A stretch of DNA of 64,000 nucleotides. It comes from Candidatus Omnitrophota bacterium. Its GTDB lineage: Bacteria; Omnitrophota; Gorgyraeia; Gygaellales; Profunditerraquicolaceae. Below the pieces are notes generated by a model. That model was not told the DNA's origin and ran no database searches. It worked only from the letters and a program-made list of their open reading frames with translations. Positions 1 to 64,000 of this stretch are shown here, piece after piece; position 1 is the stretch's first letter; each line of letters opens with the position of its first letter. A program made the position numbers and the translations under genes. The DNA is taken from assembly GCA_035402765.1 (NCBI GenBank), contig DAONDX010000002.1, positions 65,173 through 129,172 of the forward strand, in the 5' to 3' direction.

Positions 1-321
1 AAAAGAAGCGATACTGCTACGGACATTGCGGATAACAATCGCCGGCCAATTTCTTTGCGTGAATATACTCACCCGGAACCTGCGGTTAAATTCCGCCAGG
101 TAGACGGCAAAATCCACATCCAGTTTGCTTCTGAAAGCCTCGCATTGTTTAGTATTGGCCAGCTGTTCCATAGCCAACATTACATCCTCAATGCTCAAAA
201 TCCTGGTATCCATCGGCAGGACCTTGCCATCGATACGCAAACGGGGTATGCCGCCGGCGCGGAAAAAAAGATCAGAGGCGTCTCTTTTAACCATTTCCTG
301 GATTAATTTTTTAATATCCAT
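1..321 (-). CDS. pilT: Twitching-motility ATPase PilT, N-terminal 107 codons; gene runs off the window start
   Basis: Manual minus-strand translation from ATG at 321 gives MDIKKLIQEMVKRDASDLFFRAGGIPRLRIDGKVLPMDTRILS...NRRFRVSIFTQRNWPAIVIRNV, the PilT/PilU N-terminal signature. GGAGG Shine-Dalgarno 8 nt upstream (revcomp of 326-335). No stop before position 1, so it is absent from the ORF track. Confidence 0.8.
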   Translation of the reverse strand, partial: MDIKKLIQEMVKRDASDLFFRAGGIPRLRIDGKVLPMDTRILSIEDVMLAMEQLANTKQCEAFRSKLDVDFAVYLAEFNRRFRVSIFTQRNWPAIVIRNVRSSIASF

Positions 322-388
322 GTTTTCCTCCAGCGAATAAATATTATAATCACGCTACCTGGAATAATTAATTTAAATGTGTTTTTAA

Positions 389-1882
389 TTATAACACTTT
401 ATTGCCTTTTAACGTAGGATTAAATTCCATGTATTTAGCCAGCATCAGCCGGGTTTGAGCGTCAAGCGCCGGAACCGAACCGATTACCAGGATGATGAAC
501 GGCACAAAGACCCATTCCAAAATCAAGAGTATGTGCTTAAACCAGCTGATCCCCTTAGGCCGGGGAGGCAAAATTGTCCAACTCAAAAAAATCCAAGTCA
601 AGCTGGTTAATAAAGTAAACTTGAACAATAAACCGGTAATCTTCGGCAAATTATAAGCAATGGCCATTTGGCTGAAAAAAGCCCCCCCGAACAGTATCGG
701 CAGAGGGCCGACCACCACCAAAATTACCGCCCAGACTGCCCAAGTGACATGACTTTCCAAAAGATGAAAAGATCTTCTCAATTTATTAAACAGGGAGATG
801 CTCTTATTCTTGAAAAAACCGTCTACCACAAAAGGGAAATTCTCCACTCCCCAGGCCCATCTTCTCTTCTGCTTATACTGCACAACCATCGTGCGCCAAA
901 TATTGCTGGAATAGGCCACATCCAAAGAAACCGTGACATATAACGGAATGACCCGGTAATCTCCATTATAATACAGATAACTTTTCCAATAAATCACCGA
1001 ATCATCTGAGATCATATTCGTCGGCCAATAATCAATTTCGACTAAAGTTTTAAAACTCATACTATGGCTGGAGAAAGTAACAAATTTTTCCAGCCGCATA
1101 CTTTCGATCATCTGGCAGAATGAACTGCTGATTTCGACCAGCCTGGCAAAAGAGGGGGCCTGCCAGATATTATTATTATAAACCGGCATCGGCTGATAAC
1201 TAGATTGATGCCTCTTCTGTGAAGTCAGGAAATGATAACTTAAGCAGCCAAAATATTCCCCGGCAACGCAGGTATCGGCGTCAAAACAAGAAACAACCAC
1301 CTGCTCATAAGCAATAAAACGGCTGTCCAGGAATCTCCTGGCGGCTTTGGCTGCCCAGGTAGCATTAGCCCCTTTAGTCCGGCTCTCTCCGGGCAGGCCA
1401 TCAGGGTGGAAGGTTGATAAATAAACGCCGAATTTATTCTTAAATTCTTCCTCTAAGATTGCGGCATTACCGCGCGCATGGGCGTTTCTTTCTTCAAAAG
1501 CCATCACCACAATAAATTTTTCCAGAGGATAATGGCTGGCGGCTAAAGCCGACAAGGACGGCCGTAAAACTTCCAGCCCTTCATTATAAACCGGAAAGAT
1601 AATTACCTGGTATAATTCCGAAAAACCCAATTCCGAAGGCAGGCTAAAACATTGTTTAAGCCAATCTTCATTTCTTTGCTGGAAAAGCCTTTGATGCGCC
1701 ATCACTAAAAGAGTAGTTAAATAGACCGTCCGGATAATCCAATAAAAATCAAAAGAAATAATAATTACCGCGCTGGATACCGGATGCAAAAAAGACAGCA
1801 GGATCAGTAAAATAATTATGCTCCAGGATAAGGCTCCGGGGATAATTTCAAGAATACGTTTTAAGAGCGGGGTTTTATTCAC
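389..1882 (-). CDS. Membrane-embedded family-2 glycosyltransferase, processive type (cellulose/chitin-synthase-like)
   Basis: 497 aa. Hydrophobic N- and C-terminal segments. DxD-like CFDADT and QxxRW motif (QYKQKRRWAWG) typical of processive GT2 synthases. Confidence 0.7.
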   Translation of the reverse strand: MNKTPLLKRILEIIPGALSWSIIILLILLSFLHPVSSAVIIISFDFYWIIRTVYLTTLLVMAHQRLFQQRNEDWLKQCFSLPSELGFSELYQVIIFPVYNEGLEVLRPSLSALAASHYPLEKFIVVMAFEERNAHARGNAAILEEEFKNKFGVYLSTFHPDGLPGESRTKGANATWAAKAARRFLDSRFIAYEQVVVSCFDADTCVAGEYFGCLSYHFLTSQKRHQSSYQPMPVYNNNIWQAPSFARLVEISSSFCQMIESMRLEKFVTFSSHSMSFKTLVEIDYWPTNMISDDSVIYWKSYLYYNGDYRVIPLYVTVSLDVAYSSNIWRTMVVQYKQKRRWAWGVENFPFVVDGFFKNKSISLFNKLRRSFHLLESHVTWAVWAVILVVVGPLPILFGGAFFSQMAIAYNLPKITGLLFKFTLLTSLTWIFLSWTILPPRPKGISWFKHILLILEWVFVPFIILVIGSVPALDAQTRLMLAKYMEFNPTLKGNKVL

Positions 1883-2846
1883 CGGGCTCCTCTTCTGGCT
1901 TAGAGTTAGCTGCCCCGAAAGGCTGGATCATTAATCTTTCTAGGGGATAAAGGTTGGTGCTCAACTCCAATTTATACAGATTATTATAGAAACTTCCCTC
2001 CGGGCTTCTCTGTCCATCGCTAAAATAAAGCCGGTCTTCTTTAGTATCATAAAAAGCAACCGCATCCCGGTTATTCAATTCCACCAGATTAATCGGCCAG
2101 GCGCCGGCGCGGGATTCAATTACCTGAACGTATTTATCCGTTAATACCACTAAATGGTAGCTATCCGAATGCCAGAAAACATTAATAATTCTGGCCTGCG
2201 GGTAATCCAGGAATACCGGGGAAGTAGGATATTCATAATCCATTTGATTATCAAAAAAAATTACGCTAATTTGATGCAGATTAAAAATAAAAAACTTCTT
2301 TTTATCCGGGGAAACTTCCCAGCCGCTAATTTGAGCGAACTTATCCGGAAGACTGGCGATGTCTTCAAAGTTACCGGCGTCTAAATTCGACCGGTACAGG
2401 ATTTTTTTATCTTGATCCAAATAATAGGCTATTTTCTTTTCCGCATCGATACGAAAAGAAGAAAATTTTTCCTGGTTTAACTGCACTAGATGCGGCCGCT
2501 CCGGAAAAAGGATCACCTTGTCTACCCGGCTGACCTTACCGGCTCCCACCTCCACCTCCGCTTTCCAGGGATAGTGCTGCGCTAATTCCAAAACCACTTT
2601 ATAAACCCCGGGGAGCAGCTCTTGCATGCTGGCCGGGCTTTTTTCCGGAACCAGCTTTCCGTTAAGATAAATTTTAGCACCGGCCGGCTGGGTTTTTATA
2701 AAAATTATCCCGGTCTTTTCGAATTTTAAAGTATTGCGGTTAAATTTATAACCTAAAGCAAAAGAAAGGATAAAAGGCAGCCCGATAAAAAATAGCAGCA
2801 GGCTTAAGCTGAATAACAGGCTTCTTATCTTTTGGAATCCATGCAT
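1875..2846 (-). CDS. PEGA-domain protein with N-terminal TM/signal anchor
   Basis: 323 aa. N-terminal hydrophobic stretch. PEGA-like segment TQPAGAKIYLNGKLVPEKSP...GVYKVVLE. 8-bp overlap with the upstream GT2 gene suggests co-transcription. Confidence 0.55.
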   Translation of the reverse strand: MHGFQKIRSLLFSLSLLLFFIGLPFILSFALGYKFNRNTLKFEKTGIIFIKTQPAGAKIYLNGKLVPEKSPASMQELLPGVYKVVLELAQHYPWKAEVEVGAGKVSRVDKVILFPERPHLVQLNQEKFSSFRIDAEKKIAYYLDQDKKILYRSNLDAGNFEDIASLPDKFAQISGWEVSPDKKKFFIFNLHQISVIFFDNQMDYEYPTSPVFLDYPQARIINVFWHSDSYHLVVLTDKYVQVIESRAGAWPINLVELNNRDAVAFYDTKEDRLYFSDGQRSPEGSFYNNLYKLELSTNLYPLERLMIQPFGAANSKPEEEPGE

Positions 2847-3103
2847 TTTTTTAATTCCTTTTCCAATTTCAATAAAAATAACTTGCGTTTAACCCCGAAA
2901 ACATACCCCCCGGGTTTCCGGTTGTTATTGATCACCCGGTGGCAGGGAATAATTAAAGGATACGGATTGCGTTTTAAGATTTGCCCGACCGCCCGGGCGG
3001 CCCCGGGAGAACCGGCTCGCCGGGCTACCCATTTATAACTCCGCACCTCTCCCCAGGGGATAGTTAAAACCGCCCGGTAAACTTTAGCCGTGAATTCTCT
3101 CAT
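2825..3103 (-). CDS. Mini methylated-DNA-protein-cysteine methyltransferase (MGMT/Ogt DNA-binding methyl-acceptor domain only)
   Basis: 92 aa with PCHRV active-site motif (IIPCHRVINN) and the preceding WGEV..Y..VA helix-turn-helix region. 4-bp overlap with the uvrC-like stop. Confidence 0.7.
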   Translation of the reverse strand: MREFTAKVYRAVLTIPWGEVRSYKWVARRAGSPGAARAVGQILKRNPYPLIIPCHRVINNNRKPGGYVFGVKRKLFLLKLEKELKKCMDSKR

Positions 3104-4377
3104 CCGGGAATGAACGCTTTCTTACGCAACAGGTGATGATAACCCAAAGCAAACCTATGAGCCTCATCGCGGATGCGGCGAATCAAATTTAAAGCCGTCT
3201 TCTTTCTAAGTAAAACCGCAGAATGAACACCGGGTTGCACACTGTAAATATTTTCTTTTTCCTTAGCGATACTCACCAGCGGAATATGTAAATTTAAGGC
3301 TTCCAGCTCCTGCGCCGCCGTTAAAATATGCCCTCTGCCTCCATCAATCAGCAATAGATCCGGCAAGGCTTTCTGCTCTGCTAATAGTCGAGTATAGCGC
3401 CGGCGCACCACCTCAGCAAGCATTTTGTAATCATCGATCCCGGAGAAACTTTTTATGCGGAACCGGCGGTAATTATTCTTATCCGGCTGGCCGTTATAAA
3501 AGCTGACCATCGACCCGACCGCCTGTTTACCCGCCAGGTTAGAGATATCAAACCCTTCGATTCTGACCGGCAGTGTTTTTAAATTTAAACTCGCCTTAAG
3601 CAGCTCTAACTCATTTTTATAATTAGCCTGATCCGGGGGGCCGGACATTTTAGACAAAATATTAATTTGATCGCGGATTCTGGCTGCCGCTTCAAAATCA
3701 CCGGCGGCGGATTTTTCCTGCATGGATCTGGCCAGCTTGCGCATCAACAAATCCTGCTTGCCTTCTAAAATTAAAATAACATTATCGATAATCTGCCGGT
3801 AGTCATGGCTGTTGATGCGGCCGATACAAGGCGCCGGGCAAAGGTTGATCTTATGGTAAATACAGCTTTGTTTGGGCAGGCGCAGACATGAGCGGTAAGG
3901 AAAATAGCGGCGGATAATGACCAGGGCATTTTTCAAAAGTTTGCTGTTGGTGTAAGGACCCAGGTATTTGGCGCCGGGGCGGTTTTTCTTACGCGTTATT
4001 TGAATTACAGGAAATTCTTCCTGCCAGATACTGACTAAAGGATAGCTCTTATCATCTTTGAGAGAAATATTATATTGGGGGTTAAACTCATGGATAAGCT
4101 TAAACTCCAGCAATAAAGCCATCGCCTCATTAGGAGCCAGCCTGAATTCCACATCCGCCACCTTGGCCATCAAGGCTTGAGTTTTACTGGGCAAGTCGGG
4201 CCCCAGATAATTAAGCAGGCGCTTCTTTAATGAATTAGCTTTGCCGACATAAAGCACCCGGCGCAGGGAATCGCGCATTAAATAAACACCCGGCGCCTCT
4301 GGAAAAGATAAGATTTTTTTTCTTAATTCCGGCAGTTGTTCCATAGGGATGGTTTTGCATTTCTCCGACCTAACCAT
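3100..4377 (-). CDS. uvrC: UvrC-like excinuclease: GIY-YIG plus UvrC endonuclease core, no C-terminal (HhH)2 domain
   Basis: 425 aa. GIY-YIG block GVYLMRDSLRRVLYVGKANSLKKRLLNYL. Central UvrC-family region and DEAHRFA near the C-terminus, then stop. The real start may be the internal MEQLPELRKK. Confidence 0.7.
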   Translation of the reverse strand: MVRSEKCKTIPMEQLPELRKKILSFPEAPGVYLMRDSLRRVLYVGKANSLKKRLLNYLGPDLPSKTQALMAKVADVEFRLAPNEAMALLLEFKLIHEFNPQYNISLKDDKSYPLVSIWQEEFPVIQITRKKNRPGAKYLGPYTNSKLLKNALVIIRRYFPYRSCLRLPKQSCIYHKINLCPAPCIGRINSHDYRQIIDNVILILEGKQDLLMRKLARSMQEKSAAGDFEAAARIRDQINILSKMSGPPDQANYKNELELLKASLNLKTLPVRIEGFDISNLAGKQAVGSMVSFYNGQPDKNNYRRFRIKSFSGIDDYKMLAEVVRRRYTRLLAEQKALPDLLLIDGGRGHILTAAQELEALNLHIPLVSIAKEKENIYSVQPGVHSAVLLRKKTALNLIRRIRDEAHRFALGYHHLLRKKAFIPG

Positions 4378-5897
4378 TGTAAAAGCTCCGTAAGCTCGGT
4401 TACCCTAAAAACGAAAGAAAAGAAAATATAGGCGATGGCGGCACAAAACAGCGCCCAGACAAAATTTAGCGCCTGATTCACTAAGTAGCATACCGCCGAC
4501 ATGCATAAAGTAACCGCCAGAATACGTAAAAACGACTTTAATACTTTACGCTCGTAAAAACCGCCTAAACGGCAACGCAAAATAAAAAATAAACAGAAAA
4601 AGGAAACGATACCGGAAATTGAAGTAGCTAAAGCCAGGCCGCCGATTTTAAGCGGGAACATTAACAAAGCATTCAGAATAACATTCATCAGCAAAGCCAA
4701 ACCGGCTATTTTAGTAGGAGTGACCGTATCTTTAAGGGCAAAAAAACAGGATTGTAAAATTTTGCTGCCTCCGTAAGCCGTCAGGCCGATGCTGTAAAAA
4801 AATAAAGCATCGGCGGTTAATAAACTGGAATGGGAATCAAATTTACCGCCGCCAAAAAGGGCAGACACTAGAGGATAGGCCAGGAGCATAAACAGCGCAG
4901 TAGTCGGCAACATCACAAAATTTACGATACGCAAACCCCAGCACAGTGTATTTTTAAGGTTTTCCTGGTTTGCTTCAAATACCTGAGTAGAAAAAGTAGG
5001 CAAAATAGCCTGCGCGATAGCATTACTAAAAATACCGATCGGGAATTGGATAAGCCGGTAAGCAAAATAAAGTACCGCTACCCCGCCCTCCCCCACGATC
5101 GCCGCCAGCGAACCAAAAATAGAATCGAAAAAATTGTTCAGCTGGTAAATACTAGAACTGAGTATGCGGGGTAAAATTAAATTCTTAATCTGGATCACCC
5201 CGGGATGTTTAAAAACCAAAGAAAATTTCGGCCGAAACCCTTTTTTATATAAAACCGGCACTTGTACCGCTAATTGCGAGAGCCCTCCCAGCAAAACCCC
5301 GGCGGCCAGGCCGGTAGTTCCCTCCCCCAAAAGAACGGCGCAGACAATTATTGCAATATTTAAAAAACAGGGTGCAAAAGCTGAAATCGCGAAATTTTTG
5401 AGTGAATTGAGCACCGCCATAGCGTAAGCCGCCAGCCCGATTAGCAGGATATAAGGGAAAATAATCCGGTTTAAATTAATCGTTGCTTGTAATTTCTCCG
5501 GGGAGGCGATAAAACCGGGAGCAATCATGCGCACGATCAAGGGGGAAAGAATAATCCCCAATAACGTAATCAGGCTTAAAATCACCGCCAATAGATTAAG
5601 CAGGATATTGGCCAATTCCCAGAATTCTTCTTTAGAACGCTTGAGATTATATTCGCTTAAAACCGGCACAATTGCCGCATTGGAGGCGCCTTCTCCCACT
5701 AAATCGCGGAAAAGATTAGGAATACGGAAAGCAATCACAAAAGCCTGGGCATAAATATAAACTCCAAATAAGCGGGCAATAATTACATCCCTGACAAAAC
5801 CCAGGATGCGCGAGGTAAGCGTAGCCAGGCTGATAATGGAAGCCGAGCGGGCAACCGCCTGATTGTGGTTGGCAAAAGGATATTTGTTTATTGACAT
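4323..5897 (-). CDS. murJ: Lipid II flippase MurJ (MviN)
   Basis: 524 aa polytopic membrane protein. N-terminus LTSRILGFVRDVIIARLFG and overall MurJ/MOP-superfamily pattern. Confidence 0.85.
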   Translation of the reverse strand: MSINKYPFANHNQAVARSASIISLATLTSRILGFVRDVIIARLFGVYIYAQAFVIAFRIPNLFRDLVGEGASNAAIVPVLSEYNLKRSKEEFWELANILLNLLAVILSLITLLGIILSPLIVRMIAPGFIASPEKLQATINLNRIIFPYILLIGLAAYAMAVLNSLKNFAISAFAPCFLNIAIIVCAVLLGEGTTGLAAGVLLGGLSQLAVQVPVLYKKGFRPKFSLVFKHPGVIQIKNLILPRILSSSIYQLNNFFDSIFGSLAAIVGEGGVAVLYFAYRLIQFPIGIFSNAIAQAILPTFSTQVFEANQENLKNTLCWGLRIVNFVMLPTTALFMLLAYPLVSALFGGGKFDSHSSLLTADALFFYSIGLTAYGGSKILQSCFFALKDTVTPTKIAGLALLMNVILNALLMFPLKIGGLALATSISGIVSFFCLFFILRCRLGGFYERKVLKSFLRILAVTLCMSAVCYLVNQALNFVWALFCAAIAYIFFSFVFRVTELTELLQWLGRRNAKPSLWNNCRN

Positions 5898-5998
5898 AGG
5901 GGGTTAATTATGCTAATAATATTAACTCATAAAGCTAACATAACAGCCGGCGCTTATTTGAATTGCGCCGGTGTCGTTTACGTAAACCAGGAGAATAA

Positions 5999-6262
5999 AT
6001 GCCTAGACGCAGAACATCATTAAAAAGTAACCGAGTAAGCAAGAGAAAACATACCCGCAATCTTAAAGTCAAAGGTCAACTTAAAAAAGCAATCAAGAAA
6101 TTCCAGGAATTACTGGCTAAAAAAGATACCGCGGAAGCCAAAACCTTCATTTCCAAGGTTTTTTCTCAGTTGGATAAAGCCGCTAAAAAGAATATCATCC
6201 ACCCGGCTACCGCCAACCGCCGCAAATCGCGCTTGATGCGGCGCTTAAGCAAAACCGCATAA
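5999..6262 (+). CDS. rpsT: 30S ribosomal protein S20
   Basis: 87 aa, very basic. C-terminal KNIIHPATANRRKSRLMRRL matches the S20 signature. Followed by an intrinsic terminator. Confidence 0.85.
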   Translation: MPRRRTSLKSNRVSKRKHTRNLKVKGQLKKAIKKFQELLAKKDTAEAKTFISKVFSQLDKAAKKNIIHPATANRRKSRLMRRLSKTA

Positions 6263-6910
6263 ACTTATCACTAATTTTTCCAAAGCAAAGGCAGGCTTCA
6301 GCCTGCCTGTTTTTATTTCCAGATCCGCCCCTAAAAGCAGCTTCAATTTCCTTCTGGCAGTTACGCTCTGAATATCCTGTTTTTCCCAGGCATAACGCAA
6401 ACCGCCAAGAATGCGCTCAGGAGGCTCTCCGTTTTTAAGCAGCTGGTCCAAGATACGCAAAGCCGGGCCGGCTTGCTTCAACTCAATTTGCCGGTTCAAA
6501 GTAAAAGTGTCGATCTTGGCGGTTTCCTTAAAACGCAATAAATGCGCCTGCGCACTCAAAGCCTTGATAAATTCATCCTTATAATCATATTGATCTAGAT
6601 CTAAAACCAGGACTAATTGTTTTTGCGGTTTTTTCGCAAAAGCCAGCAAGAAATCCCGGCAGGGCTGATCTAACAAATGCGCCTCTTTGATTACAATGAT
6701 TCTTCTGGCGCTTTTAAGCGGCAGAGAGAGAAACCGTTCTTGGATGTCTTTTAAAATTATTTCCTTGGCGTATAATGTATCCAGGTTGAAATCCTGCAGT
6801 TGTGAAGGGAGAAATTCCTGCTTTATTTTCTTGAGCTGAATTTCTTTGGCCGTGATATCCTGGCCGATAAGTAGATAAACCATATTACCATTGCTCAACT
6901 GTACGTTCAA
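6245..6910 (-). CDS. holA: DNA polymerase III delta subunit (HolA)-like, compact
   Basis: 221 aa. N-terminal HolA-like pattern (VYLLIGQD...RRIIVIKEAHLL). Conserved leuS-lptE-holA neighbourhood. Shorter than canonical HolA (~330 aa). Confidence 0.5.
   Translation of the reverse strand: MNVQLSNGNMVYLLIGQDITAKEIQLKKIKQEFLPSQLQDFNLDTLYAKEIILKDIQERFLSLPLKSARRIIVIKEAHLLDQPCRDFLLAFAKKPQKQLVLVLDLDQYDYKDEFIKALSAQAHLLRFKETAKIDTFTLNRQIELKQAGPALRILDQLLKNGEPPERILGGLRYAWEKQDIQSVTARRKLKLLLGADLEIKTGRLKPAFALEKLVISLCGFA
6287..6315. terminator. Bidirectional rho-independent terminator between convergent rpsT (+) and holA-like (-)
   Basis: Hairpin aaaGGCAGGCttcaGCCTGCCtgttttta: GC stem, then T-run on + strand and A-run on the other. 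Confidence 0.6.
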
Positions 6911-7526
6911 CGATCCGCCGAGCTAAATCTTCAATGGCGTTATTTACCGCGGTAGCCTCAGAGACCCTGACGCTAGCTTGGTTAAGATTCTCACTGGTAA
7001 AATAAGAATAATTTCCGTTAAAATTATTCTCCTGCCAAAGCAGCTTATTCTCTTTAGTATCCCAAAGGCTTAAATTTACATAAATATTTATGCGATATTC
7101 GGTCACATTATCAGTATCATTAGTGTAACTTAACGGATCTTTACGGTATTCGATCAATTCACCCTTAAGCACTAAATCCGCGGTGGGTTCTTTGGCGGGT
7201 TTTAGATTGCCGTCAAAAAGATAACGGTTGACTACCTTTTTAGTAATATCTGTTTCCAGCATCGGCCGGTAGATGCGGTATTTATTCGCAGAAAATGATT
7301 CTTCCGCGATATCCACTTTATTCAGGAAAGGCGTAATGTAAATCGTATTATATTTACCATAAAGCATCGAGCGGGTGGTATAACCGCATCCGGTTAAACC
7401 GGCAGTCAGCAGGAAACCCGCGGCAAACAGGAATAAAAATAAGCTAATTCTTTTTTTCATTTTTCTGCTCCATAATCTGTAATTTGGCCGCGGCCTTCGC
7501 CGCCCAGGGGCTTTGCGTATACTCAT
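6885..7526 (-). CDS. LptE-like outer-membrane lipoprotein
   Basis: 213 aa. Lipobox LTGCGY after a signal peptide. Position between holA and the leuS side mirrors enterobacterial leuS-lptE-holA synteny. Confidence 0.45.
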   Translation of the reverse strand: MSIRKAPGRRRPRPNYRLWSRKMKKRISLFLFLFAAGFLLTAGLTGCGYTTRSMLYGKYNTIYITPFLNKVDIAEESFSANKYRIYRPMLETDITKKVVNRYLFDGNLKPAKEPTADLVLKGELIEYRKDPLSYTNDTDNVTEYRINIYVNLSLWDTKENKLLWQENNFNGNYSYFTSENLNQASVRVSEATAVNNAIEDLARRIVERTVEQW

Positions 7527-8397
7527 TAATTATATTATTATAATAAATTTTGGCTGAATCAAAAGCTTTTTGTTTTTCATAAAAAACCGCGATATTGTAG
7601 CTGGCCTCAGCTTCTTTTTCCCGGATTTGGCTGATATTTTTTTCCGCGTCTAAAGAAAGCACGGCATCCGGATGTTCTTTAACAAAAGCCTCAAACTTCT
7701 CCTTAGCTTCCTGCGCAGATCCCTGGTCATAAGCAAAACCTTTGGATAAATTTGCCCGGCAGGAAGCGATCTGGAATTTAGCTGCCGCTGACCATTCGCT
7801 ATCCGGATAGCGGGAAACCACCTTATTAAACTCCTCCTCCGCTTCGTAATAACGCATTAACCCTTTTAAAACCAGGCCTAGTTTATACTGCGCTTTGGGA
7901 GCCAGAGGCCCGTAAGTAGAATTTTCTACCACCTTGCCGAAAATCTCGATCGCCGGGTTCTCCACCGGTAAAGTTACCCCCAAGGTTTTTCGTTTCTCTC
8001 CGGACATAAACCTCTCGGCAATTTTATATTCCAATTCGATGATCTCCTGGATACGTTCGCTAAAGGGATATTTATCAACCACCATCTGATAAGCCTGATA
8101 GGCCTCGTATAGTTTGCCTTGTTTTTCTTCAGTTAAGCCCAAATAATACTGGCTTTCAGCTGCCTCGGCAGATTTAGGAAAAGCTTTAAGCAGCTTACGC
8201 AACTCCCGCTTGGCCTCTTCATATTGATTATTGTCAAAAAAAGATTTGGCGTAGGCAAACTGCTCCTTGGGATTATCCTTGGGCAGGTTTTTAGGATTAA
8301 CCCACTTGCCGCTTTTAGGAGTCCAGATCCAATAAGCCTGAGCCGGTTGAATAGCTAAAAAAGAAATTATTAACAAACTTAAGATTATGCGTTTCAT
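7444..8397 (-). CDS. TPR-repeat secreted/lipoprotein (BamD/YbgF-like)
   Basis: 317 aa. Signal peptide. Repeated TPR-like A-x-Y-x-L-G helices. Confidence 0.45.
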   Translation of the reverse strand: MKRIILSLLIISFLAIQPAQAYWIWTPKSGKWVNPKNLPKDNPKEQFAYAKSFFDNNQYEEAKRELRKLLKAFPKSAEAAESQYYLGLTEEKQGKLYEAYQAYQMVVDKYPFSERIQEIIELEYKIAERFMSGEKRKTLGVTLPVENPAIEIFGKVVENSTYGPLAPKAQYKLGLVLKGLMRYYEAEEEFNKVVSRYPDSEWSAAAKFQIASCRANLSKGFAYDQGSAQEAKEKFEAFVKEHPDAVLSLDAEKNISQIREKEAEASYNIAVFYEKQKAFDSAKIYYNNIINEYTQSPWAAKAAAKLQIMEQKNEKKN

Positions 8398-8459
8398 AAT
8401 ATTATGAATTTACCATAGCCGGGTGGCTTTGTCAAAGATAAATTGGGCGCTTTTCTCCG

Positions 8460-9875
8460 CTAGAAATAAATATAAGCCAGCGGAAGCTTGACTAAGGCCT
8501 GATTTATATTTAAAAGCAGATTGATCAACACGCTGGTGGGCTGGCTAAAGAAATAAGCTAAATCCGGATAAAGCAATCCCGATAAAACCAGGGTAAACCC
8601 GCATAAAGTAATCAAGGTAGCCAGCGGGACAATGATCATATTAGCTAAAACCGTAACCGGAGCGATGATGCGGAAATTTAAAGCGATAATTAATACCGTG
8701 CCTAGCCAGGCGGAGAAGGAAACTAAACAGCCTGCAATGATAAATTTTAATACCTTGATTCTACAATTCTTCAGGCAGATGAGAGCCTCAAACTTAGGGT
8801 AAAAATATACAATCGCCAATACGCTGATAAAAGAAAGCTGAAAACCGATATCAAAAAGCTGAAGCGGATCAAAGGCCAGGATAAATAATGCCGCAGCCAT
8901 CAGGGAATTATAGATATCCGGATCCCTTTTTAAAAAATATGCCGATAAAAAGATTATCCCCATAACCGTCGCGCGGATCACCGGGTTAGTTGCTCCGGTA
9001 ACTAAACAATAAACCAGAAGGCAGGAGGCGGTCAAAATAAAACGCAGCTTACGCCGGAGGCGCAGGATTTTGAGTAATAGATCGGCGATGAAAGCCACAA
9101 TCCCTACATTAAAGCCGCTCACTACCAAAATATGTACCGTGCCGGATTTAACCATATTTTCGTTTACCAGCCGGGGGAGGTTGCGTTTTTGGCCCAAAAC
9201 CATCGCCGAGAGTATGCTCGCCGGCAGCGGAGGAAGATACCGGCTGATGATCTGCTCCAGATGAACACGCAACCGGAAACAATTCCGGATCAAGGCGCTC
9301 CCGCTTGCGCCGCTCCGCAGAATAATCTGCCGGGAATCCTTAACCGGCATGATTAAATAAATGCCTTTGCGGGCTAAAAAATCCCGGTAACTGCGGCTGG
9401 AACTATTAAACCCAGGCAGGCGTTTTAAACTGCCGGTCAGCGTTAAATTATCTCCGTAATTTAGCGCTTGTTCAAAATCCATTTTAATCAACAGCTTGCC
9501 GCAGCAGTTGTATTTTAACTTATCGGCCTGGACTTCCTGAGTTTGCAGAGTAAACCATTGCTGGCCATTTTTAAGCTCCGGCATACTGGCGATAAAACCG
9601 CTGACCCGGTAAACCGGATTATTTTTATAAATCATGAAGTTACGAATATGGCATTTGGATAATCTGGCGGAATTGGCCAGGTTCAGGCATCCGCTAAGCA
9701 ATGCTAAAAATAATATTAAAATCAGAGAGAGATATTTATTCCGAAAAACCAGGCCGGCCCAGACCAAAACGGCAATCGCCGCTCCTAAAATTAACCAAAA
9801 GTTCAGGCGGAAGAAACCGTTTAAAATAATGCCTAAACCGTAGCATACCGCCAGGCCCGTTAATAATCTTTTCAT
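8460..9875 (-). CDS. comEC: ComEC/Rec2 competence channel (DUF4131 + competence domain, no metallo-beta-lactamase domain)
   Basis: 471 aa polytopic. Central Competence-domain pattern (HILVVSGFNVG...). 4-bp overlap with comEA. Confidence 0.7.
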   Translation of the reverse strand: MKRLLTGLAVCYGLGIILNGFFRLNFWLILGAAIAVLVWAGLVFRNKYLSLILILFLALLSGCLNLANSARLSKCHIRNFMIYKNNPVYRVSGFIASMPELKNGQQWFTLQTQEVQADKLKYNCCGKLLIKMDFEQALNYGDNLTLTGSLKRLPGFNSSSRSYRDFLARKGIYLIMPVKDSRQIILRSGASGSALIRNCFRLRVHLEQIISRYLPPLPASILSAMVLGQKRNLPRLVNENMVKSGTVHILVVSGFNVGIVAFIADLLLKILRLRRKLRFILTASCLLVYCLVTGATNPVIRATVMGIIFLSAYFLKRDPDIYNSLMAAALFILAFDPLQLFDIGFQLSFISVLAIVYFYPKFEALICLKNCRIKVLKFIIAGCLVSFSAWLGTVLIIALNFRIIAPVTVLANMIIVPLATLITLCGFTLVLSGLLYPDLAYFFSQPTSVLINLLLNINQALVKLPLAYIYF

Positions 9876-10216
9876 TCGATAAAAAAGATTTCCTTGAGCT
9901 TCTCAAAACGCTTCCGGCCCACCCCTTTAACCTCTTTTAATTCATCTAAACTGACAAATTCATGCTGAAGATTGCGGTATTCAATAATCCGCTGGGCTAA
10001 TTTCTCCGGGACACATTTTGTCCTGGTTAACTCGGCTAAAGTCACCTGATTAATATTTAGCCGGGCCAATTGAATTTGAGGATAAACTATCCCACTGATC
10101 CGGCAGTTAAGTTTAGCTAGGCTGTTTAAAATCAGCCCGGCCAGCCCTAAACTTAAGACAAATAACGCAACCTTCCTTTCCTCGGGAGTAAAATTAAGCA
10201 TAATTTTAACCGCCAT
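9872..10216 (-). CDS. comEA: ComEA-like helix-hairpin-helix DNA-binding protein
   Basis: 114 aa. TM anchor then tandem HhH (INQVTLAELTRTKCVPEKLAQRII...LKEVKGVGRKRFEKLKE). Confidence 0.7.
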   Translation of the reverse strand: MAVKIMLNFTPEERKVALFVLSLGLAGLILNSLAKLNCRISGIVYPQIQLARLNINQVTLAELTRTKCVPEKLAQRIIEYRNLQHEFVSLDELKEVKGVGRKRFEKLKEIFFIE

Positions 10217-10346
10217 GATTATATTTATCTAAATAAATAGACGTAAGCGGCTCTTTCATCTAACAAAAAATAGGCCTTGGACCGGCCGGGCAAAGAGAAA
10301 CAGCCGCTTTTTGAGCAGTTTCTGAATTGTAATCGCCGGGATTTTA

Positions 10347-10733
10347 GTGTATACTTGCTTTATGCCTAAAAAAATCCTGGTGATTGACGATGATTATAAC
10401 ATCGCCAAAAAAAGCAAGGAAGAATTAGTCAAGGCAGGTTATGCGGTAGTCGTTGCCTACAGCGCTAAAGAAGGAATGGAGAAACTTGCGGCGGAAAAGC
10501 CGGATTGCGTACTCCTGGATCTGGTTTTGCCGGATGAAAGCGGATTTAAAGTAGCTCAAGATATCAAAGCCCTGCCGGAATTTTTAAATACTCCGATTAT
10601 CGCCGCCTCCTTAAAACACGAAGAAGTCGACAAACATATCGCCGCCAAAAGCGGAATTACCGTATATGTCGAAAAACCCATTGATTATTCCAGATTGCTT
10701 TTTGATATTAAGGATGTCTTAAACGGGCAATAA
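10347..10733 (+). CDS. Stand-alone response-regulator receiver domain (CheY-like)
   Basis: 128 aa. DD pair (VIDDDYN), phospho-acceptor Asp in VLLDLVLPD, conserved Lys (VEKP). Confidence 0.8.
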   Translation: MYTCFMPKKILVIDDDYNIAKKSKEELVKAGYAVVVAYSAKEGMEKLAAEKPDCVLLDLVLPDESGFKVAQDIKALPEFLNTPIIAASLKHEEVDKHIAAKSGITVYVEKPIDYSRLLFDIKDVLNGQ

Positions 10734-10742
10734 TGCGGATAT

Positions 10743-13145
10743 TTAGATCACGATATTGACCAGCTTCTGCGGGACAACAATAAATTTCTTCGGAGTTTTT
10801 CCTTCCAGCCAGGGAATTATTTTTTGATCTGCCAAAATTAATTCTTTCAGTTTATCCTCGGAGACATCCCGGGTAACTTCAATTTTACTGCGTAATTTCC
10901 CGTTAATCTGGATCGGCATTTGGATACTTTCTTCTACCAATAGCTGAGGGTCATATTCAGGCCAAGCGGATTTAAAAATGCTTTCCTTGTTCCCTAGTAT
11001 CTGCCAAAGTTCCTCGGCAAAATGCGGGATAATCGGGCTTAGCATAATCACCAGACTGGAAAACACTTTTTTATCCGCGCCCAGCTGATAAATCGCGTTG
11101 GTCAATTCCATGAGGCTGGCAATCGCGGTATTAAATTTAAATTCGGCGAAATCCAGGCTTACTTTCTTGATCGTTCTATGTAAAATCTTGAGCATCTGGG
11201 GGCTGGCGCAGCCGGCTAAATTATCCTGAATTCTCCAGACCCGGTTTAAAAATTTAAATGCTCCTTCCAACCCCCGTTGATCCCACTCCAGCTCTGTCTC
11301 CGGCGGAGCCGCAAACAGAATAAACAGGCGTAAACTATCTGCGCCATACTCTTTGATCATAGAATCCGGGTCGACAATATTGCCCCGGGATTTTGACATT
11401 ACCTCGCCGTCTTTTAAAACCATGCCCTGAGTAAGCAGCTTCTCAAAAGGCTCGCCAAAAGAAACCATTTTTAGATCCTGAAAAAACTTGGTAAAAAATC
11501 GCGAATATAATAAATGCAGGATCGCATGTTCAATGCCGCCGATATATTGGTCTACTACCATCCAGTACTTAGCTTCCTGCACATCAAAAGGAGCGGTATT
11601 AAATTTAGGGGAACAAAACCTTAAAAAATACCAGGAGGAATCAAAGAAAGTAGCCATGGTATCGGTTTCCCTCCTGGCTTCTCCGCCGCACTGAGGACAA
11701 TTGACCCGCACAAATTCGCCTACTTTACCCAGCGGGCTTCCGCCCTCTCCGGTAAACGGCGCTTCGGCTGGCAATGCTACCGGCAAATCTTTCTCGGCCG
11801 CCGGGACGGTGCCGCATTTAGGGCAATAGATGATCGGGATCGGTGTCCCCCAATAACGCTGCCGCGAAATAAGCCAATCCCGCAGCCGCCAATGTGTCTG
11901 GATCTTTCCAAAATCTTTTTGCTCCATCCATTGCGCAATTTTAACTTTGGCTTCAGAATTAGGCAAGCCGTCAAACTCTCCGGAATTAACCTGAACTCCG
12001 TCCCCTTCATATGCCTCTGTCATCGCCTCAGCTGATAGCTGACGGCTGACGGCTGACGGCTGAATAACCACCCGCATCGGCAGCTTATGCTCGCCAGCAA
12101 ACAGAAAATCTCTTTGGTCATGCGTAGGCACCGCCATGATCGCGCCCGTGCCATACTCCATCAATACATAATCCGCTACCCAGATCGGCACCTCTTCCCG
12201 GTTTACCGGATTTACCGCGAAAGCTCCCGTGAAAACTCCCTCTTTTTTCACATCAGAAGATGTCCGCACAATCTTGCTTTGGCCGGCGGCCCGTTCAATA
12301 AAACGCAAAACCTCTTTTTCTTCCGGTTTTCCTTTAATTAGCTCCTTAACCAGGGGATGCTCCGGGGCCAGAACAATATAAGTTGCTCCAAAAATAGTAT
12401 CTACCCGGGTAGTAAACACCGGTATAATTTTACCGCTGCCCTTAAGTTTAAAATAAATATCCACCCCGCTGCTTTTGCCGATCCAATTATTCTGCATGGC
12501 CAAAACCCGTGGCGGCCAGGATTTCAATTTATCTAAATCCTCCAGCAGCTTTTCCTTATAGTCGGTAATCTTTAAATACCACTGTTCCAGGTCTTTTTGT
12601 TCCACCGGGGTATGGCATCTCCAACAACCGCCGTTGACCACCTCTTCATTAGCTAAAGTCGTTGAGCAGCTGGAGCACCAATTAACCGGTGAAGCCTTTT
12701 TATATGCCAGGCCGCGCTCAAACATCTTCAGAAATATCCATTGGTTCCACTTATAATAATCGCTATCGCAGGTAGAGATCTCTCTTTCCCAATCATAAGA
12801 AAAACCCATCTTTTTTAATTCCACTTCCATTTCTTTAATACATTTATGCGTCCAGATATCCGGCTTGGTTTTATTCTTAATTGCCGCGTTTTCCGCGGGC
12901 TGGCCAAAAGCGTCAAAGCCCATCGGATGCATGACATTAAACCCTTGCAGGGTTTTAAAACGGCTGGCCACATCCCCGATCGTATAATTACGGACATGCC
13001 CCATATGGATTTTACCGGAGGGATAGGGAAACATCTCCAGTAAATAGTATTTTTTCTTGGCCGGGTCAGCTACGGCGGAAAAAGTACGCTCCGCTGCCCA
13101 TTTTTTCTGCCATTTTTCTTCGATTGCTTTAAAATTATAATGCAT
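10743..13145 (-). CDS. leuS: Leucyl-tRNA synthetase
   Basis: 800 aa. HMGH (class [18 protein letters not shown]) and KMSKS (VMSKSRGN). CP1 editing domain and zinc Cys clusters. Confidence 0.95.
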
Positions 13146-13146
13146 A

Positions 13147-13995
13147 TTATTTCCTGCGTAATTTTCTGACCAAAGCTAAATTTTCCTGGTCACTGGTTGC
13201 CGTGCTTTTAGGCGTTTCTAAGATCATCGGGATATCTTTTAATTTAGGGTGGTTAATAATTCTCTTCATGCCGGCCAAACCGATATGCCCTTTGCCGATA
13301 TGGTCATGCCGGTCGTGATGGCAGCCCAATTCTCCGGCGGCATCATTAAGGTGGATCAATTTGATCAATTTCGTCCCCACCATCTCCTGGATCTCTTCGA
13401 TCATTTTTTCCAGGCCCTCCTTGGTGGATAAATCATATCCGGCTAAATAAGCATGCGCCGTATCTAAACATAAACCTACGCGGGATTTTTCTTTTAGGCC
13501 TTTTAAGATCTTCTGCTGGTGATAAAACCTGTAACCCAGCCAGGACCCGGAACCGGAAGTATTTTCCAGTAAAATGCCTACTTTGGAACCCTGGGTTTTG
13601 GCGAGGATCCTATTTAATGCCTCCACCAGCCGCTTGATCCCGGCATCCTCAGAGGTTTCCTTATGGCTGCCCATATGCGTCACGATATAATCGGCTCCCA
13701 GTTTATCCGCTTCCTGAATATCTTCAATATAGGCCTGAATAGAACCGTTATAAAGCCGAAGGTCAGGAGAAGCTAAATTGATCAAATAGGAGATATGAAT
13801 AAAAACCGGATCAATTTTAAATTTTTTACGCCGGAGGTTAAATTCTTTAATATCCTCGGAAGCAAGCTGGAAGCCGTTGCGCCAAGACTGCGGCGAACGG
13901 GCAAAAATCTGCATGGTATCAGCGCCCAAACTGCTGGCCACATCTAATGATTGGTAGATCTTCCCTGCTCCGGAAACATGCACGCCTAGAATCAT
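13147..13995 (-). CDS. nfo: Endonuclease IV (AP endonuclease family 2)
   Basis: 282 aa. HLND...HHDRHDHIG metal-binding signature of Nfo. Confidence 0.9.
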
Positions 13996-14096
13996 AATGT
14001 TTAGATTATACCCCCGACTAAAATGAGCGTCAAGGTTATAGTTGACAATACTTTTTCGGGGTGATATATTTAAAGCACTAATTTAGCTAAATCTTT

Positions 14097-14172
14097 GGGG
14101 CTGTAGCTCAGCTGGGAGAGCACTTGCATGGCATGCAAGGGGTCAGGAGTTCAATCCTCCTCAGCTCCACCA
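14097..14172 (+). tRNA. tRNA-Ala (anticodon GGC), 3' CCA encoded
   Basis: Hand-folded cloverleaf. Acceptor GGGGCTG/CAGCTCC with G3:U70 Ala identity pair. D arm GCTC/GAGC. Anticodon loop AT-GGC-AT. T arm AGGAG-TTCAATC-CTCCT. Terminal CCA. Confidence 0.9.
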
Positions 14173-14262
14173 TTTTTTAAGTTCAGGAATTTTGCGCACA
14201 TATAATCGCTGGCGCAATTGCCTTTAGTCATATCCTAATAGTAAATCATTTATCCCAAACTT

Positions 14263-14345
14263 GCTGGAGTGGTGGAATGGCATACACGTCGGTCTCAAAA
14301 ACCGATGGGGGCAACTCCGTGAGGGTTCAACTCCCTCCTCCAGCA
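14263..14345 (+). tRNA. tRNA-Leu (anticodon CAA), class II long variable arm, CCA not encoded
   Basis: Acceptor GCTGGAG/CTCCAGC, discriminator A. Anticodon stem TCGGT/ACCGA, loop CT-CAA-AA. 15-nt variable arm. T arm GAGGG-TTCAACT-CCCTC. Confidence 0.85.
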
Positions 14346-14446
14346 CTAAATATTGAAGCCTAATCTGCCGAAGCTTTAATGACGGCAGCTGCCTTCTTGG
14401 GAGTTATTTTTTAAACTTAACCCGCCGAATCTTAACGGCGGGTAAT

Positions 14447-15073
14447 TTATTGGGAACCGGTTTTATTCAAATACGGGACAATGACCTGGTATACACGCTT
14501 GGCGATCATCTGATAACCGCGGGCATTCGGATGGAAAAAATCGCTTTTCATGGCGGGATTAGTAATAATTTTATTCAACAGCACCGGGATAAATATTGCT
14601 TTTTTCTGGGCAGCCAGCTTTTTAAAAGCCTGGCGATACTCCTGAAAAAATGCTCCCGCGCTGATATCGACCAAAGCCACCATCGCGCCGGCCTGCTGAA
14701 TCCGGTCAATAATGATCCCTAAATTTTCAACCGTATTCTTCTTGGAAATTTTTCTAAGAAAATCATTTCCGCAAAATTCTACGATTACCAGCTTCGGATC
14801 CTTGCTTAAAACATCGTTTTCCAGGCGCTCTAAAGCCTCAAAAGTAGTATCCCCGTCCACCCCGGCATTAATGACCGGAAAACTGAGTAATTTACTCAAA
14901 CCCGCAGGATAATCTTCGCCGGGATTAGCGCCATATCCGAAAGTGATACTGTCTCCGAAACAAATAATATTTTCTCCCTTAGCGGCCAAGTTGGCTATTT
15001 CGGGTTTAGCGCCGCAACCGTTTAAGATAAACAAAAACAGGATAAAAAATAAACCGCTTTTAATTTTGCTCAT
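14447..15073 (-). CDS. SGNH/GDSL-family hydrolase lipoprotein
   Basis: 208 aa. Lipobox LNGCG. GDSL block ICFGDSITFGYG. Catalytic His near C-terminus (DFFHPN). Confidence 0.75.
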   Translation of the reverse strand: MSKIKSGLFFILFLFILNGCGAKPEIANLAAKGENIICFGDSITFGYGANPGEDYPAGLSKLLSFPVINAGVDGDTTFEALERLENDVLSKDPKLVIVEFCGNDFLRKISKKNTVENLGIIIDRIQQAGAMVALVDISAGAFFQEYRQAFKKLAAQKKAIFIPVLLNKIITNPAMKSDFFHPNARGYQMIAKRVYQVIVPYLNKTGSQ

Positions 15074-16091
15074 ATTTTAACCTTAATTGGCCGCAAGCCG
15101 CATCAATATCCTGCCCGCGCTTGCGCCTTAATGTCACATTCAATCCGGCATTAAATAAGTAATCTTTAAAAGCATCTATTTGCGCCTCATCCGGCGGTAA
15201 AATTTTTGCTTCCGGTACGCAGTTTGCCGGAATTAAATTTACTTTAGCTAATCTTAAATCTTTTAACAGCCTGACTAAATTTTCTGCCGCAGCAAGCTGC
15301 GCATTAACCCCTTTGATCAAAATATACTCAAAGGTGATCTGCCGGTTCGTGCGGGCAATATATTCCCGGCAGCATTTGATTAATGCCGGCAGCGGATATT
15401 TATTATTTACGGGCATAAGTTTGCTGCGGGTTAAATCATCAGCCGCATGCAAAGATATGGAGAGTTCAATTTGTAAATCCTCTTGCGGCAGCCTTTCTAT
15501 CCCCGGAATGATCCCGCAGGTAGAAATGGTAATTCTTCTGGCCCCGATATTAAAAGCCGCCGGCAAATTAATTACCCGGATCGCCTTGAGCACATTATCA
15601 TAGTTATCTAAAGGCTCCCCCGTGCCCATAAATACAACGTGCGTTAAAGGCTGGACTTGCTCCTGATGCTTTAAATAAAGCACCTCATCTAAAATTTCAC
15701 CGCTCGTTAAATTGCGTTTAAATCCTTTAATTCCGCTGGCGCAGAAATTACAACCGAACTTACAGCCTGCCTGCGAGGAGATGCAGCCCGTGCTATAACC
15801 GGACATCGGGATATTTACCGCTTCCACCAGGTTTTGATCAGTTAATTCAAAAAGAAATTTCGCTGTTCCGTCGCTAGAGGACTGTAAATCCGCCAGAGCC
15901 AAGTTTAAAATACTGAATTCTTCGCTTAAACGCTCTCTTAAAGATGCCGGCAGGTTGCTCATCCGGTTAAATTCATAAACGCCTTTTTGATAAATCCAGC
16001 CCAAAATCACCTTGGCATAGTACTTGGGGCCGCCCAGGGAAAGCAATTTGGCTTCCAGCTCTTTTTGGGTTAATTCCTTAATATCCTGCAT
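15060..16091 (-). CDS. rlmN: 23S rRNA/tRNA A2503/A37 C2-methyltransferase RlmN (radical SAM)
   Basis: 343 aa. CxxxCxxC (GCKFGCNFC). Second conserved Cys in ISTCG region. RlmN-family order of motifs. Confidence 0.85.
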   Translation of the reverse strand: MQDIKELTQKELEAKLLSLGGPKYYAKVILGWIYQKGVYEFNRMSNLPASLRERLSEEFSILNLALADLQSSSDGTAKFLFELTDQNLVEAVNIPMSGYSTGCISSQAGCKFGCNFCASGIKGFKRNLTSGEILDEVLYLKHQEQVQPLTHVVFMGTGEPLDNYDNVLKAIRVINLPAAFNIGARRITISTCGIIPGIERLPQEDLQIELSISLHAADDLTRSKLMPVNNKYPLPALIKCCREYIARTNRQITFEYILIKGVNAQLAAAENLVRLLKDLRLAKVNLIPANCVPEAKILPPDEAQIDAFKDYLFNAGLNVTLRRKRGQDIDAACGQLRLKYEQN

Positions 16092-16102
16092 CGGTTAAAT
16101 TC

Positions 16103-17605
16103 CTACTTTCTTAACTGCTCTTTATCAATTTTACCGACACGATTTTTAGGAAGCGCAAGACAAAATTCGAAATAATGCGGGATCTTAAAATGCGCCAGAT
16201 GCTGACGCAGGAAATAGCGCAGATCTTCGGTAGAAATACTTTTTCCTTCTTTGACCACTACAAAAGCTTTGGGGACTTCTCCTCTTAATTTATCGGTTAT
16301 GCCGATTACGGCGGCCTCAGCGATATCCGGATGTTTAAGTAAGCTTGCTTCTACTTCCGGCTCAAAAACAATCTCTCCGCCAACCTTAAGCATTTCTTTT
16401 TTTCTGCCTACAATATAAAGAAAACCCTCGGCATCAAATTTACCTAAATCGCCGCTATAAAACCAGCCTCCGCGGATAGTCGAGCGGGTTAACGGCTCAT
16501 CTTTAAAATATCCGGCCGTGACTACCCAGCTTTTAACTACTACTTCGCCGATTTCTCCGGCGGGCAGCTCCTGTCCATCCTCTGAAAATATTTTGACCTG
16601 GATCCAGGGAGCAGGACGGCCCACGCTTTCGATATTTTTAGAACCCATCGGCAAGACTACCGTAGGGGCATTGGTTTCGGTAAGGCCCCAGCCATTTAAC
16701 AGATAAGTGCGCGGGCAGAATTGCTGAAACCGGCGCAAAGCCTCCGGTGAATTTGACGCCCCGAAAGTAACGATCCAGCGCAAACTCGACAGATCAAAAG
16801 TCTCAAATTCTTTTAATTGCAAAAGCGCATAATACATCGAGGGGACAATCCAGAAGAAATTAACTTTATAATTCTGGATATTTCTTAAAAAATCCAGCGG
16901 CATAAAGCGTTCCATTAACACCAGGGTCAGCCCGAAAACAATGGTATTCTGGATATAGATCAGCCCCCCTAAATGCGAGAAGGGCAAAGCGCATAAAGTT
17001 GTGTCAGCCGGGCTAAGATCCGAATTCACAAAAAAAGCCATGGATTTCGGCGGGGCATCCAGCTGGGCATAACTGATCAAAACTCCTTTAGGTTTACCGG
17101 TAGTTCCGGAGGTATAAAAAATTATGGCGCAATCCTGCTCACGGACGGCTACCGCGGGGCTTAAGCTAGCTTGCGCAGATACTAACTCCTCAAAACTTAA
17201 TGCGCCTTCAGCTGGAGACTGGCAGGAAATAATATTCTCCAATAAAGGCAATTCAGACTTAAGCCTGGCGAATGAAATGTTGGCCTTGTGTTTAGTAATC
17301 AGAATTTTAGCTTCGCAATGGCTAAGACAGGAAAGGATTTCATCTTCGGTGAGCATAAAATCCAAAGGCACGCTGCAAGCCCCGATCGACCAGGTCGCTA
17401 AATAACTTAAAATATATTCCGGCCAACTGGGCAGGTAAATTGCTACTTTATCGCCGGGCTTTACTCCCAGTTTAAGCAGACTCTGGCTAAGCGCAAAAAC
17501 TTTATTCTTTAGCTGAGCAAAAGAAATTTGCTCCTGGCGAAAGATAATTGCTGTTTTATGCGCGTAGTTTTTGGCGCTTGCTTCTAAAACCTTAACAATA
17601 TCCAT
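16103..17605 (-). CDS. AMP-dependent acyl-CoA synthetase/ligase
   Basis: 500 aa. AMP-binding box YTSGTTGKPKGV. Downstream GWGLTE, YSGDLG and hinge K (KNRVGKIDK). Confidence 0.85.
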   Translation of the reverse strand: MDIVKVLEASAKNYAHKTAIIFRQEQISFAQLKNKVFALSQSLLKLGVKPGDKVAIYLPSWPEYILSYLATWSIGACSVPLDFMLTEDEILSCLSHCEAKILITKHKANISFARLKSELPLLENIISCQSPAEGALSFEELVSAQASLSPAVAVREQDCAIIFYTSGTTGKPKGVLISYAQLDAPPKSMAFFVNSDLSPADTTLCALPFSHLGGLIYIQNTIVFGLTLVLMERFMPLDFLRNIQNYKVNFFWIVPSMYYALLQLKEFETFDLSSLRWIVTFGASNSPEALRRFQQFCPRTYLLNGWGLTETNAPTVVLPMGSKNIESVGRPAPWIQVKIFSEDGQELPAGEIGEVVVKSWVVTAGYFKDEPLTRSTIRGGWFYSGDLGKFDAEGFLYIVGRKKEMLKVGGEIVFEPEVEASLLKHPDIAEAAVIGITDKLRGEVPKAFVVVKEGKSISTEDLRYFLRQHLAHFKIPHYFEFCLALPKNRVGKIDKEQLRK

Positions 17606-19092
17606 TAGAATCCATACCAGTAATTAACCAACGGTTTATTTTCGGCAGACTGATCGATAATTACGCTTTTAACCCGGGAATATTCCAGGAAACCCTGCCG
17701 GCCCAGCTCTTTGCCAAATCCGCTTTGTTTAAATCCCCCGTAAGGCAGTTCGTTATAAAACGCGCCATAGGTATTGATCCAAACCGTGCCGGCGTTTAGA
17801 TTGCCGGCTAACTCTTGCGCCAAATATAAATCCTTGCTCCAGATACAGGCGGCCAAACCAAAATCTACGCTGTTGGCTAAACTCGCCGCTTCATCTGAAC
17901 CTGAAAATTTGTGGATTAAAACTACCGGCCCGAAAACTTCCTCTTTAAAAATGTGTGAATGGACTCCCACATCCACTAATACCGTCGGTTCAAAAAAATA
18001 ACCGTTCTTTAATTCCGGGTTTTCCGGTATTTTCCCGCCGCAGATCACTTTAGCGCCTTCAGCTTTAGCTTTATCGATATAGGCAATCACTTTTTTGCGC
18101 TGGGCATCACTGATCAAAGGCCCCATTTGCGTCTCAGGATTATCAGCTAAACCTAATTTTATGCGTTTGGCCTTTTGCACGAAACTATCCAGAAAACTGT
18201 CGTAAATGGCCTCCTGAACAAAAATCCGGGACATGGCTGTACACATTTGGCCTTGATTAAGAAAAATGGAGGTCAGCGAACTGTTGACCGCCACATCTAA
18301 ATCTACATCATTAAATATCAAGCTGGCAGATTTACCTCCCAGCTCCATAATCATCTTTTTCACATTTTTCGAAGCATATGTCAGGATCTGTTTGCCTATT
18401 TCACTGCTGCCGGTGAAAGAAATCATATCCGCCCGCTTATCCTCACAAAGCGCCTGGCCGATTTTTACTCCGCTTCCGTTAATTACATTCACTACCCCGG
18501 GCGGCAAGCCGGCGGCATGGATAATCTTGGCCAACTCTAAAGCCGACAGCGGAGTCAGGCTGGAAGGTTTTAAGATCACGGTATTGCCGGCGGCCAGAGC
18601 CGAAGCCATTTTCCAGCAGGCCATTAAAAGCGGATAGTTCCAAGGCACAATTAAAACCACTACCCCCATCGGCTCGCGGATTATTTTTCCTTTGGCGTCG
18701 GAGGAGACATTGACCTCTTCCTGGCTTAAATAATCAATAAAATTATTCGCGATAAACTCGAAAGTTTTAGCGCAGGAGGGAATATCCATAAAAGTAGTTT
18801 CTTTGATCGGCTTTCCGGTGTTCTGCATTTCCAATTCCGCAAGCATCCCGGCATTGTCTAAAATTCCCTGGGCGATCCGGAAAATAAAATTTTTACGCTC
18901 GATTAAAGAAAACTGCGGCCAGGGACCCCGGTCAAAAGCTTCCCGGGCAGAAGCCAGCGCCAGGTCTACTTCTTTATCAGAAGCCAAAGAAGCTTCGGCA
19001 ATGACTTTGCCGGTCGAAGGATTGATAATATTTTGTTTCTCGGCCGTTTCGATAAATTGTCCGTTGATATAAAGCGGGCATTTAGAATTCAT
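17605..19092 (-). CDS. NAD(P)+ aldehyde dehydrogenase
   Basis: 495 aa. ALDH Glu/Cys sites (MELGGKSA; NQGQMCTAMSR). Confidence 0.9.
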   Translation of the reverse strand: MNSKCPLYINGQFIETAEKQNIINPSTGKVIAEASLASDKEVDLALASAREAFDRGPWPQFSLIERKNFIFRIAQGILDNAGMLAELEMQNTGKPIKETTFMDIPSCAKTFEFIANNFIDYLSQEEVNVSSDAKGKIIREPMGVVVLIVPWNYPLLMACWKMASALAAGNTVILKPSSLTPLSALELAKIIHAAGLPPGVVNVINGSGVKIGQALCEDKRADMISFTGSSEIGKQILTYASKNVKKMIMELGGKSASLIFNDVDLDVAVNSSLTSIFLNQGQMCTAMSRIFVQEAIYDSFLDSFVQKAKRIKLGLADNPETQMGPLISDAQRKKVIAYIDKAKAEGAKVICGGKIPENPELKNGYFFEPTVLVDVGVHSHIFKEEVFGPVVLIHKFSGSDEAASLANSVDFGLAACIWSKDLYLAQELAGNLNAGTVWINTYGAFYNELPYGGFKQSGFGKELGRQGFLEYSRVKSVIIDQSAENKPLVNYWYGF

Positions 19093-20087
19093 TAGCTGAT
19101 CCTCACTTCTTTAAATAACGCAAACAGCCGGGTAAAAGGGACATACCACTTGGAAAGCTGGCCTAATTGTCCGCTTAATTTCATCTTGCCTTGGGTAACC
19201 GCGACAAATGAATCCAGCTTGCCTAAAAATACCTGCTCCCATACGGGGCTCGGCGCAGAAATTACAAAAGGAGCATCGCTATCGGTATCTAATTTTATAA
19301 TTTTCCCTTCTTCAAAATTAAATTTAAAAACCGCTTCGCTGTTATCCAGCTTGATGGCTAATTTTACCGTCAGGCCCAGCTCTTTGCCTTTCTGGGCGAT
19401 AAAGGCATCCTGATTGACTAAATCCACAATCGCCTGGATATGTTCCCGGCTAAACATGCGGTATACCGGCTGGGTGCGCTTTAAATCCTCTTTCAGCGCG
19501 CTATCTAAATCATCTAAAATATCTTTATCCCATAGCCGGGCGATGGAAGCGCTTTTTACCGCCTCCTCCAAAGCCTCGGTAATACTTAAAGCATCCTGAA
19601 ATTTATCTCCCATTGCCACCGTCCCGTGATTCTTTAAAACTACCAGATTATTGGTTTTTAAGGCGGCAATTACAGGCTCGGTGTCGGTTACCGTGGGCGT
19701 TTCCTGCGGAATGACGGGAATATCCCCAAGATAAAACTTAGTTTCAAAGCTCATGGCTTTCAGGGCCTTGGCCACGGCAAAATATCCGTTAATTAACGGC
19801 GGATGACAATGCACCAGGACTTTAGCCGCAAAATTTTTATAAACCAAACTATGCAAAGGTAATTCCGAACTGGGCTTTAATTCTCCTTCAAATTTTGCGC
19901 TCGCCAAATTCACCTTAACAATATCGCTTTCTTTTAATTGGCCTAAGAATGTCCCGGTGCCGGTGATCAAAATATTTTCCTGGTCAATCCGGCAGCTTAA
20001 ATTCCCGGATTTAGCTACAGCCAAACCTGCGGCATAAAGCCTTTTACCGACCTCAATAATTTCTAACCGCAACGCTTGATCAGACAT
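19092..20087 (-). CDS. Class II aldolase/adducin-domain protein (MtnB/Ald2/FucA-like) fused to a C-terminal SCP2 sterol-carrier-like domain
   Basis: 331 aa. N-terminal ~210 aa with class II aldolase metal-binding His (LVHCHPP, KNHGTV). C-terminal ~110 aa SCP2-like (FVAVTQGKMKLSGQLGQL). Confidence 0.65.
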   Translation of the reverse strand: MSDQALRLEIIEVGKRLYAAGLAVAKSGNLSCRIDQENILITGTGTFLGQLKESDIVKVNLASAKFEGELKPSSELPLHSLVYKNFAAKVLVHCHPPLINGYFAVAKALKAMSFETKFYLGDIPVIPQETPTVTDTEPVIAALKTNNLVVLKNHGTVAMGDKFQDALSITEALEEAVKSASIARLWDKDILDDLDSALKEDLKRTQPVYRMFSREHIQAIVDLVNQDAFIAQKGKELGLTVKLAIKLDNSEAVFKFNFEEGKIIKLDTDSDAPFVISAPSPVWEQVFLGKLDSFVAVTQGKMKLSGQLGQLSKWYVPFTRLFALFKEVRIS

Positions 20088-21002
20088 TTAAACTCCCAGA
20101 TAAATATGCTTGGTAATTAATTCTGCCGGAGTAACATCAAAAGCCGGATAATACGCTTTAACTTCTTTGGGCGCCAGACGTAAACCCTGGTAAATCTTTA
20201 ATTCATCATCCGGCCGGATCTCAATTCTAATTTCTTGGCCGGTTTTTAATTTTGAGGCCGGCGGGCAAATCACATAAAAAGGAATCTTAAAATATTTGGC
20301 TACCACCGCGATCTGATAAGTGCCGATTTTATTGGCAATGTCACCGTTTTGGGTTAAGTGATCGGCGCCGACGATGATTTTAGTGACTTTACCTAATGAT
20401 AATAAATAAGCCACCATATTATCCGTAATAATCGTCACTTCAAACCCGGCGCGCATGATCTCCCAGGCAGTCAGGCGCGAACCCTGCAAATACGGACGCG
20501 TTTCCGTAGTATAGAAACTGATCTTTTTACCCTGCTCTTTGGCCAGTTGAGCGATTAACGGCATTAACCCGCTGATGTTACAATGTGTGAGAATTACGTC
20601 GCCGTCTTTAAGCAAATCCGCGGTTGCCTGTGCCTGTTGGATTCTTTTACCTTTAAGCATCTCCAAGAAACCCAGGATACTTTTTTCTAAAGGTGCGCCG
20701 CTTTTTTCCATTCCCAAAACCATATCGGTTAAGAACTTAAAAGACAGCGTTGGCCGGGTAGCATTGATCGCCTCAGCCACCTTGGCTAAATCTTTATTCT
20801 GGCGATGGCTTAAGATAAAGGTATACATGACTAAAAGCACCTGGCCCACGGCGCGGGTCTTCATCTCCTTAATCGCCCGGCAAGCCTGGAGATAATTCTT
20901 AGCCTTAATATAGGTAAGCTTCTGGGGGAGTTTAGTCTCATCCAGAATATAAATGGTATTGCCTTTTAATTGTATCGGCCAAAATAATGGAGAAAAGTTC
21001 AT
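20088..21002 (-). CDS. mtnA: eIF-2B alpha/beta/delta family protein, probable 5-methylthioribose-1-phosphate / 5-deoxyribose-1-phosphate isomerase (MtnA-like)
   Basis: 304 aa. eIF2B/MtnA fold signature (ILTHCN...GADHLTQNGD, TAWEIMRAGFEVTIITDN). Directly abuts the aldolase gene; stop and start are adjacent. Confidence 0.7.
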   Translation of the reverse strand: MNFSPLFWPIQLKGNTIYILDETKLPQKLTYIKAKNYLQACRAIKEMKTRAVGQVLLVMYTFILSHRQNKDLAKVAEAINATRPTLSFKFLTDMVLGMEKSGAPLEKSILGFLEMLKGKRIQQAQATADLLKDGDVILTHCNISGLMPLIAQLAKEQGKKISFYTTETRPYLQGSRLTAWEIMRAGFEVTIITDNMVAYLLSLGKVTKIIVGADHLTQNGDIANKIGTYQIAVVAKYFKIPFYVICPPASKLKTGQEIRIEIRPDDELKIYQGLRLAPKEVKAYYPAFDVTPAELITKHIYLGV

Positions 21003-21013
21003 GGTTTTGTTAT

Positions 21014-21082
21014 TTGCGGGCGGCTTGGGTGTTTTCGCAGCGCGTCAGCGCTAGAAAATACCCAGGACAGGACCCGCAAAAT
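21014..21082. repeat. Structured intergenic repeat, copy 1 (imperfect long inverted repeat around GCAGCGCGTCAGCGCTAG core)
   Basis: GCGGGCGGCTTGGGTGTTTTC-gcagcgcgtcagcgctag-GAAAATACCCAGGACAGGACCCGC. Near-identical copies at 22113-22182 and 28013-28090. Confidence 0.8.
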
Positions 21083-21086
21083 TGAT

Positions 21087-21881
21087 CTATTTACCCTCTA
21101 GCTTCTTTACCAACGCCAGCGCAATTTTAATTAAATTGCCTTCGGCCATATAATAAAGCGGATTCATAAAACCCATTTCACCGGTAACCACATTATCACT
21201 AACGGCCAGTATTGAACAAGCCTTGATATTATAGGTCTGACAAATCGTCAAAAGCGTTGAAGAAACCATGTCCACGGCTCTGGCGCCTTCCTTGCGCTTA
21301 GCTTCCACAATTTCGCGGGTCTCCCGCAGTAAAGCATCCGTAGTCCAGGCTTTGCCCCGGTGCACCCTTAAACCCATGCCGGTGGCAATCTCAAATAAAA
21401 GATCAGAGAGATTTTTATTACTCGCCGTCTTAAAATCTTTATCCACATAATACGGAGTAACTCCGTCGCCGCGGATAATTTCATCCACGATAAATAAATC
21501 CCCGATTTTAATATCCTCATCCAATGATCCGCAGGTACCCACGCGGACAATGTTCTGAATTCCGGCATTACACATTACTTCGGTAGTAATTGATGTATCC
21601 GTAGAGAATCTTCCGCCGTTAATCCCGGTGACCTTAATCCCTTCATAAGTTCCGGTGTACATAGTATATTCCATAAAGGAAAAATTCTTCATGGGATTTT
21701 CCAGTTTTTTCATTAAAACATCCAGGCGGTCGCGCGGCCCCGGTACAATCGCATACTTGCCTACATCCTGCGGCCTAAGCTGGACCATTGCCGTTAAATC
21801 TTTCCCTGTCAAATGAACTGCTTTTTGCATTTCCATATTAACTATTCCTCTCCTTAAATGAGCGGACAACTTACGGAGCAA
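21087..21881 (-). CDS. Purine/5'-methylthioadenosine/5'-deoxyadenosine nucleoside phosphorylase (PNP/UDP family 1)
   Basis: 264 aa. DeoD-like blocks (YTGTYEGIKVTGINGG; VRVGTCGSL; phosphate-binding region). True start may be an internal Met (MEMQK/MQKAV). Confidence 0.75.
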   Translation of the reverse strand: MLRKLSAHLRRGIVNMEMQKAVHLTGKDLTAMVQLRPQDVGKYAIVPGPRDRLDVLMKKLENPMKNFSFMEYTMYTGTYEGIKVTGINGGRFSTDTSITTEVMCNAGIQNIVRVGTCGSLDEDIKIGDLFIVDEIIRGDGVTPYYVDKDFKTASNKNLSDLLFEIATGMGLRVHRGKAWTTDALLRETREIVEAKRKEGARAVDMVSSTLLTICQTYNIKACSILAVSDNVVTGEMGFMNPLYYMAEGNLIKIALALVKKLEGK

Positions 21882-22112
21882 CGCAGTTGCGACGTAAGTT
21901 GTAGCCCGCCAGGTTTTATTGGCGGACGTCCGCGAATTTATCCCGCCGAAATACCAAAACTCTAGAGAGTTTTGGTATTGCTTCTGAGGCGGGACCTTCC
22001 CTATTTGTTATTTAGCGGGCTCTACCACTGTCCCCGCCGTTCCACCGATAATCAAATTTAAAAATTTTACCATAACTTAAAATAAAAACGTCCCTTAGTA
22101 ATTATTAAGATT
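21882..22112 (-). promoter_or_regulatory. Long structured leader / intergenic region upstream of the nucleoside phosphorylase gene
   Basis: 230 bp with no credible ORF. Contains perfect palindrome CCAAAACTCTAGAGAGTTTTGG. Hairpin CAACTTACGgagcaacgcagttgcgaCGTAAGTTG. GC-rich paired segments (CCCGCCAGG...CGGACGTCCGCG). Confidence 0.3.
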
Positions 22113-22182
22113 TTTGCGGGTGGCTTGGGTGTTTTCGCAGCGCGTCAGCGCTAGAAAATACCCAAGACAGGCCCCGCAAAAA
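22113..22182. repeat. Structured intergenic repeat, copy 2
   Basis: GATTTTTGCGGGTGGCTTGGGTGTTTTC-gcagcgcgtcagcgctag-GAAAATACCCAAGACAGGCCCCGCAAAAATC. Outer 12-bp arms are perfect reverse complements. Confidence 0.8.
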
Positions 22183-22184
22183 TC

Positions 22185-23096
22185 TTAAAGAGCAAACAGC
22201 TTTGCTAAATTCCCCCCCAGAATATTCTCCTTCTCCTCCTGGGTCAAATCCAAATCCTTAACCGCCTTAATACCTGCGGCAATATCCTGCTTAGCCGGCC
22301 AATCGCTGCCCCACAGAATACGCCGGGGCCCCATTAAATCTAAACTTAATAAAAAGTTAGCGCGGGTGGTGTCTCCGCTGGTATCCACATAAATATTTTT
22401 AAAATAATCCGACGGCAAACCTTGCAGATCTTTGACAAAATTCATCTTGCGCAGCATCTGATAGGTCGCATCAAAGCGCTGTTTTAGATAACAGATCGCC
22501 CCGCCGAAATAGGCAAAGATAAATCTGGTCCTGGGGAACTGCCTCAACACATCCGACATTAAAAGCTTGCCGGCTGAAATCGTAGTATCAAAAATATATT
22601 CAACTACCGGGGTAAGCAGCGGGTCCTTAACCCGTTCATAACCAATCGGGTTAACAATCTGGGAGTGCACAAAAATCGGCAGGCCTTTTTCTTCCGCCAG
22701 TTTATACACCGGTAAAAACATCTTATCATCTAAATATATCCCGTTATAGCTGGAAGCCAGAGAGACCGCTTTAAAACCTAATTCTTCGGTTACGCGTTTT
22801 ATTTCATCTACCACATCAATAGAATTATCAAAAGGAAGGATCGCAGCTCCGATAAATCTTTCCGGATAAGCCTTTAAAATCTTTCCCACATTATCATTAA
22901 ACAGATGGGCCACCTGGCTGATACTGCCTAATTTTAAATGCGCATCAGAAGTCGGATAGCTTAATACCGCCCGGTCAATACCGGCCTCATCCATCATCTT
23001 AAGCTGGGCCTCAATATCCCCCCAACCCTTATGGAAAAAGTGGGCATTAGAAATTATTTCATCCGGAAGCCAGTGGGAATGTGCGTCAATTAACAT
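22185..23096 (-). CDS. Amidohydrolase-2 family metal-dependent hydrolase/decarboxylase (ACMSD-like)
   Basis: 303 aa. N-terminal MLIDAHSHW metal-binding His pair. Later HS..V and D..W motifs typical of PF04909. Confidence 0.7.
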   Translation of the reverse strand: MLIDAHSHWLPDEIISNAHFFHKGWGDIEAQLKMMDEAGIDRAVLSYPTSDAHLKLGSISQVAHLFNDNVGKILKAYPERFIGAAILPFDNSIDVVDEIKRVTEELGFKAVSLASSYNGIYLDDKMFLPVYKLAEEKGLPIFVHSQIVNPIGYERVKDPLLTPVVEYIFDTTISAGKLLMSDVLRQFPRTRFIFAYFGGAICYLKQRFDATYQMLRKMNFVKDLQGLPSDYFKNIYVDTSGDTTRANFLLSLDLMGPRRILWGSDWPAKQDIAAGIKAVKDLDLTQEEKENILGGNLAKLFAL

Positions 23097-23527
23097 TAAT
23101 GCTCCGTGCTCTTTAGTATACGCTGGGTCATCTCTTGTTCATACATCGCCTTGATCCTAAAAAATTCTTTACGGCCAAGCTCTTTGACGATGGATTTCTC
23201 AATTGCCCGCAGCTTAACATCCAGAAAAATAAACTCGGTATTTTTCCTTAAACCTTGGCACTTTAGATCCGAACAAGCCTTTTCTTTAACGGCAATATAA
23301 GCCTGAAAATCACCTACCATCTTCTCAAGCTGGGCTTTTTCATGCGGCAGATACGCGCCCATCAGCTCATTTTTAATTTCCCTTAAGATATCTTGATCAA
23401 TGTCAACTTGGGTAAACTTGCGTTCAAACTTATCAAACGCCTCTTTGGTGGTTTTGTACAGCCAGATAAGATAACGTTTCTTTAGGTTCTTAATATCCTG
23501 ATTATCCATATTTACCTCCTTGCCCAC
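23096..23527 (-). CDS. Hypothetical cytoplasmic protein
   Basis: 143 aa ORF, charged/helical. No recognisable motif. Start overlaps the stop of the upstream gene. Confidence 0.35.
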   Translation of the reverse strand: MGKEVNMDNQDIKNLKKRYLIWLYKTTKEAFDKFERKFTQVDIDQDILREIKNELMGAYLPHEKAQLEKMVGDFQAYIAVKEKACSDLKCQGLRKNTEFIFLDVKLRAIEKSIVKELGRKEFFRIKAMYEQEMTQRILKSTEH

Positions 23528-23602
23528 GGGGGCAACACCGACGCAATACCGCTTAGCGTCGGGTGATTCCGATTAGCGCCAGGCGTTAAACTACAATTGT
23601 AT

Positions 23603-24214
23603 TTATTTCTTTACCAATTCCACCGTATCAAAATAAAGGGTACCTTTGGTTCCGGGAAGCGGCTCAAATTGAAACATCCTGATCGGAAAATCCATTACTC
23701 CGTTTTGATCGGCATCCTGCGGCTGCCAATCATCACGCACGATGAATTTATCAAAACTAACCACTACTTTTTTCCAGCCGGCAAAATCGTCATCGGCGAT
23801 AAACCGCCAAATCTCACCCCCGGTATCTTTGATATCAAAAGCGATCTTAGCTTTTGAATTTGTCCCGTAGACATAAAAAGATACCGCGCTGTATTCTTCC
23901 CATTTGATATCGGAAGGCTTGACCGCCCAGTTAGCATTCTTGGCATCTAACCCGGCGCCGCGGGCAATATACATATAACCACCGCTGACCGCATCATAAT
24001 CAACCTTCAAAGCCTGTTTACCGCTATTTTTAATATCGCTGGCTCCGATCACCTGGATACTTGAACCATTGCCGGCGCCAAAATCCACGGTGCCGTCAGC
24101 GCCGCCGGAAACCACAATTTCAAAATCATCAAGCAAGACATTGCTCTCGGCTGCCCAACCGGCGCCCGAGATTAATAAAACTAAAGCTGCAGTTAAAAAT
24201 CCTGTTTTTTTCAT
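23603..24214 (-). CDS. Secreted protein of unknown function
   Basis: 203 aa. Clear signal peptide (MKKTGFLTAALVLLISGAGWA). Beta-rich composition. Confidence 0.45.
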   Translation of the reverse strand: MKKTGFLTAALVLLISGAGWAAESNVLLDDFEIVVSGGADGTVDFGAGNGSSIQVIGASDIKNSGKQALKVDYDAVSGGYMYIARGAGLDAKNANWAVKPSDIKWEEYSAVSFYVYGTNSKAKIAFDIKDTGGEIWRFIADDDFAGWKKVVVSFDKFIVRDDWQPQDADQNGVMDFPIRMFQFEPLPGTKGTLYFDTVELVKK

Positions 24215-24264
24215 TCCAATTTTCCCTTTCTAATATTTAACTTCTTTCCAGTTGCAATTTAGGC

Positions 24265-25071
24265 TTATTTTCCCGGATGCTGCTGTTTATAAGGTATCAC
24301 CGGAGCAACCCAGGGCGTTTGCTGGTTAATTACCGCGATCTCTAAAGGGCAGACATTAGCCGGGACGGTTAAAGCAAAACGCACCGCGTCTTCAATGGCC
24401 TGCGTGCTCATCAAACGCGAGGTATCCGTACTGATATTCTGAAGTTTACCGGTTAAGTCCGTATCGGTAACCCCGGGTAATATCGAAGTAACTTTAATCC
24501 CGTGGTCGCGCAATTCCCAAAACAAACCCTTGGAAAATGCCCTTAAGCCTACCTTAAGCGAGCTGTAAACGATAAAGGTCCTGGGCAGCGGGTCACATAA
24601 GGTCGAACCGGAGACCATATTAATGATCGCTCCGCTTTTATTCTTGATCATATCATTAATCACCAGGCGGATCATCCGCACATAGCCCAAATAATTAGTA
24701 TGCGCTAATTTCTCGAAATCCTCGATCGGCTGATCCTGAAAAGGATATTGGCTGGATACCCCGGCATTATTGATCAGGATATCGATCTGGCCAAACTTCT
24801 CTTTGGCGCTTTTGACTAAATTTTCCAGATCTTCTAATTTTGTCACATCGCAAGCTACCGGCAAAACCTGGACTTTAAATTTTTTGGCGATCTCATCGGC
24901 AGTCTCTTTTAAAGGGCCCAGATTACGCGCCCCGATCACTAAATTAACCCCAAGACTGGCGGCGGTACAGGCCAAGGCTTTGCCAATTCCACGGCTGGCA
25001 CCGGTAACAATTGCTGTTTTTCCTTTTAATTCTAAACTCATACCTCTCCTCCTTATGTACGTACATAACAC
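24265..25071 (-). CDS. Short-chain dehydrogenase/reductase (candidate polyketide ketoreductase)
   Basis: 268 aa. TGASRGIG Rossmann motif, NNAG, catalytic YxxxK (YSSLK). First gene-distal member of the PKS operon. Confidence 0.85.
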   Translation of the reverse strand: MLCTYIRRRGMSLELKGKTAIVTGASRGIGKALACTAASLGVNLVIGARNLGPLKETADEIAKKFKVQVLPVACDVTKLEDLENLVKSAKEKFGQIDILINNAGVSSQYPFQDQPIEDFEKLAHTNYLGYVRMIRLVINDMIKNKSGAIINMVSGSTLCDPLPRTFIVYSSLKVGLRAFSKGLFWELRDHGIKVTSILPGVTDTDLTGKLQNISTDTSRLMSTQAIEDAVRFALTVPANVCPLEIAVINQQTPWVAPVIPYKQQHPGK

Positions 25072-25108
25072 CGGCGCAGATCAAATAGGCGCCGGGTGAC
25101 TCTACCAA

Positions 25109-26242
25109 TTAGCCCCGGGTGTATATTTTATTTCCGACTACCCGGCTAAACATTAATAAAATCAGCAGCCCCGAACCAAACACTAAAAATCCTAAACCAA
25201 AACTTTTCTGCATGATCAAACCGCCCAAGCTCACTCCTATGCCGCCGGCAATAAAACGCACGGCGCTGTTTAGGCTTGCGGCTTCATTGAGAAGCTCCGC
25301 CGGCAGATCCGTAAGCATAGTGGATAAACCCACATGATTAAAAGTCCAGCCCATGCCCCAAACAATCATCACGACAGCCAATAACCCCACCGGCAACTTG
25401 ATCAAGAGCAGAAAAACACAGACGATCATCGAAAGAATGCCTAAATTTACCACTTTTAACCGGCCCAGGGAATCTGCCAGATGGCCTCCCCAAACTTCCC
25501 CGAATATCCCGGCTAAGCTGGTCAGAGTGATCAGCATGCTGATTAAAAACTGGTTTAAATTTAATTGCGTCGAGAAATAAACTCCCAGCCATTGCTGCAC
25601 AGCATGATAAATCAAACTTATCAGGAAAATATAGCCGAAAATTTTAATGACTTTTTTATTTTTAAACGCCTCGAAATAACCCAGGCGGAAATTTCCGGCA
25701 TCCGCTTTAAAACTGGGCAAATAAAAATACATAAAAATCCAAAGTATAAATCCACAGAGCGCCGGAATGAGAAAAATCAACCTCCAGGAAATTATCCCGC
25801 TTAAAAACAGGCCCAATAAAGAAGCTATGAATGTCGAGCCAAAAAATAAACCAAGATAACGGCCGCGCTTAGCCGGCTTTAGGTGTTTGGCAATCACGAT
25901 CAAGCCCAGAGGAATAACCGAGGCTCCAAAAAATCCCATCATAAACCGGGCCGCAAAAAGCACAGAGATATTACCCGCTGCGGCTGCCAAAAGATTAGCC
26001 AGGGAAAACAAGAAGATGCAGAATAATTCAACCTTGCGGGCATCAAATAAGCGTACCAACGGACCATACAGCAGCGCCGCCAGCCCGTAAGGAAGCATAT
26101 ACAACCAGATAATTTTGCCGACCACAAATTGAGAAAGAGCAAAATCCGCGGCAATTGAAGGAACCAGCGCAGCAGAGGCTGCCACATTAAACGATAGAAC
26201 CGCTCCTTCTAAACAAAGGATAATAAAGGTAAGTGCGCTCAC
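25109..26242 (-). CDS. MFS transporter (candidate product exporter)
   Basis: 377 aa, ~12 predicted TM helices. MFS loop motif (LFDARKV). 4-bp overlap with the upstream aromatase/cyclase gene. Confidence 0.8.
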   Translation of the reverse strand: MSALTFIILCLEGAVLSFNVAASAALVPSIAADFALSQFVVGKIIWLYMLPYGLAALLYGPLVRLFDARKVELFCIFLFSLANLLAAAAGNISVLFAARFMMGFFGASVIPLGLIVIAKHLKPAKRGRYLGLFFGSTFIASLLGLFLSGIISWRLIFLIPALCGFILWIFMYFYLPSFKADAGNFRLGYFEAFKNKKVIKIFGYIFLISLIYHAVQQWLGVYFSTQLNLNQFLISMLITLTSLAGIFGEVWGGHLADSLGRLKVVNLGILSMIVCVFLLLIKLPVGLLAVVMIVWGMGWTFNHVGLSTMLTDLPAELLNEAASLNSAVRFIAGGIGVSLGGLIMQKSFGLGFLVFGSGLLILLMFSRVVGNKIYTRG

Positions 26243-26679
26243 TTAGCCGCTTCTTTTTCAATAATCGCTTTAAAGATCTTCAGGTTATGCTGCGAGCCTT
26301 CGTTAATAAAACCTTCGATCTGTTGGTCATTAAATTTGGCTTTGGCATCCATATGAAAATGCTGAATCCAAGTTAATTCAATGCCCCCGGTAACCGGCGT
26401 GTAGAGCCAAATAATCTTCATATACTCAAAAGGAAACAGCGGATCTTCACGCTGCGAATAAGTAAAAAACTTATCTTTAAACAAAAGCCTCCAGGATTGC
26501 CAGGTTTTATCATCCTCATCGGTTAGACGAAAAGTAATTTTATTCGCCTCTTTCTTGACCAGCTCGGCTTTTTTATATTCCGTGCCGAATAATTCCGTCC
26601 AGCGCGGGATATCATTGGAAATATCAAAAACTAAATCGTAAGGCGCCTTAATCACTATCGAATTACAGGTATGTCCCAT
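26239..26679 (-). CDS. Type II PKS aromatase/cyclase of the SRPBCC family (TcmN N-terminal / WhiE-ORFVI / ZhuI-like)
   Basis: Track ORF 26239-26886 trimmed to the internal start MGHTCNSIVIKAPYDLVFDISND (ATG 26679-26677), preceded by GGGGGGATTAA Shine-Dalgarno. Pattern NSIVI.AP.DLV.D..ND...W..LF.EY..AE......FRL..DED..W.SW......Y..W.Y....GG..L.W.Q.F.M is the ARO/CYC polyketide_cyc2 signature as I recall it. Confidence 0.7.
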   Translation of the reverse strand: MGHTCNSIVIKAPYDLVFDISNDIPRWTELFGTEYKKAELVKKEANKITFRLTDEDDKTWQSWRLLFKDKFFTYSQREDPLFPFEYMKIIWLYTPVTGGIELTWIQHFHMDAKAKFNDQQIEGFINEGSQHNLKIFKAIIEKEAAK

Positions 26680-26892
26680 TTTAATCCCCCCAGTATTTTG
26701 CTCTTTTAAAATTAGCTGTTTACGCGGGATGACTTGGCTTGATTCTGAGCGGGGCGTGGAGGCAAGGAGTGGGCATGGTTCCGTCACTTTTATGTCAGAG
26801 AGCGACGCCAGCCGACCCGAGCGAAGTTTTGCCACGCTGGGGTAAAACGAGCGCCCCCGCGAAGAACAAGACAAGACAGACCGCAATAATTA
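26680..26892 (-). promoter_or_regulatory. About 210-bp GC-rich structured intercistronic leader inside the PKS operon
   Basis: No conserved coding signal (the track's N-terminal extension MRSVLSCSSRGRS... is low-complexity). Several local hairpins (e.g. AGTTTTGCCacgctgGGGTAAAACg). GC content visibly above the flanking genes. Confidence 0.3.
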
Positions 26893-27693
26893 TTAATCTA
26901 AAAGAGCAACTACCCTTGCCCAAGCCGCTCCGGTATTTTTGATGCGGATAGGCATACAAAGCACCTTAAATCCAAAATCCGGCAAGCTTTCTAAATTTGC
27001 CAACCGCTCGATATGGATAAATTCTTTTTTTCTTCCGTAGAAATGCGCCGGATAAAATGTTTTAGGGTCTTTGGTCTTTAAGAATTCACTGAGCATAAAT
27101 CTGTAGGGCCGGTCAATCCCCATCGTATCTACGCCAAAGATCTTGACCCCCTGGCCTAATAAATATTCGATGGCGCAAGGGCTGACTCCGGGATAATCGG
27201 CAAAATATTTAGGGCCGCCGTATAACTTATCGGCTCCGGTCTGCAGTAATACGATATCTAAAGGTTTAAGCTGGTAATTGATCTTGGTTAAAGCTTCGCA
27301 AAGGTCCTGTTCCTTGATTACTTCATTTGGTTTTTTATGCCGCAGGTCTAATTTTACTCCGGGCTGATAACAATATTCCAGGGGTATCTCATCGGCGGTT
27401 TTAGAGGCGCGATTTTCAGATTGAGAACCGTAATGGAAGGAATAATCCAGGTGCGTACCGATGTGCACCGGAGCATGGACAATCTCCAAAGAGAGAAATT
27501 CTTCATCGGGCAGCTCTTCTTTTTTCACGATGCGGCCGCCCAATGCGTATTTAATCTTGCCCAAAAGAGTTTTGCCCATGATTACCCGGTTAAACTTTTC
27601 TACCCCGGCTTTATGGGTTACTCTTTCGATAGCCACTTTGTGTACCTCAAAAGCGGTCTCATCAATGGGTAAGCTTAAATCTACTATCTTCAC
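26893..27693 (-). CDS. Cyclase-family protein (PF04199, kynurenine-formamidase fold)
   Basis: 266 aa. Diagnostic HxGTHxDxxxH motif (VHIGTHLDYSFH). Confidence 0.7.
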   Translation of the reverse strand: MKIVDLSLPIDETAFEVHKVAIERVTHKAGVEKFNRVIMGKTLLGKIKYALGGRIVKKEELPDEEFLSLEIVHAPVHIGTHLDYSFHYGSQSENRASKTADEIPLEYCYQPGVKLDLRHKKPNEVIKEQDLCEALTKINYQLKPLDIVLLQTGADKLYGGPKYFADYPGVSPCAIEYLLGQGVKIFGVDTMGIDRPYRFMLSEFLKTKDPKTFYPAHFYGRKKEFIHIERLANLESLPDFGFKVLCMPIRIKNTGAAWARVVALLD

Positions 27694-27761
27694 CCCGCAC
27701 CTTCTCCTTTTTTTATGCTACCCCCTACCTTCTAATATTTAAATTATAGAAGGTGCGGGGT

Positions 27762-27998
27762 TCATTTTGCTAATTTGCTCTCAATATTAGCGGTGATATC
27801 ATTAATTGTGGAATTTTTGGTAATCTCTTTAGGGCTCAGCTTGACCCCGAAAGATTTCTCTAAAGCAATTACCGATTCCACCATCTCCGTAGAATCTACG
27901 CCGATACTGTCGATCAGAGTAGAACCATCTTTTAATTCCTCGATCTTTACTTTTAAGAGGTTGCTTAACACTTCTTTTACTTTTGTTTTTGTATCCAT
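27762..27998 (-). CDS. Acyl carrier protein
   Basis: 78 aa, acidic. Phosphopantetheine-attachment DS motif in GVDSTEMVESVIALE. Confidence 0.8.
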   Translation of the reverse strand: MDTKTKVKEVLSNLLKVKIEELKDGSTLIDSIGVDSTEMVESVIALEKSFGVKLSPKEITKNSTINDITANIESKLAK

Positions 27999-28012
27999 CT
28001 ATCCTCCAACAT

Positions 28013-28090
28013 TATTATTTACGGGTGGCTTGGGTGTTTTCGTAGCGCGTCAGCGCAAGAAAATACCCAAGACAGGACCCGTAAATTTTA
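28013..28090. repeat. Structured intergenic repeat, copy 3
   Basis: TTATTTACGGGTGGCTTGGGTGTTTTC-gtagcgcgtcagcgcaag-GAAAATACCCAAGACAGGACCCGTAAATT. Outer arm TTTACGGG/CCCGTAAA carries G>A and C>T changes that preserve pairing relative to copies 1 and 2. Confidence 0.8.
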
Positions 28091-29548
28091 TATCTGTACT
28101 TCCCCTTTAGTCGCCGCCGCTTCCCACTTATTCAATCCGTCAATAACATCTTGAATACAAAGCTTGGCCAGCGGATCAAAATCGCTTTCCATGATCCGGT
28201 TGATCCGGCCGGGCTTTGAGAAAAATTCACGCATACACCAGGAACCTAAACGGCCCAGGTCTTCGGTGGTCAAATGATCCGTAGGGATTACCGGATGCAG
28301 AAAATCCCAAGTGCTAAAATCAACTTTTTTCGGATCAATCCACCCCTTCTTTAAAGCAATCCTCCACATCGGTGAATTGGGAGCCGGAGTGACATAACCT
28401 ACCCACAGGATATCCGGGTCCACCATGTCGGTGAACTCAAAACGCTGTTTGACGATCTCTTCGGTATCGTAATCAAACCCCATCATAATATCGGCAACAA
28501 TAGCAATATCATTTTTACGCAAGATCTCGATAGTCTTCTTAATCTGCTCGATGGTTGTGCCTTTAGCGATTCTTTTGAGCTCAGATTGTGTCGTTACTTC
28601 AATTCCAAAAACTCCCATAAACAGGCCTGCCTCTTTCATCAGCGGCAGAATTGATTCACAGTTAACCCAATCCACAGCCCTGCCTAAAGCCACCCATTTC
28701 GTTTCGATCTTTTTAGCCAACTTTAATTCACAGAACTTTTTAACCCTGGCAGCATCAACAATGAAATTATCATCCTGGATTACCACTACCTTGACTTTGT
28801 ATTTATTCTGCAAAAGTTCCAGCTCCTCAATTACCCGCTCCGGGCTTTTAGCGCGCCATTTTAAAAAATCTGACGGAGAACGCGGGTCAAATTGATCCCA
28901 TTCATAACAAAAAGTACAGGCCGAAGGACAACCCCGGGAGGTAACCATATCGACAAACGGCTTCCAATAAGTATGCCCGGAATATTTATCCATGGGGAAC
29001 AAGTCATAGGCCGGTAAAGGAAGCTTATCCAAATCTGTCATCAAGGGCTTATGCGGCCCCATCACGATCTGCCCATTAATGCGCGAGGTGACTCCGCCGA
29101 CATCTTTGAGCGGTTTATTTTTATCGATCGCTTCAATTAAATCCCCAAAAGATTCCTCTTCCCCCATCACGATAAAATCAACTTCCGGAATTTCTTCTAA
29201 GGTCGGAATGGGCATGGCGGAATACCAAAGCCCGCCCAAAATGATCTTTATTTTAGGCAGCGCTTTTTTAATTCCGATCGCCGCATCTTTAAAATGACGC
29301 AAAACTCCGTATCCGCCGTAGCCGTGCAGCTGCTCACCCATCACCACAATATCAGGGTTTATATTTTTTACCTGTTGGATCAGCTGCTCCATGGGTATCT
29401 GTTCGGCTTTAGCGTCGATTACCGCTACATCTTTATAACCTTTCTCCCGGATATAAGCAGCCCAATGCGCATATAACTGATTCGGAGACCGGTGAATTCC
29501 ATGCGTGGCCCAGGCGCCGACTTTAGGCATCACAAATAGTATTTTCAT
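28088..29548 (-). CDS. Class B (cobalamin-binding) radical SAM enzyme
   Basis: 486 aa. N-terminal B12-binding Rossmann-like domain (MKILFVMPKVGAWATHG...). Radical SAM CxxxCxxC (RGCPSACTFCYE). Confidence 0.85.
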   Translation of the reverse strand: MKILFVMPKVGAWATHGIHRSPNQLYAHWAAYIREKGYKDVAVIDAKAEQIPMEQLIQQVKNINPDIVVMGEQLHGYGGYGVLRHFKDAAIGIKKALPKIKIILGGLWYSAMPIPTLEEIPEVDFIVMGEEESFGDLIEAIDKNKPLKDVGGVTSRINGQIVMGPHKPLMTDLDKLPLPAYDLFPMDKYSGHTYWKPFVDMVTSRGCPSACTFCYEWDQFDPRSPSDFLKWRAKSPERVIEELELLQNKYKVKVVVIQDDNFIVDAARVKKFCELKLAKKIETKWVALGRAVDWVNCESILPLMKEAGLFMGVFGIEVTTQSELKRIAKGTTIEQIKKTIEILRKNDIAIVADIMMGFDYDTEEIVKQRFEFTDMVDPDILWVGYVTPAPNSPMWRIALKKGWIDPKKVDFSTWDFLHPVIPTDHLTTEDLGRLGSWCMREFFSKPGRINRIMESDFDPLAKLCIQDVIDGLNKWEAAATKGEVQI

Positions 29549-29583
29549 TTAAAACCCTCCATTAGTTTAAAATATAATTAGCT

Positions 29584-30816
29584 TTAAGCTGCTTTTTCAA
29601 CTACGAGCACGGAATTAATTCCGCCGCGGCCGCGTGAAATAATTAAAGATTTGTTTACCTTATATTCTTTGGCCTCGCCAGCCACATAATTTAAGCTGTT
29701 TTGAGCCGGCTTTTCTAAATTTAATGTCGGAGCAACTAAACTATGTTCCATGGTTAAAAGCGCAATGATCATATCTAAGGCGCCGGAAGCGCCCAGTAAA
29801 TTCCCAAACATCGACTTTGGACAGCTGGCCGGGATTTTCTTCAAGTTTTTGCCAAAGACTAACTCCAGGGCTTTTACCTCGGAATTATCCCAAAGTTCAA
29901 CTGCCAAGCCGTCTAAACTAATGTAACCGATCTCCTCAGGCAACGCTTTAGCATCATCCAGGGCCATTTTAATTGCCCGGGCTAATTCTTTTCCGTCGCT
30001 GGCGCAATTAATCCGATCTACTCCGTCACAGGCAGTACCATAGCCGGAAATTAACCCTAAAATGTTGGCGTTACGGCTCCGGGCGCGCTGAATACTCTCC
30101 ATCACTACGATCCCGGCGCCTTCACCGATTACAAAACCGTTGCGCTCCCGGTCAAAGGGCCGATAAGCTCCGGCCGGATCATGATTATTTTTAGAAAGCG
30201 CCCCGTAAGTATTACAACACAATAAAGCATACGGAGAAACCGGCGCTTCCATCCCTCCGCCTAAGATCATATTAAGTTTATTCTTCGCTAAAACTTTTCG
30301 GGCATAACCCAGCGCCATAAGCGAACTGGCCCGGTCACTGACCACGGTCTTGCTGAAACCTTTAATCCCGTAATAAATTGAAACCTGGCCTTGGGGAGCC
30401 GCCGGGAACCAGGCGCTGGCCATATAAGGCGAAACACCTTCCCGGCCTTCCAGGTATAAATCCCTTAATTCCGTCTCAGCGTAAAGCCAGCCGCCGATAG
30501 CATTACCTAAAAAAATCCCCACCAGATTCGGATCTTCGTTCTTGATATCGATCCCGGCATCCTGCAGCGCTAACTCCGCGGCCACCAGCGCCATATGCGA
30601 AAATGCGTCAATTTTCTTAAGCAGTCTTTCGGAGATGTGGCTATACTTTTCTAAATCATCTATTTGGCCGGCAATATGAGAAGGATAAAGGCTGGCATCA
30701 AAACGCCTGATCTCTTTAATAAAAGAACGGCCGCTTTTAATGTTGGCCCAAAACTGCCGCTTACCGATTCCCGACGGGCTGACTACGCCGATACCTGTAA
30801 TTGCAATCTTTTCCAT
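29584..30816 (-). CDS. Ketosynthase-beta / chain-length-factor-like protein (KS fold, catalytic triad absent)
   Basis: Start reassigned to MEKIAITGIGVVSPSG: ATG 30816-30814 overlaps KS-alpha stop as TAATG. Thiolase/KS fold throughout. Active-site Cys position reads VVSDRASSL (no Cys, no Gln). Both His positions replaced (YISLDGLAV; MFGNLLGASG). Confidence 0.75.
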   Translation of the reverse strand: MEKIAITGIGVVSPSGIGKRQFWANIKSGRSFIKEIRRFDASLYPSHIAGQIDDLEKYSHISERLLKKIDAFSHMALVAAELALQDAGIDIKNEDPNLVGIFLGNAIGGWLYAETELRDLYLEGREGVSPYMASAWFPAAPQGQVSIYYGIKGFSKTVVSDRASSLMALGYARKVLAKNKLNMILGGGMEAPVSPYALLCCNTYGALSKNNHDPAGAYRPFDRERNGFVIGEGAGIVVMESIQRARSRNANILGLISGYGTACDGVDRINCASDGKELARAIKMALDDAKALPEEIGYISLDGLAVELWDNSEVKALELVFGKNLKKIPASCPKSMFGNLLGASGALDMIIALLTMEHSLVAPTLNLEKPAQNSLNYVAGEAKEYKVNKSLIISRGRGGINSVLVVEKAA

Positions 30817-32096
30817 TATCCACCAAACCTTTTTAAAATAAGGGAAGAGTGTATCCCTGAAAAACCGCTGCTGGTTTTTAAAATAATATCGACCTTTTTT
30901 TGAATGGCCTGATTGGGAATATAATACAGATCGCACTGGGGGTCTTTTTCCTCCTGGTTGATCGTCGGAGGAAGAATATTTTTTTCAAAAATCAGACTAG
31001 CCATCGTCAGCTCAATGGCATTGGCCGCCGCCAGAGGATGGCCGATCATGGATTTAAAAGAACTGATCGGCAGCTTATAGGCATATTGGCCAAAAATTGT
31101 TTTATAAGCGCTGGTTTCAAAAATATCATTCATTTTCGTGCTTGAGCCGTGCGCATTAATATAATCAATTTCCGATGGTTTAACCTGGGCATCTTTTAAA
31201 GCCAAACTAATGCAAATTTCCATGGCCCGGCCGTCAGAAGGCAAATCCGTCATATGAAAAGCATTGCAGCTGGTGCCAAAACCTAAAACCTCGCAGTAAA
31301 TCGGAGCATTGCGTTTTAAGGCGTGATTTAATTCTTCCAGCACCAGAAGCCCGGCCCCTTCCCCTAAAACAAAACCATCCCTTTTATTATCAAAGGGCCG
31401 GGAGGCTTTTTGCGGTTCGTCATTATGCACGGATAAAACATTGACCACATCAAAAGCCCCGAAGGTAATCGGAGTAAGCGGGGCTTCCGCAGCACCGCAA
31501 ATCATTACATCCATCTCCGCATCCTGAATGCTCTCTAAACCAAAACCTAAAGAATCGGTACCGGCGGTACATCCGGTCGAAATAGTATTACAGTTTCCTT
31601 TTAATCCATAACGGGCGCTTAACTCAATGGAAGGAGTATTAAACATCGCCGCGTCATAAAGATCCGGGCGCACCAAAGCCGGGTTAATCGGCCGCTTGCC
31701 GTCATCGGTAACCAAAGCAAATTCTTCCTCCATATATTTTGTCCCGCAGATAGCATTAGCCAAACAAACACCCACCCGCGTTACATCTTCTTTCGAAAAA
31801 TCCAGCTGACTGTCTTCTATCGCCATTTTTCCGGCGGCTACGCCAAACTGCACGTAACGGTCCATGCGCATAGCCTCTTCATGAGTTAGACCCAATTTAA
31901 AAGGATCAAAATCCCTGACCTCGGCGGCAATCTTAGTATTAAAAACCGAAACATCAAAACCATCCACTAAACGGATCCCGGATTTACCGCTGGAAAAACC
32001 TTCCCAGGCATTCTTTTTCCCGATACCGTTGGGGGAAATTACTCCCACACCGGTAATGACTACTCTACGTTTAACCACTTTTGTTATTCCTTTCAT
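30816..32096 (-). CDS. Ketosynthase-alpha (FabF/KAS II-like, intact Cys-His-His)
   Basis: 426 aa. Active-site Cys (TISTGCTAGTDSLG). His pair (YINAHGSST; KSMIGHPLAAA). N-terminal RVVITGVGVISPNG. Confidence 0.85.
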   Translation of the reverse strand: MKGITKVVKRRVVITGVGVISPNGIGKKNAWEGFSSGKSGIRLVDGFDVSVFNTKIAAEVRDFDPFKLGLTHEEAMRMDRYVQFGVAAGKMAIEDSQLDFSKEDVTRVGVCLANAICGTKYMEEEFALVTDDGKRPINPALVRPDLYDAAMFNTPSIELSARYGLKGNCNTISTGCTAGTDSLGFGLESIQDAEMDVMICGAAEAPLTPITFGAFDVVNVLSVHNDEPQKASRPFDNKRDGFVLGEGAGLLVLEELNHALKRNAPIYCEVLGFGTSCNAFHMTDLPSDGRAMEICISLALKDAQVKPSEIDYINAHGSSTKMNDIFETSAYKTIFGQYAYKLPISSFKSMIGHPLAAANAIELTMASLIFEKNILPPTINQEEKDPQCDLYYIPNQAIQKKVDIILKTSSGFSGIHSSLILKRFGG

Positions 32097-32151
32097 TATT
32101 ACCTAAAACGGAATTCTTTTTTGCCAAGACGCAAGATTTTGCGTCTCTACG

Positions 32152-32745
32152 TTATGTTTGGTTCTTTCGCGTAATCTTGAAAACAATATTTCCCCCGTCC
32201 GGACAGGTAACTGTATCAATCGTATCCGGATCAGGCATAAAGAAAAATTTAGCGCCGAAATTTAAAGCAAATAAAGCCGGAAAAGCGGTATGAAATGCCG
32301 CTCCGCAAAACCCCGGGATACATTTCAACCCTTGAGTTTCCCATTTGTCCCCTACTTTATACCCAAAAGAACATTTGCCTTTTGATTGCACTACCTCCAG
32401 GATCATTTTCTTGGGGCGGGGGCCTTGATACTCCGGATCGCGCGGGATAACTTCCAGTTTGCCGTCTTTATCCAAAATTTCAACTTTAAACTCCAGTTTG
32501 CCGCCGTCAGGACAAGTAGTCAATAACGAACGCTGATTATCGCGAAACCCGAATTTGGCGCCGAAACTTAAAGCATAAATGGTGGGAAATAAAGCATGCG
32601 CCAGGCCTAAACAAAAGTGTTTTGGCGCATGTGTAAAATCCTCCAGAATAATCACATCCCCGGCTTTATACCCGTGGTAACAGACCCCCAGAACCTGGGT
32701 CACGGTAAGTTTAAGCTTCGGGAAAGGTGTTTTTACTTCATCCAT
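32152..32745 (-). CDS. Tandem-duplicated Cys-containing domain protein of unknown function
   Basis: 197 aa of two ~95-aa repeats sharing C..GYK.GD, C.G.A..FP...AL.FGAKF.F and TCPDGG.(L/I).FK(V/I) blocks. No catalytic motif I can name. Confidence 0.5.
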   Translation of the reverse strand: MDEVKTPFPKLKLTVTQVLGVCYHGYKAGDVIILEDFTHAPKHFCLGLAHALFPTIYALSFGAKFGFRDNQRSLLTTCPDGGKLEFKVEILDKDGKLEVIPRDPEYQGPRPKKMILEVVQSKGKCSFGYKVGDKWETQGLKCIPGFCGAAFHTAFPALFALNFGAKFFFMPDPDTIDTVTCPDGGNIVFKITRKNQT

Positions 32746-32746
32746 G

Positions 32747-33751
32747 TTAAACCAGCTCCTTAGTTCTGTGGATAAGATCTTCTTTGCTAAAAAATTTATG
32801 GCTAACCTCTACTTGATGCACCATCTCTACTAAAGTTTTATTCAGGGGCGCGGTAAGATTATTTTCTTCGGCCAAACGCACAAATTCTCCGTTAATATAA
32901 TCAATCTCTGAAAGTTTACCGCGCAGGATACTCTGCAATATCGAGCCATATAACGGGTCCTTGCTTAAATTTCTCATCATCCCCGAGAAAATCTCAGCGG
33001 CATGAGCGCTGGGCAGGCTGGTAAATTTAGTGAGGTTTTCGATCGGAAATCCGGGGAGAGAAACTAAATCTATCCCGATTTTATCAAATATCTCAAAAGC
33101 CTCTTTCCAAATAGCGATACTGATCCGGCTAACGGTTAAATCTCCGAAAACATCCTGTATGCTTCTGCCCAGAATTGCCGGCAGACAATTGTTAGCATTA
33201 ACAAAGATCTTTAAATATTTCATCCCCCGCATATTTTGGCTGATGATCGCCGGGAAAGCCTTATCCAAAACCAAGCTTAAATCGAGCAGCCCTTGAGTAG
33301 GGTTAGGGTTAAAAATGCTTCCCACAATCCAGCTGCCCTCGAAATTATGCACCACTATGCCGGGTTCCAAATTAGTCGCCCCGAACATGATAATACTTGA
33401 GATAATTTGCTCAACCGGTAAATATTTGGCGGCGATCTTATCTGCCTGCACACCGTTTTGCGTAGTGAGCAATAAAGAATTCTGGATTAAATGGCGGCTG
33501 GCCGATAAAGCTGAATCAATATCCTGTGTTTTAGTCGTTAAAATTACTAAATCCGGAGCGTAGTGTAATTTATCGGAGATCTCCACATGCACCGTTTGAT
33601 TCCCCCGGACTCCGGAGATGACCAGCCCCTGCCGGCTGATCACTTCAACCCCCGGACCGCGGCCGACTAAAGTTACCTCTTCGCCTTGCTTTTTAAGGTA
33701 ACCAGCAACTAAACAACCTATAGCCCCGGGGCCGATAACTGCAATACGCAT
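32747..33751 (-). CDS. ApbA/PanE-family 2-dehydropantoate-2-reductase-like NAD(P)H oxidoreductase
   Basis: 334 aa. N-terminal Rossmann MRIAVIGPGAIGCLVAGYL. ApbA_C-type C-terminal domain. Confidence 0.75.
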   Translation of the reverse strand: MRIAVIGPGAIGCLVAGYLKKQGEEVTLVGRGPGVEVISRQGLVISGVRGNQTVHVEISDKLHYAPDLVILTTKTQDIDSALSASRHLIQNSLLLTTQNGVQADKIAAKYLPVEQIISSIIMFGATNLEPGIVVHNFEGSWIVGSIFNPNPTQGLLDLSLVLDKAFPAIISQNMRGMKYLKIFVNANNCLPAILGRSIQDVFGDLTVSRISIAIWKEAFEIFDKIGIDLVSLPGFPIENLTKFTSLPSAHAAEIFSGMMRNLSKDPLYGSILQSILRGKLSEIDYINGEFVRLAEENNLTAPLNKTLVEMVHQVEVSHKFFSKEDLIHRTKELV

Positions 33752-34020
33752 TATGGTTTAACGTTTTTTGGAAAACCGTACTTTTTATAATCAAACCCGT
33801 TTTGTCCCAACAGGCGCACCATCATACTGTAAAAAGGCGAGGGCACATCGGAAAAAAAAGCCGCTACCACATCCTGGTCGCTGACTCCGGTAGAGGAGCG
33901 TTTAGCAGCAAGCTCTTCGGCTCGGCGGCGGACTACTGATTCCGTAATTCTCCGGTGGAATACCGGGATCTTGGAAATTAATACTTTAAATTTATTTTCT
34001 GTTTCCGTTTCCCAAAACAT
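33751..34020 (-). CDS. Small hypothetical protein (first ORF of the PKS operon)
   Basis: 89 aa. 1-bp overlap with the reductase gene. Faint resemblance to stand-alone PCP_red-like small domains (KIP.F.RR...E..A...G); not reliable. Confidence 0.3.
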   Translation of the reverse strand: MFWETETENKFKVLISKIPVFHRRITESVVRRRAEELAAKRSSTGVSDQDVVAAFFSDVPSPFYSMMVRLLGQNGFDYKKYGFPKNVKP

Positions 34021-34055
34021 AGTGGTTGGCTAAAATTAGCTGCGTTGGCCTTCTT

Positions 34056-34081
34056 TTATATAGTAAAATTTTACTATATAA
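34056..34081. promoter_or_regulatory. Perfect 26-bp palindrome, candidate PadR operator in the PKS operon promoter
   Basis: TTATATAGTAAAATTTTACTATATAA, perfect dyad. 36 bp upstream of the first operon ORF (start 34020) and 78 bp downstream of the PadR stop. AT-rich promoter-like context. Confidence 0.45.
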
Positions 34082-34158
34082 TTTTAGTTAAGCTGGCTGC
34101 CTTTGTCAAGATAATTAATCTAATTTTAGAAATTTCAAAACCGGATTGTAGAATAAAG

Positions 34159-34674
34159 TTATATTTTTTTAAGGAGCGCGCTCAAGAAAGCAGATTCTGC
34201 TTTCAGCAGGCAAAGATTATGCTCCATTATCCGCCGTAAGGGCAGGGAATTTTCCAGTTCTTTAGAATCGCACATTTTCTTTAATCCGGAGGAAATTTTG
34301 TCCAGGATTTCTGACCTTTTCTTGAGCCGGCGGCAAGCTAAAGCCGGTTGAGCAAAACCCAGGAAAAATAAACTTAAATCCAGATTGAACTGCGGGCGTT
34401 TAAAATCCAAAAGATTTTTATTGAGCAGCATCTCAAAACGCGCTTTACCCCGGGGGGTAAGACAATAAACCAGCCTCGCCGGCCGCTTGCTTTTTTTTAC
34501 TATCTGCTTGGTAAGGAAACCTTTTTTTTCTAAAATTCTTAGAGGATAATATATGGATTTTAATTGCACGCCGGCAAATAAAGAAAGGATTTCGCGTACT
34601 TTGACTTTAATTTCATAACCATGCTTAGGCCCCTGGCGCAGGAGGCCTAAAAGAATCAGTTCCTGATCAATCAT
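34159..34674 (-). CDS. PadR-family transcriptional regulator
   Basis: 171 aa. N-terminal winged HTH LILLGLLRQGPKHGYEIKVKVREI...IYYPLRILEKKGFL. 4-bp overlap with accA stop. Confidence 0.7.
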   Translation of the reverse strand: MIDQELILLGLLRQGPKHGYEIKVKVREILSLFAGVQLKSIYYPLRILEKKGFLTKQIVKKSKRPARLVYCLTPRGKARFEMLLNKNLLDFKRPQFNLDLSLFFLGFAQPALACRRLKKRSEILDKISSGLKKMCDSKELENSLPLRRIMEHNLCLLKAESAFLSALLKKI

Positions 34675-35618
34675 CCGGTAACACCCATGGCCCTAAACTT
34701 CTTATATCTTAATTTCAGCAGCGCATCTTTATCTAATGCTTCTAATTCCTTAAGATTATTTAAAATTGCCTGCTTAACACTCCCGGCGATCTTCTGCGGG
34801 TCACGATGCGCTCCCCCCAATGGTTCAGGGATGACCTCATCAATCAAACCCATCTTTAAAAGATCCGGGCCGGTGAGTTTTAAAGCCTCCGCGGCTAAAG
34901 GAGCCTTGGCGCCATCCTTCCAAAGAATGGCCGCACAACCTTCCGGAGAGATTACGGAATAATATGAATTCTCTAAAACTGCCAGCCGGTCTGCCACCCC
35001 GACCCCCAGGGCGCCCCCGGAACCGCCTTCACCGATGACAATCGCGACGATCGGCACCGCACAACTCATCATTTCCCGCAAATTAAGCGCGATGGCGTGG
35101 GATTGCCCGCGTTCTTCCGCTCCCACACCCGGATACGCCCCGGGTGTATCAATAAAAACGACCACCGGCAGATCAAATTCCTCAGCCATCTGCATTAAGC
35201 GCAAGGCTTTGCGGTACCCTTCGGGATGCGCGCAGCCAAAATTACGTTTCAAATTTTCTTTGGTGTCCCGGCCTTTTTGATGCCCGATCACCATAACTTT
35301 CTTTTTATCGATTTTACCCAAACCGCAGATCATCGCTTTATCGTCACTAAACAGCCGGTCACCGTGCAATTCCATGAAATCCGACATAATCAAACTGATA
35401 TAATCCAAGGTATAAGGCCGCAAAGGATGCCGGGCCAGCTGCACTCTCTGCCAAGCGGAAAGATTAACGTAGGTATCTTTCTTAAGATGCTCCAGCTTAT
35501 CATCCAGCTTCTTGATCTCGGAGGATAAATCGATTTTTTTCTCCGTCATAAAAGATTTAAGCTCCTGAATCTTTTTTTCTAACTCTACAATCGGTTTTTC
35601 GAAATCTAGTCCGGCCAT
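34671..35618 (-). CDS. accA: Acetyl-CoA carboxylase carboxyltransferase alpha subunit
   Basis: 315 aa. AccA signature (FIDTPGAYPG; GEGGSGGAL). Confidence 0.9.
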   Translation of the reverse strand: MAGLDFEKPIVELEKKIQELKSFMTEKKIDLSSEIKKLDDKLEHLKKDTYVNLSAWQRVQLARHPLRPYTLDYISLIMSDFMELHGDRLFSDDKAMICGLGKIDKKKVMVIGHQKGRDTKENLKRNFGCAHPEGYRKALRLMQMAEEFDLPVVVFIDTPGAYPGVGAEERGQSHAIALNLREMMSCAVPIVAIVIGEGGSGGALGVGVADRLAVLENSYYSVISPEGCAAILWKDGAKAPLAAEALKLTGPDLLKMGLIDEVIPEPLGGAHRDPQKIAGSVKQAILNNLKELEALDKDALLKLRYKKFRAMGVTG

Positions 35619-35623
35619 AATGA

Positions 35624-36439
35624 TTACTCGATTATCGTAACTTCGGTTCCTACAGGAATAATAGTATAAAGCTCTTCCACCTCAGCGTTACTCATGCGCA
35701 CACACCCCTGGGTAACTTGCTTGCCCAATTGGTTCGGTTCAGTCGTCCCGTGAATTCCGTAACCGGCCAGGTCAAACCCCATCCACCGGGTACCTAAAAC
35801 ATTTTCCGGACTCTGCGCAGGCACCACCGCGCCGGCTTTAAACCAGGTCGGATTAGCCAGCTTATTCACGATCTTAAATGTACCCACCGGAGAACAATTA
35901 TTTTTTCCCGTAGATACAATATAAGTTTTAATAACCTCTTCATTATTTTTTAACAGTAATATATTTTGGGATTTATCTACCAGGATATTGAAAGGCAGCG
36001 CCCAAATTTTGATTTTACGGCCGGGGATGATCAATGAATCATTAAGATTATTGCTCTTCATAATCAATTCCGTGGTCGTTTTATGCTCGCGGGCGATCTT
36101 ATTTAAGGTATCTCCCGGACGGATCTGATAGATGATCGAATTGGGCGTAAGCACCGGCGAAAACAGCAATCTGATATTGATATCTTCGGTTCTCTTCTGC
36201 CAATCCATTACTTCCGATGATTCCGGAAAATCATTAACCAGTTTCTGATACAATAACTTAGCTTCCAACAAGCTGCCTTTAGCTTCCAACTTACGCGCCT
36301 GAGCAGACAATGAGCGTGCCGATGAATTACCGGTAATCCTAACCGCCGGGCTTATTTTTTTACTACTGAACAAAACAATCAAACCTGACAATACTAATGC
36401 CGCGATAATGATCATCAAAATTATTCTTTTCACTTCCAA
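35624..36439 (-). CDS. LysM-domain L,D-transpeptidase (YkuD family)
   Basis: 271 aa. Signal/TM. LysM (YQIRPGDTLNKIA). Catalytic HGT...GCVRM. Confidence 0.8.
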   Translation of the reverse strand: MEVKRIILMIIIAALVLSGLIVLFSSKKISPAVRITGNSSARSLSAQARKLEAKGSLLEAKLLYQKLVNDFPESSEVMDWQKRTEDINIRLLFSPVLTPNSIIYQIRPGDTLNKIAREHKTTTELIMKSNNLNDSLIIPGRKIKIWALPFNILVDKSQNILLLKNNEEVIKTYIVSTGKNNCSPVGTFKIVNKLANPTWFKAGAVVPAQSPENVLGTRWMGFDLAGYGIHGTTEPNQLGKQVTQGCVRMSNAEVEELYTIIPVGTEVTIIE

Positions 36440-36454
36440 CCCCCGTTGTTCGAT

Positions 36455-36904
36455 CTAAATCTGTGCGGTTAAGGCAATCGCGATCCCCAGCAACAGCCCC
36501 ATAATTACTTCTACCGGAGTATGGCCGATCAGTTCACGCAAACGTGTCTGCTGAATCTTACCCCGCCAGTAGATATCATCCATGATCGTATTTAGAATTC
36601 CGGCTTGTTTTCCTGTCGAACGGCGTACCCCCTGGGCGTCAAACATCACCACGATCGCAAAAGCAAAAGCCAAAGCGAAATAGACACTGTCAAATCCGCA
36701 CTCCAAGCCGATGCTCGTGCCTAAACAAGCCGCCCCGGCGGCATGCGCTGAAGGCATCCCGCCGCTGCCGATAAATAAACGGAAATCAAACTTCTTCTTA
36801 CGGAATACTCCGATGATCACTTTAATCGTCTGGGCAATCAGCCAAGCCGAAATAGTAGTCATCAGAATTTTGTTACGGTAGACTTCTACAATAAAATCAT
36901 TCAT
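36455..36904 (-). CDS. Divergent PAP2/acid-phosphatase-related membrane protein (DUF212/YuiD-like)
   Basis: 149 aa, 3-4 TM. GGMPSAHAAG motif. Confidence 0.6.
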   Translation of the reverse strand: MNDFIVEVYRNKILMTTISAWLIAQTIKVIIGVFRKKKFDFRLFIGSGGMPSAHAAGAACLGTSIGLECGFDSVYFALAFAFAIVVMFDAQGVRRSTGKQAGILNTIMDDIYWRGKIQQTRLRELIGHTPVEVIMGLLLGIAIALTAQI

Positions 36905-37479
36905 TATTCTTTAGTTTTTGCGGGATTTACTTCGATCCTGATTGTTCCGGATGTCGGATTCCCATCTTTGATTAAAAATCCCTGGTTGCCCTTAATTCCT
37001 GAATCCGAAGCGTTACGTTTTTTAGCTTTCAATTCTTTTATCGCCTTCTTTAATTCCTGCAGCGATCCCAACCTGAATTTAAACTGTTCATTCTCAACAT
37101 AGATACGTTTATGAATATCAATTAACGCTCTATTCTCCGCCTTTAAAACGGCAAATTTAGCGCTTGTATCTTCAAGTTCTGACTGGGTTTGAGAGCTATC
37201 CCGAAAAAGGCGCTTCAGCCTGATTTGGCTTGCCTTTAAATTAGCCTTAAGCTTTAGGTTCTTGACCGCTAAGGCCGCATTAAGCTCTTTTTCTTTCCCT
37301 ATCTCCTGCAATAAGTTTTGTTTCTCTTGCGTCAACGCCACAACTTCGCCTTGTGACCGGGTCAAACTATCCTGAAGCCTGAATCTTGCTTTTAATTCAC
37401 TAACGTATCTTACCATGCTAAAAGCAGCAATCCCTAGCAGTAAAATGAACGCTAGATTCTTAATCGCCTCTTTATTCAT
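36904..37479 (-). CDS. Membrane-anchored coiled-coil protein (cell-division FtsB/DivIC-like?)
   Basis: 191 aa. N-terminal TM then heptad-rich coiled coil. No enzymatic motif. Confidence 0.35.
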   Translation of the reverse strand: MNKEAIKNLAFILLLGIAAFSMVRYVSELKARFRLQDSLTRSQGEVVALTQEKQNLLQEIGKEKELNAALAVKNLKLKANLKASQIRLKRLFRDSSQTQSELEDTSAKFAVLKAENRALIDIHKRIYVENEQFKFRLGSLQELKKAIKELKAKKRNASDSGIKGNQGFLIKDGNPTSGTIRIEVNPAKTKE

Positions 37480-37574
37480 AAGCTTATATTATATAATCCT
37501 CGCTTTAAAAAGCAAGGTATTTTAATAAACGGCATCCGGATGCCTTCCTATAAAAAACGGTTAGATTATTACCT

Positions 37575-39128
37575 TTGGCACGTCTATTGGGCCGGAAGGA
37601 AAAAATGACCTCTAAAACATACAGCTTTGGCATTCTTGGTCTGGAAGCTTATCCGGTGGAGATAGAAATTGATGTTGCCAACGGGCTTCCCGCGGTAAAC
37701 CTGGTTGGCTTGGCGGATGCCGCGATCAAAGAGAGCAAAGAGAGAGTGCGTTCAGCGATTAAAAATTCAGGATTTCAGTGGCCGGCCCAAAGAATAACCA
37801 TTAACCTGGCCCCTTCTGATATCAAGAAAGAAGGCGCCTGTTTTGATCTAGCCATTGCCCTGGGTATTCTAGGGGCTACCGGACAAATCAATAAAGAATC
37901 TCTTAAAGATTACTCTTTTCTGGGCGAATTATCCTTAGATGGGCAACTGCGCCCGGTACATGGCGTCCTAACGATAAGTTTAACCCTGGCTAAATTACCT
38001 GTAAAAACCCTGGTCCTACCCGAAGAAAACGCCCAAGAAGCGGCAATCGTCCCGGAGGTCTCTGCCTGGGCCTTAAAAAGTTTAAAAGAGGTAGTGCAAT
38101 TCTTAACTGACCCCGCCAGCCGGCAGCCGCTCAAATTAGATATTCATCAAACCCTCAAGAACAGCGCAAATTATACTTTAGATTTTTCAGAAGTAAAAGG
38201 GCAATATTTTGCCAAAAGAGCGCTGGAAGTAGCGGTATCCGGAGGCCATAACATTATTTTAATCGGCCCGCCCGGTAGCGGCAAAACCATGCTGGCCAAA
38301 AGAATTCCAACTATTATGCCAAGCCTTTCTTTAGAAGAAGCTCTGGAAATAACTAAAATTCACTCCGTAGCCGGCACACTGTTAAACCGGGATGGCCTTA
38401 TCAAAACCCGGCCTTTCCGTTCCCCGCATCATAGCATTTCAGATGTCTCCTTGATTGGCGGAGGAAACATGCCTAAGCCCGGGGAGATCAGCTTATCTCA
38501 TTACGGAGTTTTATTCCTGGATGAATTGCCGGAATTTAACCGTAAAGCTCTGGAAGCATTAAGGCAGCCCTTAGAGGACCGTTTAATATGTGTCAGCCGC
38601 ATAAAAAGAACATTGGTTTTTCCCGCTTGTTTCATTTTAGCGGCAGCGCTTAACCCTTGTCCCTGCGGCAACTATTTTAGCCCGCAAAAAACCTGCCACT
38701 GCAGCCAAACAAAAATAAGAAATTATTTAGGGAGGATCTCCGGGCCGCTGTTGGATAGAATCGATTTGCATATCGAGGTTCCGCAGGTAAAATACCAGGA
38801 GTTAACCGATACTTGCCAGGCAGAATCCTCTGCAGCCATCAGGCAGCGCGTAGAGCGCGCCCGGGAAATTCAGCTCCTGAGATTCAAATCTCAAGGAATA
38901 TTATGCAACGCGCAAATGTCTCATAAGCTAATCCGGGAATATTGTGTTTTGGACAAAGAAGGCAGGGAGTTAATCCGGATGGCGATTGCAGAACTGGCTT
39001 TATCGGCAAGAGCTTATGATAAGATCCTTAAAGTTAGCCGGACAATCAGCGATTTAGCGGGAAGCGCGGACATAAAAACCGAGCATCTTTCGGAGGCAAT
39101 TCAATACCGCAGTTTAGACCGGCTGTAA
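37575..39128 (+). CDS. YifB/ComM Mg-chelatase-like AAA+ ATPase
   Basis: 517 aa. N-terminal Lon-protease-like domain (GIPAVNLVGLADAAIKESKERV). Walker A GPPGSGKT. ChlI-type C-terminus. Confidence 0.9.
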   Translation: MARLLGRKEKMTSKTYSFGILGLEAYPVEIEIDVANGLPAVNLVGLADAAIKESKERVRSAIKNSGFQWPAQRITINLAPSDIKKEGACFDLAIALGILGATGQINKESLKDYSFLGELSLDGQLRPVHGVLTISLTLAKLPVKTLVLPEENAQEAAIVPEVSAWALKSLKEVVQFLTDPASRQPLKLDIHQTLKNSANYTLDFSEVKGQYFAKRALEVAVSGGHNIILIGPPGSGKTMLAKRIPTIMPSLSLEEALEITKIHSVAGTLLNRDGLIKTRPFRSPHHSISDVSLIGGGNMPKPGEISLSHYGVLFLDELPEFNRKALEALRQPLEDRLICVSRIKRTLVFPACFILAAALNPCPCGNYFSPQKTCHCSQTKIRNYLGRISGPLLDRIDLHIEVPQVKYQELTDTCQAESSAAIRQRVERAREIQLLRFKSQGILCNAQMSHKLIREYCVLDKEGRELIRMAIAELALSARAYDKILKVSRTISDLAGSADIKTEHLSEAIQYRSLDRL

Positions 39129-39183
39129 TAGCTGGCGGTCTGCATAAACTTGCTAAAAATATCTGCAAGAGCTTATGGCTTGC

Positions 39184-39984
39184 TTAACTGCCCTTACATT
39201 TTTTGCATAACTCTAATTCCAACACGCCTTTTTTGATGTTTTTTCTTAACCGCCGGTAATTGGGCTTTCTCCAGATATCTATTAATCTGTCATTCTCAAG
39301 ATTGCCGAATTTAACCGAACTGAAATAATCCTGGCAACAGAGAATAAGATCACCGTTATAGTCGATCGCTACTTCCGGCAATAAAATTCTGCAGCGTGAT
39401 TTTTTAAACTCACAATCAATCAGGCCGCCGCGGTTGACAATATTTTTTATGCGATCATAGCTTAAGGAGGCGCCCTCATCACCGTGTATCTTTCTATATT
39501 CCAGCACCTTGCCCATATTAACCGAACGCTCTTCTGAATGCTGGGTAATCATAAAAGTATTAACGCCGCAGGCAAGCAGGCTTTTGTATAACTCAACCGT
39601 TAGAAAATCTCCGTTTGAAAAAATGCAGATTTTTGCCAAAGGTAATTTAGACCTGGTATATGCCATGAATTGCACCAGCCGTTCATCCAGAAGCGGTTCC
39701 CCGTATAAACAAGGAGAAACAATCCCGCTGAATTCAAGCTCGCTGAGCTCATCCACCAGCTTGTAAAATAGCTCTGTTTTTAAAAATTTCTTATTTTCCG
39801 CCAGCCCCCGGTCAAATTTTGAATTCGGGCAGTAAGCGCACCTTCTATTACAGACAGTTATAGTTTCGATGCTGACAAATTTAAAAAGACCACCGGGGCC
39901 GTACTCAAGCAGATGCAATAACGCTATCCTTATTCTGGTTAATTTATCGAGGATTTTCATGACCAACTGTCTTACAATTCTCAT
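39184..39984 (-). CDS. Radical SAM protein with C-terminal SPASM-like Cys cluster
   Basis: 266 aa. CNRRCAYC (CxxxCxxC). C-terminal CCQDYF...CKKCKG. Confidence 0.65.
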   Translation of the reverse strand: MRIVRQLVMKILDKLTRIRIALLHLLEYGPGGLFKFVSIETITVCNRRCAYCPNSKFDRGLAENKKFLKTELFYKLVDELSELEFSGIVSPCLYGEPLLDERLVQFMAYTRSKLPLAKICIFSNGDFLTVELYKSLLACGVNTFMITQHSEERSVNMGKVLEYRKIHGDEGASLSYDRIKNIVNRGGLIDCEFKKSRCRILLPEVAIDYNGDLILCCQDYFSSVKFGNLENDRLIDIWRKPNYRRLRKNIKKGVLELELCKKCKGS

Positions 39985-40028
39985 CGCTTACTAGTATGTT
40001 CGCCGGATACTGATAGCAGGCGTATATT

Positions 40029-41747
40029 CTATTTGGATTTAATTAGATTTTGCAGCACTTCCTTATTGTCGGGATCGATCGCCAAGGCTTTTTGCCAATA
40101 TTTTTCAGCTGTTTGGCGGTCATCCATCTTGGCATAGATAACCCCCAAACCGTTATATGCCTTAACTAAATCGGGATCAAGCTCTATCGCGCGCAGAAAA
40201 TAATCAATCGCTTTGGTGTAAGAACCTTGATCTTTAAATACCGATCCGAGATAAAAGTATAGCTGCCCTGAACCGGGGTTTGATTCCAACGCTTTATTAA
40301 ACGCCTCCAGCGCCTGAACCGGCATGCCTTGAGCATAATAACACAGGCCCAAATACATATAATCTTCGGTAATAAATCCCGGCGGGGTCAGATTTATCGC
40401 CGTGTTATATTCTTGTATCGCCTTATCATATAAATTACTGCTGAAAAACCCATAGGCCAGGTAACTGTGGGCTTCGAAACTATCCGGATAGATATCCGTC
40501 ATTTCCGACCACAAAGAAATACTGTCCCGGTAGCTGCGGTTTCTAATCAGCGAGAACATAGAATAAAATATCAGCAATATAATAATCGCATTTTTCGATA
40601 TCTTCAGCAGCGTTTCCTTCCGGAGCGAAAAAATATGAAAAGACGGCAATTTCAACAAAAATACCGCCAGAAAAAAACAGAAACCAATAATAGGAATATA
40701 AAGATACCGATTGGCGACAAAATTATTTATCAGTACGATATTCGACACCGGGAGTAAAGCGATAAAGAACCAGTAGATCGAAAATGACATTTCTTTGGAA
40801 AACCGTTTAATTTTATAGCCGGCAAAAAAACTGATTATAATCAACAAAGTGCAGAAAAATACCGGCGGGGTAAAAAAAGAATGGGAAATAAAATTATTTC
40901 CGTGCAGTATAAGATGGGTGTAAATAGGGAAAAAGGCCAGATAAATATAATGCACCAGGACCCTGGACATGGTCAGAAGATTGGTATAAAAACTCCCCCC
41001 GGGATACACCAATTCCGGGGCGGCGCTGTTTTTCATCAGAAAAAATTCCACCCAGAGATAGAATAAACCTACCAAAACAAATCCCAAATAACGGGATTTA
41101 AAACTGCCGAGTAATTTGCGCCGGTCCTCCTGAAAAACAAAAAAATAATCATAGGCGATTAACATTAAGGGCAGGGTAACCGCCATTTCTTTGGAGAATA
41201 AAGCCAGGGCGAATGAAAACAGCCCTGCGCCATAAAGATAGTTTATTTTTTGCTTAAGGAGCCTTGCGGATTGAATATATAAAATAAATGAAAGCAGGTA
41301 AAAAAAACAGGCCCACAGGTCTTCCCGGAAAGAAACAACGCTTATTGCTTCCGAGTTAACCGGATGAAGAGAAAATAACAGGGCAGTTAGTAATGCCAGC
41401 TTGACGTTAGCAGAGATTAAATTTACCAGAAGATAAAGCAGGCTGGCATTAAAAATATGCAGTAGCAAATTGCTAAGATGAAATCCAAAAGCCCTGTCTC
41501 CCCAGATAGAATAATCAATAAAATAGGAAAGCGTGGCAACCGGCCGGTAAGTTATTTCCCCGAAAGAAACCAGATAGGCTTTAGAAAAAATAAGGGGTAA
41601 ATTATTAAAGGACTTGATAAAATTATTGCTTGTTATATTCCAAATATCATCCCAGACAAATCCGTTCAACAATGAATTTGCGTAGGCGATGGTCGTCATG
41701 AAAATAATTATTAAAATAGCATACTTAGAAAAAAAGTTGTTTTTCAT
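40029..41747 (-). CDS. Polytopic membrane protein with C-terminal TPR repeats (PMT/ArnT-like glycosyltransferase-TPR architecture)
   Basis: 572 aa. ~10 TM N-terminal body. C-terminal TPRs (AYNGLGVIYAKMDD..AEKYWQKALAIDP). Confidence 0.55.
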   Translation of the reverse strand: MKNNFFSKYAILIIIFMTTIAYANSLLNGFVWDDIWNITSNNFIKSFNNLPLIFSKAYLVSFGEITYRPVATLSYFIDYSIWGDRAFGFHLSNLLLHIFNASLLYLLVNLISANVKLALLTALLFSLHPVNSEAISVVSFREDLWACFFYLLSFILYIQSARLLKQKINYLYGAGLFSFALALFSKEMAVTLPLMLIAYDYFFVFQEDRRKLLGSFKSRYLGFVLVGLFYLWVEFFLMKNSAAPELVYPGGSFYTNLLTMSRVLVHYIYLAFFPIYTHLILHGNNFISHSFFTPPVFFCTLLIIISFFAGYKIKRFSKEMSFSIYWFFIALLPVSNIVLINNFVANRYLYIPIIGFCFFLAVFLLKLPSFHIFSLRKETLLKISKNAIIILLIFYSMFSLIRNRSYRDSISLWSEMTDIYPDSFEAHSYLAYGFFSSNLYDKAIQEYNTAINLTPPGFITEDYMYLGLCYYAQGMPVQALEAFNKALESNPGSGQLYFYLGSVFKDQGSYTKAIDYFLRAIELDPDLVKAYNGLGVIYAKMDDRQTAEKYWQKALAIDPDNKEVLQNLIKSK

Positions 41748-41917
41748 GGCTAGACCTTAAATGTTTTATTGGCGCTGGGTTAGTTTTATATTTTTAAAAC
41801 AGGCGCTCCCTAAGCGGATTTAAGCCGTTTAGTAAAAAACCTGCTGGAACTTTCCGGCGAATAATTAATTTTACCTGCTTTTTTTAATCTTTATGCTGAT
41901 TTGGCCGCTTAAATATT

Positions 41918-44158
41918 CTATTTTTTATAAGGCTTAAGCAGTTCCAGGAATTTCGGGTTAACAGTATAGCCTAACGCCGCAGCCTGATCGCTATGTCCAA
42001 CGGCCAAATCATATTCTTGCGCATAATAATAAGCTGCGGCAAGATTATTGTGCGCCACCGCCAAGCGGGGGTCAAGTTTTAACGCTTTTTTAAACCAGGT
42101 AATCGCTGCTTTATTCCTGCCGGTAGTTAAATAGGCATTACCCAGGCTGACATAGGCTGCTTTGAAACTCGGGTCAAGCTCGATCACCTTGCGGTAGAAT
42201 GGAATTGCCTGCCTATCTTGCTGAGCATCCACAAATAAATTACCGAAATAATAGTAAGCTTCAAGTAAATCCACATGGTTAACCACGGCTTTTTTATATA
42301 ACGCTTCCAGCTCTTTTTTCCGCCCGGAAGCTTTATAAATTCCAGCCAATGCGCTATAGGCCGGTTCATAAGCAGGGTCTATGGCCATAGCTTTGAAAAA
42401 CATATTTTGAGCTTCTTGCTCCCTGCCCTGCTGGGCGTATAAAATGCCCAGAGCATCGTAGGCATATAATTTTGTTTTAACGGTCGCCAAGGCGAATGAA
42501 CTCAAGGAACCGGTTCTTTCTTGAATACCGGTATTGCTCCACCGGTTTCCTAATTCGGTTACTTTGGTATATAACGCCGCGGCCTGATTTTTGTTACCCA
42601 GCGAATCTTCGATATTAGCCAGAGCAAGATATGCCCCGGCTTCAACGGCCAAACGGTTAAAGATCATTACGCTATTCTTCTGCTTGTTTGACTTTCCCAG
42701 ATCGACCCGGTTGAAGTAATCCTCTTCCTCTTTGATAAGCTGCGTAAATATGGCGATTGCTTCCTGATTTTTTCCCAAAGCCCGCAGTGAATCTCCCAAA
42801 TTAAGATAGTAATACTTATATGTAGGATTATAAAGCGGCTTGACAGCTACCTGCATGGCCAGTTTAAAATCAGCATAGGCCTCCTGGAACTGCCCGCGGC
42901 CCATCAAGGCTTCTCCCCGGTTATTATAGGCGGCGGCAATATTAGGATAATTTGCTAAAACATTATTCCACAAACTCACGCTATCTTTCCAAACCCGGCT
43001 TCTTTGCCGGGTAGAAAACGTCAAAAAAATTACGGCCAAGACTAATCCCGATACTAAAATACCCCTGGCCAGGCGGATATATCTTGCCGGACGGCAGTAC
43101 AGCCAAAACAGACCTTCGGCGGCTAAATAGAATATCCCGATCACCGGCAAATAAACATAGCGGTCAGCTACCAATACATCATCCAGCGGTAAAAACCGCA
43201 AAGCAGGAAAAATGGTTAAGCAAAAAAACCCCACACCAAAAATTATTTTTCTGGAATACCGCATAGAGATAGCCGCAATCACAAATAAAATAATAACCAG
43301 CGCAAAAGAATATAAATAGAGCGGATTATTTTTTATTTCGGTATACGGATATAATACGGAAAACTTAACCGGCAAAAATATTTTACCCAGATAAAAAATA
43401 ATATCGTAAGCTGCGCCCGTCAGCCTGGTAAACAAACTGTATGAGTTTTCATCAAAAAAAACCTTCGCTAAACGCCCGCCGGCCAGCGCGATCAACCCGA
43501 AGAGCAGTGATAAAACAAAAAAAGGTATTTTTTCCATAAACAATTTTCGATCTATCTTCCTGGCCAATAGATAGTCTAAACTTAATAAAACCAACGGCAA
43601 GGTAAGGGCCATCGATTTGGAGAGCAGGGACAAACTAAACAGCGCTAAACAGGAATAGTAATATTTTAATTTTTCTTCTTTCCCAAGATAATTAAGATAA
43701 CTGATGATTGCGCCCAAGTAGAAGAAAGCATATAACAAATTTTTCCTCTCGCTGATCCAAGCTACCGATTCTGCCTGTATCGGATGTATTCCAAAACCAA
43801 GAGCCACCAGGCAGGCAATCGCGATCTTCCCGGTGAGCATATAGATTAACCAAAAAACCAGCAGGCAGTTTAATAAATGCAGGATGAGGTTGGTGAGATG
43901 GTAGCCAAAAGGGTTAAGCTTAAAAAAATGATAATCCAATAAATAAGAGAAGATTGTTACCGGCTGGTAATGCGTGATAAAAAATGAAACGGAGATGTGT
44001 TTTAAATTTTCTAAAGAAACCGAGCGGATAGCTTTATTTTCCGTGACATATAAATTGTCATCCCAATTGGTGAAATTGTTTTTAAGACAAGGGTAAAAAG
44101 AAAACAGGGTAATCAGGAGGATTAAAAAAACGGGGATAACTATTTTTAAGTTTTTCAC
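41918..44158 (-). CDS. Paralogous polytopic membrane + TPR-repeat protein (larger)
   Basis: 746 aa. Same architecture as the neighbour. Similar N-terminus (W.D. ..Y.TEN / ITSNNF). >6 TPR units. Confidence 0.55.
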   Translation of the reverse strand: MKNLKIVIPVFLILLITLFSFYPCLKNNFTNWDDNLYVTENKAIRSVSLENLKHISVSFFITHYQPVTIFSYLLDYHFFKLNPFGYHLTNLILHLLNCLLVFWLIYMLTGKIAIACLVALGFGIHPIQAESVAWISERKNLLYAFFYLGAIISYLNYLGKEEKLKYYYSCLALFSLSLLSKSMALTLPLVLLSLDYLLARKIDRKLFMEKIPFFVLSLLFGLIALAGGRLAKVFFDENSYSLFTRLTGAAYDIIFYLGKIFLPVKFSVLYPYTEIKNNPLYLYSFALVIILFVIAAISMRYSRKIIFGVGFFCLTIFPALRFLPLDDVLVADRYVYLPVIGIFYLAAEGLFWLYCRPARYIRLARGILVSGLVLAVIFLTFSTRQRSRVWKDSVSLWNNVLANYPNIAAAYNNRGEALMGRGQFQEAYADFKLAMQVAVKPLYNPTYKYYYLNLGDSLRALGKNQEAIAIFTQLIKEEEDYFNRVDLGKSNKQKNSVMIFNRLAVEAGAYLALANIEDSLGNKNQAAALYTKVTELGNRWSNTGIQERTGSLSSFALATVKTKLYAYDALGILYAQQGREQEAQNMFFKAMAIDPAYEPAYSALAGIYKASGRKKELEALYKKAVVNHVDLLEAYYYFGNLFVDAQQDRQAIPFYRKVIELDPSFKAAYVSLGNAYLTTGRNKAAITWFKKALKLDPRLAVAHNNLAAAYYYAQEYDLAVGHSDQAAALGYTVNPKFLELLKPYKK

Positions 44159-44248
44159 GATTAAAATATTTGTCCCGGGGAGCTGCTAAAATTTCGTTTT
44201 AATTGCCCTAAATTAAATAAGCTTTCTATAATCGATGCGATCGACAAA

Positions 44249-45262
44249 TTAACGCGTGACGACTTCGATTACGGAGGTAGCGCTGGAAACGGAGCCTTCC
44301 TGGTCCCTGACGGTGAGGGTAACCGTGAAATTACGCGAACCAAAAGTGGTGCTCCAGTAGGTATTCTCGGGATTTTTCTTGGTAGAGGTATCTCCATCGC
44401 CGAAATCCCACAGATAAGAAACAATTTTACCGGACTGAGAATATGACTTCTGCCCGGAGAAATTCACTTTTAAAGGAGAATAACCTTTGAGGGGCCGAGC
44501 AACAATCACGGCCGTGGGCGGAGCTGACATCTTTTTGGCCGCCGGCACTTCTTCAATAGCGGCGGATTTAATTTCCGCCGGACTTTGAGGGGAGGTAACG
44601 GGCTCAACCGCCAATACCGCAGCGGGCGCTTCTTGGATTACCGGCGGCTGCGGAGTAACCTGAACAGCCGGCTCTAAAACAAGCGCGGGAGCTTCTGTCT
44701 TAACTACTGTTGCATCTTGAATCTGCGGGGCAACTTGACCAACCACCTGAGCTTGAGAAAGCGCCGCCTCAACTACTCCCTGGCCACCTGACTCTTCAGC
44801 CAAATCCTTAGCGATATAGGCATCGAGCTCTTTCCTTAAATTAGCTACCCGCTCCATGGATAAGGTTTCTTTTTCTTCCTCATCTTTGTCCACTTTAGCT
44901 TTATATTTAGAATTATGGTTATATTTATAATCGGCCACGGCGATGAACGGCCAGCGCAGGAGGCCGCCGATAAAACCCGCAACCATCGCCGGCGGTTCCC
45001 AAAGATATGCTTTCAGGCGCGATTCAATCTGATCCATCTTTTTATAATAATATTCCACTTTAGATTTACGGCGCTTAAACCGTTCCTTGGCTAAAGTTAA
45101 ATCCGGAAGGGATTTATCTTTCCCTACCGTATACTCTGCCAGAGGATAACCGTCATAATAAGCTAAATAACCCTGGCTATCGGAATTAGGTTTTTGAAAT
45201 TTATATGTAGCGCAACCCGATAAAAGAAATGCCAAAATTAACAAAACCGGTATTTTTTTCAA
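44249..45262 (-). CDS. Lipoprotein with C-terminal PKD domain
   Basis: 337 aa. Lipobox LSGCAT. PKD signature (KVNFSG...YLWDFGDGDTS...FTVTLTVRD). Confidence 0.6.
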   Translation of the reverse strand: MKKIPVLLILAFLLSGCATYKFQKPNSDSQGYLAYYDGYPLAEYTVGKDKSLPDLTLAKERFKRRKSKVEYYYKKMDQIESRLKAYLWEPPAMVAGFIGGLLRWPFIAVADYKYNHNSKYKAKVDKDEEEKETLSMERVANLRKELDAYIAKDLAEESGGQGVVEAALSQAQVVGQVAPQIQDATVVKTEAPALVLEPAVQVTPQPPVIQEAPAAVLAVEPVTSPQSPAEIKSAAIEEVPAAKKMSAPPTAVIVARPLKGYSPLKVNFSGQKSYSQSGKIVSYLWDFGDGDTSTKKNPENTYWSTTFGSRNFTVTLTVRDQEGSVSSATSVIEVVTR

Positions 45263-45314
45263 AGCGATTACCCTTTCGTGGTTTAACCCAGCAGCGCCCG
45301 GTGAGACCCTCTTT

Positions 45315-45872
45315 TTACTGGCGCATTAAAGCTAAAGCCTCAGAACGCGTCTTTTCGTTCTCTTTAAAAATTCCCCGCACGGCGGAGGTTACCGTCATCG
45401 TACCCGGTTTTCTTACTCCGCGCATAGACATACATAAATGCTCTGCCTCAATAACAACCATCACTCCCAAAGGCTTTAATTTATTCATCACAATCTCGGC
45501 AATCTGCGTAGTCAATCTTTCTTGAACCTGCGGCCGGTGCGCTAAGATATCTACTACCCGGGCCAGCTTACTTAACCCGGTAACCCGGCCATTCTTAGGA
45601 ATATAGGCAATATTGGCTTTGCCGAAAAAGGGCACCAGATGGTGCTCGCAGATAGAATATAACGGTATACCCCGCAGCAAGATAATTTCATGGTGTTTTT
45701 GCTCTAAAATAACCTCCAGCTCTTTTTCCGGATTCTGTTTAATGCCCGAAAATATCTCTTCGCACATTTGAGCGTAGCGCCGGGGTGTCTCCAGGAGGTC
45801 CTTTCTTTGCGGATCTTCACCGATCGCCTCTAAAATTTGGCGTACGGCTTTTTCGATTTTAGCTTTATTCAT
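45315..45872 (-). CDS. folE: GTP cyclohydrolase I
   Basis: 185 aa. CEHHLVPF zinc-binding motif and FolE C-terminal pattern. Confidence 0.9.
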
Positions 45873-46048
45873 TTTAAAAGTTCCTTTATTAAACCCTAAA
45901 ATTACTTCAGGTATTATCTAATGAAAAACACCTTTGCGCAAGCCGTTTTTTAAATGCCGGCTGGATGGGGAACCGGTAACGGCAAATCAACCCCTGTTGG
46001 AATTTAAACCCCTAATCTCAGAAACCGGGCAGCAATAACAGCCTGCTC

Positions 46049-47431
46049 TTACTTTCCGATACAAAAATCCGAAAAGATCCTGTCCAGAAGATCCTCGGAA
46101 AAACTTTTGCCCAGGATTTTATCCAGATAGACACAGGCATCTTTTAAATTTTGCGTAATTAATTCCAAGGGCGGTTGATCCGACAAAATAACCCGGGTTT
46201 GGTTGATCAGCTTCTGAGCATCCCGCAGGGCATGAATATGCCTTAAATTGCTTACCAGCATAAATTCCGGGTTGGGCAACTTCCCCTGGTAAACAAAATC
46301 ATAGAGCGCATCCTCCAGATGATTTAAATTTTTTCCGGATTTAGCCGCCAGTAAAACCACCTTAGAAAATGCGCTAAGGATAACTTTTTTCTCAATTTCT
46401 GCTTTCAAATCAATTTTATTAATTACCGCGATGGTCTTTTTATGCTTAATTTCTTTAATCAACTTTAAATCTTGGCCGTCCAGATTATGACTGGCATCAA
46501 ATAGAATGATTACCAGGTCTGCGGCTTTAATTTCATTCCGCGCCAATTTTACCGCTTTTCTTTCGATGAGATTACGCGGCGCCAGAATCCCGGCCGTATC
46601 CACGATCCTCACCGGAATGCCTTTAATATCCATCAGCTCTTCAATGGTATCCCGGGTAGTCCCGGCCACCGGAGTAACAATAGAGCGTTCTTTTTTAAGT
46701 AAAGCGTTTAGAAGCGAAGATTTACCGACATTGGGTTTGCCGCAAATAACCACGTGAAGACCTTCACGCAGGATCCTTCCGCCGGAAGCATTGTTTAACA
46801 GCAGATTTAATTGAGCATCGGCTGAGGCCAGCGACCGGGAGGTTTTTTCTAGATCCTGCGCCTGGATCTCTTCTTCGGGAAAATCTATATTTGCTTCCAA
46901 GATCACCAGGATATCCAAAAGCCTGCGGCGGATTTTATTAATCTCCCGGGAGAGGCTGCCATTTAGTTGTCCTAAGCTGATTTTAAGCGCAGAATCTGTT
47001 TTGGCACGGATAATATCAATCACCGCTTCAGCCTGGGCCAGGTCAATCCGTCCATTTAAGAATGCCCGCCGGGTAAATTCACCCGGGCTGGCTAACCGGC
47101 AACCCTGCTCCAGCACCAAATCCAGGATTTTACGCAAAGCCAGACGGCCACCGTGGCAGTTTATTTCGACAACATCCTGGCGGGTATAAGAGTTCGGCCG
47201 GCGCATAACGGTAAGAATAACCTCATCAATGATCTTATGCTGATCGACAATCTTGCCATAATGCATCGTGTAACTTTTAAAACTTGTCGGTTTATTTTTA
47301 TCTAGACCCACAAAAATTTTATCTGCCACCTTAAGCGAATCTTTACCGCTTAAGCGCACAATACCGATTCCGCCTTCTCCGTTAGCTGTAGAAATTGCCG
47401 CAATAGTATCCTGTAGATTATCTTCCCACAT
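46049..47431 (-). CDS. mnmE: tRNA modification GTPase MnmE
   Basis: 460 aa. G1 GKPNVGKSS, G3 DTAG. C-terminal CIGK tetrapeptide. Confidence 0.9.
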   Translation of the reverse strand: MWEDNLQDTIAAISTANGEGGIGIVRLSGKDSLKVADKIFVGLDKNKPTSFKSYTMHYGKIVDQHKIIDEVILTVMRRPNSYTRQDVVEINCHGGRLALRKILDLVLEQGCRLASPGEFTRRAFLNGRIDLAQAEAVIDIIRAKTDSALKISLGQLNGSLSREINKIRRRLLDILVILEANIDFPEEEIQAQDLEKTSRSLASADAQLNLLLNNASGGRILREGLHVVICGKPNVGKSSLLNALLKKERSIVTPVAGTTRDTIEELMDIKGIPVRIVDTAGILAPRNLIERKAVKLARNEIKAADLVIILFDASHNLDGQDLKLIKEIKHKKTIAVINKIDLKAEIEKKVILSAFSKVVLLAAKSGKNLNHLEDALYDFVYQGKLPNPEFMLVSNLRHIHALRDAQKLINQTRVILSDQPPLELITQNLKDACVYLDKILGKSFSEDLLDRIFSDFCIGK

Positions 47432-48752
47432 CTCTGAATTCTCCGACTACAAATAAAGATCCCGTAACTAAAATTAAATCGTTTTGACCGGCCAGCCTTC
47501 CGGCTAGAATTTTAGCTTCTTTTACCCCCGAGGTCAAATATAGTTTTTGTTTAAAATAACCGGATAACTTAACCGGATCAGCCGCCCGGGGGGTTTGCGC
47601 CCGAGTAAGGATGACTTCATCAGCTAAAGGACCCAATTCCTTACAAATCCCCGGAAGATCCTTATCGGAAGAAATTCCTAAAACTAAAATGAGCCTTTGA
47701 TATTTAAAATTATCTTTTATCGCTCTTGTTAAAACCTGCGCCGAAGCCAAATTTTGCGCTCCGTCTAAAACAATGCGCGGATGGTTTTGGATCACCTCAC
47801 ATCTTCCCGGCCAAACCGCATGCTCAAGCCCCCGGCGGATAGCGCCGGCTTTAAGTTTGACCCCGTAAGCACTTAAACTTTCAACCAATCCGGCAGCCAA
47901 GGCGGCATTGCCAAACTGATGCCTGCCTAAAAGACGCAAATGTAAATTTTGATAATTATTGTTCAAGCCTTTGATCACTAAACCTTTTTGCGTAATAGAA
48001 TATTTGATCTGCTTGCCTATTTCATAAAGCCTGGCTTGAAATTTTTTACACCGCAGAGCAATTACTTCCCGGGCCGGTTTAACCTGAAAAGCCGAAACTA
48101 CGATCGCCCCTTTTTTCTTGATAATCCCGGCTTTTTCCCCGGCGATTTTAACTAAAGTATTGCCTAATTTCTGCACGTGCTCAAAACTAAGCGGAGTGAT
48201 TCCGCAAACCAGGGAATCGGCAGCATTGGTCGCATCTAATCTGCCGCCCATACCTGTTTCTAAAACTACAAAATCAACTTGCTTGCGTTTAAAATACAAA
48301 AAAGCCAGGGCGGTATAAACCTCAAAAAATGAAAGCTGGCCATACTTTGAATAACAGTTGTATTTATTGATGAGCGGTTTTAATTCCCGCACTAATCCGG
48401 ACAGTTCTTTTCTGGAAATCATCCCCTCAAAATCTTTACCCGCCTTTTTATAACCGCCGGCGGGCATCCGGAGAATCCTGATTCTTTCCCTAAAATCCTT
48501 AAGGTGCGGCGAAGTATAGAGCCCCACGCGAAAACCCGCTTCCCTAAGAATATAAGCCGTCAAAGCACAGGTTGACCCCTTGCCTTTGGTTCCGGCAACA
48601 TGGATTACCCGCAGACCTTTTTGAGGATCGCCGATAAGGGCAAGGAAATTTTGGATACGTTGGAGTTTGATTGTTTTTTGATAAGGATAATTAAGTTCTT
48701 TTTCGTAGTTAGCGAGGGAATTAAGATAGCGCAAAACTTCCGGGTAGGTCAT
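47418..48752 (-). CDS. folC: Folylpolyglutamate synthase / dihydrofolate synthase
   Basis: 444 aa. Mur-ligase P-loop HVAGTKGKGST. FolC middle/C-terminal domains. Confidence 0.85.
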   Translation of the reverse strand: MTYPEVLRYLNSLANYEKELNYPYQKTIKLQRIQNFLALIGDPQKGLRVIHVAGTKGKGSTCALTAYILREAGFRVGLYTSPHLKDFRERIRILRMPAGGYKKAGKDFEGMISRKELSGLVRELKPLINKYNCYSKYGQLSFFEVYTALAFLYFKRKQVDFVVLETGMGGRLDATNAADSLVCGITPLSFEHVQKLGNTLVKIAGEKAGIIKKKGAIVVSAFQVKPAREVIALRCKKFQARLYEIGKQIKYSITQKGLVIKGLNNNYQNLHLRLLGRHQFGNAALAAGLVESLSAYGVKLKAGAIRRGLEHAVWPGRCEVIQNHPRIVLDGAQNLASAQVLTRAIKDNFKYQRLILVLGISSDKDLPGICKELGPLADEVILTRAQTPRAADPVKLSGYFKQKLYLTSGVKEAKILAGRLAGQNDLILVTGSLFVVGEFRDVGR

Positions 48753-48755
48753 ACA

Positions 48756-50312
48756 TTAATGCTTAAAATGCCTGATGCCTGTAGTCACCATCGCAATTTT
48801 ATATTTGTCACAAGCCGCGATGATCTCCTGGTCGGCAATTGAGCCTCCGGGTTGAATTATGGCCTTGGCTGCGGCTTTATGGGCCCAGGATATCGCATCC
48901 GCTTTAGGGAAAAAAGCATCCGAAGCCAAACAACAGCCCTGAGTGGATCTGGCCGATTTATTTTTTGCGATCATTACCGAATCTACGCGGGACATTTGCC
49001 CGGCGCCGATCCCCACGGTCGAGGTACCTTGGGCTAAAACAATCGCGTTGGATTTTACATGTTTGGCTACCTTCCAGGCAAAAATCAAACTTTGCATTTG
49101 AGCTTTGCTGGGTTTTTTCTTAGTTACCACTTTGAGCTGATTAAAGTCTAACGTCAACGCATCAGCAGTTTCTAAAAGTATGCCGCCGGTAATCCGTTTC
49201 ATCTGCAGGTCGCTGACAACACTCCAATCGTTCAATTCCAACAAACGCAGATTCTTCTTTTCTTTAAATAGATTTTGGGCTGCCTGCTCAAACCCCGGGG
49301 CAATAATACATTCTAAAAATCCGCTTTTGGCAATCAGTTTAGCTGTCTTAAGATCCATTTTCCGGTTTAAAGCGATAATCCCGCCAAACGCAGAAAGCTT
49401 ATCAGTTTTCCAGGCATTTAAATACGCCTGGCTTAACGTTTTATTTTCCGCCACCCCGCAGGGATTATTATGTTTGACAATTACCGCGGCCGGATTTTTA
49501 AACTCTTTGGCTAATTCCACCGCGGAATTAAGATCAAGAATATTATTGAAGGAAAGCTCTTTGCCTTGCAATTGTTTAAGATTAATTAAACCTGAAAACT
49601 TGCCCTTTTCTTTATAAAAAGCACCTGCCTGATGGGGATTTTCCCCATAGCGCAGAGCCTGGATCTTTTCAAAAGCCAAAGTTAATTCCTGCGGGAAGTT
49701 TTCCGCGGTTTTGTTGATTTTAAAATAATCGCTCAAATAATTATAAATTGCCGCGTCATATCCGGCGGTATGCCGGTAAACTTCTACCCCTAATTTACAC
49801 ATTAAATCTTCGCCTAGACAGCCTTGATTTTCTTTTAACTGAGAAATTACTTGGGGGTAACTCCGGGGATTACAGATTACCGCTACCGATTGAAAATTTT
49901 TAGCCGCTGAACGCAGCATCGCCGGACCGCCGATATCAATATTCTCAATTACCTCGGTAATTTTTGCGCCTGGCTTGCGGATAACTTTCTCAAAAGGATA
50001 CAAATTCACCACGAGCATATCAATGAAACCGATATTATGCTCGGCTAATACCTGCAGGTGCTCCGGATTATTGCGCAAGGCCAGTAAGCCGCCGTGAATC
50101 TTCGGATGCAGGGTTTTTACTCTTCCGTCAAGCATCTCCGGAAATCCGGTATAGGCGGAAACTTCAGTAACCTTAATATTATTTTCACGCAACAGTCTGG
50201 CGGTACCGCCCGTAGAAATTATTTCTACTTTCAAATTCTCCAACTCTTTGGCCAGCTCAACAATACCGATCTTGTCGGAAACGCTAATTAATGCCCGCTT
50301 AATCTTAACCAT
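48756..50312 (-). CDS. purH: Bifunctional AICAR transformylase / IMP cyclohydrolase
   Basis: 518 aa. MGS-like N-terminus (ALISVSDK...ISTGGTA). PurH C-terminus ending GIRHFKH. Confidence 0.95.
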
Positions 50313-50323
50313 TATTTTAAAGT

Positions 50324-51028
50324 TTACTTATTGAACCGGAAATTGACCAGATCCGCATCTTGCATAATATAATCTTTTTGCTCCAGGCGCATTTTTCCCG
50401 CCTGTTTACTTTGAGTTTCTCCGCCGCAAGAAATAAAATCGGCGAAACTTATAATTTCAGCACGGATAAAACCTTGCTGTATATCAGAATGGATGACGCC
50501 GGCGGCCTCCCAGGCAGTTGTCCCTTTTTTAATTAACCAGGCGCGGTTCTCTTTATCCCCAACGGTTAAAAAACAGATATAGCCGCTTTGGGAAACGACT
50601 TTAGCCAGCAAGGCGCCCAGGTCGGATAATTCTTCTTTATCGATCACCACCACCGGCTTAAGAGTAAATAAACCATACCCGGAAATAACTTCTTTTTCCT
50701 GCTCCGTTAAACCCAGCGTCGAAATAAGTTCCTCTTTTTCTAAAGCCCCTTTGATCTTATCCAAGATTATTTTTTCATTCTCCGCCGGAGCTTTAGATAA
50801 ACGTGTCTCTACAAAATCCAGGTCCTTAAGGATCAAATCCATCTTGGCATCGGCCTGAAGGATAATCACATCCGCCTCGCAAGCCTCCTCAGGCCCGACT
50901 AATTCCACCTGGGGATAAGTTTTCTTTTTCGCCTTAACCAGTTTATCCGCCTGGTCCAGACGGGTATCCTTGATATTCTGTTTACCCAAAGTAATCTCGC
51001 CAACCGCAAACGCGCTTATTTTCATCAA
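50324..51028 (-). CDS. YchF-like protein lacking the N-terminal P-loop G domain (helical insert + YchF C-terminal/TGS domain only)
   Basis: 234 aa. C-terminus FLTVGDKENRAWLIKKGTTAWEAAGVIHSDIQQGFIRAEII matches the YchF TGS-like domain. LFTLKPVVVI matches the YchF LLT.KP motif. No GxxxxGKS P-loop. Only 58 bp separate it from the upstream kamA stop. Confidence 0.55.
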   Translation of the reverse strand: MMKISAFAVGEITLGKQNIKDTRLDQADKLVKAKKKTYPQVELVGPEEACEADVIILQADAKMDLILKDLDFVETRLSKAPAENEKIILDKIKGALEKEELISTLGLTEQEKEVISGYGLFTLKPVVVIDKEELSDLGALLAKVVSQSGYICFLTVGDKENRAWLIKKGTTAWEAAGVIHSDIQQGFIRAEIISFADFISCGGETQSKQAGKMRLEQKDYIMQDADLVNFRFNK

Positions 51029-51086
51029 TAGCTCCTAAAAGCAGAAACGCAGAATTTTGCGTATCTGCAGAATGATTAATTGAAAT

Positions 51087-52274
51087 TTATTCCAGGTAGG
51101 TATAAATCTTGCCTTTATAATTACGCAATACATATTTACCCTTGGCCTGGGAAAGAATATAATTCGGCCCCACGGGGATTTTACCGCCGCCGCCCGGCCC
51201 ATCGATAACATAGGTGGGAACCGCATAACCGGAGGTATGGCCGCGTAACTTCTCGATAATATTTATTCCGGTAGCAACCGGAGTACGGAAATGCTGTGTG
51301 CCCCTGACCGGGTCACACTGATAAATATAGTACGGCCTGACCCTGATCTGCAAAAGGTCATGCACCAGGCGTTTCATGATAAATGGCCGGTCATTGATCC
51401 CTTTAAGCAATACTGATTGGCTGCCTAAAGGGATGCCGCTCTCCGCCAGCATATCACAGGCATTTTTACAACGCTTAGTAATCTCTTTAGGATGATTAAA
51501 ATGGATACTCATCCAAATCGGCGAATATTTTTTAAGCGTCTGGACCAATTTTTCCGTGATCCGTTGTGGCAGGGTTACCGGGATCCGCGTGCCGATTCTA
51601 AGTAATTCCACATGCGATATCGCGCGGATTTTCGAAACTAAAGACTCCAATGCTTCATCTTCCAAAGTAAGCGGATCGCCTCCGGAGATTAATACATCCC
51701 GGATTTTACGGTTAGTCTTAATATATTCTATCGCGGCGTCAAATTTAGTTTCCGGATCAATATCCTTCTCCTCATGATCTCCTACCAGACGCCGGCGGGT
51801 GCAATGCCGGCAATACATGGCACAATGGTCGGTTGCCAATAACAAAACCCTGTCCGGATAACGGTGGACTAAATGCGGCGCCGGAGAATCACGGTCTTCG
51901 GCGCAAGGATCCGCCATTTCATGCGGAGAAACAAAAAATTCATCATTAACCGGAACGGCTTGCCTTCTAATCGGGCAATTCGGGTCTTCGGCGTCAATCT
52001 GGCTGGCCCAGTAAGGAGTAATCGCCATCGCTAATCTGCCTTTGGCCTTATCAATACCTTTTTCTTCTTCGGGAGTAAGCTTAATAATCTGCACCAGTTC
52101 TTCTTTACTTCGGATCCGGTGTTTTAGCTGCCAATGCCAATCTTCCCAATCCAGAGGGTTGACATCTTTATAAAGAGCAAGCTGCTGATAATCTTTAGAA
52201 CGTTTAGGTTGCCGAGAAATAACGGGTGTTTCCAACTGTACTTTCTGGTTCTCTAAACTTACGGGATTGCTCAA
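51087..52274 (-). CDS. kamA: Lysine 2,3-aminomutase (radical SAM, KamA family)
   Basis: 395 aa. CAMYCRHCTRRR radical SAM cluster motif. PLP-binding region and KamA C-terminal domain. 4-bp overlap with the upstream ATP-grasp gene. Confidence 0.85.
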   Translation of the reverse strand: MSNPVSLENQKVQLETPVISRQPKRSKDYQQLALYKDVNPLDWEDWHWQLKHRIRSKEELVQIIKLTPEEEKGIDKAKGRLAMAITPYWASQIDAEDPNCPIRRQAVPVNDEFFVSPHEMADPCAEDRDSPAPHLVHRYPDRVLLLATDHCAMYCRHCTRRRLVGDHEEKDIDPETKFDAAIEYIKTNRKIRDVLISGGDPLTLEDEALESLVSKIRAISHVELLRIGTRIPVTLPQRITEKLVQTLKKYSPIWMSIHFNHPKEITKRCKNACDMLAESGIPLGSQSVLLKGINDRPFIMKRLVHDLLQIRVRPYYIYQCDPVRGTQHFRTPVATGINIIEKLRGHTSGYAVPTYVIDGPGGGGKIPVGPNYILSQAKGKYVLRNYKGKIYTYLE

Positions 52275-53272
52275 TTCAGCCTTTTCCTTTCCGAGGCGCT
52301 TAAAAGTATGGCCTCAATAAGATCTTCATATTTCATCCCGGCGGCATAAGCCATAATTGGGAAGTTAGATTCTTTAGGATCTAGCCCCGGTAAAGGATTA
52401 ATTTCTAGAACATAAGGTACATTGAATTTATCCAAACGGATATCCGTGCGCGAAATATCCAAACACCCGACTGCCCGGTGAGTACGCAAAGCGACATCTT
52501 TTACTTTTTCTTCCGTTTCCTTATCCAGTCTGGCCGGGCAATAGAATTCCGGCACCAGTCCCAGATCGCTATTGCCCTGGAACTCTTTCATCTTCCAGGA
52601 ATAAAAATATTCACCGCTTTTTTTACAATTCGAAAAATCGATTTCCAGGATCGGTAACACCCGGGTCTTGCCATTTTCTAAAATCCCGACCGTCAGTTCT
52701 TTACCTTCGATAAATTCTTCAACCAAAGCTTCCTGCCGGTAGATATTAATGCATTCCTTAACTTTAAGCTGCAGGTCCTGGGGATTATTAACAACATTTG
52801 TTTTGTTAATCCCTTTGGCCGATCCTTCACAGTTAGGCTTAACAATCAGCGGAAATTTTAAACCCGGATCCAGGATTTCATCTCCTTTTGCAAAAAGCTG
52901 AAAATTAGGAGTAGGGATATTCTCTGCTTTGAGGATCTTTTTAGTCAGCGTCTTATTCAATGCTAGCGCTAAAGAAAAAGTATCGCTGCCGGTATAGGGT
53001 ATATGTAAATAATCCAATACCGCCGGAACTTCACTTTCACGGAAACGGCCATGCTTTCCTTCGGCAATATTAAATACCATATCTACGCGATTTTTCCTGA
53101 AATAGGAAAATAATGCCGGGTATTCTACATCTATCGGTTCCACGGAATGCCCTTTAGTCTTAAGCGCCCTGACCACGGAATTAATTGTTTCCTCAGAGTC
53201 ACATTCGGAAAAATAATCCGCCGGCTTTAGCGGATCTTTCTTTTTTAAATTATAAGTCAGCGCAACACGCAT
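52271..53272 (-). CDS. D-alanine-D-alanine-ligase-family ATP-grasp enzyme (paralog 1)
   Basis: 333 aa. Ddl-like blocks (LIVKPNCEGSAKGI; LVEEFIEGKELTVGIL; DISRTDIRLD..PYVLEINPLPGL). Confidence 0.75.
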   Translation of the reverse strand: MRVALTYNLKKKDPLKPADYFSECDSEETINSVVRALKTKGHSVEPIDVEYPALFSYFRKNRVDMVFNIAEGKHGRFRESEVPAVLDYLHIPYTGSDTFSLALALNKTLTKKILKAENIPTPNFQLFAKGDEILDPGLKFPLIVKPNCEGSAKGINKTNVVNNPQDLQLKVKECINIYRQEALVEEFIEGKELTVGILENGKTRVLPILEIDFSNCKKSGEYFYSWKMKEFQGNSDLGLVPEFYCPARLDKETEEKVKDVALRTHRAVGCLDISRTDIRLDKFNVPYVLEINPLPGLDPKESNFPIMAYAAGMKYEDLIEAILLSASERKRLN

Positions 53273-54262
53273 TTAATTTACTCCATTTCTAACCAACGCA
53301 CTGTTTAAGATCTTGCCCACCATTTGTTCATAAGTAATGCCGATGTTTTTAGCCACGAGCATGAAGACATCTTCCGTGGATAAAGACGGCAGGGGATTGA
53401 TCTCTAAAACATAAGGATTGCCGTTGTTATCAACGCGGAAATCGACCCGCCCAAAATCCCGGCAATCGACCGCCCGATAAACTTTTAAAGATAGCTCATC
53501 TAACTTTTTCTTTAAATCGCTGGTAATTTTAGCCGGGCAAATATACTCTAGACGGTCAGAAGTGATCCGGGCAAAAGTATAAAATTTATCATTTAACTTT
53601 AATTTTCCGTCGATCTTTATTTGCACGACCGGCATGACCTGGGGATTTTCATTGCCCACAATCGCCACGGTAAATTCCTGCCCGGAAATAAATTCTTCCA
53701 CCAGGGCCGGCTGCTTGTAGGTTTTAACGATAAACTCTACCTGTTTCTTAAGTTCATCTGCGTTTTCTACACGCGAACTCTCGCTTAACCCTTTAGATGA
53801 ACCTTCAAAACGCGGCTTAACGATAAGCGGAAATTGGCAATGGTCCTGGTTAATTAAACCTTCTATGGATCTGACTTCAAAAAATTTAGGTGTAGGAATT
53901 TTTTCGGCAATAAAAATTTTCTTGGCCATCACTTTGTCTAAAGTCAGCCCCAAAGTCAAAGCGTCAGCTCCTACAAAAGGCACCCCGGCCATCTCCAGTA
54001 AAATAGGCACTTGCGACTCCCGGTTCCTGCCGCTTAGCCCCTCGGATATGTTAAAAACAATATCCACTCCCAGATTATCGATTTTCTCTAACAAATTGGA
54101 AGCGTTGCCGATCTTTTTAACCTTAAAACCGTTGGCGGCGATCGCCTCGGCGATCACATCCACGGTCGATAAAGAATCGAATTCCGCGTTAGCGTCCAAC
54201 GGATCGCCTTCTTTAAATTTGTAATCTGTTTTTAAATCGTAAGTTAATCCGACGGTTTTCAT
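53273..54262 (-). CDS. D-alanine-D-alanine-ligase-family ATP-grasp enzyme (paralog 2)
   Basis: 329 aa. Same blocks (LIVKPRFEGSSKGL; LVEEFISGQEFTVAIV; DFGRVDFRVDNNGNPYVLEINPLPSL). Abuts paralog 1. Confidence 0.75.
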   Translation of the reverse strand: MKTVGLTYDLKTDYKFKEGDPLDANAEFDSLSTVDVIAEAIAANGFKVKKIGNASNLLEKIDNLGVDIVFNISEGLSGRNRESQVPILLEMAGVPFVGADALTLGLTLDKVMAKKIFIAEKIPTPKFFEVRSIEGLINQDHCQFPLIVKPRFEGSSKGLSESSRVENADELKKQVEFIVKTYKQPALVEEFISGQEFTVAIVGNENPQVMPVVQIKIDGKLKLNDKFYTFARITSDRLEYICPAKITSDLKKKLDELSLKVYRAVDCRDFGRVDFRVDNNGNPYVLEINPLPSLSTEDVFMLVAKNIGITYEQMVGKILNSALVRNGVN

Positions 54263-54540
54263 TTTATGCTTATTTATGCTTATTTATTCCGGTTTTTAAG
54301 CCCTAAATAAAAAAATAAGGGCCCCTTTCAAATACTTTATCCTGAGCCCTCAAAACTTCTATCCAATTTTTTCCAACTTCAGTTTAATCCCCCGATAATT
54401 TGCCCGCAAAATGTAGTAGCTATGTTTATTTTTTACCACAATATGTTGAGATTGTCAAGTATTTTTTGCCTAAATTCCGGATAAAAAATTTTGATTTTGC
54501 CGTCGGAGGATTGATTTTTTAAAGATTGCGGCTGGTAATT

Positions 54541-55194
54541 TTATAAAACTAAAATGGGATGATTTTTATTTGCGGCAAAAACAATTCCGTTTTTCTTAAG
54601 GTCGCTGATTAATTGGTTAAAACTGCCAAAAACACAGGCGCAAATACCTAAAGCTCTTGCACTTTCCACTAATTCCGGCCGGTCATCGGTGTAAAATATT
54701 TCTTCCGGGTTAACTCCTAAATCCCGGATCACTAAATCATAGATCGCTTTCTCCGGTTTGATCAATCCCAACTGGTAAGAAAGGAAAATCTTATCAAAAG
54801 CCCCGAAGACCGGAAAATTCTTTTTCAGATATTCATGGTGCAGAATATTGATATTAGAAAGCAGCACGGTTTTATAATTGGCGCGTAATGAATTCGCTAA
54901 ACCAAAAACCGAGCGGTTTTTCGCGCTTAAAAAGAATATATCATTCCAGATCGGCTCAAATGAATTATAGCTGAGCTTTAAATCCAGCATCTGCTTAACT
55001 TTAAAATAAAAATCCTCAGGAGTAATCTTCCCGGCTTCAAAAGCGTTGGTTAATTCGGATCCCAGAAAAAGGTCAAAGATCTCCTGAGGAGTTTTAGGAC
55101 AAAACTCCGCTATCCGGCGGGCCGCCCTTAAAGGATCAAAATCCACGAGCACTCTGCCCAAATCAAAAAGAACGACTTTAATTTCTTTGGCCAT
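54541..55194 (-). CDS. HAD-superfamily hydrolase
   Basis: 217 aa. Motif I VVLFDLGRVLVD. Motif III/IV region (LLSNINI; YTDD). Confidence 0.75.
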   Translation of the reverse strand: MAKEIKVVLFDLGRVLVDFDPLRAARRIAEFCPKTPQEIFDLFLGSELTNAFEAGKITPEDFYFKVKQMLDLKLSYNSFEPIWNDIFFLSAKNRSVFGLANSLRANYKTVLLSNINILHHEYLKKNFPVFGAFDKIFLSYQLGLIKPEKAIYDLVIRDLGVNPEEIFYTDDRPELVESARALGICACVFGSFNQLISDLKKNGIVFAANKNHPILVL

Positions 55195-56183
55195 TAATTC
55201 CCCTTATCCGTATTCTTCCTGAAAAGATCCAGAAACTTATCTTCATATTCCTTATAAACATTCCACTTGTCCAATTCCACTTTTAACTCTTTAGCCTTGG
55301 AAATATCGCGGCGGCTTTCCTCAAAAAGCTTTTCGATTTTCTCTTTAATAGAAACCGGAAGATTGGTGAGCTGGCTTAAAGTTTTTTTAATCAATTCCAC
55401 TTCTTCCTCGCCGATCGGAGCAGATACTCCGGGGTTACCTAATTTTAAATATTCCAGCAATTTATTAATTTCGCTTTCCATGGCGGCGGCCTGCTCTTTG
55501 AGCGGCGCGACATTAATCGGCAGATTCAATATTTTCCCTAAAGCTTCTAACACGGCGGCGGAAGCTTTGGGATTCTCGATCTGAATAGTATAAAGCGGGA
55601 TCTCCCCCAGCAGACAAAATCCTTTTAACCCGGATTTTTTAGCAATCCCCAGGAATAATCCGTTCATCCCGCTGATCTGCCCGTCAACTAAAGCCGCAAA
55701 ATTAAATTTCTTTAAACTTTCTTTTATTTTCTGGTCGGTAGCGGCAAACCAAACCCCGGAATCCTGGGTATGATCAGTGGGCTGGGGCATAGAAGCAAAA
55801 CTTACGATCGTGCCTACGCCTAAATCGCTTGCCAGAGAGATAATCGTCTTGGCGTAACTATCCGCTTTAGAAAGATCCGGCTGGGCGTTGCTTAAAAAAA
55901 TGATCAGATCATTTTTACCGGAAGAGGCGCCTTTGGCCGCGGGATTTTTCCAATAATAAAACTTCCCCTGCGGAAGCTGCGGGACTTCCAATATTCCGGC
56001 GGAAATTACACTGCCGGACAAGTAAAAAAAATCATCCGGAATGATCCGGGCAAATTCCACGGCTTTTAATTCCTGGACCAAATATTCTGCGGCTTTAAAA
56101 GCAACTTCCCCCATCCCGGGCCAAGCGACAATCAAATAAGGTTTTTTAAGTTTTGGTTTTTTGGTAATAACTAAAGCGCCCAT
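55194..56183 (-). CDS. PAC2-family (proteasome-assembly-chaperone-like fold) protein with C-terminal coiled coil
   Basis: 329 aa. N-terminal LIVAWPGMGEVAFKAAEYLVQEL resembles the PAC2 family signature. Assignment tentative. Confidence 0.4.
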   Translation of the reverse strand: MGALVITKKPKLKKPYLIVAWPGMGEVAFKAAEYLVQELKAVEFARIIPDDFFYLSGSVISAGILEVPQLPQGKFYYWKNPAAKGASSGKNDLIIFLSNAQPDLSKADSYAKTIISLASDLGVGTIVSFASMPQPTDHTQDSGVWFAATDQKIKESLKKFNFAALVDGQISGMNGLFLGIAKKSGLKGFCLLGEIPLYTIQIENPKASAAVLEALGKILNLPINVAPLKEQAAAMESEINKLLEYLKLGNPGVSAPIGEEEVELIKKTLSQLTNLPVSIKEKIEKLFEESRRDISKAKELKVELDKWNVYKEYEDKFLDLFRKNTDKGN

Positions 56184-56279
56184 TTTATCTCCTTGCGTAC
56201 GAACGCGACACCGGAGCGATACTACTTTAGCCCCGGGAGCATTCCCTGATTTGCTTAAATAAGATTTAAGATCAAAACT

Positions 56280-57416
56280 TTAATTAAATTTATATTTTTT
56301 TAAAAATTCGACCAATACTTTTGCGCCATTATATAAATTATCCAGACAGGCGTATTCATCAGCGATATGCGCGCAGCCTTCCGTGCCAAAACCAGTGGCA
56401 ATTGCCGGGATCTTCAGGGCTTTAAAGAAAGTAATCACCGTTGCCCCTTCAGAACCGCTGATGCGCCCCTTAAGGCGCAAACTTTTCATCGCCGCGACCA
56501 AGCTGCTGACTAAAGGATGAGACGGATCAATATAATAAGGATCCTGGATCCCCTGAATCGTAATTTTATATTTTCTGGCATGCCGAATGATCGTTTCTTT
56601 TAAAAAACGTAATATTTCTTTTTCCGAGTAACCGGGGAGAAATCTAAAATCCAGTTCAAATTCGCACCAATCACTGACGACGTTGACTTTATCTCCGCCT
56701 TTAATTGTCCCCACATTAACCGTGGGAGGGTGTAAATATTTATTTTTTGCGTAAGATTTGTGTTTACTTTTAAGATCCGTAATTATCTTGGCGGCCAAAT
56801 CAATAGCATTAATTCCCAGCCAGGGATAAGCGCCGTGGGCCTTTTTACCTTCCACCTTCACGGTTAAATGCATCAGGCCTTTTTGGGTGATGACAATTTC
56901 AAAATCATCGGCATCCAAAACCACCGCCGCATCGGCTTTGAGGAGTTTACGCTCAAGCAGCGGTATTAAACCCAGAGCTGAACCACTTTCCTCATCAGCA
57001 GTAGCCGCAAAAATCAAATCATACTCCAGTTTAACCCCGTCTTCGACGAGCGAATTAATGGCTTCCAGCGCGCTGGCTAAATTTCCTTTGCAGTCTGTCG
57101 CGCCTAAACCGTAAATCCGGTTACCGACGATCTTCGCCGAAAGCGCCGGTGTTTTCCAGCTGATTCCAGCCGGAACCGTATCTAAATGCGGAGTAAGCAG
57201 GAGCGATTTATGGCGTTTTCCGCCGGGCAATCTGGCAATAACATTATCCCTTTTTTTACTAAAAGTGTAGATTTTTATTTCTAAGCCTAAATCCGCCAGG
57301 TATTTACTTACGAAGGCGGCAATTTTATGCTCGTTCCCCGGGGGATTCTGGGAATCCAGGGAAATTAATTTTTGCAGAGTTTGGATCAGGCGTTTTTTAT
57401 TGACCATAGCGGGCAA
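56280..57416 (-). CDS. M20-family metallopeptidase (ArgE/DapE-like deacylase)
   Basis: 378 aa. Metal-binding His/Asp/Glu blocks (LLTPHLDTVP; GATDCKG; ADEESG). Confidence 0.8.
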   Translation of the reverse strand: MPAMVNKKRLIQTLQKLISLDSQNPPGNEHKIAAFVSKYLADLGLEIKIYTFSKKRDNVIARLPGGKRHKSLLLTPHLDTVPAGISWKTPALSAKIVGNRIYGLGATDCKGNLASALEAINSLVEDGVKLEYDLIFAATADEESGSALGLIPLLERKLLKADAAVVLDADDFEIVITQKGLMHLTVKVEGKKAHGAYPWLGINAIDLAAKIITDLKSKHKSYAKNKYLHPPTVNVGTIKGGDKVNVVSDWCEFELDFRFLPGYSEKEILRFLKETIIRHARKYKITIQGIQDPYYIDPSHPLVSSLVAAMKSLRLKGRISGSEGATVITFFKALKIPAIATGFGTEGCAHIADEYACLDNLYNGAKVLVEFLKKYKFN

Positions 57417-58033
57417 ATCTTACATTTAGGATTACGCTTACGACAATAATCCTTACCTAGTTTTACTAACAAAGCGTGATATTCCCCGAATAACTGCACG
57501 TCATGCTTGAGATTATCCGTAAAAAGATCCTGCAGTTGCGCGTAATCGGCCTGGGCCTTAATTAATCCATGCCGCGACAATATTCTTTTGGTATATGCAT
57601 CCACCACAAATACCGGCTTATTTAAAGCGTAAAGCAGTATCGAATCGGCAGTTTCCGGACCGATGCCTTTGACCGCTAAAAGTTGCCGGCGCAAAACCCC
57701 TTGATCGCCAGCAACCATTCGTCCAATCTTTGCGGCGTAAACTTCAAAGAAAAATTTTAAAAAACACTTAAGGCGCCCGGCTTTAACATTATAGTATCCA
57801 GTATTTCTGATCAAAGCGGCCAGTTGTTTTTCCGGCAGCCGATAAAGTTTCCGGGCATTTAAAAGTTTACGGCTGCTCAGCAGCGCAATCGCTTTCTCCA
57901 CATTAGACCAGCTGGTATTCTGAGTAAGGATCGCTCCGACGATTACTTCAAATCGGCTTTGCGCCGGCCACCAATTTTGTCGCCCGAAAGCCGAAGATAA
58001 CCGTTTGTAAATCAGCTTTAAGGGGCGCTTCAT
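57386..58033 (-). CDS. HhH-GPD superfamily base-excision DNA glycosylase-like protein (endonuclease III-related)
   Basis: 215 aa. HhH-GPD LKAVKGIGPETADSILLYAL...VDAY. C-terminal Cys cluster (CRKRNPKCKICP). Confidence 0.7.
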   Translation of the reverse strand: MKRPLKLIYKRLSSAFGRQNWWPAQSRFEVIVGAILTQNTSWSNVEKAIALLSSRKLLNARKLYRLPEKQLAALIRNTGYYNVKAGRLKCFLKFFFEVYAAKIGRMVAGDQGVLRRQLLAVKGIGPETADSILLYALNKPVFVVDAYTKRILSRHGLIKAQADYAQLQDLFTDNLKHDVQLFGEYHALLVKLGKDYCRKRNPKCKICPLWSIKNA

Positions 58034-59967
58034 TCCTTAAGTTCTAAAGGATTAAACCCATAATAAGCAAACAAGGTATAGGTCGTACCCGATACCGAAC
58101 CCGTATGGCTGCCTTTAGGAGTAGACCAGCCATGACCGGTATCTACCTGGTCAAGCGTGGCATAAGGCAGACAACCTTGGCCTTGACCGGAAGGAGAAGC
58201 GCTGGAAATAATCATATTGCCTAATTCACTCAAATACATTTGAGCTTTCTGGCCATAACGGGCGGCTTTACTTTTATTATTCCTTTTCAAATAAAAATCT
58301 TCCATAATTTTATAGGAAACCACCATTTGCGCTGTCCATTCCGAAGACACCACTCCGCCGCGGGAAGTGTGGCGTTGCGGGGCAAAATCAAATCCTTTTA
58401 TTTTTACGCGCTGGTCGCCAGCGCGCATAAAATCAACCTGAACGCTGCAATTTTCTTCCACAAATTCCAAGATCTTATCCGGATCCATGCCTAAAGTTAA
58501 CAATTTTTCCGGACCGACCGCGGCAATACTCCAAGCATAAGTATCGGTAGCAATCGTTGAATCTCCCTTGCCGCGTTTAACCGGTAAATCCGGGCGGTCA
58601 TAAGTATTATTTACCATCCAGTTTAGGGCTTTTTGCGCGGCCTGGGCATAAACGGCTTTCCCCGTCACTTGAGCTAACATATTAAAAAAAGCGTAGGCAT
58701 CAAGGTTATGTTCCGTAGAATACCATTCTACCGTCGGACCTCCGCGGATGCCTTCTCCGGGATCCTGGTTCTGCAGATTAATGATCGTATCAGCGATGCT
58801 TTCCGCCAGATCTAAATAACGCGAATCTTTAGTAAACTGCATATACTGCATAACCGCCAAACCCACCCAAAGATTCGGCCCGCTGTGCATAATAAACTCC
58901 GCCGGAGCCCCATCATCAACATAATAAGCATTTAAAAACCAGCCGTTTTCTCTTTTGGCATCCCGGGCGAAAAAATCTAATATTTTCCGGGCGCGGTCAA
59001 AATCTGAAAACCGGCTATAGGCCTGGATTAATAAAGCCAGATCATAAGTAAAAGACCAATTAGCGATTTCTTTGTCGCCTTCGAAACTAGCGACCAAGCC
59101 GGTACGATTATTCTGATGAATCTTAAGCCATTGATACATCTTATCAAAATTGGCTTTTTCCAAGACCAGCTTCTTTTCATCCAACTGGGTTAGTTCTTGG
59201 GTGGCCAGGTTCTCATTGCGTTTGGCCGCTGACAGCTTGGCTTCTAAATCTTGCTTCTCCCGGGATAAACTTTCGATCAGATCATTTAGTTGTTTAATTT
59301 GAATTAAATCACCGGACTGAATCTTAGTTTTTTGAGCCTCTACGGATCTAATCTGCGCCTGGAGAATCCTTAATTTCGATTGAAAATTTTTACGCTCGGC
59401 AGTAACCTCCTCAATTCTTTGCTTGGCAAGATTAGAATCTTTTAAAACATTGGCTAACCTTTCGATCAGCAGCTTATTGCCCTGGGTGAGTTTAAAATTT
59501 AAATAACTATTTACGCCTAAAGCGCAGCCCAAAATTATCACCAAAGCCAAAACCGCCGGGACGAAAAGTTTCTTAAACCAGGCATAACGCATCAACTTGC
59601 TATTTTGCTCTGCCGGTATACGTTCATAATTTAATCCCACTAAATATTGATGTTTATTACCGAAGATATCTTTGACCCAGACAATGGTTGCGGAAGCTAA
59701 AATAGGTTTTAGGCTGATCGGAATATCAATTTCTAATGCTAATTTAATCTTTTTTTCTTTCAGAGTTTTTAATAACTCCGCATTAAGATTGTTGATGGCC
59801 AGGCAAAGACCACCCCGGCTGATATTATTAGTAAAACCCTGCAGCCAGTCGGAAAGAAAAACCCCGGTTTCCGGATTAACCAGGCGGAATTGCACCGGAA
59901 AAACCGTATCCAGACGCAGATATTTTCTTTGCTCCAGAGAAATTGTTTTTTTATGGCCAAATAACAT
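58030..59967 (-). CDS. PilZ (c-di-GMP-binding) domain - TM - coiled coil - (alpha/alpha)6-type glycoside-hydrolase-like domain fusion
   Basis: 645 aa. N-terminal PilZ motifs (RKYLRLDT; NNISRGG). One TM (LFVPAVLALVIILG). ~130-aa coiled coil. C-terminal ~350 aa W/Y-rich helical-toroid-like domain; tentative. Confidence 0.55.
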   Translation of the reverse strand: MLFGHKKTISLEQRKYLRLDTVFPVQFRLVNPETGVFLSDWLQGFTNNISRGGLCLAINNLNAELLKTLKEKKIKLALEIDIPISLKPILASATIVWVKDIFGNKHQYLVGLNYERIPAEQNSKLMRYAWFKKLFVPAVLALVIILGCALGVNSYLNFKLTQGNKLLIERLANVLKDSNLAKQRIEEVTAERKNFQSKLRILQAQIRSVEAQKTKIQSGDLIQIKQLNDLIESLSREKQDLEAKLSAAKRNENLATQELTQLDEKKLVLEKANFDKMYQWLKIHQNNRTGLVASFEGDKEIANWSFTYDLALLIQAYSRFSDFDRARKILDFFARDAKRENGWFLNAYYVDDGAPAEFIMHSGPNLWVGLAVMQYMQFTKDSRYLDLAESIADTIINLQNQDPGEGIRGGPTVEWYSTEHNLDAYAFFNMLAQVTGKAVYAQAAQKALNWMVNNTYDRPDLPVKRGKGDSTIATDTYAWSIAAVGPEKLLTLGMDPDKILEFVEENCSVQVDFMRAGDQRVKIKGFDFAPQRHTSRGGVVSSEWTAQMVVSYKIMEDFYLKRNNKSKAARYGQKAQMYLSELGNMIISSASPSGQGQGCLPYATLDQVDTGHGWSTPKGSHTGSVSGTTYTLFAYYGFNPLELKE

Positions 59968-60039
59968 TTTCTTTCCTTAAAAACAGTAGACTTTGAATTC
60001 TATTTTATAACAAATAACCGCTAACGCAAACTTATAATT

Positions 60040-60888
60040 TTATTCGCAGGCTTTTAGGTTTAAAATATTATCCAGACGGAAAATGCGCTGCTCCTTTTTT
60101 AGGCAACAATAGCCAACCAGATATTTATATTTATTATCCTGGCGGATCTCCTGCGGGATAACTTCCCGCTGGGAGATCTCTCCATTATGGCTGGAAATAT
60201 AATTAAATTTAAGCACCGAGCCGCTGCGGATATATTTGTTGATCAAAACGGTTTTCTCGATATTCGAACTTTCAAGCAGCGCCGGATTATAGGCAAAAAG
60301 ATTGGAAAAATCAGTAAAACCGGTTATGCCTTTTTGCCGGCAAATTACCTTCAGCCTGCTAAAAACCTCCCAGGTCATCTCGACATCGGCCAACGCCCGG
60401 TGCTTCTGTTTTAAATTAATTTCTAATTTCTCCGCGACAAACCACAGGGGATAACGCGGCAGTCCCGGCAGGAGTTTTTTCGCCATGGTTAATACATCAA
60501 AAACTGCCAAACCCGTAAGCGGCCCGGCGCCTAACAACTGCAATTCATGATTTAAAAAACCCAGGTCAAACTCAGCATTATAAGAACAAAGACAGCTTCC
60601 CTGAACAAATTCTAAAAATTTGGGAATGACCGTTTCGATACCGGGGGCGCCTTGTAACATTTCCGGAGTAATTTTATTTACCGCAAAAGCTCCCGGAGAA
60701 ATCAAACGCCCCGGATTAACCAATACATCAAATTCCGCCAGCCGTCTTTGCCCTTTGACTCTTAATCCGGCTAACTCCACAATGCGGTCTCCGGAAAACG
60801 GGTTAAGCCCGGTAGTCTCGGTATCAAAAATGGTAAATTCCAGCTCTTCAATATTTTCGTTCATCTCGAGTGGCAATGTAAGCGGCAA
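60040..60888 (-). CDS. DEDDh 3'-5' exonuclease (DnaQ/epsilon-like) with C-terminal extension
   Basis: 282 aa. Exo I FDTETTGL, Exo II region, Exo III HRALADVEMT. Confidence 0.75.
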   Translation of the reverse strand: MPLTLPLEMNENIEELEFTIFDTETTGLNPFSGDRIVELAGLRVKGQRRLAEFDVLVNPGRLISPGAFAVNKITPEMLQGAPGIETVIPKFLEFVQGSCLCSYNAEFDLGFLNHELQLLGAGPLTGLAVFDVLTMAKKLLPGLPRYPLWFVAEKLEINLKQKHRALADVEMTWEVFSRLKVICRQKGITGFTDFSNLFAYNPALLESSNIEKTVLINKYIRSGSVLKFNYISSHNGEISQREVIPQEIRQDNKYKYLVGYCCLKKEQRIFRLDNILNLKACE

Positions 60889-61753
60889 CTAAACGCGCCG
60901 GTTTATAAGCCAGCTTGGTTTTGCGCAAATTCTCCAGGCCCGAATCATCCATAATATTAATATATTGATAGCCTGTTAACTCCTGGCTAAACTGACGAAA
61001 AATAAACTGCGCCAATCCCTTAATGGTCAGGTCAGTAATTTCATAAAGTATACAGAATATTTCTTTATTGAGCCGGTAGCCAAAACTAAAAGCCTTGATC
61101 TGTTTATCTATTTTAACCACAATACCCTCTAATCCCAGCTTTTGATAATTCGCGAATGCCTCTTTGATAAGCTGACGGTTATCCTCAAGCATCCCGCAAT
61201 AAACAGTATCTTGGCATTGAGACTTACGCTGGAGTATCCAGGAATCGAACAGATCCAGACAACCCGGCCGATCCGTTAATTTAAGTATGCTTGCGGCAAA
61301 ATCATAATGTTTGGTAAAATAATTATACGCGGCACGCTGAGATTTAAATTTATTTCCTTTCAGGAGCGCTAAATCCCGGCGCCGGCAAAGATAATCCGGG
61401 TATTTTTCATTACACAGATAACCCAAAGAACGGTATCCGGCTAAATCTTCCTGCGGGATATTCTCAATGCGTGAGATATCCTTGTTTTGATTAAACTGGT
61501 CCATGATTGAGAAAGCCTGAGGGATAACTTCCGGCTGCACACGCAGCGACAGCGGCGGCAAATACATAAAACAACCCAAAGCATCCCGGAAGAAGATACA
61601 CAGGCATCCTTTAATAATTACCCATTCAATATTATAAAAAACGCGCCAGAAATAGATATTCGCAAACGAGAAAGCCGCCAGTTCATGCGGGGAAAAAGCC
61701 AGGTACCGGGCAAATAATCTTTGGTCTTTTAAAGTTAATTTATTTAACTTCAT
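60848..61753 (-). CDS. DUF2156-domain protein (MprF C-terminal / aminoacyl-tRNA-dependent transferase-like GNAT fold)
   Basis: 301 aa. N-terminal LKDQRLFARYLAFSPHELAAFSFANIYFWRVFYNIEWVIIKGCLCIF matches the DUF2156 signature as I recall it. Confidence 0.5.
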   Translation of the reverse strand: MKLNKLTLKDQRLFARYLAFSPHELAAFSFANIYFWRVFYNIEWVIIKGCLCIFFRDALGCFMYLPPLSLRVQPEVIPQAFSIMDQFNQNKDISRIENIPQEDLAGYRSLGYLCNEKYPDYLCRRRDLALLKGNKFKSQRAAYNYFTKHYDFAASILKLTDRPGCLDLFDSWILQRKSQCQDTVYCGMLEDNRQLIKEAFANYQKLGLEGIVVKIDKQIKAFSFGYRLNKEIFCILYEITDLTIKGLAQFIFRQFSQELTGYQYINIMDDSGLENLRKTKLAYKPARLVAAYIATRDERKY

Positions 61754-62249
61754 GGGACAGGTTTAATTCCGCTACTTCCCGGACCTCTTCATAAGCCTGG
61801 ATAATTTGAGGATTATCCTTAAGCATCGAACGCAGCGGACGGGAATTAAGATAACCGGTCAAATAAACAATATAATCTTTGGCCGCCGGGCTGTTGATTT
61901 GTTCATAGACATAAGGGCAATTTAAATCTACCGTTAATAAAACTTTGCCCTTGCGAAGATTAATCAGAAATGGATAGAGCTGGCATTCAAACGGACGGGT
62001 ATCGTAAATTTTACATTTATTATCCTGCACCCCTAAAAACGGGCAGATAAAATCTGCGCCGGAGGGGTTGGCAACCACCTTGATGCGGTGGTCAATAGAC
62101 ATGGCCACTGCTGGAATTCCCGGTTTATCCAGTAAACCCTGGACCTCTTCATCCAAAAGACAGGGGCTCCACACCGAATCTTCTTCCTTAAACCGGCAGC
62201 AGCCCCGGCATTTAATACAAAAATCCTGGGGAACAAATTGTTTGATCAC
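61740..62249 (-). CDS. YkgJ-family Cys-cluster (putative Zn/Fe-binding) protein
   Basis: 169 aa. CIKCRGCCRF plus further Cys (CPFL..CKIY..C). Confidence 0.55.
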   Translation of the reverse strand: MIKQFVPQDFCIKCRGCCRFKEEDSVWSPCLLDEEVQGLLDKPGIPAVAMSIDHRIKVVANPSGADFICPFLGVQDNKCKIYDTRPFECQLYPFLINLRKGKVLLTVDLNCPYVYEQINSPAAKDYIVYLTGYLNSRPLRSMLKDNPQIIQAYEEVREVAELNLSHEVK

Positions 62250-62566
62250 TTTACCACGCTCCCCAATTTCAGGTTTTTTTCCGGGGTAACGACGGCCAAC
62301 AAATTTTCATCTGAACCGGCTAAAATCATCCCCTGGCTTTCAACTCCCCGCAAAATCACCGGATCTAAATTATCCACCACAACCACCTGTTTACCGATTA
62401 ATTCTTCCCGGGTGTAGAATTTTTTAATTCCCGCCACCACCTGTTTTTGCCGGTCACCTAAATCTAAAGTTAAAACTACCAGCTTATCGGCATTCGGATG
62501 GTCAGCAACCTCTTTAATCTGAGCAATCTTAAATTCTAATTTTCTAAAATCATCAATCGTGGCCAT
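62246..62566 (-). CDS. Stand-alone tRNA-binding OB-fold protein (CsaA/Trbp111/Myf domain)
   Basis: 106 aa. FKIAQIKEVADHPNADKLVVLTLDLGD...RGVESQGMILA matches the tRNA-binding domain found at the MetRS/PheT C-terminus and in CsaA. Confidence 0.75.
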   Translation of the reverse strand: MATIDDFRKLEFKIAQIKEVADHPNADKLVVLTLDLGDRQKQVVAGIKKFYTREELIGKQVVVVDNLDPVILRGVESQGMILAGSDENLLAVVTPEKNLKLGSVVK

Positions 62567-62614
62567 TTTAAATCACTCTCTTTCTTTTAAACCGCTGTTT
62601 AATAAAAATTTTAA

Positions 62615-64000
62615 TTAAAACGTTAACTCCACATAAAACTCAAACTGATAAGCATTATTGGCTGAACCATCCCCGCGCAGGTAAGGGCTAAATGTGCTTC
62701 CGTCGACATCATCGCGTTTTTCTTTATAATATTTTCCGGGAATAAAACAACCCCCGAGCACACCGACATTAATGTGTTCGGTTAATTTATAATCAACAAA
62801 TAAATCCGCCTCCCAGCCTAAATCCCGGGAAAGGTATTTACTTTCTCCGTCTAAAGTCCCTACCGGACGGGAAAAAGCCCTTAAATAATACCCGTATAGC
62901 CCCACGCAAAGCTTATCGGTAAAATTATAGTCAAAACCAACCGAAGGCATAATCAGGTTTTCAAAATCACCGGGTGCAAATGTACCCGGCCGGGGTACTC
63001 CGTAATTTAAACCGAACCCTCCTCCCATCGCGATAATCGGAAGCATATCGGCATTACTGCTGCATACCGCATCGCCAAGGTTAGTGTTAGTCGGAGAATA
63101 GTAACTAAAAGCCCGGTTCTTACCGGAAACATAAGGCGCATCCGGCTGTCCTGCCATATCTAAAGTCGCTTTATTTCCGGAACAGAATAAAAATTGCAGC
63201 TCCGGAACAAATTTACCTAAAGTATAATCAAAAGCGGAATAAAACATATAACCGGTATGTTCAATATCTTTATATGCGCTATCCTCACTTTGAGCGTAGC
63301 CGAAATTACGCGCCGCTTCTAGTTTTAAAGTAAAATTATCAGCCGCATATTCCCAGGCCGTTCCAAAAGTTCCCAAGAGGTCCCTTTTAACCGGAGTGGC
63401 ATATAGATTATAGCGCTTGCCGCTAGAAGTATAATCTGCCAGCATCCCGACATAAGGCCAAAAAGTCTGTTTGCCGGAGGTAATTTTTACGTCCGTTGAG
63501 AAAAAATTAGCCGCATTCGGCTCATAATCCTGCCCCTCTTGCTCCTCTTGTTTTACATGCGGGCCCAAAATATTTTTATAAACTAAATCCGGCCGGCAAT
63601 AATAAAAGCGCCAAAAAATATCCGGCGTCTGATAATAAAAAGTGGCTCCGTAATTTTCGTAGCTGCCGTTTAAACTAAAACCGTTACCGACTTCATATAT
63701 ATACAACCCGGCCTTCAGGCCAAAATTGCCCCAGAGTTTATTATCCAGCCAGAATTCTTCGACTTGCGGCAATAATTCTGAATTTCGGTATTCTTCTATT
63801 TGGCCGCCGGCGGTCATCAGTTTATTATGAATAAAAAGCGGAGCATCATAATCATAAGGACCGTTGCGTTCAAATTTTAGGTAAACTTTGCTCCCGGAAC
63901 CTTTAAACTCCGCATCAAAAGCCAGACTATAATCAATACCCAAATAGGTAGTGCGGTCATCCCGGTTATGGCTGTCTAAACCCACCACATTTTTCCAGGT
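62615..64000 (-). CDS. Outer-membrane beta-barrel protein, 5'-partial (continues past window end)
   Basis: C-terminal ...FEFYVELTF (terminal Phe, alternating aromatic/hydrophobic beta-strand pattern). Reading frame stays open upstream of the GTG at 63988 to position 64000. Confidence 0.5.
   Translation of the reverse strand, partial: TWKNVVGLDSHNRDDRTTYLGIDYSLAFDAEFKGSGSKVYLKFERNGPYDYDAPLFIHNKLMTAGGQIEEYRNSELLPQVEEFWLDNKLWGNFGLKAGLYIYEVGNGFSLNGSYENYGATFYYQTPDIFWRFYYCRPDLVYKNILGPHVKQEEQEGQDYEPNAANFFSTDVKITSGKQTFWPYVGMLADYTSSGKRYNLYATPVKRDLLGTFGTAWEYAADNFTLKLEAARNFGYAQSEDSAYKDIEHTGYMFYSAFDYTLGKFVPELQFLFCSGNKATLDMAGQPDAPYVSGKNRAFSYYSPTNTNLGDAVCSSNADMLPIIAMGGGFGLNYGVPRPGTFAPGDFENLIMPSVGFDYNFTDKLCVGLYGYYLRAFSRPVGTLDGESKYLSRDLGWEADLFVDYKLTEHINVGVLGGCFIPGKYYKEKRDDVDGSTFSPYLRGDGSANNAYQFEFYVELTF

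What the first reader, a model, noticed from the sequence alone, without database searches (positions are those of the whole stretch)
32152..32745. Internally duplicated ~95-aa Cys-motif protein adjacent to KS-alpha
The protein is two tandem copies of a module sharing:
- C..GYK.GD
- C.G.A..FP...AL.FGAKF.F
- TCPDGG.(L/I).FK(V/I)

I cannot assign it to a characterised family. Its conserved Cys residues and operon position, 55 bp from KS-alpha and 1 bp from the reductase, suggest a redox or scaffolding role specific to this pathway.
Basis: seen in the sequence. Interest (0 to 1): 0.55.

Follow-up and report, generated by a model that had tools for sequence, protein, structure and literature searches.

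The report
Tandem TIGR04076 domain in anaerobe PKS
The gene is real and encodes two copies of a small, three-cysteine domain (family TIGR04076) with no known function or solved structure, and it is a fixed, highly conserved part of an aromatic-polyketide gene cluster shared by hundreds of Omnitrophota species and, fused to the carrier protein, by Clostridium beijerinckii.

Summary
Window 32152-32745 (-) encodes a 197-aa protein made of two homologous ~85-aa modules.

It does belong to a named family. NCBIfam TIGR04076 matches twice (E 9.4e-28), but that family is uncharacterised, has no Pfam model and has no solved relative.

Each module is predicted with high confidence as strand-strand-helix-strand-strand. 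Each carries three family-invariant cysteines.

The organism is Candidatus Omnitrophota. In 80 of 80 species-level genomes examined the gene sits in the same block: small protein, PanE/ApbA-like reductase, 2xTIGR04076, KS, CLF, B12-radical SAM, ACP, OxyN-type cyclase, TcmN-type cyclase, KR, amidohydrolase. It is as conserved as KS and CLF (median 83% identity).

Natural fusions link the domain to:
- the reductase (Omnitrophota);
- the PKS acyl carrier protein (Clostridium beijerinckii and a Bacillota MAG);
- elsewhere, a flavin reductase domain and a DUF362-ferredoxin.

My best reading is a Cys3 metal- or thiol-based redox/adaptor subunit acting on the ACP-bound polyketide together with the reductase. 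This mechanism is inferred, not shown.

Novelty: a new member of a known but uncharacterised family, with a PKS link that I could not find described.

The parts
32152..32745 (-). Gene for the 197-aa tandem TIGR04076 protein (the finding).
   Evidence: ORF. TIGR04076 E 9.4e-28 with 2 stretches. 854 homologues at E<=1e-3; 221 near-full-length orthologues were aligned. Purifying selection. AF2 pLDDT 93.1, pTM 0.88.
32470..32724 (-). Repeat 1 (residues 8-92). Predicted strand-strand-helix-strand-strand. Invariant C22, C45, C78. Has a DFTHxP insert that is invariant within Omnitrophota.
32161..32415 (-). Repeat 2 (residues 111-195). Invariant C125, C147, C181. This is the more canonical copy: most single-domain family members align to it.
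32747..33751 (-). PanE/ApbA-family NAD(P)H-dependent reductase. Its stop lies 1 bp before the TIGR04076 start. It is naturally fused to the tandem protein in some Omnitrophota.
   Evidence: Pfam ApbA and ApbA_C. TIGR00745 168 bits. The reductase-to-TIGR04076 gap is -8 to +11 nt in 62 of 67 loci. Fusions: the L050 ORF of 534 aa and P0125.
33751..34020 (-). 89-aa protein with weak similarity to DUF2621 and PCP_red. It always heads the block.
   Evidence: Present in 70 of the 80 genome loci and absent only where the contig ends. DUF2621 hits in divergent versions.
30816..32096 (-). Ketosynthase alpha, with the active-site Cys in TGCTAG.
29584..30816 (-). KS-beta / chain-length-factor-like partner. 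Arg occupies the catalytic Cys/Gln position (DRASSL).
28088..29548 (-). B12-binding radical SAM enzyme, BchE/HpnJ-like.
27762..27998 (-). Acyl carrier protein, 78 aa, with the GVDSTE motif.
26893..27693 (-). PF04199 cyclase (OxyN/DpsY type).
26239..26886 (-). SRPBCC (TcmN-type) polyketide cyclase/aromatase. The true start is probably downstream of the listed TTG.
   Evidence: Orthologues are 145-147 aa.
25109..26242 (-). MFS transporter, present in about half of the loci.
24265..25071 (-). SDR ketoreductase.
22185..24214 (-). The tail of the conserved block: CBM11-like protein (23603-24214), a 143-aa protein of unknown family (23096-23527) and an Amidohydro_2 enzyme (22185-23096).
34159..35618 (-). 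PadR regulator (34159-34674) and AccA carboxyltransferase (34671-35618). These are frequent upstream neighbours of the block.
   Evidence: Present in 44 and 39 of the 80 loci respectively.

Best explanation
What it is. The ORF is a real gene for a protein of two tandem TIGR04076 domains. Each domain is an ~85-aa strand-strand-helix-strand-strand unit with three invariant cysteines: one after strand 1, one at the N-terminus of the helix and one after strand 3 (in a CPD motif). I infer from the topology that these come together at one end of the domain. The two domains pack as a pseudo-dimer.

Where it belongs. It is a dedicated, core accessory subunit of an 'ancestral' anaerobe-type type II polyketide synthase pathway (KS, CLF, ACP, OxyN-type cyclase, TcmN-type cyclase, amidohydrolase) that is conserved across Omnitrophota.

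Most likely mechanism (inferred). The Cys3 site holds a metal or Fe-S centre, or redox-active thiols. The protein acts as a redox/adaptor module that docks the ACP-tethered polyketide intermediate and works with the translationally coupled PanE/ApbA-like NAD(P)H reductase. Together they would carry out an oxygen-independent reductive or redox tailoring step.

Shown: family membership, duplication, fold prediction, purifying selection, invariant synteny, and fusions to the reductase and to the ACP.

Inferred: the cofactor, the physical partners, and the chemical step.
For: Identity:
- TIGR04076 matches twice, 96.6 bits against a cutoff of 33.
- Three Cys plus one Gly are invariant over 72 diverse domains, and the Cys are kept in both repeats.
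- AF2 gives pLDDT 93.1 and pTM 0.88 for the tandem, and pLDDT 95.2 for one domain.

Pathway link:
- 305 species-level genomes carry a relative. The best 80 are all Omnitrophota (some records are titled 'uncultured Planctomycetales', 'Patescibacteria group' or simply 'bacterium'). All 80 show the same gene order as far as the contig reaches.
- Versions only 53-63% identical keep the order small protein (DUF2621 hit), 150-aa protein, ApbA, 2xTIGR04076, KS, CLF, while the rSAM gene moves.
- Median identity is 82.7%. That compares with KS 85.5, CLF 80.5, ACP 74, cyclase 79 and ApbA 62.

Partner links:
- ApbA and TIGR04076 are fused in one ORF in L050 and in P0125. The gap between the two genes is -8 to +11 nt in 62 of 67 loci.
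- The domain is fused N-terminally to the PKS ACP, at the KS-CLF-ACP position, in a Bacillota MAG and in Clostridium beijerinckii. Both clusters also carry a second, free TIGR04076.
- A single-domain copy sits directly upstream of the cyclase in a third PKS cluster.

Redox flavour of the family:
- Fusions to a Flavin_Reduct domain (a 28-member cluster) and to DUF362 plus 4Fe-4S ferredoxin.
- DUF362 is co-located in the clostridial clusters.
- An HdrD-like protein (CCG x2 plus 4Fe-4S) is the commonest same-strand upstream neighbour of canonical singles, in 13 of 61 loci.
- The motif of the third Cys followed by Pro, and a Cys at a helix N-terminus, are typical of metal or redox sites (my own knowledge).
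Against: - No cofactor or metal is demonstrated, and model coordinates could not be inspected, so the clustering of the three Cys is inferred from topology only.
- PanE/ApbA enzymes are hydride-transfer enzymes that need no protein redox partner (established knowledge).
- The clostridial and 'Lokiarchaeota'-labelled clusters contain TIGR04076 but no ApbA, so the reductase partnership cannot be the universal role.
- Some close relatives lie outside any PKS cluster: P0121 at 55% identity and P0160.
- The His of the family consensus C..GHKVGD is Tyr in the PKS-type domains, so the ligand set, if there is one, is unclear.
Confidence: 0.42

Rival explanations
1. Structural scaffold or chaperone. 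The domain has no chemistry of its own. Its cysteines hold a structural Zn or simply stabilise the fold. It docks ACP to the KS-CLF or cyclases, or shields the reactive poly-beta-keto chain.
For: - Fused directly to the ACP in two Bacillota clusters.
- Occurs as 1 to 4 tandem copies, as binding modules often do.
- No catalytic motif is recognisable and no known fold is matched.
- Conserved at the level of KS and CLF, as expected for a complex subunit.
Against: The recurrent fusions and neighbours are redox proteins, not carrier proteins, in the non-PKS members: Flavin_Reduct, DUF362-Fer4 and an HdrD-like protein. Three invariant Cys kept in every copy over a very diverse family suggests a functional site.
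Confidence: 0.22
2. Dedicated electron carrier that, with the reductase, reductively activates the neighbouring B12-radical SAM enzyme, in a flavodoxin- or ferredoxin-like role.
For: - A B12-rSAM gene lies in the block in all Omnitrophota loci long enough to show it, and also in L087 and L086.
- The family has redox-type fusion partners.
- The hosts are strict anaerobes.
Against: - The C. beijerinckii and Bacillota clusters have TIGR04076 (one copy fused to ACP) but no radical SAM gene within +/-10 kb.
- In divergent Omnitrophota the rSAM gene moves away while ApbA-TIGR04076-KS-CLF stays together.
- ApbA enzymes are flavin-free two-electron hydride enzymes and so are poor one-electron donors (established knowledge).
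Confidence: 0.15
3. Sulfur or persulfide relay protein (DsrC/TusA-like) that delivers or handles sulfur in the pathway.
For: - HdrD/DsrK-like CCG proteins are the commonest upstream neighbours of canonical singles.
- A ThiF-family E1 enzyme and a 78-aa small protein sit between CLF and ACP in one Omnitrophota variant.
- The only fold resemblance, and a weak one, is to the XdhC Moco-sulfuration chaperone family (TMq 0.53, E 1.9).
Against: All three leads are weak or confined to sub-clades. ThiF is absent from the window and from the 80 main loci. The Foldseek E-values are not significant.
Confidence: 0.06
4. A housekeeping protein unrelated to the polyketide pathway that merely happens to lie next to it.
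For: The family is widespread in anaerobes and most members are not in PKS clusters. P0121 (55% identical, Omnitrophota) has no PKS neighbours.
Against: - 80/80 synteny.
- Retention next to KS-CLF in 53-63% identical versions.
- In-frame fusions to the cluster's reductase and, elsewhere, to the PKS ACP.
- Three independent cluster architectures across different phylum labels.
Confidence: 0.03

Closest known systems
NCBIfam TIGR04076 ('TIGR04076 family protein' / 'uncharacterized repeat protein')
   Same: Both halves match the model, with the whole protein well above the curated cutoff. The domain size (~90 aa) is the same. The same three invariant Cys, the GD glycine and the CPD motif are present. 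Like other members it occurs in tandem: the family has 1-, 2-, 3- and 4-copy forms.
   Different: The PKS-associated sub-clade replaces the consensus GHKVGD His with Tyr or Phe and has FCG(A/G)A(Y/F) after the second Cys. Repeat 1 carries an Omnitrophota-invariant DFTHxP insert. The family itself has no assigned function, no Pfam model and no structure.
TIGR04076-ACP fusion proteins of clostridial type II PKS clusters (C. beijerinckii P0390, Bacillota MAG P0176)
   Same: - The N-terminal domain is 37-47% identical to the window's repeats.
- The cluster core is the same: KS, CLF, ACP, PF04199 cyclase, SRPBCC, Amidohydro_2.
- Those clusters also hold two TIGR04076 domains in total.
   Different: - There the domain is covalently joined to the ACP, and the second copy is a separate canonical-type 96-99-aa protein.
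- The clusters have no ApbA reductase, no B12-rSAM and no SDR.
- They have CMD, DUF362, DUF169, KSIII and PPTases instead.
- The third Cys motif is CAD rather than CPD.
- That this locus is the clostrubin cluster is my inference from the species name only.
Small cofactor-free accessory enzymes of aromatic PKS clusters with single/tandem forms (ABM/dimeric alpha-beta-barrel proteins such as ActVA-Orf6, TcmI)
   Same: They are ~100-aa modules that occur singly or duplicated, are encoded inside type II PKS clusters, and act on aromatic intermediates (my own knowledge).
   Different: The secondary-structure order differs: strand-strand-helix-strand-strand here against beta-alpha-beta-beta-alpha-beta. 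Foldseek against the PDB, which holds many such structures, returned none. Those proteins lack conserved Cys.
XdhC/CoxI-family molybdenum-cofactor chaperones (PDB 3on5, 2we7)
   Same: They give the highest TM-scores for the single-domain model (TMq 0.53 and 0.45 over ~85 columns), and 2we7 is the top-ranked hit for the tandem model.
   Different: E-values are 1.9-5.6 for the single-domain model, and 0.16 (2we7) and 1.8 (3on5) for the tandem. Identity is 9-13% and rmsd ~5 A for the single domain. There is no Pfam XdhC_CoxI hit. This is a lead at most, not a relationship.
Small cysteine-based redox proteins of anaerobes that pair with dedicated reductases (rubredoxin, ferredoxin, DsrC)
   Same: The size is similar and the invariant Cys are similar in kind. 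The domain is fused to or lies next to flavin reductase, ferredoxin and HdrD/DsrK-like proteins. Occurrence looks limited to anaerobe-type lineages.
   Different: There is no CxxC or CxxCxxC motif. The Cys spacing is C-x22-C-x32-33-C in the window (C-x21-C-x33-C in repeat 2). The fold is not matched to any of these in the PDB.

Membership tests
NCBIfam TIGR04076 | HMM score above the curated cutoff (33 bits). | tested here: met
   96.6 bits, E 9.4e-28, two stretches. The best stretch covers residues 10-92 against profile positions 3-90 of 91.
NCBIfam TIGR04076 | ~90-aa domain with the family's invariant cysteines (three in my alignment of 72 diverse domains) plus the GD glycine. | tested here: met
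   C22/C45/C78 and C125/C147/C181, with G29 and G132. These columns are invariant or at least 90% conserved.
NCBIfam TIGR04076 | Occurs singly or as tandem repeats. | tested here: met
   Representatives of ~90, ~180-230 and ~350-400 aa have 1 to 4 matched stretches. The window protein has 2.
Accessory component of type II (aromatic) PKS clusters | Conserved co-location and co-orientation with KS-alpha, CLF, ACP and cyclases. | tested here: met
   80/80 Omnitrophota loci; divergent versions; Bacillota, C. beijerinckii and one further MAG.
Accessory component of type II (aromatic) PKS clusters | Required for product formation or interacts with PKS proteins. | not testable with these tools
   There is only Rosetta-stone evidence: fusions to ACP and to the ApbA reductase.
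Fe-S or metal-binding redox proteins (ferredoxin/rubredoxin-like) | Canonical Cys ligand motif (CxxCxxC...CP or CxxC pairs), or a match to a known Fe-S family. | tested here: not met
   No Pfam Fer4, rubredoxin or other hit. The Cys spacing is C-x22-C-x32 in repeat 1. Only the CP dipeptide at the third Cys resembles such motifs.
Fe-S or metal-binding redox proteins (ferredoxin/rubredoxin-like) | Bound metal or cluster. | not testable with these tools
   Needs anaerobic purification with ICP-MS, UV-vis and EPR.
ABM / dimeric alpha-beta-barrel polyketide enzymes (ActVA-Orf6, TcmI type) | Ferredoxin-like beta-alpha-beta-beta-alpha-beta fold. | tested here: not met
   The predicted order is strand-strand-helix-strand-strand. 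No such PDB hit appears, and there is no Pfam ABM hit.
XdhC/CoxI N-terminal domain | Significant sequence or structure match. | tested here: inconclusive

The most novel reading that the evidence does not exclude
TIGR04076 is a structurally new Cys3 cofactor-binding domain. It would be a previously unrecognised fourth component of the 'minimal' PKS in anaerobic, ancestral-type aromatic polyketide synthases. It is free and duplicated in Omnitrophota and fused to the ACP in the clostridial (probably clostrubin-type) synthase. It would perform or mediate oxygen-independent redox or cyclisation chemistry on the ACP-bound chain. On this reading, the phylum-wide conservation of the cluster means its product is a core physiological metabolite of Omnitrophota rather than an occasional antibiotic.
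Probability: 0.25. Interest if true: 0.75.

Novelty: new member of a known kind. Interest (0 to 1): 0.5.

Why it matters
TIGR04076 is a widespread domain of anaerobes with no function, no Pfam entry and no structure. Here it has an unusually informative context:
- it is a fixed, strongly conserved member of a type II PKS cluster in hundreds of uncultured Omnitrophota species;
- it is fused to the cluster's reductase in some of them;
- it is fused to the PKS acyl carrier protein in Clostridium beijerinckii, a cultivable and genetically accessible species known to make a type II polyketide.

That makes the domain's function directly testable. One could delete the N-terminal domain of the ACP fusion, reconstitute the minimal PKS with and without the protein, and check for a metal centre.

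The result could show how strict anaerobes carry out tailoring steps that aerobes perform with oxygenases. It would also matter for heterologous expression of non-actinobacterial type II PKSs, where a missing accessory subunit could explain failures.

Tried and rejected
- Pfam scan of the protein and of 72 diverse family members: no family.
- PDB sequence search with the protein and with a family profile: nothing credible. The best hit was ASH2 at E 0.048.
- Foldseek against the PDB with the tandem and the single-domain models: no hit at E<=1e-3.
- Model coordinates are not exposed, so Cys-Cys distances and the inter-domain interface could not be measured.
- A profile search of the 5.8-billion-protein set with the diverse single-domain alignment returned mostly the same Omnitrophota proteins and added little diversity.
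- Two attempts to scan genomes with broad family alignments failed for lack of a conserved stretch.
- Literature searches for TIGR04076, IPR023811/CHP04076, Omnitrophota plus polyketide/type II PKS, and clostrubin/wexrubicin found no functional study of the domain and no description of it in PKS clusters. The catalogue of McBride et al. (PMC10132072) lists Candidatus Omnitrophica among the phyla with KS-CLF pairs and says nothing further.
- Rejected: a dimeric alpha-beta-barrel / ABM-type polyketide enzyme. The topology differs and there is no hit.
- Rejected: a chance neighbour. Synteny and fusions argue against it.
- Rejected: a spurious ORF. Codon-position pattern and 221 aligned orthologues argue against it.

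Full report
**1. The observation**

Window 32152..32745 (minus strand) is an ATG-initiated ORF of 197 aa. Its N- and C-terminal halves align with a BLOSUM62 local score of 150. Shuffled controls give 25.0 +/- 4.3, with a maximum of 44. So the internal duplication is real.

Only the first part of the second motif is slightly mis-spaced: the shared pattern is FC....H..FP...AL.FGAKF.F. The stated distances are correct: 55 bp to the KS gene and 1 bp from the reductase gene.

The gene is under purifying selection. Over 79 orthologues the mismatch fraction at codon positions 1/2/3 is 0.16/0.07/0.52.

**2. What it is**

Pfam finds nothing. NCBIfam TIGR04076 matches twice: 96.6 bits against a cutoff of 33, E 9.4e-28. 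Close homologues are 77-90% identical and ~195-200 aa long. Those that carry a source name are Candidatus Omnitrophota MAG proteins. Public records already label them 'TIGR04076 family protein' or 'uncharacterized repeat protein (TIGR04076 family)'.

An exhaustive phmmer search of 1.84 billion representatives finds 274 clusters at 50% identity. They have one (~90 aa), two (~180-230 aa) or three to four (~350-400 aa) copies of the domain.

In an alignment of 72 diverse domains, only three Cys and the Gly of the GD motif are invariant. The Asp of the CPD motif is at least 90% conserved. Both repeats of the window protein keep all of these: C22/C45/C78 and C125/C147/C181. The fourth Cys of repeat 2 (C142) is not conserved.

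**3. Structure**

AlphaFold2 with a 37-sequence alignment gives pLDDT 93.1 and pTM 0.88 for the tandem. A 72-sequence alignment gives pLDDT 95.2 for repeat 2 alone. Each domain is strand-strand-helix-strand-strand.

The first Cys follows strand 1, the second sits at the helix N-terminus, and the third follows strand 3. From the alternation of the elements I infer that the three lie at the same end of the domain.

**4. Surroundings in the window**

All genes are on the minus strand, in this order:
- AccA
- PadR
- an 89-aa protein with weak similarity to DUF2621 and PCP_red
- a PanE/ApbA-family reductase. It matches TIGR00745. The GxGxxG, K-x-x-x-N and SEID motifs of ketopantoate reductases are visible in the sequence; that comparison is from my own knowledge of the family.
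- the tandem TIGR04076 protein
- KS-alpha (active-site TGCTAG)
- a CLF-like KS-beta
- a BchE/HpnJ-like B12-radical SAM enzyme
- a 78-aa ACP
- a PF04199 (OxyN/DpsY-type) cyclase
- an SRPBCC (TcmN-type) cyclase
- an MFS transporter
- an SDR ketoreductase
- a CBM11-like protein
- a 143-aa protein of unknown family
- an Amidohydro_2 enzyme

This is an aromatic type II PKS cluster of the kind called ancestral in non-actinomycetes (PMC7693217).

**5. Conservation of the context**

A scan of one genome per GTDB species found 305 genomes with a relative. The best 80 are all Omnitrophota, although some records are titled Planctomycetales, Patescibacteria or simply 'bacterium'.

In every one of the 80 the order is the same as far as the contig reaches: small protein, ApbA, 2xTIGR04076, KS, CLF, rSAM, ACP, cyclase, SRPBCC, (MFS), SDR, (CBM11), 143-aa protein, amidohydrolase.

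Median identity to the window orthologue:

| Protein | Median identity (%) |
|---|---|
| rSAM | 87.9 |
| KS | 85.5 |
| SDR | 84.2 |
| tandem TIGR04076 | 82.7 |
| CLF | 80.5 |
| cyclase | 79 |
| ACP | 74 |
| amidohydrolase | 72 |
| ApbA reductase | 62 |

The tandem protein therefore behaves like a core component. More divergent Omnitrophota versions (53-63% identical) keep the order small protein (DUF2621 hit), 150-aa protein, ApbA, 2xTIGR04076, KS, CLF, ACP, cyclase, while the rSAM gene is relocated.

**6. Fusions and independent architectures**

The reductase stop and the TIGR04076 start are -8 to +11 nt apart in 62 of 67 loci. In L050 the two are a single 534-aa ORF. P0125 is a second such fusion.

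In a Bacillota MAG (L004) and in Clostridium beijerinckii (L174) the cluster reads: KS, CLF, [TIGR04076-ACP fusion], PF04199 cyclase, SRPBCC, PPTase, CMD, DUF362, DUF169, [free TIGR04076, 96-99 aa], PPTase, Amidohydro_2, ACP, hydrolases, KSIII. A further fusion (P0184) comes from a metagenome.

C. beijerinckii is the species from which the type II polyketide clostrubin was described (PMC4382683, abstract as listed). That L174 is that cluster is my inference and was not verified.

A third architecture, in a MAG labelled Lokiarchaeota, has a single-domain copy directly upstream of the cyclase in a KS-CLF-ACP cluster with a B12-rSAM. One relative lies next to an NRPS-like gene, an acyl-CoA dehydrogenase and a B12-rSAM.

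Not all relatives are PKS-linked. P0121 (55% identical, Omnitrophota) and P0160 have unrelated neighbours.

**7. The family at large**

Other fusions join the domain to a flavin-reductase domain (a 28-member cluster) and to DUF362 plus a 4Fe-4S ferredoxin.

I fetched 80 loci of the canonical GHKVGD...CPDxxNPVVF sub-group from metagenomes (576 relatives found). In 61 of these a gene for the domain was called. The commonest same-strand upstream neighbour, in 13 of the 61, is a ~666-aa HdrD-like protein with two CCG domains and a 4Fe-4S dicluster.

**8. Mechanism**

Shown:
- the protein is a tandem TIGR04076;
- it is a conserved, co-transcribed-looking member of the PKS block;
- the domain can be covalently joined to the cluster's reductase and, in other lineages, to the PKS ACP.

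Inferred:
- the three Cys form a metal/Fe-S or redox-thiol site;
- the protein docks the ACP-bound intermediate;
- in Omnitrophota it works with the PanE-like reductase in an oxygen-independent redox tailoring step.

I put about 0.4 on this. The main rivals are:
- A non-catalytic scaffold or chain chaperone (0.22).
- An electron carrier for the B12-rSAM (0.15). This is weakened because the clostridial clusters have the domain but no rSAM, and because the rSAM gene moves while ApbA-TIGR04076-KS-CLF stays together.
- A sulfur relay (0.06).
- A chance neighbour (0.03).

**9. Comparison with the known, and novelty**

Membership of TIGR04076 is met on every testable criterion. The protein is not a ferredoxin, a rubredoxin, an ABM-type protein or an XdhC-family member by any test available.

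I found no paper that describes TIGR04076 in polyketide clusters or assigns it a function. The Omnitrophota KS-CLF pairs have only been catalogued (PMC10132072).

The object itself is therefore a new member of a known but uncharacterised family. Its PKS association, including the ACP fusion in a cultivable Clostridium, appears undescribed and makes the family's function testable.

Interest: 0.5.

Noticed in passing
window 16103-21881 (-): Immediately downstream of the PKS block lie five genes: a PNP_UDP_1 phosphorylase, an IF-2B/MtnA-like isomerase, a class II aldolase, an aldehyde dehydrogenase and an AMP-binding ligase. This set resembles the 5'-deoxyadenosine/MTA 'DHAP shunt' followed by acetaldehyde to acetyl-CoA conversion. 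The same families flank the cluster in other Omnitrophota. It could recycle the radical SAM by-product into PKS precursor, with AccA sitting upstream.
   Followed up: partly
window 29584-30816 (-) and loci L006-L085: The CLF-like KS-beta has Arg at the position of the KS catalytic Cys / classical CLF Gln. The motif T[VI][VI][SA]DRA[SG]SL was found in 59 of the 74 CLF orthologues scanned; the search pattern did not match the other 15. So it is not a canonical decarboxylating 'KSQ', and chain initiation may work differently.
   Followed up: partly
loci L006-L085 (genome scan): The whole type II PKS block is syntenic in 80/80 species-level Omnitrophota genomes, and 305 species genomes carry a relative of the tandem protein. 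That is unusual for a 'secondary' metabolite cluster. It suggests the product is a core physiological molecule of this phylum.
   Followed up: partly
L174 7460-19671 (Clostridium beijerinckii) and L004: The clostridial type II PKS clusters carry a TIGR04076-ACP fusion plus a free TIGR04076. They also carry CMD, DUF362, DUF169, two PPTases, two hydrolases and a KSIII. This is probably the clostrubin-type locus. The N-terminal domain of that ACP seems not to have been discussed in the papers I could search.
   Followed up: partly
L092 9190-10403 and L093 7013-8226: One divergent Omnitrophota variant inserts a ThiF-family E1-like enzyme and a 78-aa small protein between CLF and ACP. This hints at adenylation or sulfur-carrier chemistry in that version.
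   Followed up: no
L087 (metagenome contig; an identical-cluster protein is labelled Candidatus Lokiarchaeota): This contig has a KS-CLF-ACP cluster with two methyltransferases, a B12-rSAM, an Rce1-like protease, a single TIGR04076, a cyclase and an SRPBCC protein. A protein of the same 90% cluster as its TIGR04076 is deposited under an archaeal (Lokiarchaeota) MAG name. Either this is an archaeal type II PKS or a mis-binned contig.
   Followed up: no
window 33751-34020 (-): The 89-aa protein heading the block weakly matches DUF2621 and the C-terminal PCP_red domain of protochlorophyllide reductase subunit B. In a divergent version it directly follows a B12-rSAM gene. The rSAM in the window is BchE-like, so the pairing may be meaningful.
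   Followed up: no
window 14097-14169 and 14263-14345 (+): Two tRNA genes are among the very few features on the plus strand in a window whose ORFs are almost all on the minus strand.
   Followed up: no

What the first reader, a model, noticed from the sequence alone, without database searches (positions are those of the whole stretch)
51087..54262. Lysine 2,3-aminomutase directly followed by two tandem Ddl-family ATP-grasp ligases: candidate beta-lysine-containing peptide or compatible-solute pathway
kamA and two paralogous D-Ala-D-Ala-ligase-like genes are linked by 4-bp, 0-bp and 58-bp junctions. They lie far from any mur/ddl cell-wall (dcw) cluster. No murein-synthesis neighbours are present, and two copies in tandem argue against a housekeeping Ddl. 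Established precedent: KamA homologs supply beta-lysine for N-epsilon-acetyl-beta-lysine osmolyte synthesis in methanogens, for EF-P lysylation and for antibiotic beta-lysine tails. Ddl-family ATP-grasp enzymes ligate an amino-acid carboxylate to an amine. Two successive ligases could make a di- or tri-peptide-like product containing beta-lysine, or oligomerise it. The nearby M20 deacylase and HAD hydrolase (54.5-57.4 kb) could belong to the same pathway.
Basis: inference. Interest (0 to 1): 0.65.

Follow-up and report, generated by a model that had tools for sequence, protein, structure and literature searches.

The report
Beta-lysine ligase operon, product unknown
A tightly packed three-gene operon in an Omnitrophota genome pairs an enzyme that makes beta-lysine with two cell-wall-ligase look-alikes that are not cell-wall enzymes; the same set recurs, sometimes fused, in several phyla, pointing to an undescribed beta-lysine-containing small molecule.

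Summary
Three back-to-back minus-strand ORFs sit at 51087-54262: ATP-grasp ligase A, ATP-grasp ligase B, then KamA.

KamA keeps the radical-SAM cysteines, the PLP lysine and both aspartates that bind the lysine side chain, so it is a lysine 2,3-aminomutase.

Both ligases have the D-Ala-D-Ala ligase (Ddl) fold and all ATP/Mg/catalytic residues. They score below every curated Ddl cut-off, and their D-Ala pockets are changed (H63 to E, Y216 lost, S281 to D/E).

The triad is invariant in every one of about 80 Omnitrophota genomes whose contig reaches far enough, and it is better conserved than its flanks.

Related cassettes occur in Elusimicrobiota and Dehalococcoidales, the latter as KamA-ligase-ligase-GNAT. 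Natural fusions exist: KamA+ligase, ligase+ligase and ligase+GNAT. Myxococcota and Bacteriovoracia have a fused double ligase next to an S58 (beta-aminopeptidase family) peptidase.

Best reading: KamA supplies beta-lysine, and the two ligases, probably as a Ddl-like heterodimer, couple it into a small cationic amide or peptide. The product and its role are unknown, and no paper or curated family covers this cassette.

M20 and HAD are not consistently linked. A conserved promoter, mini-ORF and terminator leader precedes the operon.

The parts
54309..54458 (-). Conserved leader. It has a sigma70-like promoter (TTGACA 54458-54453; TGg-TAAAAA 54437-54429). A Shine-Dalgarno-like GGGGG follows at 54393-54389. 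Next comes a TTG-initiated mini-ORF, MEKIG-stop, at 54376-54359. It ends with an intrinsic-terminator hairpin (54352-54316) and a T7 run (54315-54309), 46 nt upstream of the grA ATG.
   Evidence: Sequence read; hairpin predicted. The same TTGACA, ~140 nt, T-run arrangement is found in 78 of 82 related loci, at variable distance from the grA start. The mini-ORF reads MEKIG in 29 and MEK in 8 of 77 unique copies, and its stop lies mostly 7-14 nt before the hairpin. Only the terminator helix is supported by RNAalifold. There is no Rfam match, and the motif occurs once in the window.
53273..54262 (-). grA: Ddl-fold ATP-grasp ligase, 329 aa, first gene of the operon. It is the ligase type most consistently paired with KamA across phyla.
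   Evidence: Pfam Dala_Dala_lig_C 137 bits. Best NCBIfam Ddl model 192.4 bits against a 243-bit cut-off. AlphaFold pLDDT 86.6; Foldseek top hits are Ddl at TM ~0.8 and 20-27% identity. Catalytic residues are kept, H63 is E, and S281 is D, invariant in the grA type. Orthologues in Omnitrophota are 74-94% identical.
52271..53272 (-). grB: paralogous Ddl-fold ATP-grasp ligase, 333 aa, starting immediately after the grA stop codon.
   Evidence: 39% identical to grA. Pfam Dala_Dala_lig_C 123 bits; NCBIfam Ddl 201.7 bits against 243. Catalytic residues are kept, with H63 to E, Y216 to E, S281 to E/D, and a longer omega-loop. Always follows grA in the close Omnitrophota loci that extend far enough; absent from some more distant KamA-linked loci.
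51087..52274 (-). KamA: lysine 2,3-aminomutase (radical SAM/PLP), 395 aa, TTG start overlapping the grB stop by 4 bp. It is a short form that lacks about 50 C-terminal residues of the Clostridium enzyme.
   Evidence: TIGR03820 527.1 bits (cut-off 525.4); Glu-2,3-aminomutase 470 against 650; EpmB 259 against 369. Against PDB 2A5H: 484 bits, aligned 32-395 to 6-367 of 416. CxxxCxxC at 151-158. D321, D358 and K365 correspond to D293, D330 and K337 of 2A5H.
50324..51028 (-). YchF C-terminal-domain protein, 234 aa, with no recognisable P-loop. It is the usual downstream neighbour and may be co-transcribed. Membership in the system is uncertain.
   Evidence: Pfam YchF-GTPase_C at residues 151-233 only. 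Present after KamA in most but not all Omnitrophota loci. A weak terminator-like hairpin lies in the 58-nt gap.

Best explanation
The window carries a three-gene operon, grA-grB-kamA, for making a beta-lysine-derived amide or peptide.

Proposed steps:
- KamA converts free L-lysine to beta-lysine (3,6-diaminohexanoate). The residues are shown; the activity is inferred.
- grA and grB are D-Ala-D-Ala-ligase-fold ATP-grasp enzymes with a complete ATP/Mg/acyl-phosphate apparatus but a re-tooled substrate pocket.
- By analogy with Ddl chemistry, each ligase phosphorylates an amino-acid carboxylate and hands the acyl group to an amine.
- The glutamate that in Ddl holds the donor's amino group is kept. 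That fits a free (beta-)amino acid as acyl donor.
- The serine that in Ddl holds the acceptor's carboxylate is replaced by an invariant Asp/Glu, and His63 by Glu. That fits a positively charged acceptor, such as the second amino group of (beta-)lysine or a di-/polyamine.

Ddl is a homodimer, and related ligases occur as natural double-ligase fusions. The two paralogues therefore probably work as a heterodimer carrying out two successive ligations. The likely product is a small cationic beta-lysine di- or tripeptide-like compound or short oligomer.

The physiological role is inferred and uncertain. A cytoplasmic solute is plausible, either a compatible solute or a polyamine-like cation.

Expression appears to be gated by a conserved leader in which translation of a tiny Lys-containing ORF ends just before an intrinsic terminator. 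A ribosome reaching the stop codon would mask the terminator. Read-through would then depend on lysine sufficiency. This regulatory step is inference only.
For: Gene identities and tight coupling: 0-bp and 4-bp junctions.

KamA determinants: CxxxCxxC and the D293/D330/K337 equivalents are kept in the window and in 38-39 of 39 cassette KamAs that are 42-92% identical.

Ligases:
- Ddl fold.
- K97, K144, E180, E187, R255, D257, E270 and N272 equivalents are all kept.
- H63 to E in all groups. S281 to D in 100% of the grA type and E/D in the grB type. Y216 is not kept.
- Sub-threshold for every curated Ddl/Van model.

Selection: the triad is invariant in 80 Omnitrophota loci wherever the contig extends, and is the most conserved part of the region (74-95% identity against 43-90% for flanks).

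Rosetta-stone fusions:
- ATP-grasp+KamA (P0187) and KamA+ATP-grasp (P0243).
- Many ~650-730-aa double ligases.
- ATP-grasp+GNAT.

Cross-phylum cassettes:
- Elusimicrobiota.
- Dehalococcoidales/Chloroflexi KamA-ligase-ligase-GNAT, with or without GNAT-deacetylase.
- 17 of 26 well-flanked metagenome loci have KamA within two genes.

Fused double ligases sit directly upstream of Peptidase_S58 in two phyla. S58 is the family of the DmpA and BapA beta-aminopeptidases (PMC9570944).

Precedent: a peptide osmolyte made by a bifunctional acetyltransferase/peptide-bond-forming enzyme, Ngg in NAGGN synthesis (PMC8070244).

Leader.
Against: - No product has been seen; everything is comparative.
- The window operon has no GNAT, peptidase or exporter that would hint at the product's fate.
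- Some relatives have only one ligase with KamA (L087, L114-L118, L123, L127). Some ligase pairs have no KamA nearby (L081-L084, L089, L092). Beta-lysine may therefore not be the substrate of both enzymes, or of the whole family.
- The fused Myxococcota proteins are not clear orthologues of grA+grB.
- Residue roles are transferred from E. coli DdlB by alignment, with a one-column ambiguity at E15 and at 281/282. No coordinates were available to inspect the pocket.
- Many close relatives carry groundwater or lake isolate labels, where an osmolyte role is not obviously needed.
- In the leader, the spacing from the Shine-Dalgarno-like motif to the TTG is long (12-14 nt), and the peptide is not conserved in divergent copies.
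Confidence: 0.6

Rival explanations
1. Protein modification. The ATP-grasp ligases attach KamA-made beta-lysine to a lysine of a translation factor or ribosomal protein. This would be an EpmA-independent version of EF-P beta-lysylation, or a RimK-like tagging system.
For: - A KamA-family enzyme supplying beta-lysine for ligation to an amine is what EpmB does (established knowledge).
- Neighbours are often translation-related: a YchF C-domain protein in the window, an EF-G-like paralogue inserted after KamA in L012 and L022 and, by clustering, in L094, L097, L099 and L162, rpsU after KamA in L087, and rimP-nusA-infB upstream in L091.
- Very high conservation suggests a core function.
- The best weak hit of the GNAT partner is RimI (42.8 bits, below its cut-off).
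Against: - KamA scores as the AblA/Clostridium type, not EpmB (527 against 259 bits).
- The ligases keep the compact three-domain Ddl architecture and the donor-amine glutamate, typical of small-molecule ligases.
- Partners elsewhere (GNAT, deacetylase, S58 aminopeptidase, mechanosensitive channel) fit small-molecule metabolism better.
- No efp lies in the window or in any of the 172 loci.
- The flanking genes are general housekeeping genes, so the translation flavour may be coincidental.
Confidence: 0.12
2. Cell-wall ligases. grA and/or grB are this lineage's divergent D-Ala-D-X ligases for peptidoglycan precursors, and KamA is linked for unrelated reasons or supplies an unusual stem-peptide residue.
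For: - Closest solved structures and the best family models are all Ddl/Van.
- The organism makes peptidoglycan (MurJ in the window).
- No canonical ddl was seen in the DNA available.
- Several source databases name the orthologues D-alanine-D-alanine ligase.
Against: - Scores are below all curated Ddl cut-offs, and NCBI names most orthologues only 'ATP-grasp domain-containing protein'.
- The acceptor-carboxylate serine is replaced by an invariant acidic residue, Y216 is lost and H63 is replaced.
- There is no dcw context.
- KamA-ligase fusions tie the ligase to beta-lysine.
- The cassette is common in Dehalococcoidales. Cultured members of that order lack a peptidoglycan wall (my own knowledge, not tested for these MAGs).
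- Only 64 kb of the genome was searched, so absence of another ddl is not informative.
Confidence: 0.07
3. Unrelated chemistry. KamA here starts lysine catabolism or makes only free or acetylated beta-lysine. The ligases act on other substrates, for example ordinary L- or D-amino acids, as in L-amino-acid ligases.
For: - Ligase pairs exist without a nearby KamA (L081-L084, L089, L092).
- KamA just passes the AblA equivalog cut-off.
Against: - No lysine-fermentation genes (kamD/E, kdd, kce, kal) and no ablB-type GNAT lie in the operon.
- Overlapping or abutting reading frames, invariant synteny and covalent KamA-ligase fusions are hard to explain without shared metabolism.
Confidence: 0.08

Closest known systems
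D-alanine--D-alanine ligase and VanA-type D-Ala-D-X ligases (ATP-grasp; PDB 2DLN, 4ZQI, 1E4E)
   Same: Same three-domain fold (TM ~0.8). Same ATP, Mg and acyl-phosphate residues. The donor-amine glutamate and the Ser150 equivalent are kept. A dimeric enzyme is expected.
   Different: - Only 20-30% identity, and below all curated cut-offs.
- His63 to Glu, Tyr216 lost, Ser281 to Asp/Glu, and an extra GRNRES loop.
- No mur/dcw context.
- Two paralogues in tandem or fused.
- Linked or fused to KamA.
AblA/AblB pathway for the compatible solute N-epsilon-acetyl-beta-lysine (methanogens and some bacteria)
   Same: KamA passes the AblA equivalog model. Related cassettes in Dehalococcoidales add a GNAT acetyltransferase, and sometimes a GNAT-deacetylase, next to KamA.
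   Different: The window operon has no GNAT. It has two ATP-grasp ligases that the Abl pathway lacks. The partner GNAT elsewhere is a ~160-aa protein with no hit to a beta-lysine acetyltransferase model.
NAGGN synthesis (Ngg + AsnO), a dipeptide osmolyte made without ribosomes or NRPS
   Same: Same logic. A soluble enzyme forms a peptide bond between free amino acids and an acetyl group caps the amine (PMC8070244). L086 has an ATP-grasp-GNAT fusion reminiscent of Ngg's bifunctionality.
   Different: There is no AsnO-type amidotransferase. The ligase family is Ddl-like, and no NAGGN-related model is among the best NCBIfam matches, which are all sub-threshold Ddl/Van models. The amino acid supplied is beta-lysine, not glutamine.
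EpmB/EpmA beta-lysylation of elongation factor P
   Same: A KamA-family aminomutase makes beta-lysine that is then ATP-dependently joined to an amine.
   Different: KamA here is not the EpmB type (259 against 369 bits). The ligase in the Epm system is a lysyl-tRNA-synthetase paralogue, not an ATP-grasp enzyme. No efp or epmA lies nearby.
Beta-lysine oligomers of streptothricins and epsilon-poly-beta-lysine (my own knowledge)
   Same: Natural amide-linked beta-lysine chains fed by a KamA-type aminomutase.
   Different: Those are assembled by NRPS-type or Pls-type synthetases in actinomycete secondary metabolism. Here the candidates are Ddl-fold ATP-grasp ligases in a core-genome operon.
L-amino-acid ligases and related ATP-grasp peptide ligases (BacD/YwfE, RizA, TabS, DdaF, PGM1; my own knowledge)
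   Same: ATP-grasp enzymes that join unprotected amino acids into di- or oligopeptides, sometimes acting in pairs.
   Different: None of them appears among the PDB sequence matches at E<=1e-10, which are all Ddl/Van. None is known to use beta-lysine or to be linked to KamA.

Membership tests
Lysine 2,3-aminomutase (KamA/AblA, EC 5.4.3.2) | Radical SAM CxxxCxxC cluster motif | tested here: met
   C151-x3-C155-x2-C158 in the window protein; Radical_SAM Pfam hit.
Lysine 2,3-aminomutase (KamA/AblA, EC 5.4.3.2) | PLP-binding lysine (K337 of 2A5H) and the two aspartates binding the lysine epsilon-ammonium (D293, D330). These are replaced in glutamate 2,3-aminomutase (my own knowledge of the Frey laboratory's work). 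| tested here: met
   K365, D321 and D358 align with K337, D293 and D330. They are conserved in 38-39 of 39 cassette KamAs.
Lysine 2,3-aminomutase (KamA/AblA, EC 5.4.3.2) | Score above the curated equivalog cut-off | tested here: met
   TIGR03820 527.1 against 525.4 bits, a narrow pass. Glu- and Arg-2,3-aminomutase and EpmB models are all below their cut-offs.
Lysine 2,3-aminomutase (KamA/AblA, EC 5.4.3.2) | Full C-terminal domain of the Clostridium enzyme | tested here: not met
   LAM_C is matched only at profile positions 1-56 of 127. The alignment to 2A5H stops at residue 367 of 416. This is a short form; the consequence for oligomer state is unknown.
Lysine 2,3-aminomutase (KamA/AblA, EC 5.4.3.2) | Catalytic activity and stereochemistry of the beta-lysine produced | not testable with these tools
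   Needs an enzyme assay.
D-alanine--D-alanine ligase (Ddl, EC 6.3.2.4) | Three-domain ATP-grasp fold with ATP/Mg/catalytic residues (K97, K144, E180, E187, R255, D257, E270, N272 of E. coli DdlB) | tested here: met
   All are kept in grA and grB and in all four relative groups aligned (one at 92%). The model matches Ddl structures at TM ~0.8.
D-alanine--D-alanine ligase (Ddl, EC 6.3.2.4) | D-Ala pockets: the E15/S150/Y216 triad, and S281/L282 holding the D-Ala2 carboxylate | tested here: not met
   The Glu and Ser are kept. Y216 is T/I-like in grA and E in grB. S281 is D in grA (100% of the grA type) and E/D in grB. H63 is E in all. Residue roles are my own knowledge of the DdlB structures.
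D-alanine--D-alanine ligase (Ddl, EC 6.3.2.4) | Score above the curated family cut-off | tested here: not met
   Best model NF002378 gives 201.7 (grB) and 192.4 (grA) bits against 243. TIGR01205 gives 162 and 164 against 245.65.
D-alanine--D-alanine ligase (Ddl, EC 6.3.2.4) | Genomic association with mur/fts cell-wall genes | tested here: not met
   Neighbours are purH, folC, mnmE, HAD, PAC2 and M20. The only wall-related gene in the window, murJ, is 46 kb away.
EF-P beta-lysylation system (EpmB + EpmA) | EpmB-type aminomutase above the cut-off, with epmA and efp | tested here: not met
   TIGR03821 259.3 against 369.3 bits. No efp lies in the window or loci. epmA was not searched genome-wide.
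AblA-AblB N-epsilon-acetyl-beta-lysine pathway | Beta-lysine acetyltransferase (GNAT) encoded next to the aminomutase | tested here: not met
   There is no GNAT in the window operon or its flanks. A GNAT is present in the Dehalococcoidales-type cassettes.
NAGGN synthase (Ngg/AsnO) | Bifunctional GNAT + peptide-forming enzyme with a partner amidotransferase | tested here: not met
   No such architecture exists in the window. The ATP-grasp-GNAT fusion of L086 matches only sub-threshold Ddl/Van models among the 25 best shown.

The most novel reading that the evidence does not exclude
The cassette makes a natural beta-peptide: a short, ATP-grasp-assembled oligo- or dipeptide of beta-lysine built by a Ddl-like heterodimer. 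This would be a core, previously unrecognised cationic metabolite of Omnitrophota, Elusimicrobiota, Dehalococcoidales and others. Related double ligases would be paired with S58 beta-aminopeptidases as the matching degradative enzymes, giving that peptidase family its long-missing natural substrate. Expression in Omnitrophota would be set by a new lysine-codon leader-peptide attenuator.
Probability: 0.3. Interest if true: 0.8.

Novelty: new variant of a known kind. Interest (0 to 1): 0.62.

Why it matters
Beta-lysine is known as a fermentation intermediate, as an osmolyte precursor, as the EF-P modifier and as an antibiotic building block. In none of these is it handled by an ATP-grasp ligase.

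A conserved, sometimes fused, KamA-plus-Ddl-like-ligase cassette in several poorly studied phyla points to an undescribed metabolite class. It also points to a new substrate specificity within one of the best-studied antibiotic-target enzyme folds.

Practical consequences:
- It flags hundreds of database entries called 'D-alanine-D-alanine ligase' that are probably misnamed.
- The recurrent pairing of related double ligases with S58 peptidases offers a testable lead to the natural role of beta-aminopeptidases.
- The three genes are small and soluble, so the prediction can be tested directly by heterologous expression.

Tried and rejected
- Literature. Seven combined aminomutase or beta-lysine with ATP-grasp, D-alanine ligase, Dehalococcoides or Omnitrophota (one further attempt failed on syntax). 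None found a paper describing this linkage. Two more searches only supplied precedents.
- M20 and HAD as pathway members. Rejected as obligate parts because many syntenic loci lack them and have glycosyltransferase or O-antigen-ligase genes instead.
- Glutamate or arginine 2,3-aminomutase. Rejected on model scores and on the retained Asp pair.
- Riboswitch in the 5' leader. There is no Rfam hit. Folding energy is no better than shuffles (z -0.53). No conserved helix exists apart from the terminator.
- Regulon search. The leader motif occurs only once in the window.
- Looking for a canonical ddl or efp. None lies in the window or in 172 loci.
- Treating the Myxococcota fused proteins as orthologues of grA+grB. 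Half-by-half scores do not separate into A and B types, so they are treated as a related family only.
- DUF1015 appears near the ligase in both L081 and L091. Two cases are too few to interpret.
- No curated NCBIfam model matches the partner peptidase, the deacetylase fusion or DUF1015.

Full report
**What is in the sequence**

All genes between 44 and 64 kb are on the minus strand. The finding's coordinates cover exactly three ORFs:
- grA, 54262-53273, 329 aa.
- grB, 53272-52271, 333 aa, starting on the base after the grA stop.
- KamA, 52274-51087, 395 aa, with a TTG start overlapping the grB stop by 4 bp.

The ligases are therefore transcribed before KamA, not after it. A gene for a YchF C-terminal-domain protein follows 58 nt downstream, and then purH, folC, mnmE and folE. 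Upstream, after a 278-nt gap, lie HAD, PAC2, an M20 ArgE/DapE-type deacylase, an HhH-GPD glycosylase and a PilZ protein. The closest relatives of grA are all from Candidatus Omnitrophota MAGs, so the window comes from that phylum.

**KamA**

- It passes the NCBIfam lysine 2,3-aminomutase equivalog narrowly (527.1 against 525.4 bits). It fails the glutamate, arginine and EpmB models.
- It aligns to the Clostridium subterminale enzyme (2A5H) with 484 bits over residues 32-395.
- The radical SAM CxxxCxxC motif is present at 151-158. So are the PLP lysine (K365 = K337) and both aspartates that hold the lysine epsilon-ammonium (D321 = D293, D358 = D330).
- The protein stops about 50 residues short of the Clostridium C-terminus.

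**The two ligases**

- grA and grB are 39% identical to each other and 20-30% identical to solved Ddl and VanA structures. Those are the only PDB families matched.
- An AlphaFold model of grA (pLDDT 86.6) superposes on Ddl at TM ~0.8. Only the omega-loop is disordered.
- Aligned to E. coli DdlB, both keep every ATP, Mg and catalytic residue (K97, K144, E180, E187, R255, D257, E270, N272), the donor-amine glutamate and Ser150.
- The differences: His63 is Glu in all relatives. Tyr216 is not kept. Ser281, which in Ddl binds the carboxylate of the second D-alanine (my own knowledge of the DdlB structures), is Asp in 100% of grA-type proteins and Glu/Asp in the grB type.
- Both score well below every curated Ddl/Van cut-off.

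They are therefore active-looking ATP-grasp ligases with a different, more acidic acceptor pocket. The other refutation condition, all D-Ala residues retained, is also not met. Whether a canonical ddl exists elsewhere in the genome could not be checked. None lies in the window or in any held locus, and murJ, lptE and bamD in the window show a normal diderm envelope.

**Conservation in Omnitrophota**

In 80 Omnitrophota genome loci, the order grA-grB-KamA is invariant wherever the contig reaches. The three proteins are 74-95% identical to the window's, against 43-90% for the flanking genes. The YchF-C gene usually follows. In some genomes an EF-G-like paralogue is inserted before it. HAD, PAC2 and M20 are missing from many loci and are replaced by glycosyltransferase and O-antigen-ligase genes. 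They are not part of the conserved unit.

**The wider family**

A search of 1.84 billion representatives found 1168 clusters at E<1e-30. Many are 650-730-aa proteins with two ligase modules.

Pfam shows two KamA fusions: P0187 is ligase+KamA and P0243 is KamA+ligase. The gene after P0243 encodes a ligase+GNAT fusion.

Context look-ups and a metagenome scan give four recurring layouts:
- (i) grA-type, grB-type, KamA, as here.
- (ii) grA-type + KamA only, in deeper Omnitrophota-like lineages and, with an insertion, in Elusimicrobiota.
- (iii) KamA, ligase, ligase, GNAT, sometimes followed by a GNAT-histone-deacetylase-family fusion, in at least 13 loci. Named relatives of this layout are Dehalococcoidales/Chloroflexi.
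- (iv) A fused double ligase followed directly by a Peptidase_S58 gene in Anaeromyxobacter, other Myxococcota and Bacteriovoracia, without KamA nearby.

Among 26 loci with at least 2.5 kb on both sides, 17 have KamA within two genes. All cassette KamAs keep the lysine-specific residues. In four loci a mechanosensitive-channel-like membrane protein lies directly upstream of the ligase. No curated NCBIfam model claims any of these ligases, and no paper in the library connects KamA with ATP-grasp or Ddl-like ligases.

**Mechanism proposed**

Shown:
- A lysine-type KamA and two catalytically complete Ddl-fold ligases are translationally coupled.
- They are co-inherited across phyla and repeatedly fused.

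Inferred:
- KamA supplies beta-lysine.
- Each ligase activates an amino-acid carboxylate as an acyl phosphate and transfers it to an amine.
- The retained donor-site glutamate suits a free (beta-)amino acid donor.
- The acidic replacements at the acceptor site suit a cationic acceptor, such as the second amine of beta-lysine or a diamine.
- Because Ddl is a homodimer and double-ligase fusions are common, grA and grB probably form a heterodimer that performs two ligations.

The product would be a small cationic beta-lysine amide, peptide or short oligomer. The S58 partner in layout (iv) belongs to the DmpA/BapA beta-aminopeptidase family. That would fit products with a free N-terminal beta-amino acid, but this link is indirect. 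GNAT and deacetylase partners, channel neighbours and the NAGGN precedent make a compatible-solute or polyamine-like role plausible but unproven.

**Regulation**

The 278-nt gap upstream of grA contains, in order:
- a TTGACA/TGnTAAAAA promoter-like site;
- a GGAGG-like motif;
- a TTG-initiated mini-ORF (MEKIG-stop);
- 6 nt later, a 9-bp GC-rich hairpin with a T7 tail.

This ~150-nt unit is found in 78 of 82 related loci. It occurs even where the upstream gene differs, and its distance to the grA start varies from 7 to about 150 nt. The peptide is MEKIG or MEK in about half of the unique copies, with synonymous ATT/ATC variation. The stop codon lies mostly 7-14 nt before the conserved GGGCTC core of the hairpin, or the ORF runs into it. 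Only the terminator is structurally supported and Rfam has no match. I read it as a translation-coupled attenuator. A separate micro-gene cannot be excluded.

**Rivals**

- Protein beta-lysylation (0.12). It is favoured by translation-related neighbours. It is disfavoured by the KamA subtype, the small-molecule ligase architecture and the partner genes elsewhere.
- Divergent cell-wall Ddl (0.07). It is disfavoured by the pocket changes, the sub-threshold scores, the fusions and the Dehalococcoidales distribution.
- Unrelated chemistry (0.08). It is disfavoured by the fusions and the overlapping frames.

**Verdict**

The transcription order is corrected, and M20 and HAD are removed from the pathway. 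The cassette is an uncharacterised, widely distributed variant of amino-acid-ligase metabolism built around beta-lysine. Its product remains to be identified.

Noticed in passing
window 54309-54458 (minus strand): A conserved ~150-nt unit lies upstream of grA in 78 of 82 related loci: a promoter-like site, a GGAGG motif, a TTG mini-ORF (MEKIG or MEK) and an intrinsic terminator. It has no Rfam match and no aptamer-like structure. It is possibly a lysine-codon leader-peptide attenuator.
   Followed up: partly
window 50324-51028 (minus strand): A 234-aa protein has only the C-terminal YchF/TGS-like domain. It shows no Walker A motif by eye at its N-terminus, so it looks like a YchF relative that has lost its ATPase. 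It is conserved downstream of KamA in most Omnitrophota loci.
   Followed up: partly
L012 9219-11180; L022 9220-11181; also L094, L097, L099, L162: A ~650-aa EF-G-like paralogue with all five EF-G domains is inserted between KamA and the YchF-C gene in a subset of Omnitrophota genomes.
   Followed up: no
window 60848-61753, 61740-62249 and 62246-62566 (minus strand): A stand-alone LPG_synthase_C domain protein (the aminoacyl-tRNA-dependent transferase domain of MprF, without the membrane flippase part) lies next to a CxxCxxCC protein and a small tRNA-binding-domain protein. This may be an aminoacyl-tRNA-dependent transfer system of unknown target.
   Followed up: no
L081 10288-11757; L083 10105-11256; L159; L165: In Anaeromyxobacter, other Myxococcota and Bacteriovoracia, a fused double Ddl-like ligase is always followed by a Peptidase_S58 (DmpA/BapA family) gene. 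This conserved two-gene unit has no described function.
   Followed up: partly
L136 7000-8739; L157; L160: A ~580-aa fusion of a GNAT domain and a histone-deacetylase-family domain ends the KamA-ligase-ligase-GNAT cassette in some Dehalococcoidales-type loci. It combines an acetylating and a deacetylating module in one protein.
   Followed up: no
L102, L103 7145-7840, L109, L110; L083 5577-6665: A mechanosensitive-channel-type membrane protein lies directly upstream of the grA-type ligase in four metagenome loci, and an MscS-family gene lies three genes upstream of the fused ligase in L083. This is a possible osmotic link.
   Followed up: no
L081 4719-6068; L091 13456-14559: A DUF1015 protein lies within a few kb of the ligase in both Anaeromyxobacter and an Elusimicrobiota MAG (about 25% identity between them).
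   Followed up: no
window 55194-56183 (minus strand): A bacterial PAC2 (proteasome-assembly-chaperone family) protein has a ~90-residue charged C-terminal extension. It is encoded between the M20 deacylase and the HAD hydrolase, and this trio is conserved in about half of the Omnitrophota loci.
   Followed up: no
window 4323-5897, 6885-7526, 7444-8397: MurJ lipid II flippase, LptE and a BamD-like lipoprotein are present, so the organism has a peptidoglycan-containing diderm envelope. This is relevant to the question of whether a canonical ddl exists elsewhere.
   Followed up: no
window 16103-21881 (minus strand): A run of genes includes an AMP-binding enzyme, an aldehyde dehydrogenase, a class II aldolase, an IF-2B-family (MtnA-like) isomerase and a PNP_UDP_1 phosphorylase. 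It resembles a methionine-salvage-type cluster.
   Followed up: no
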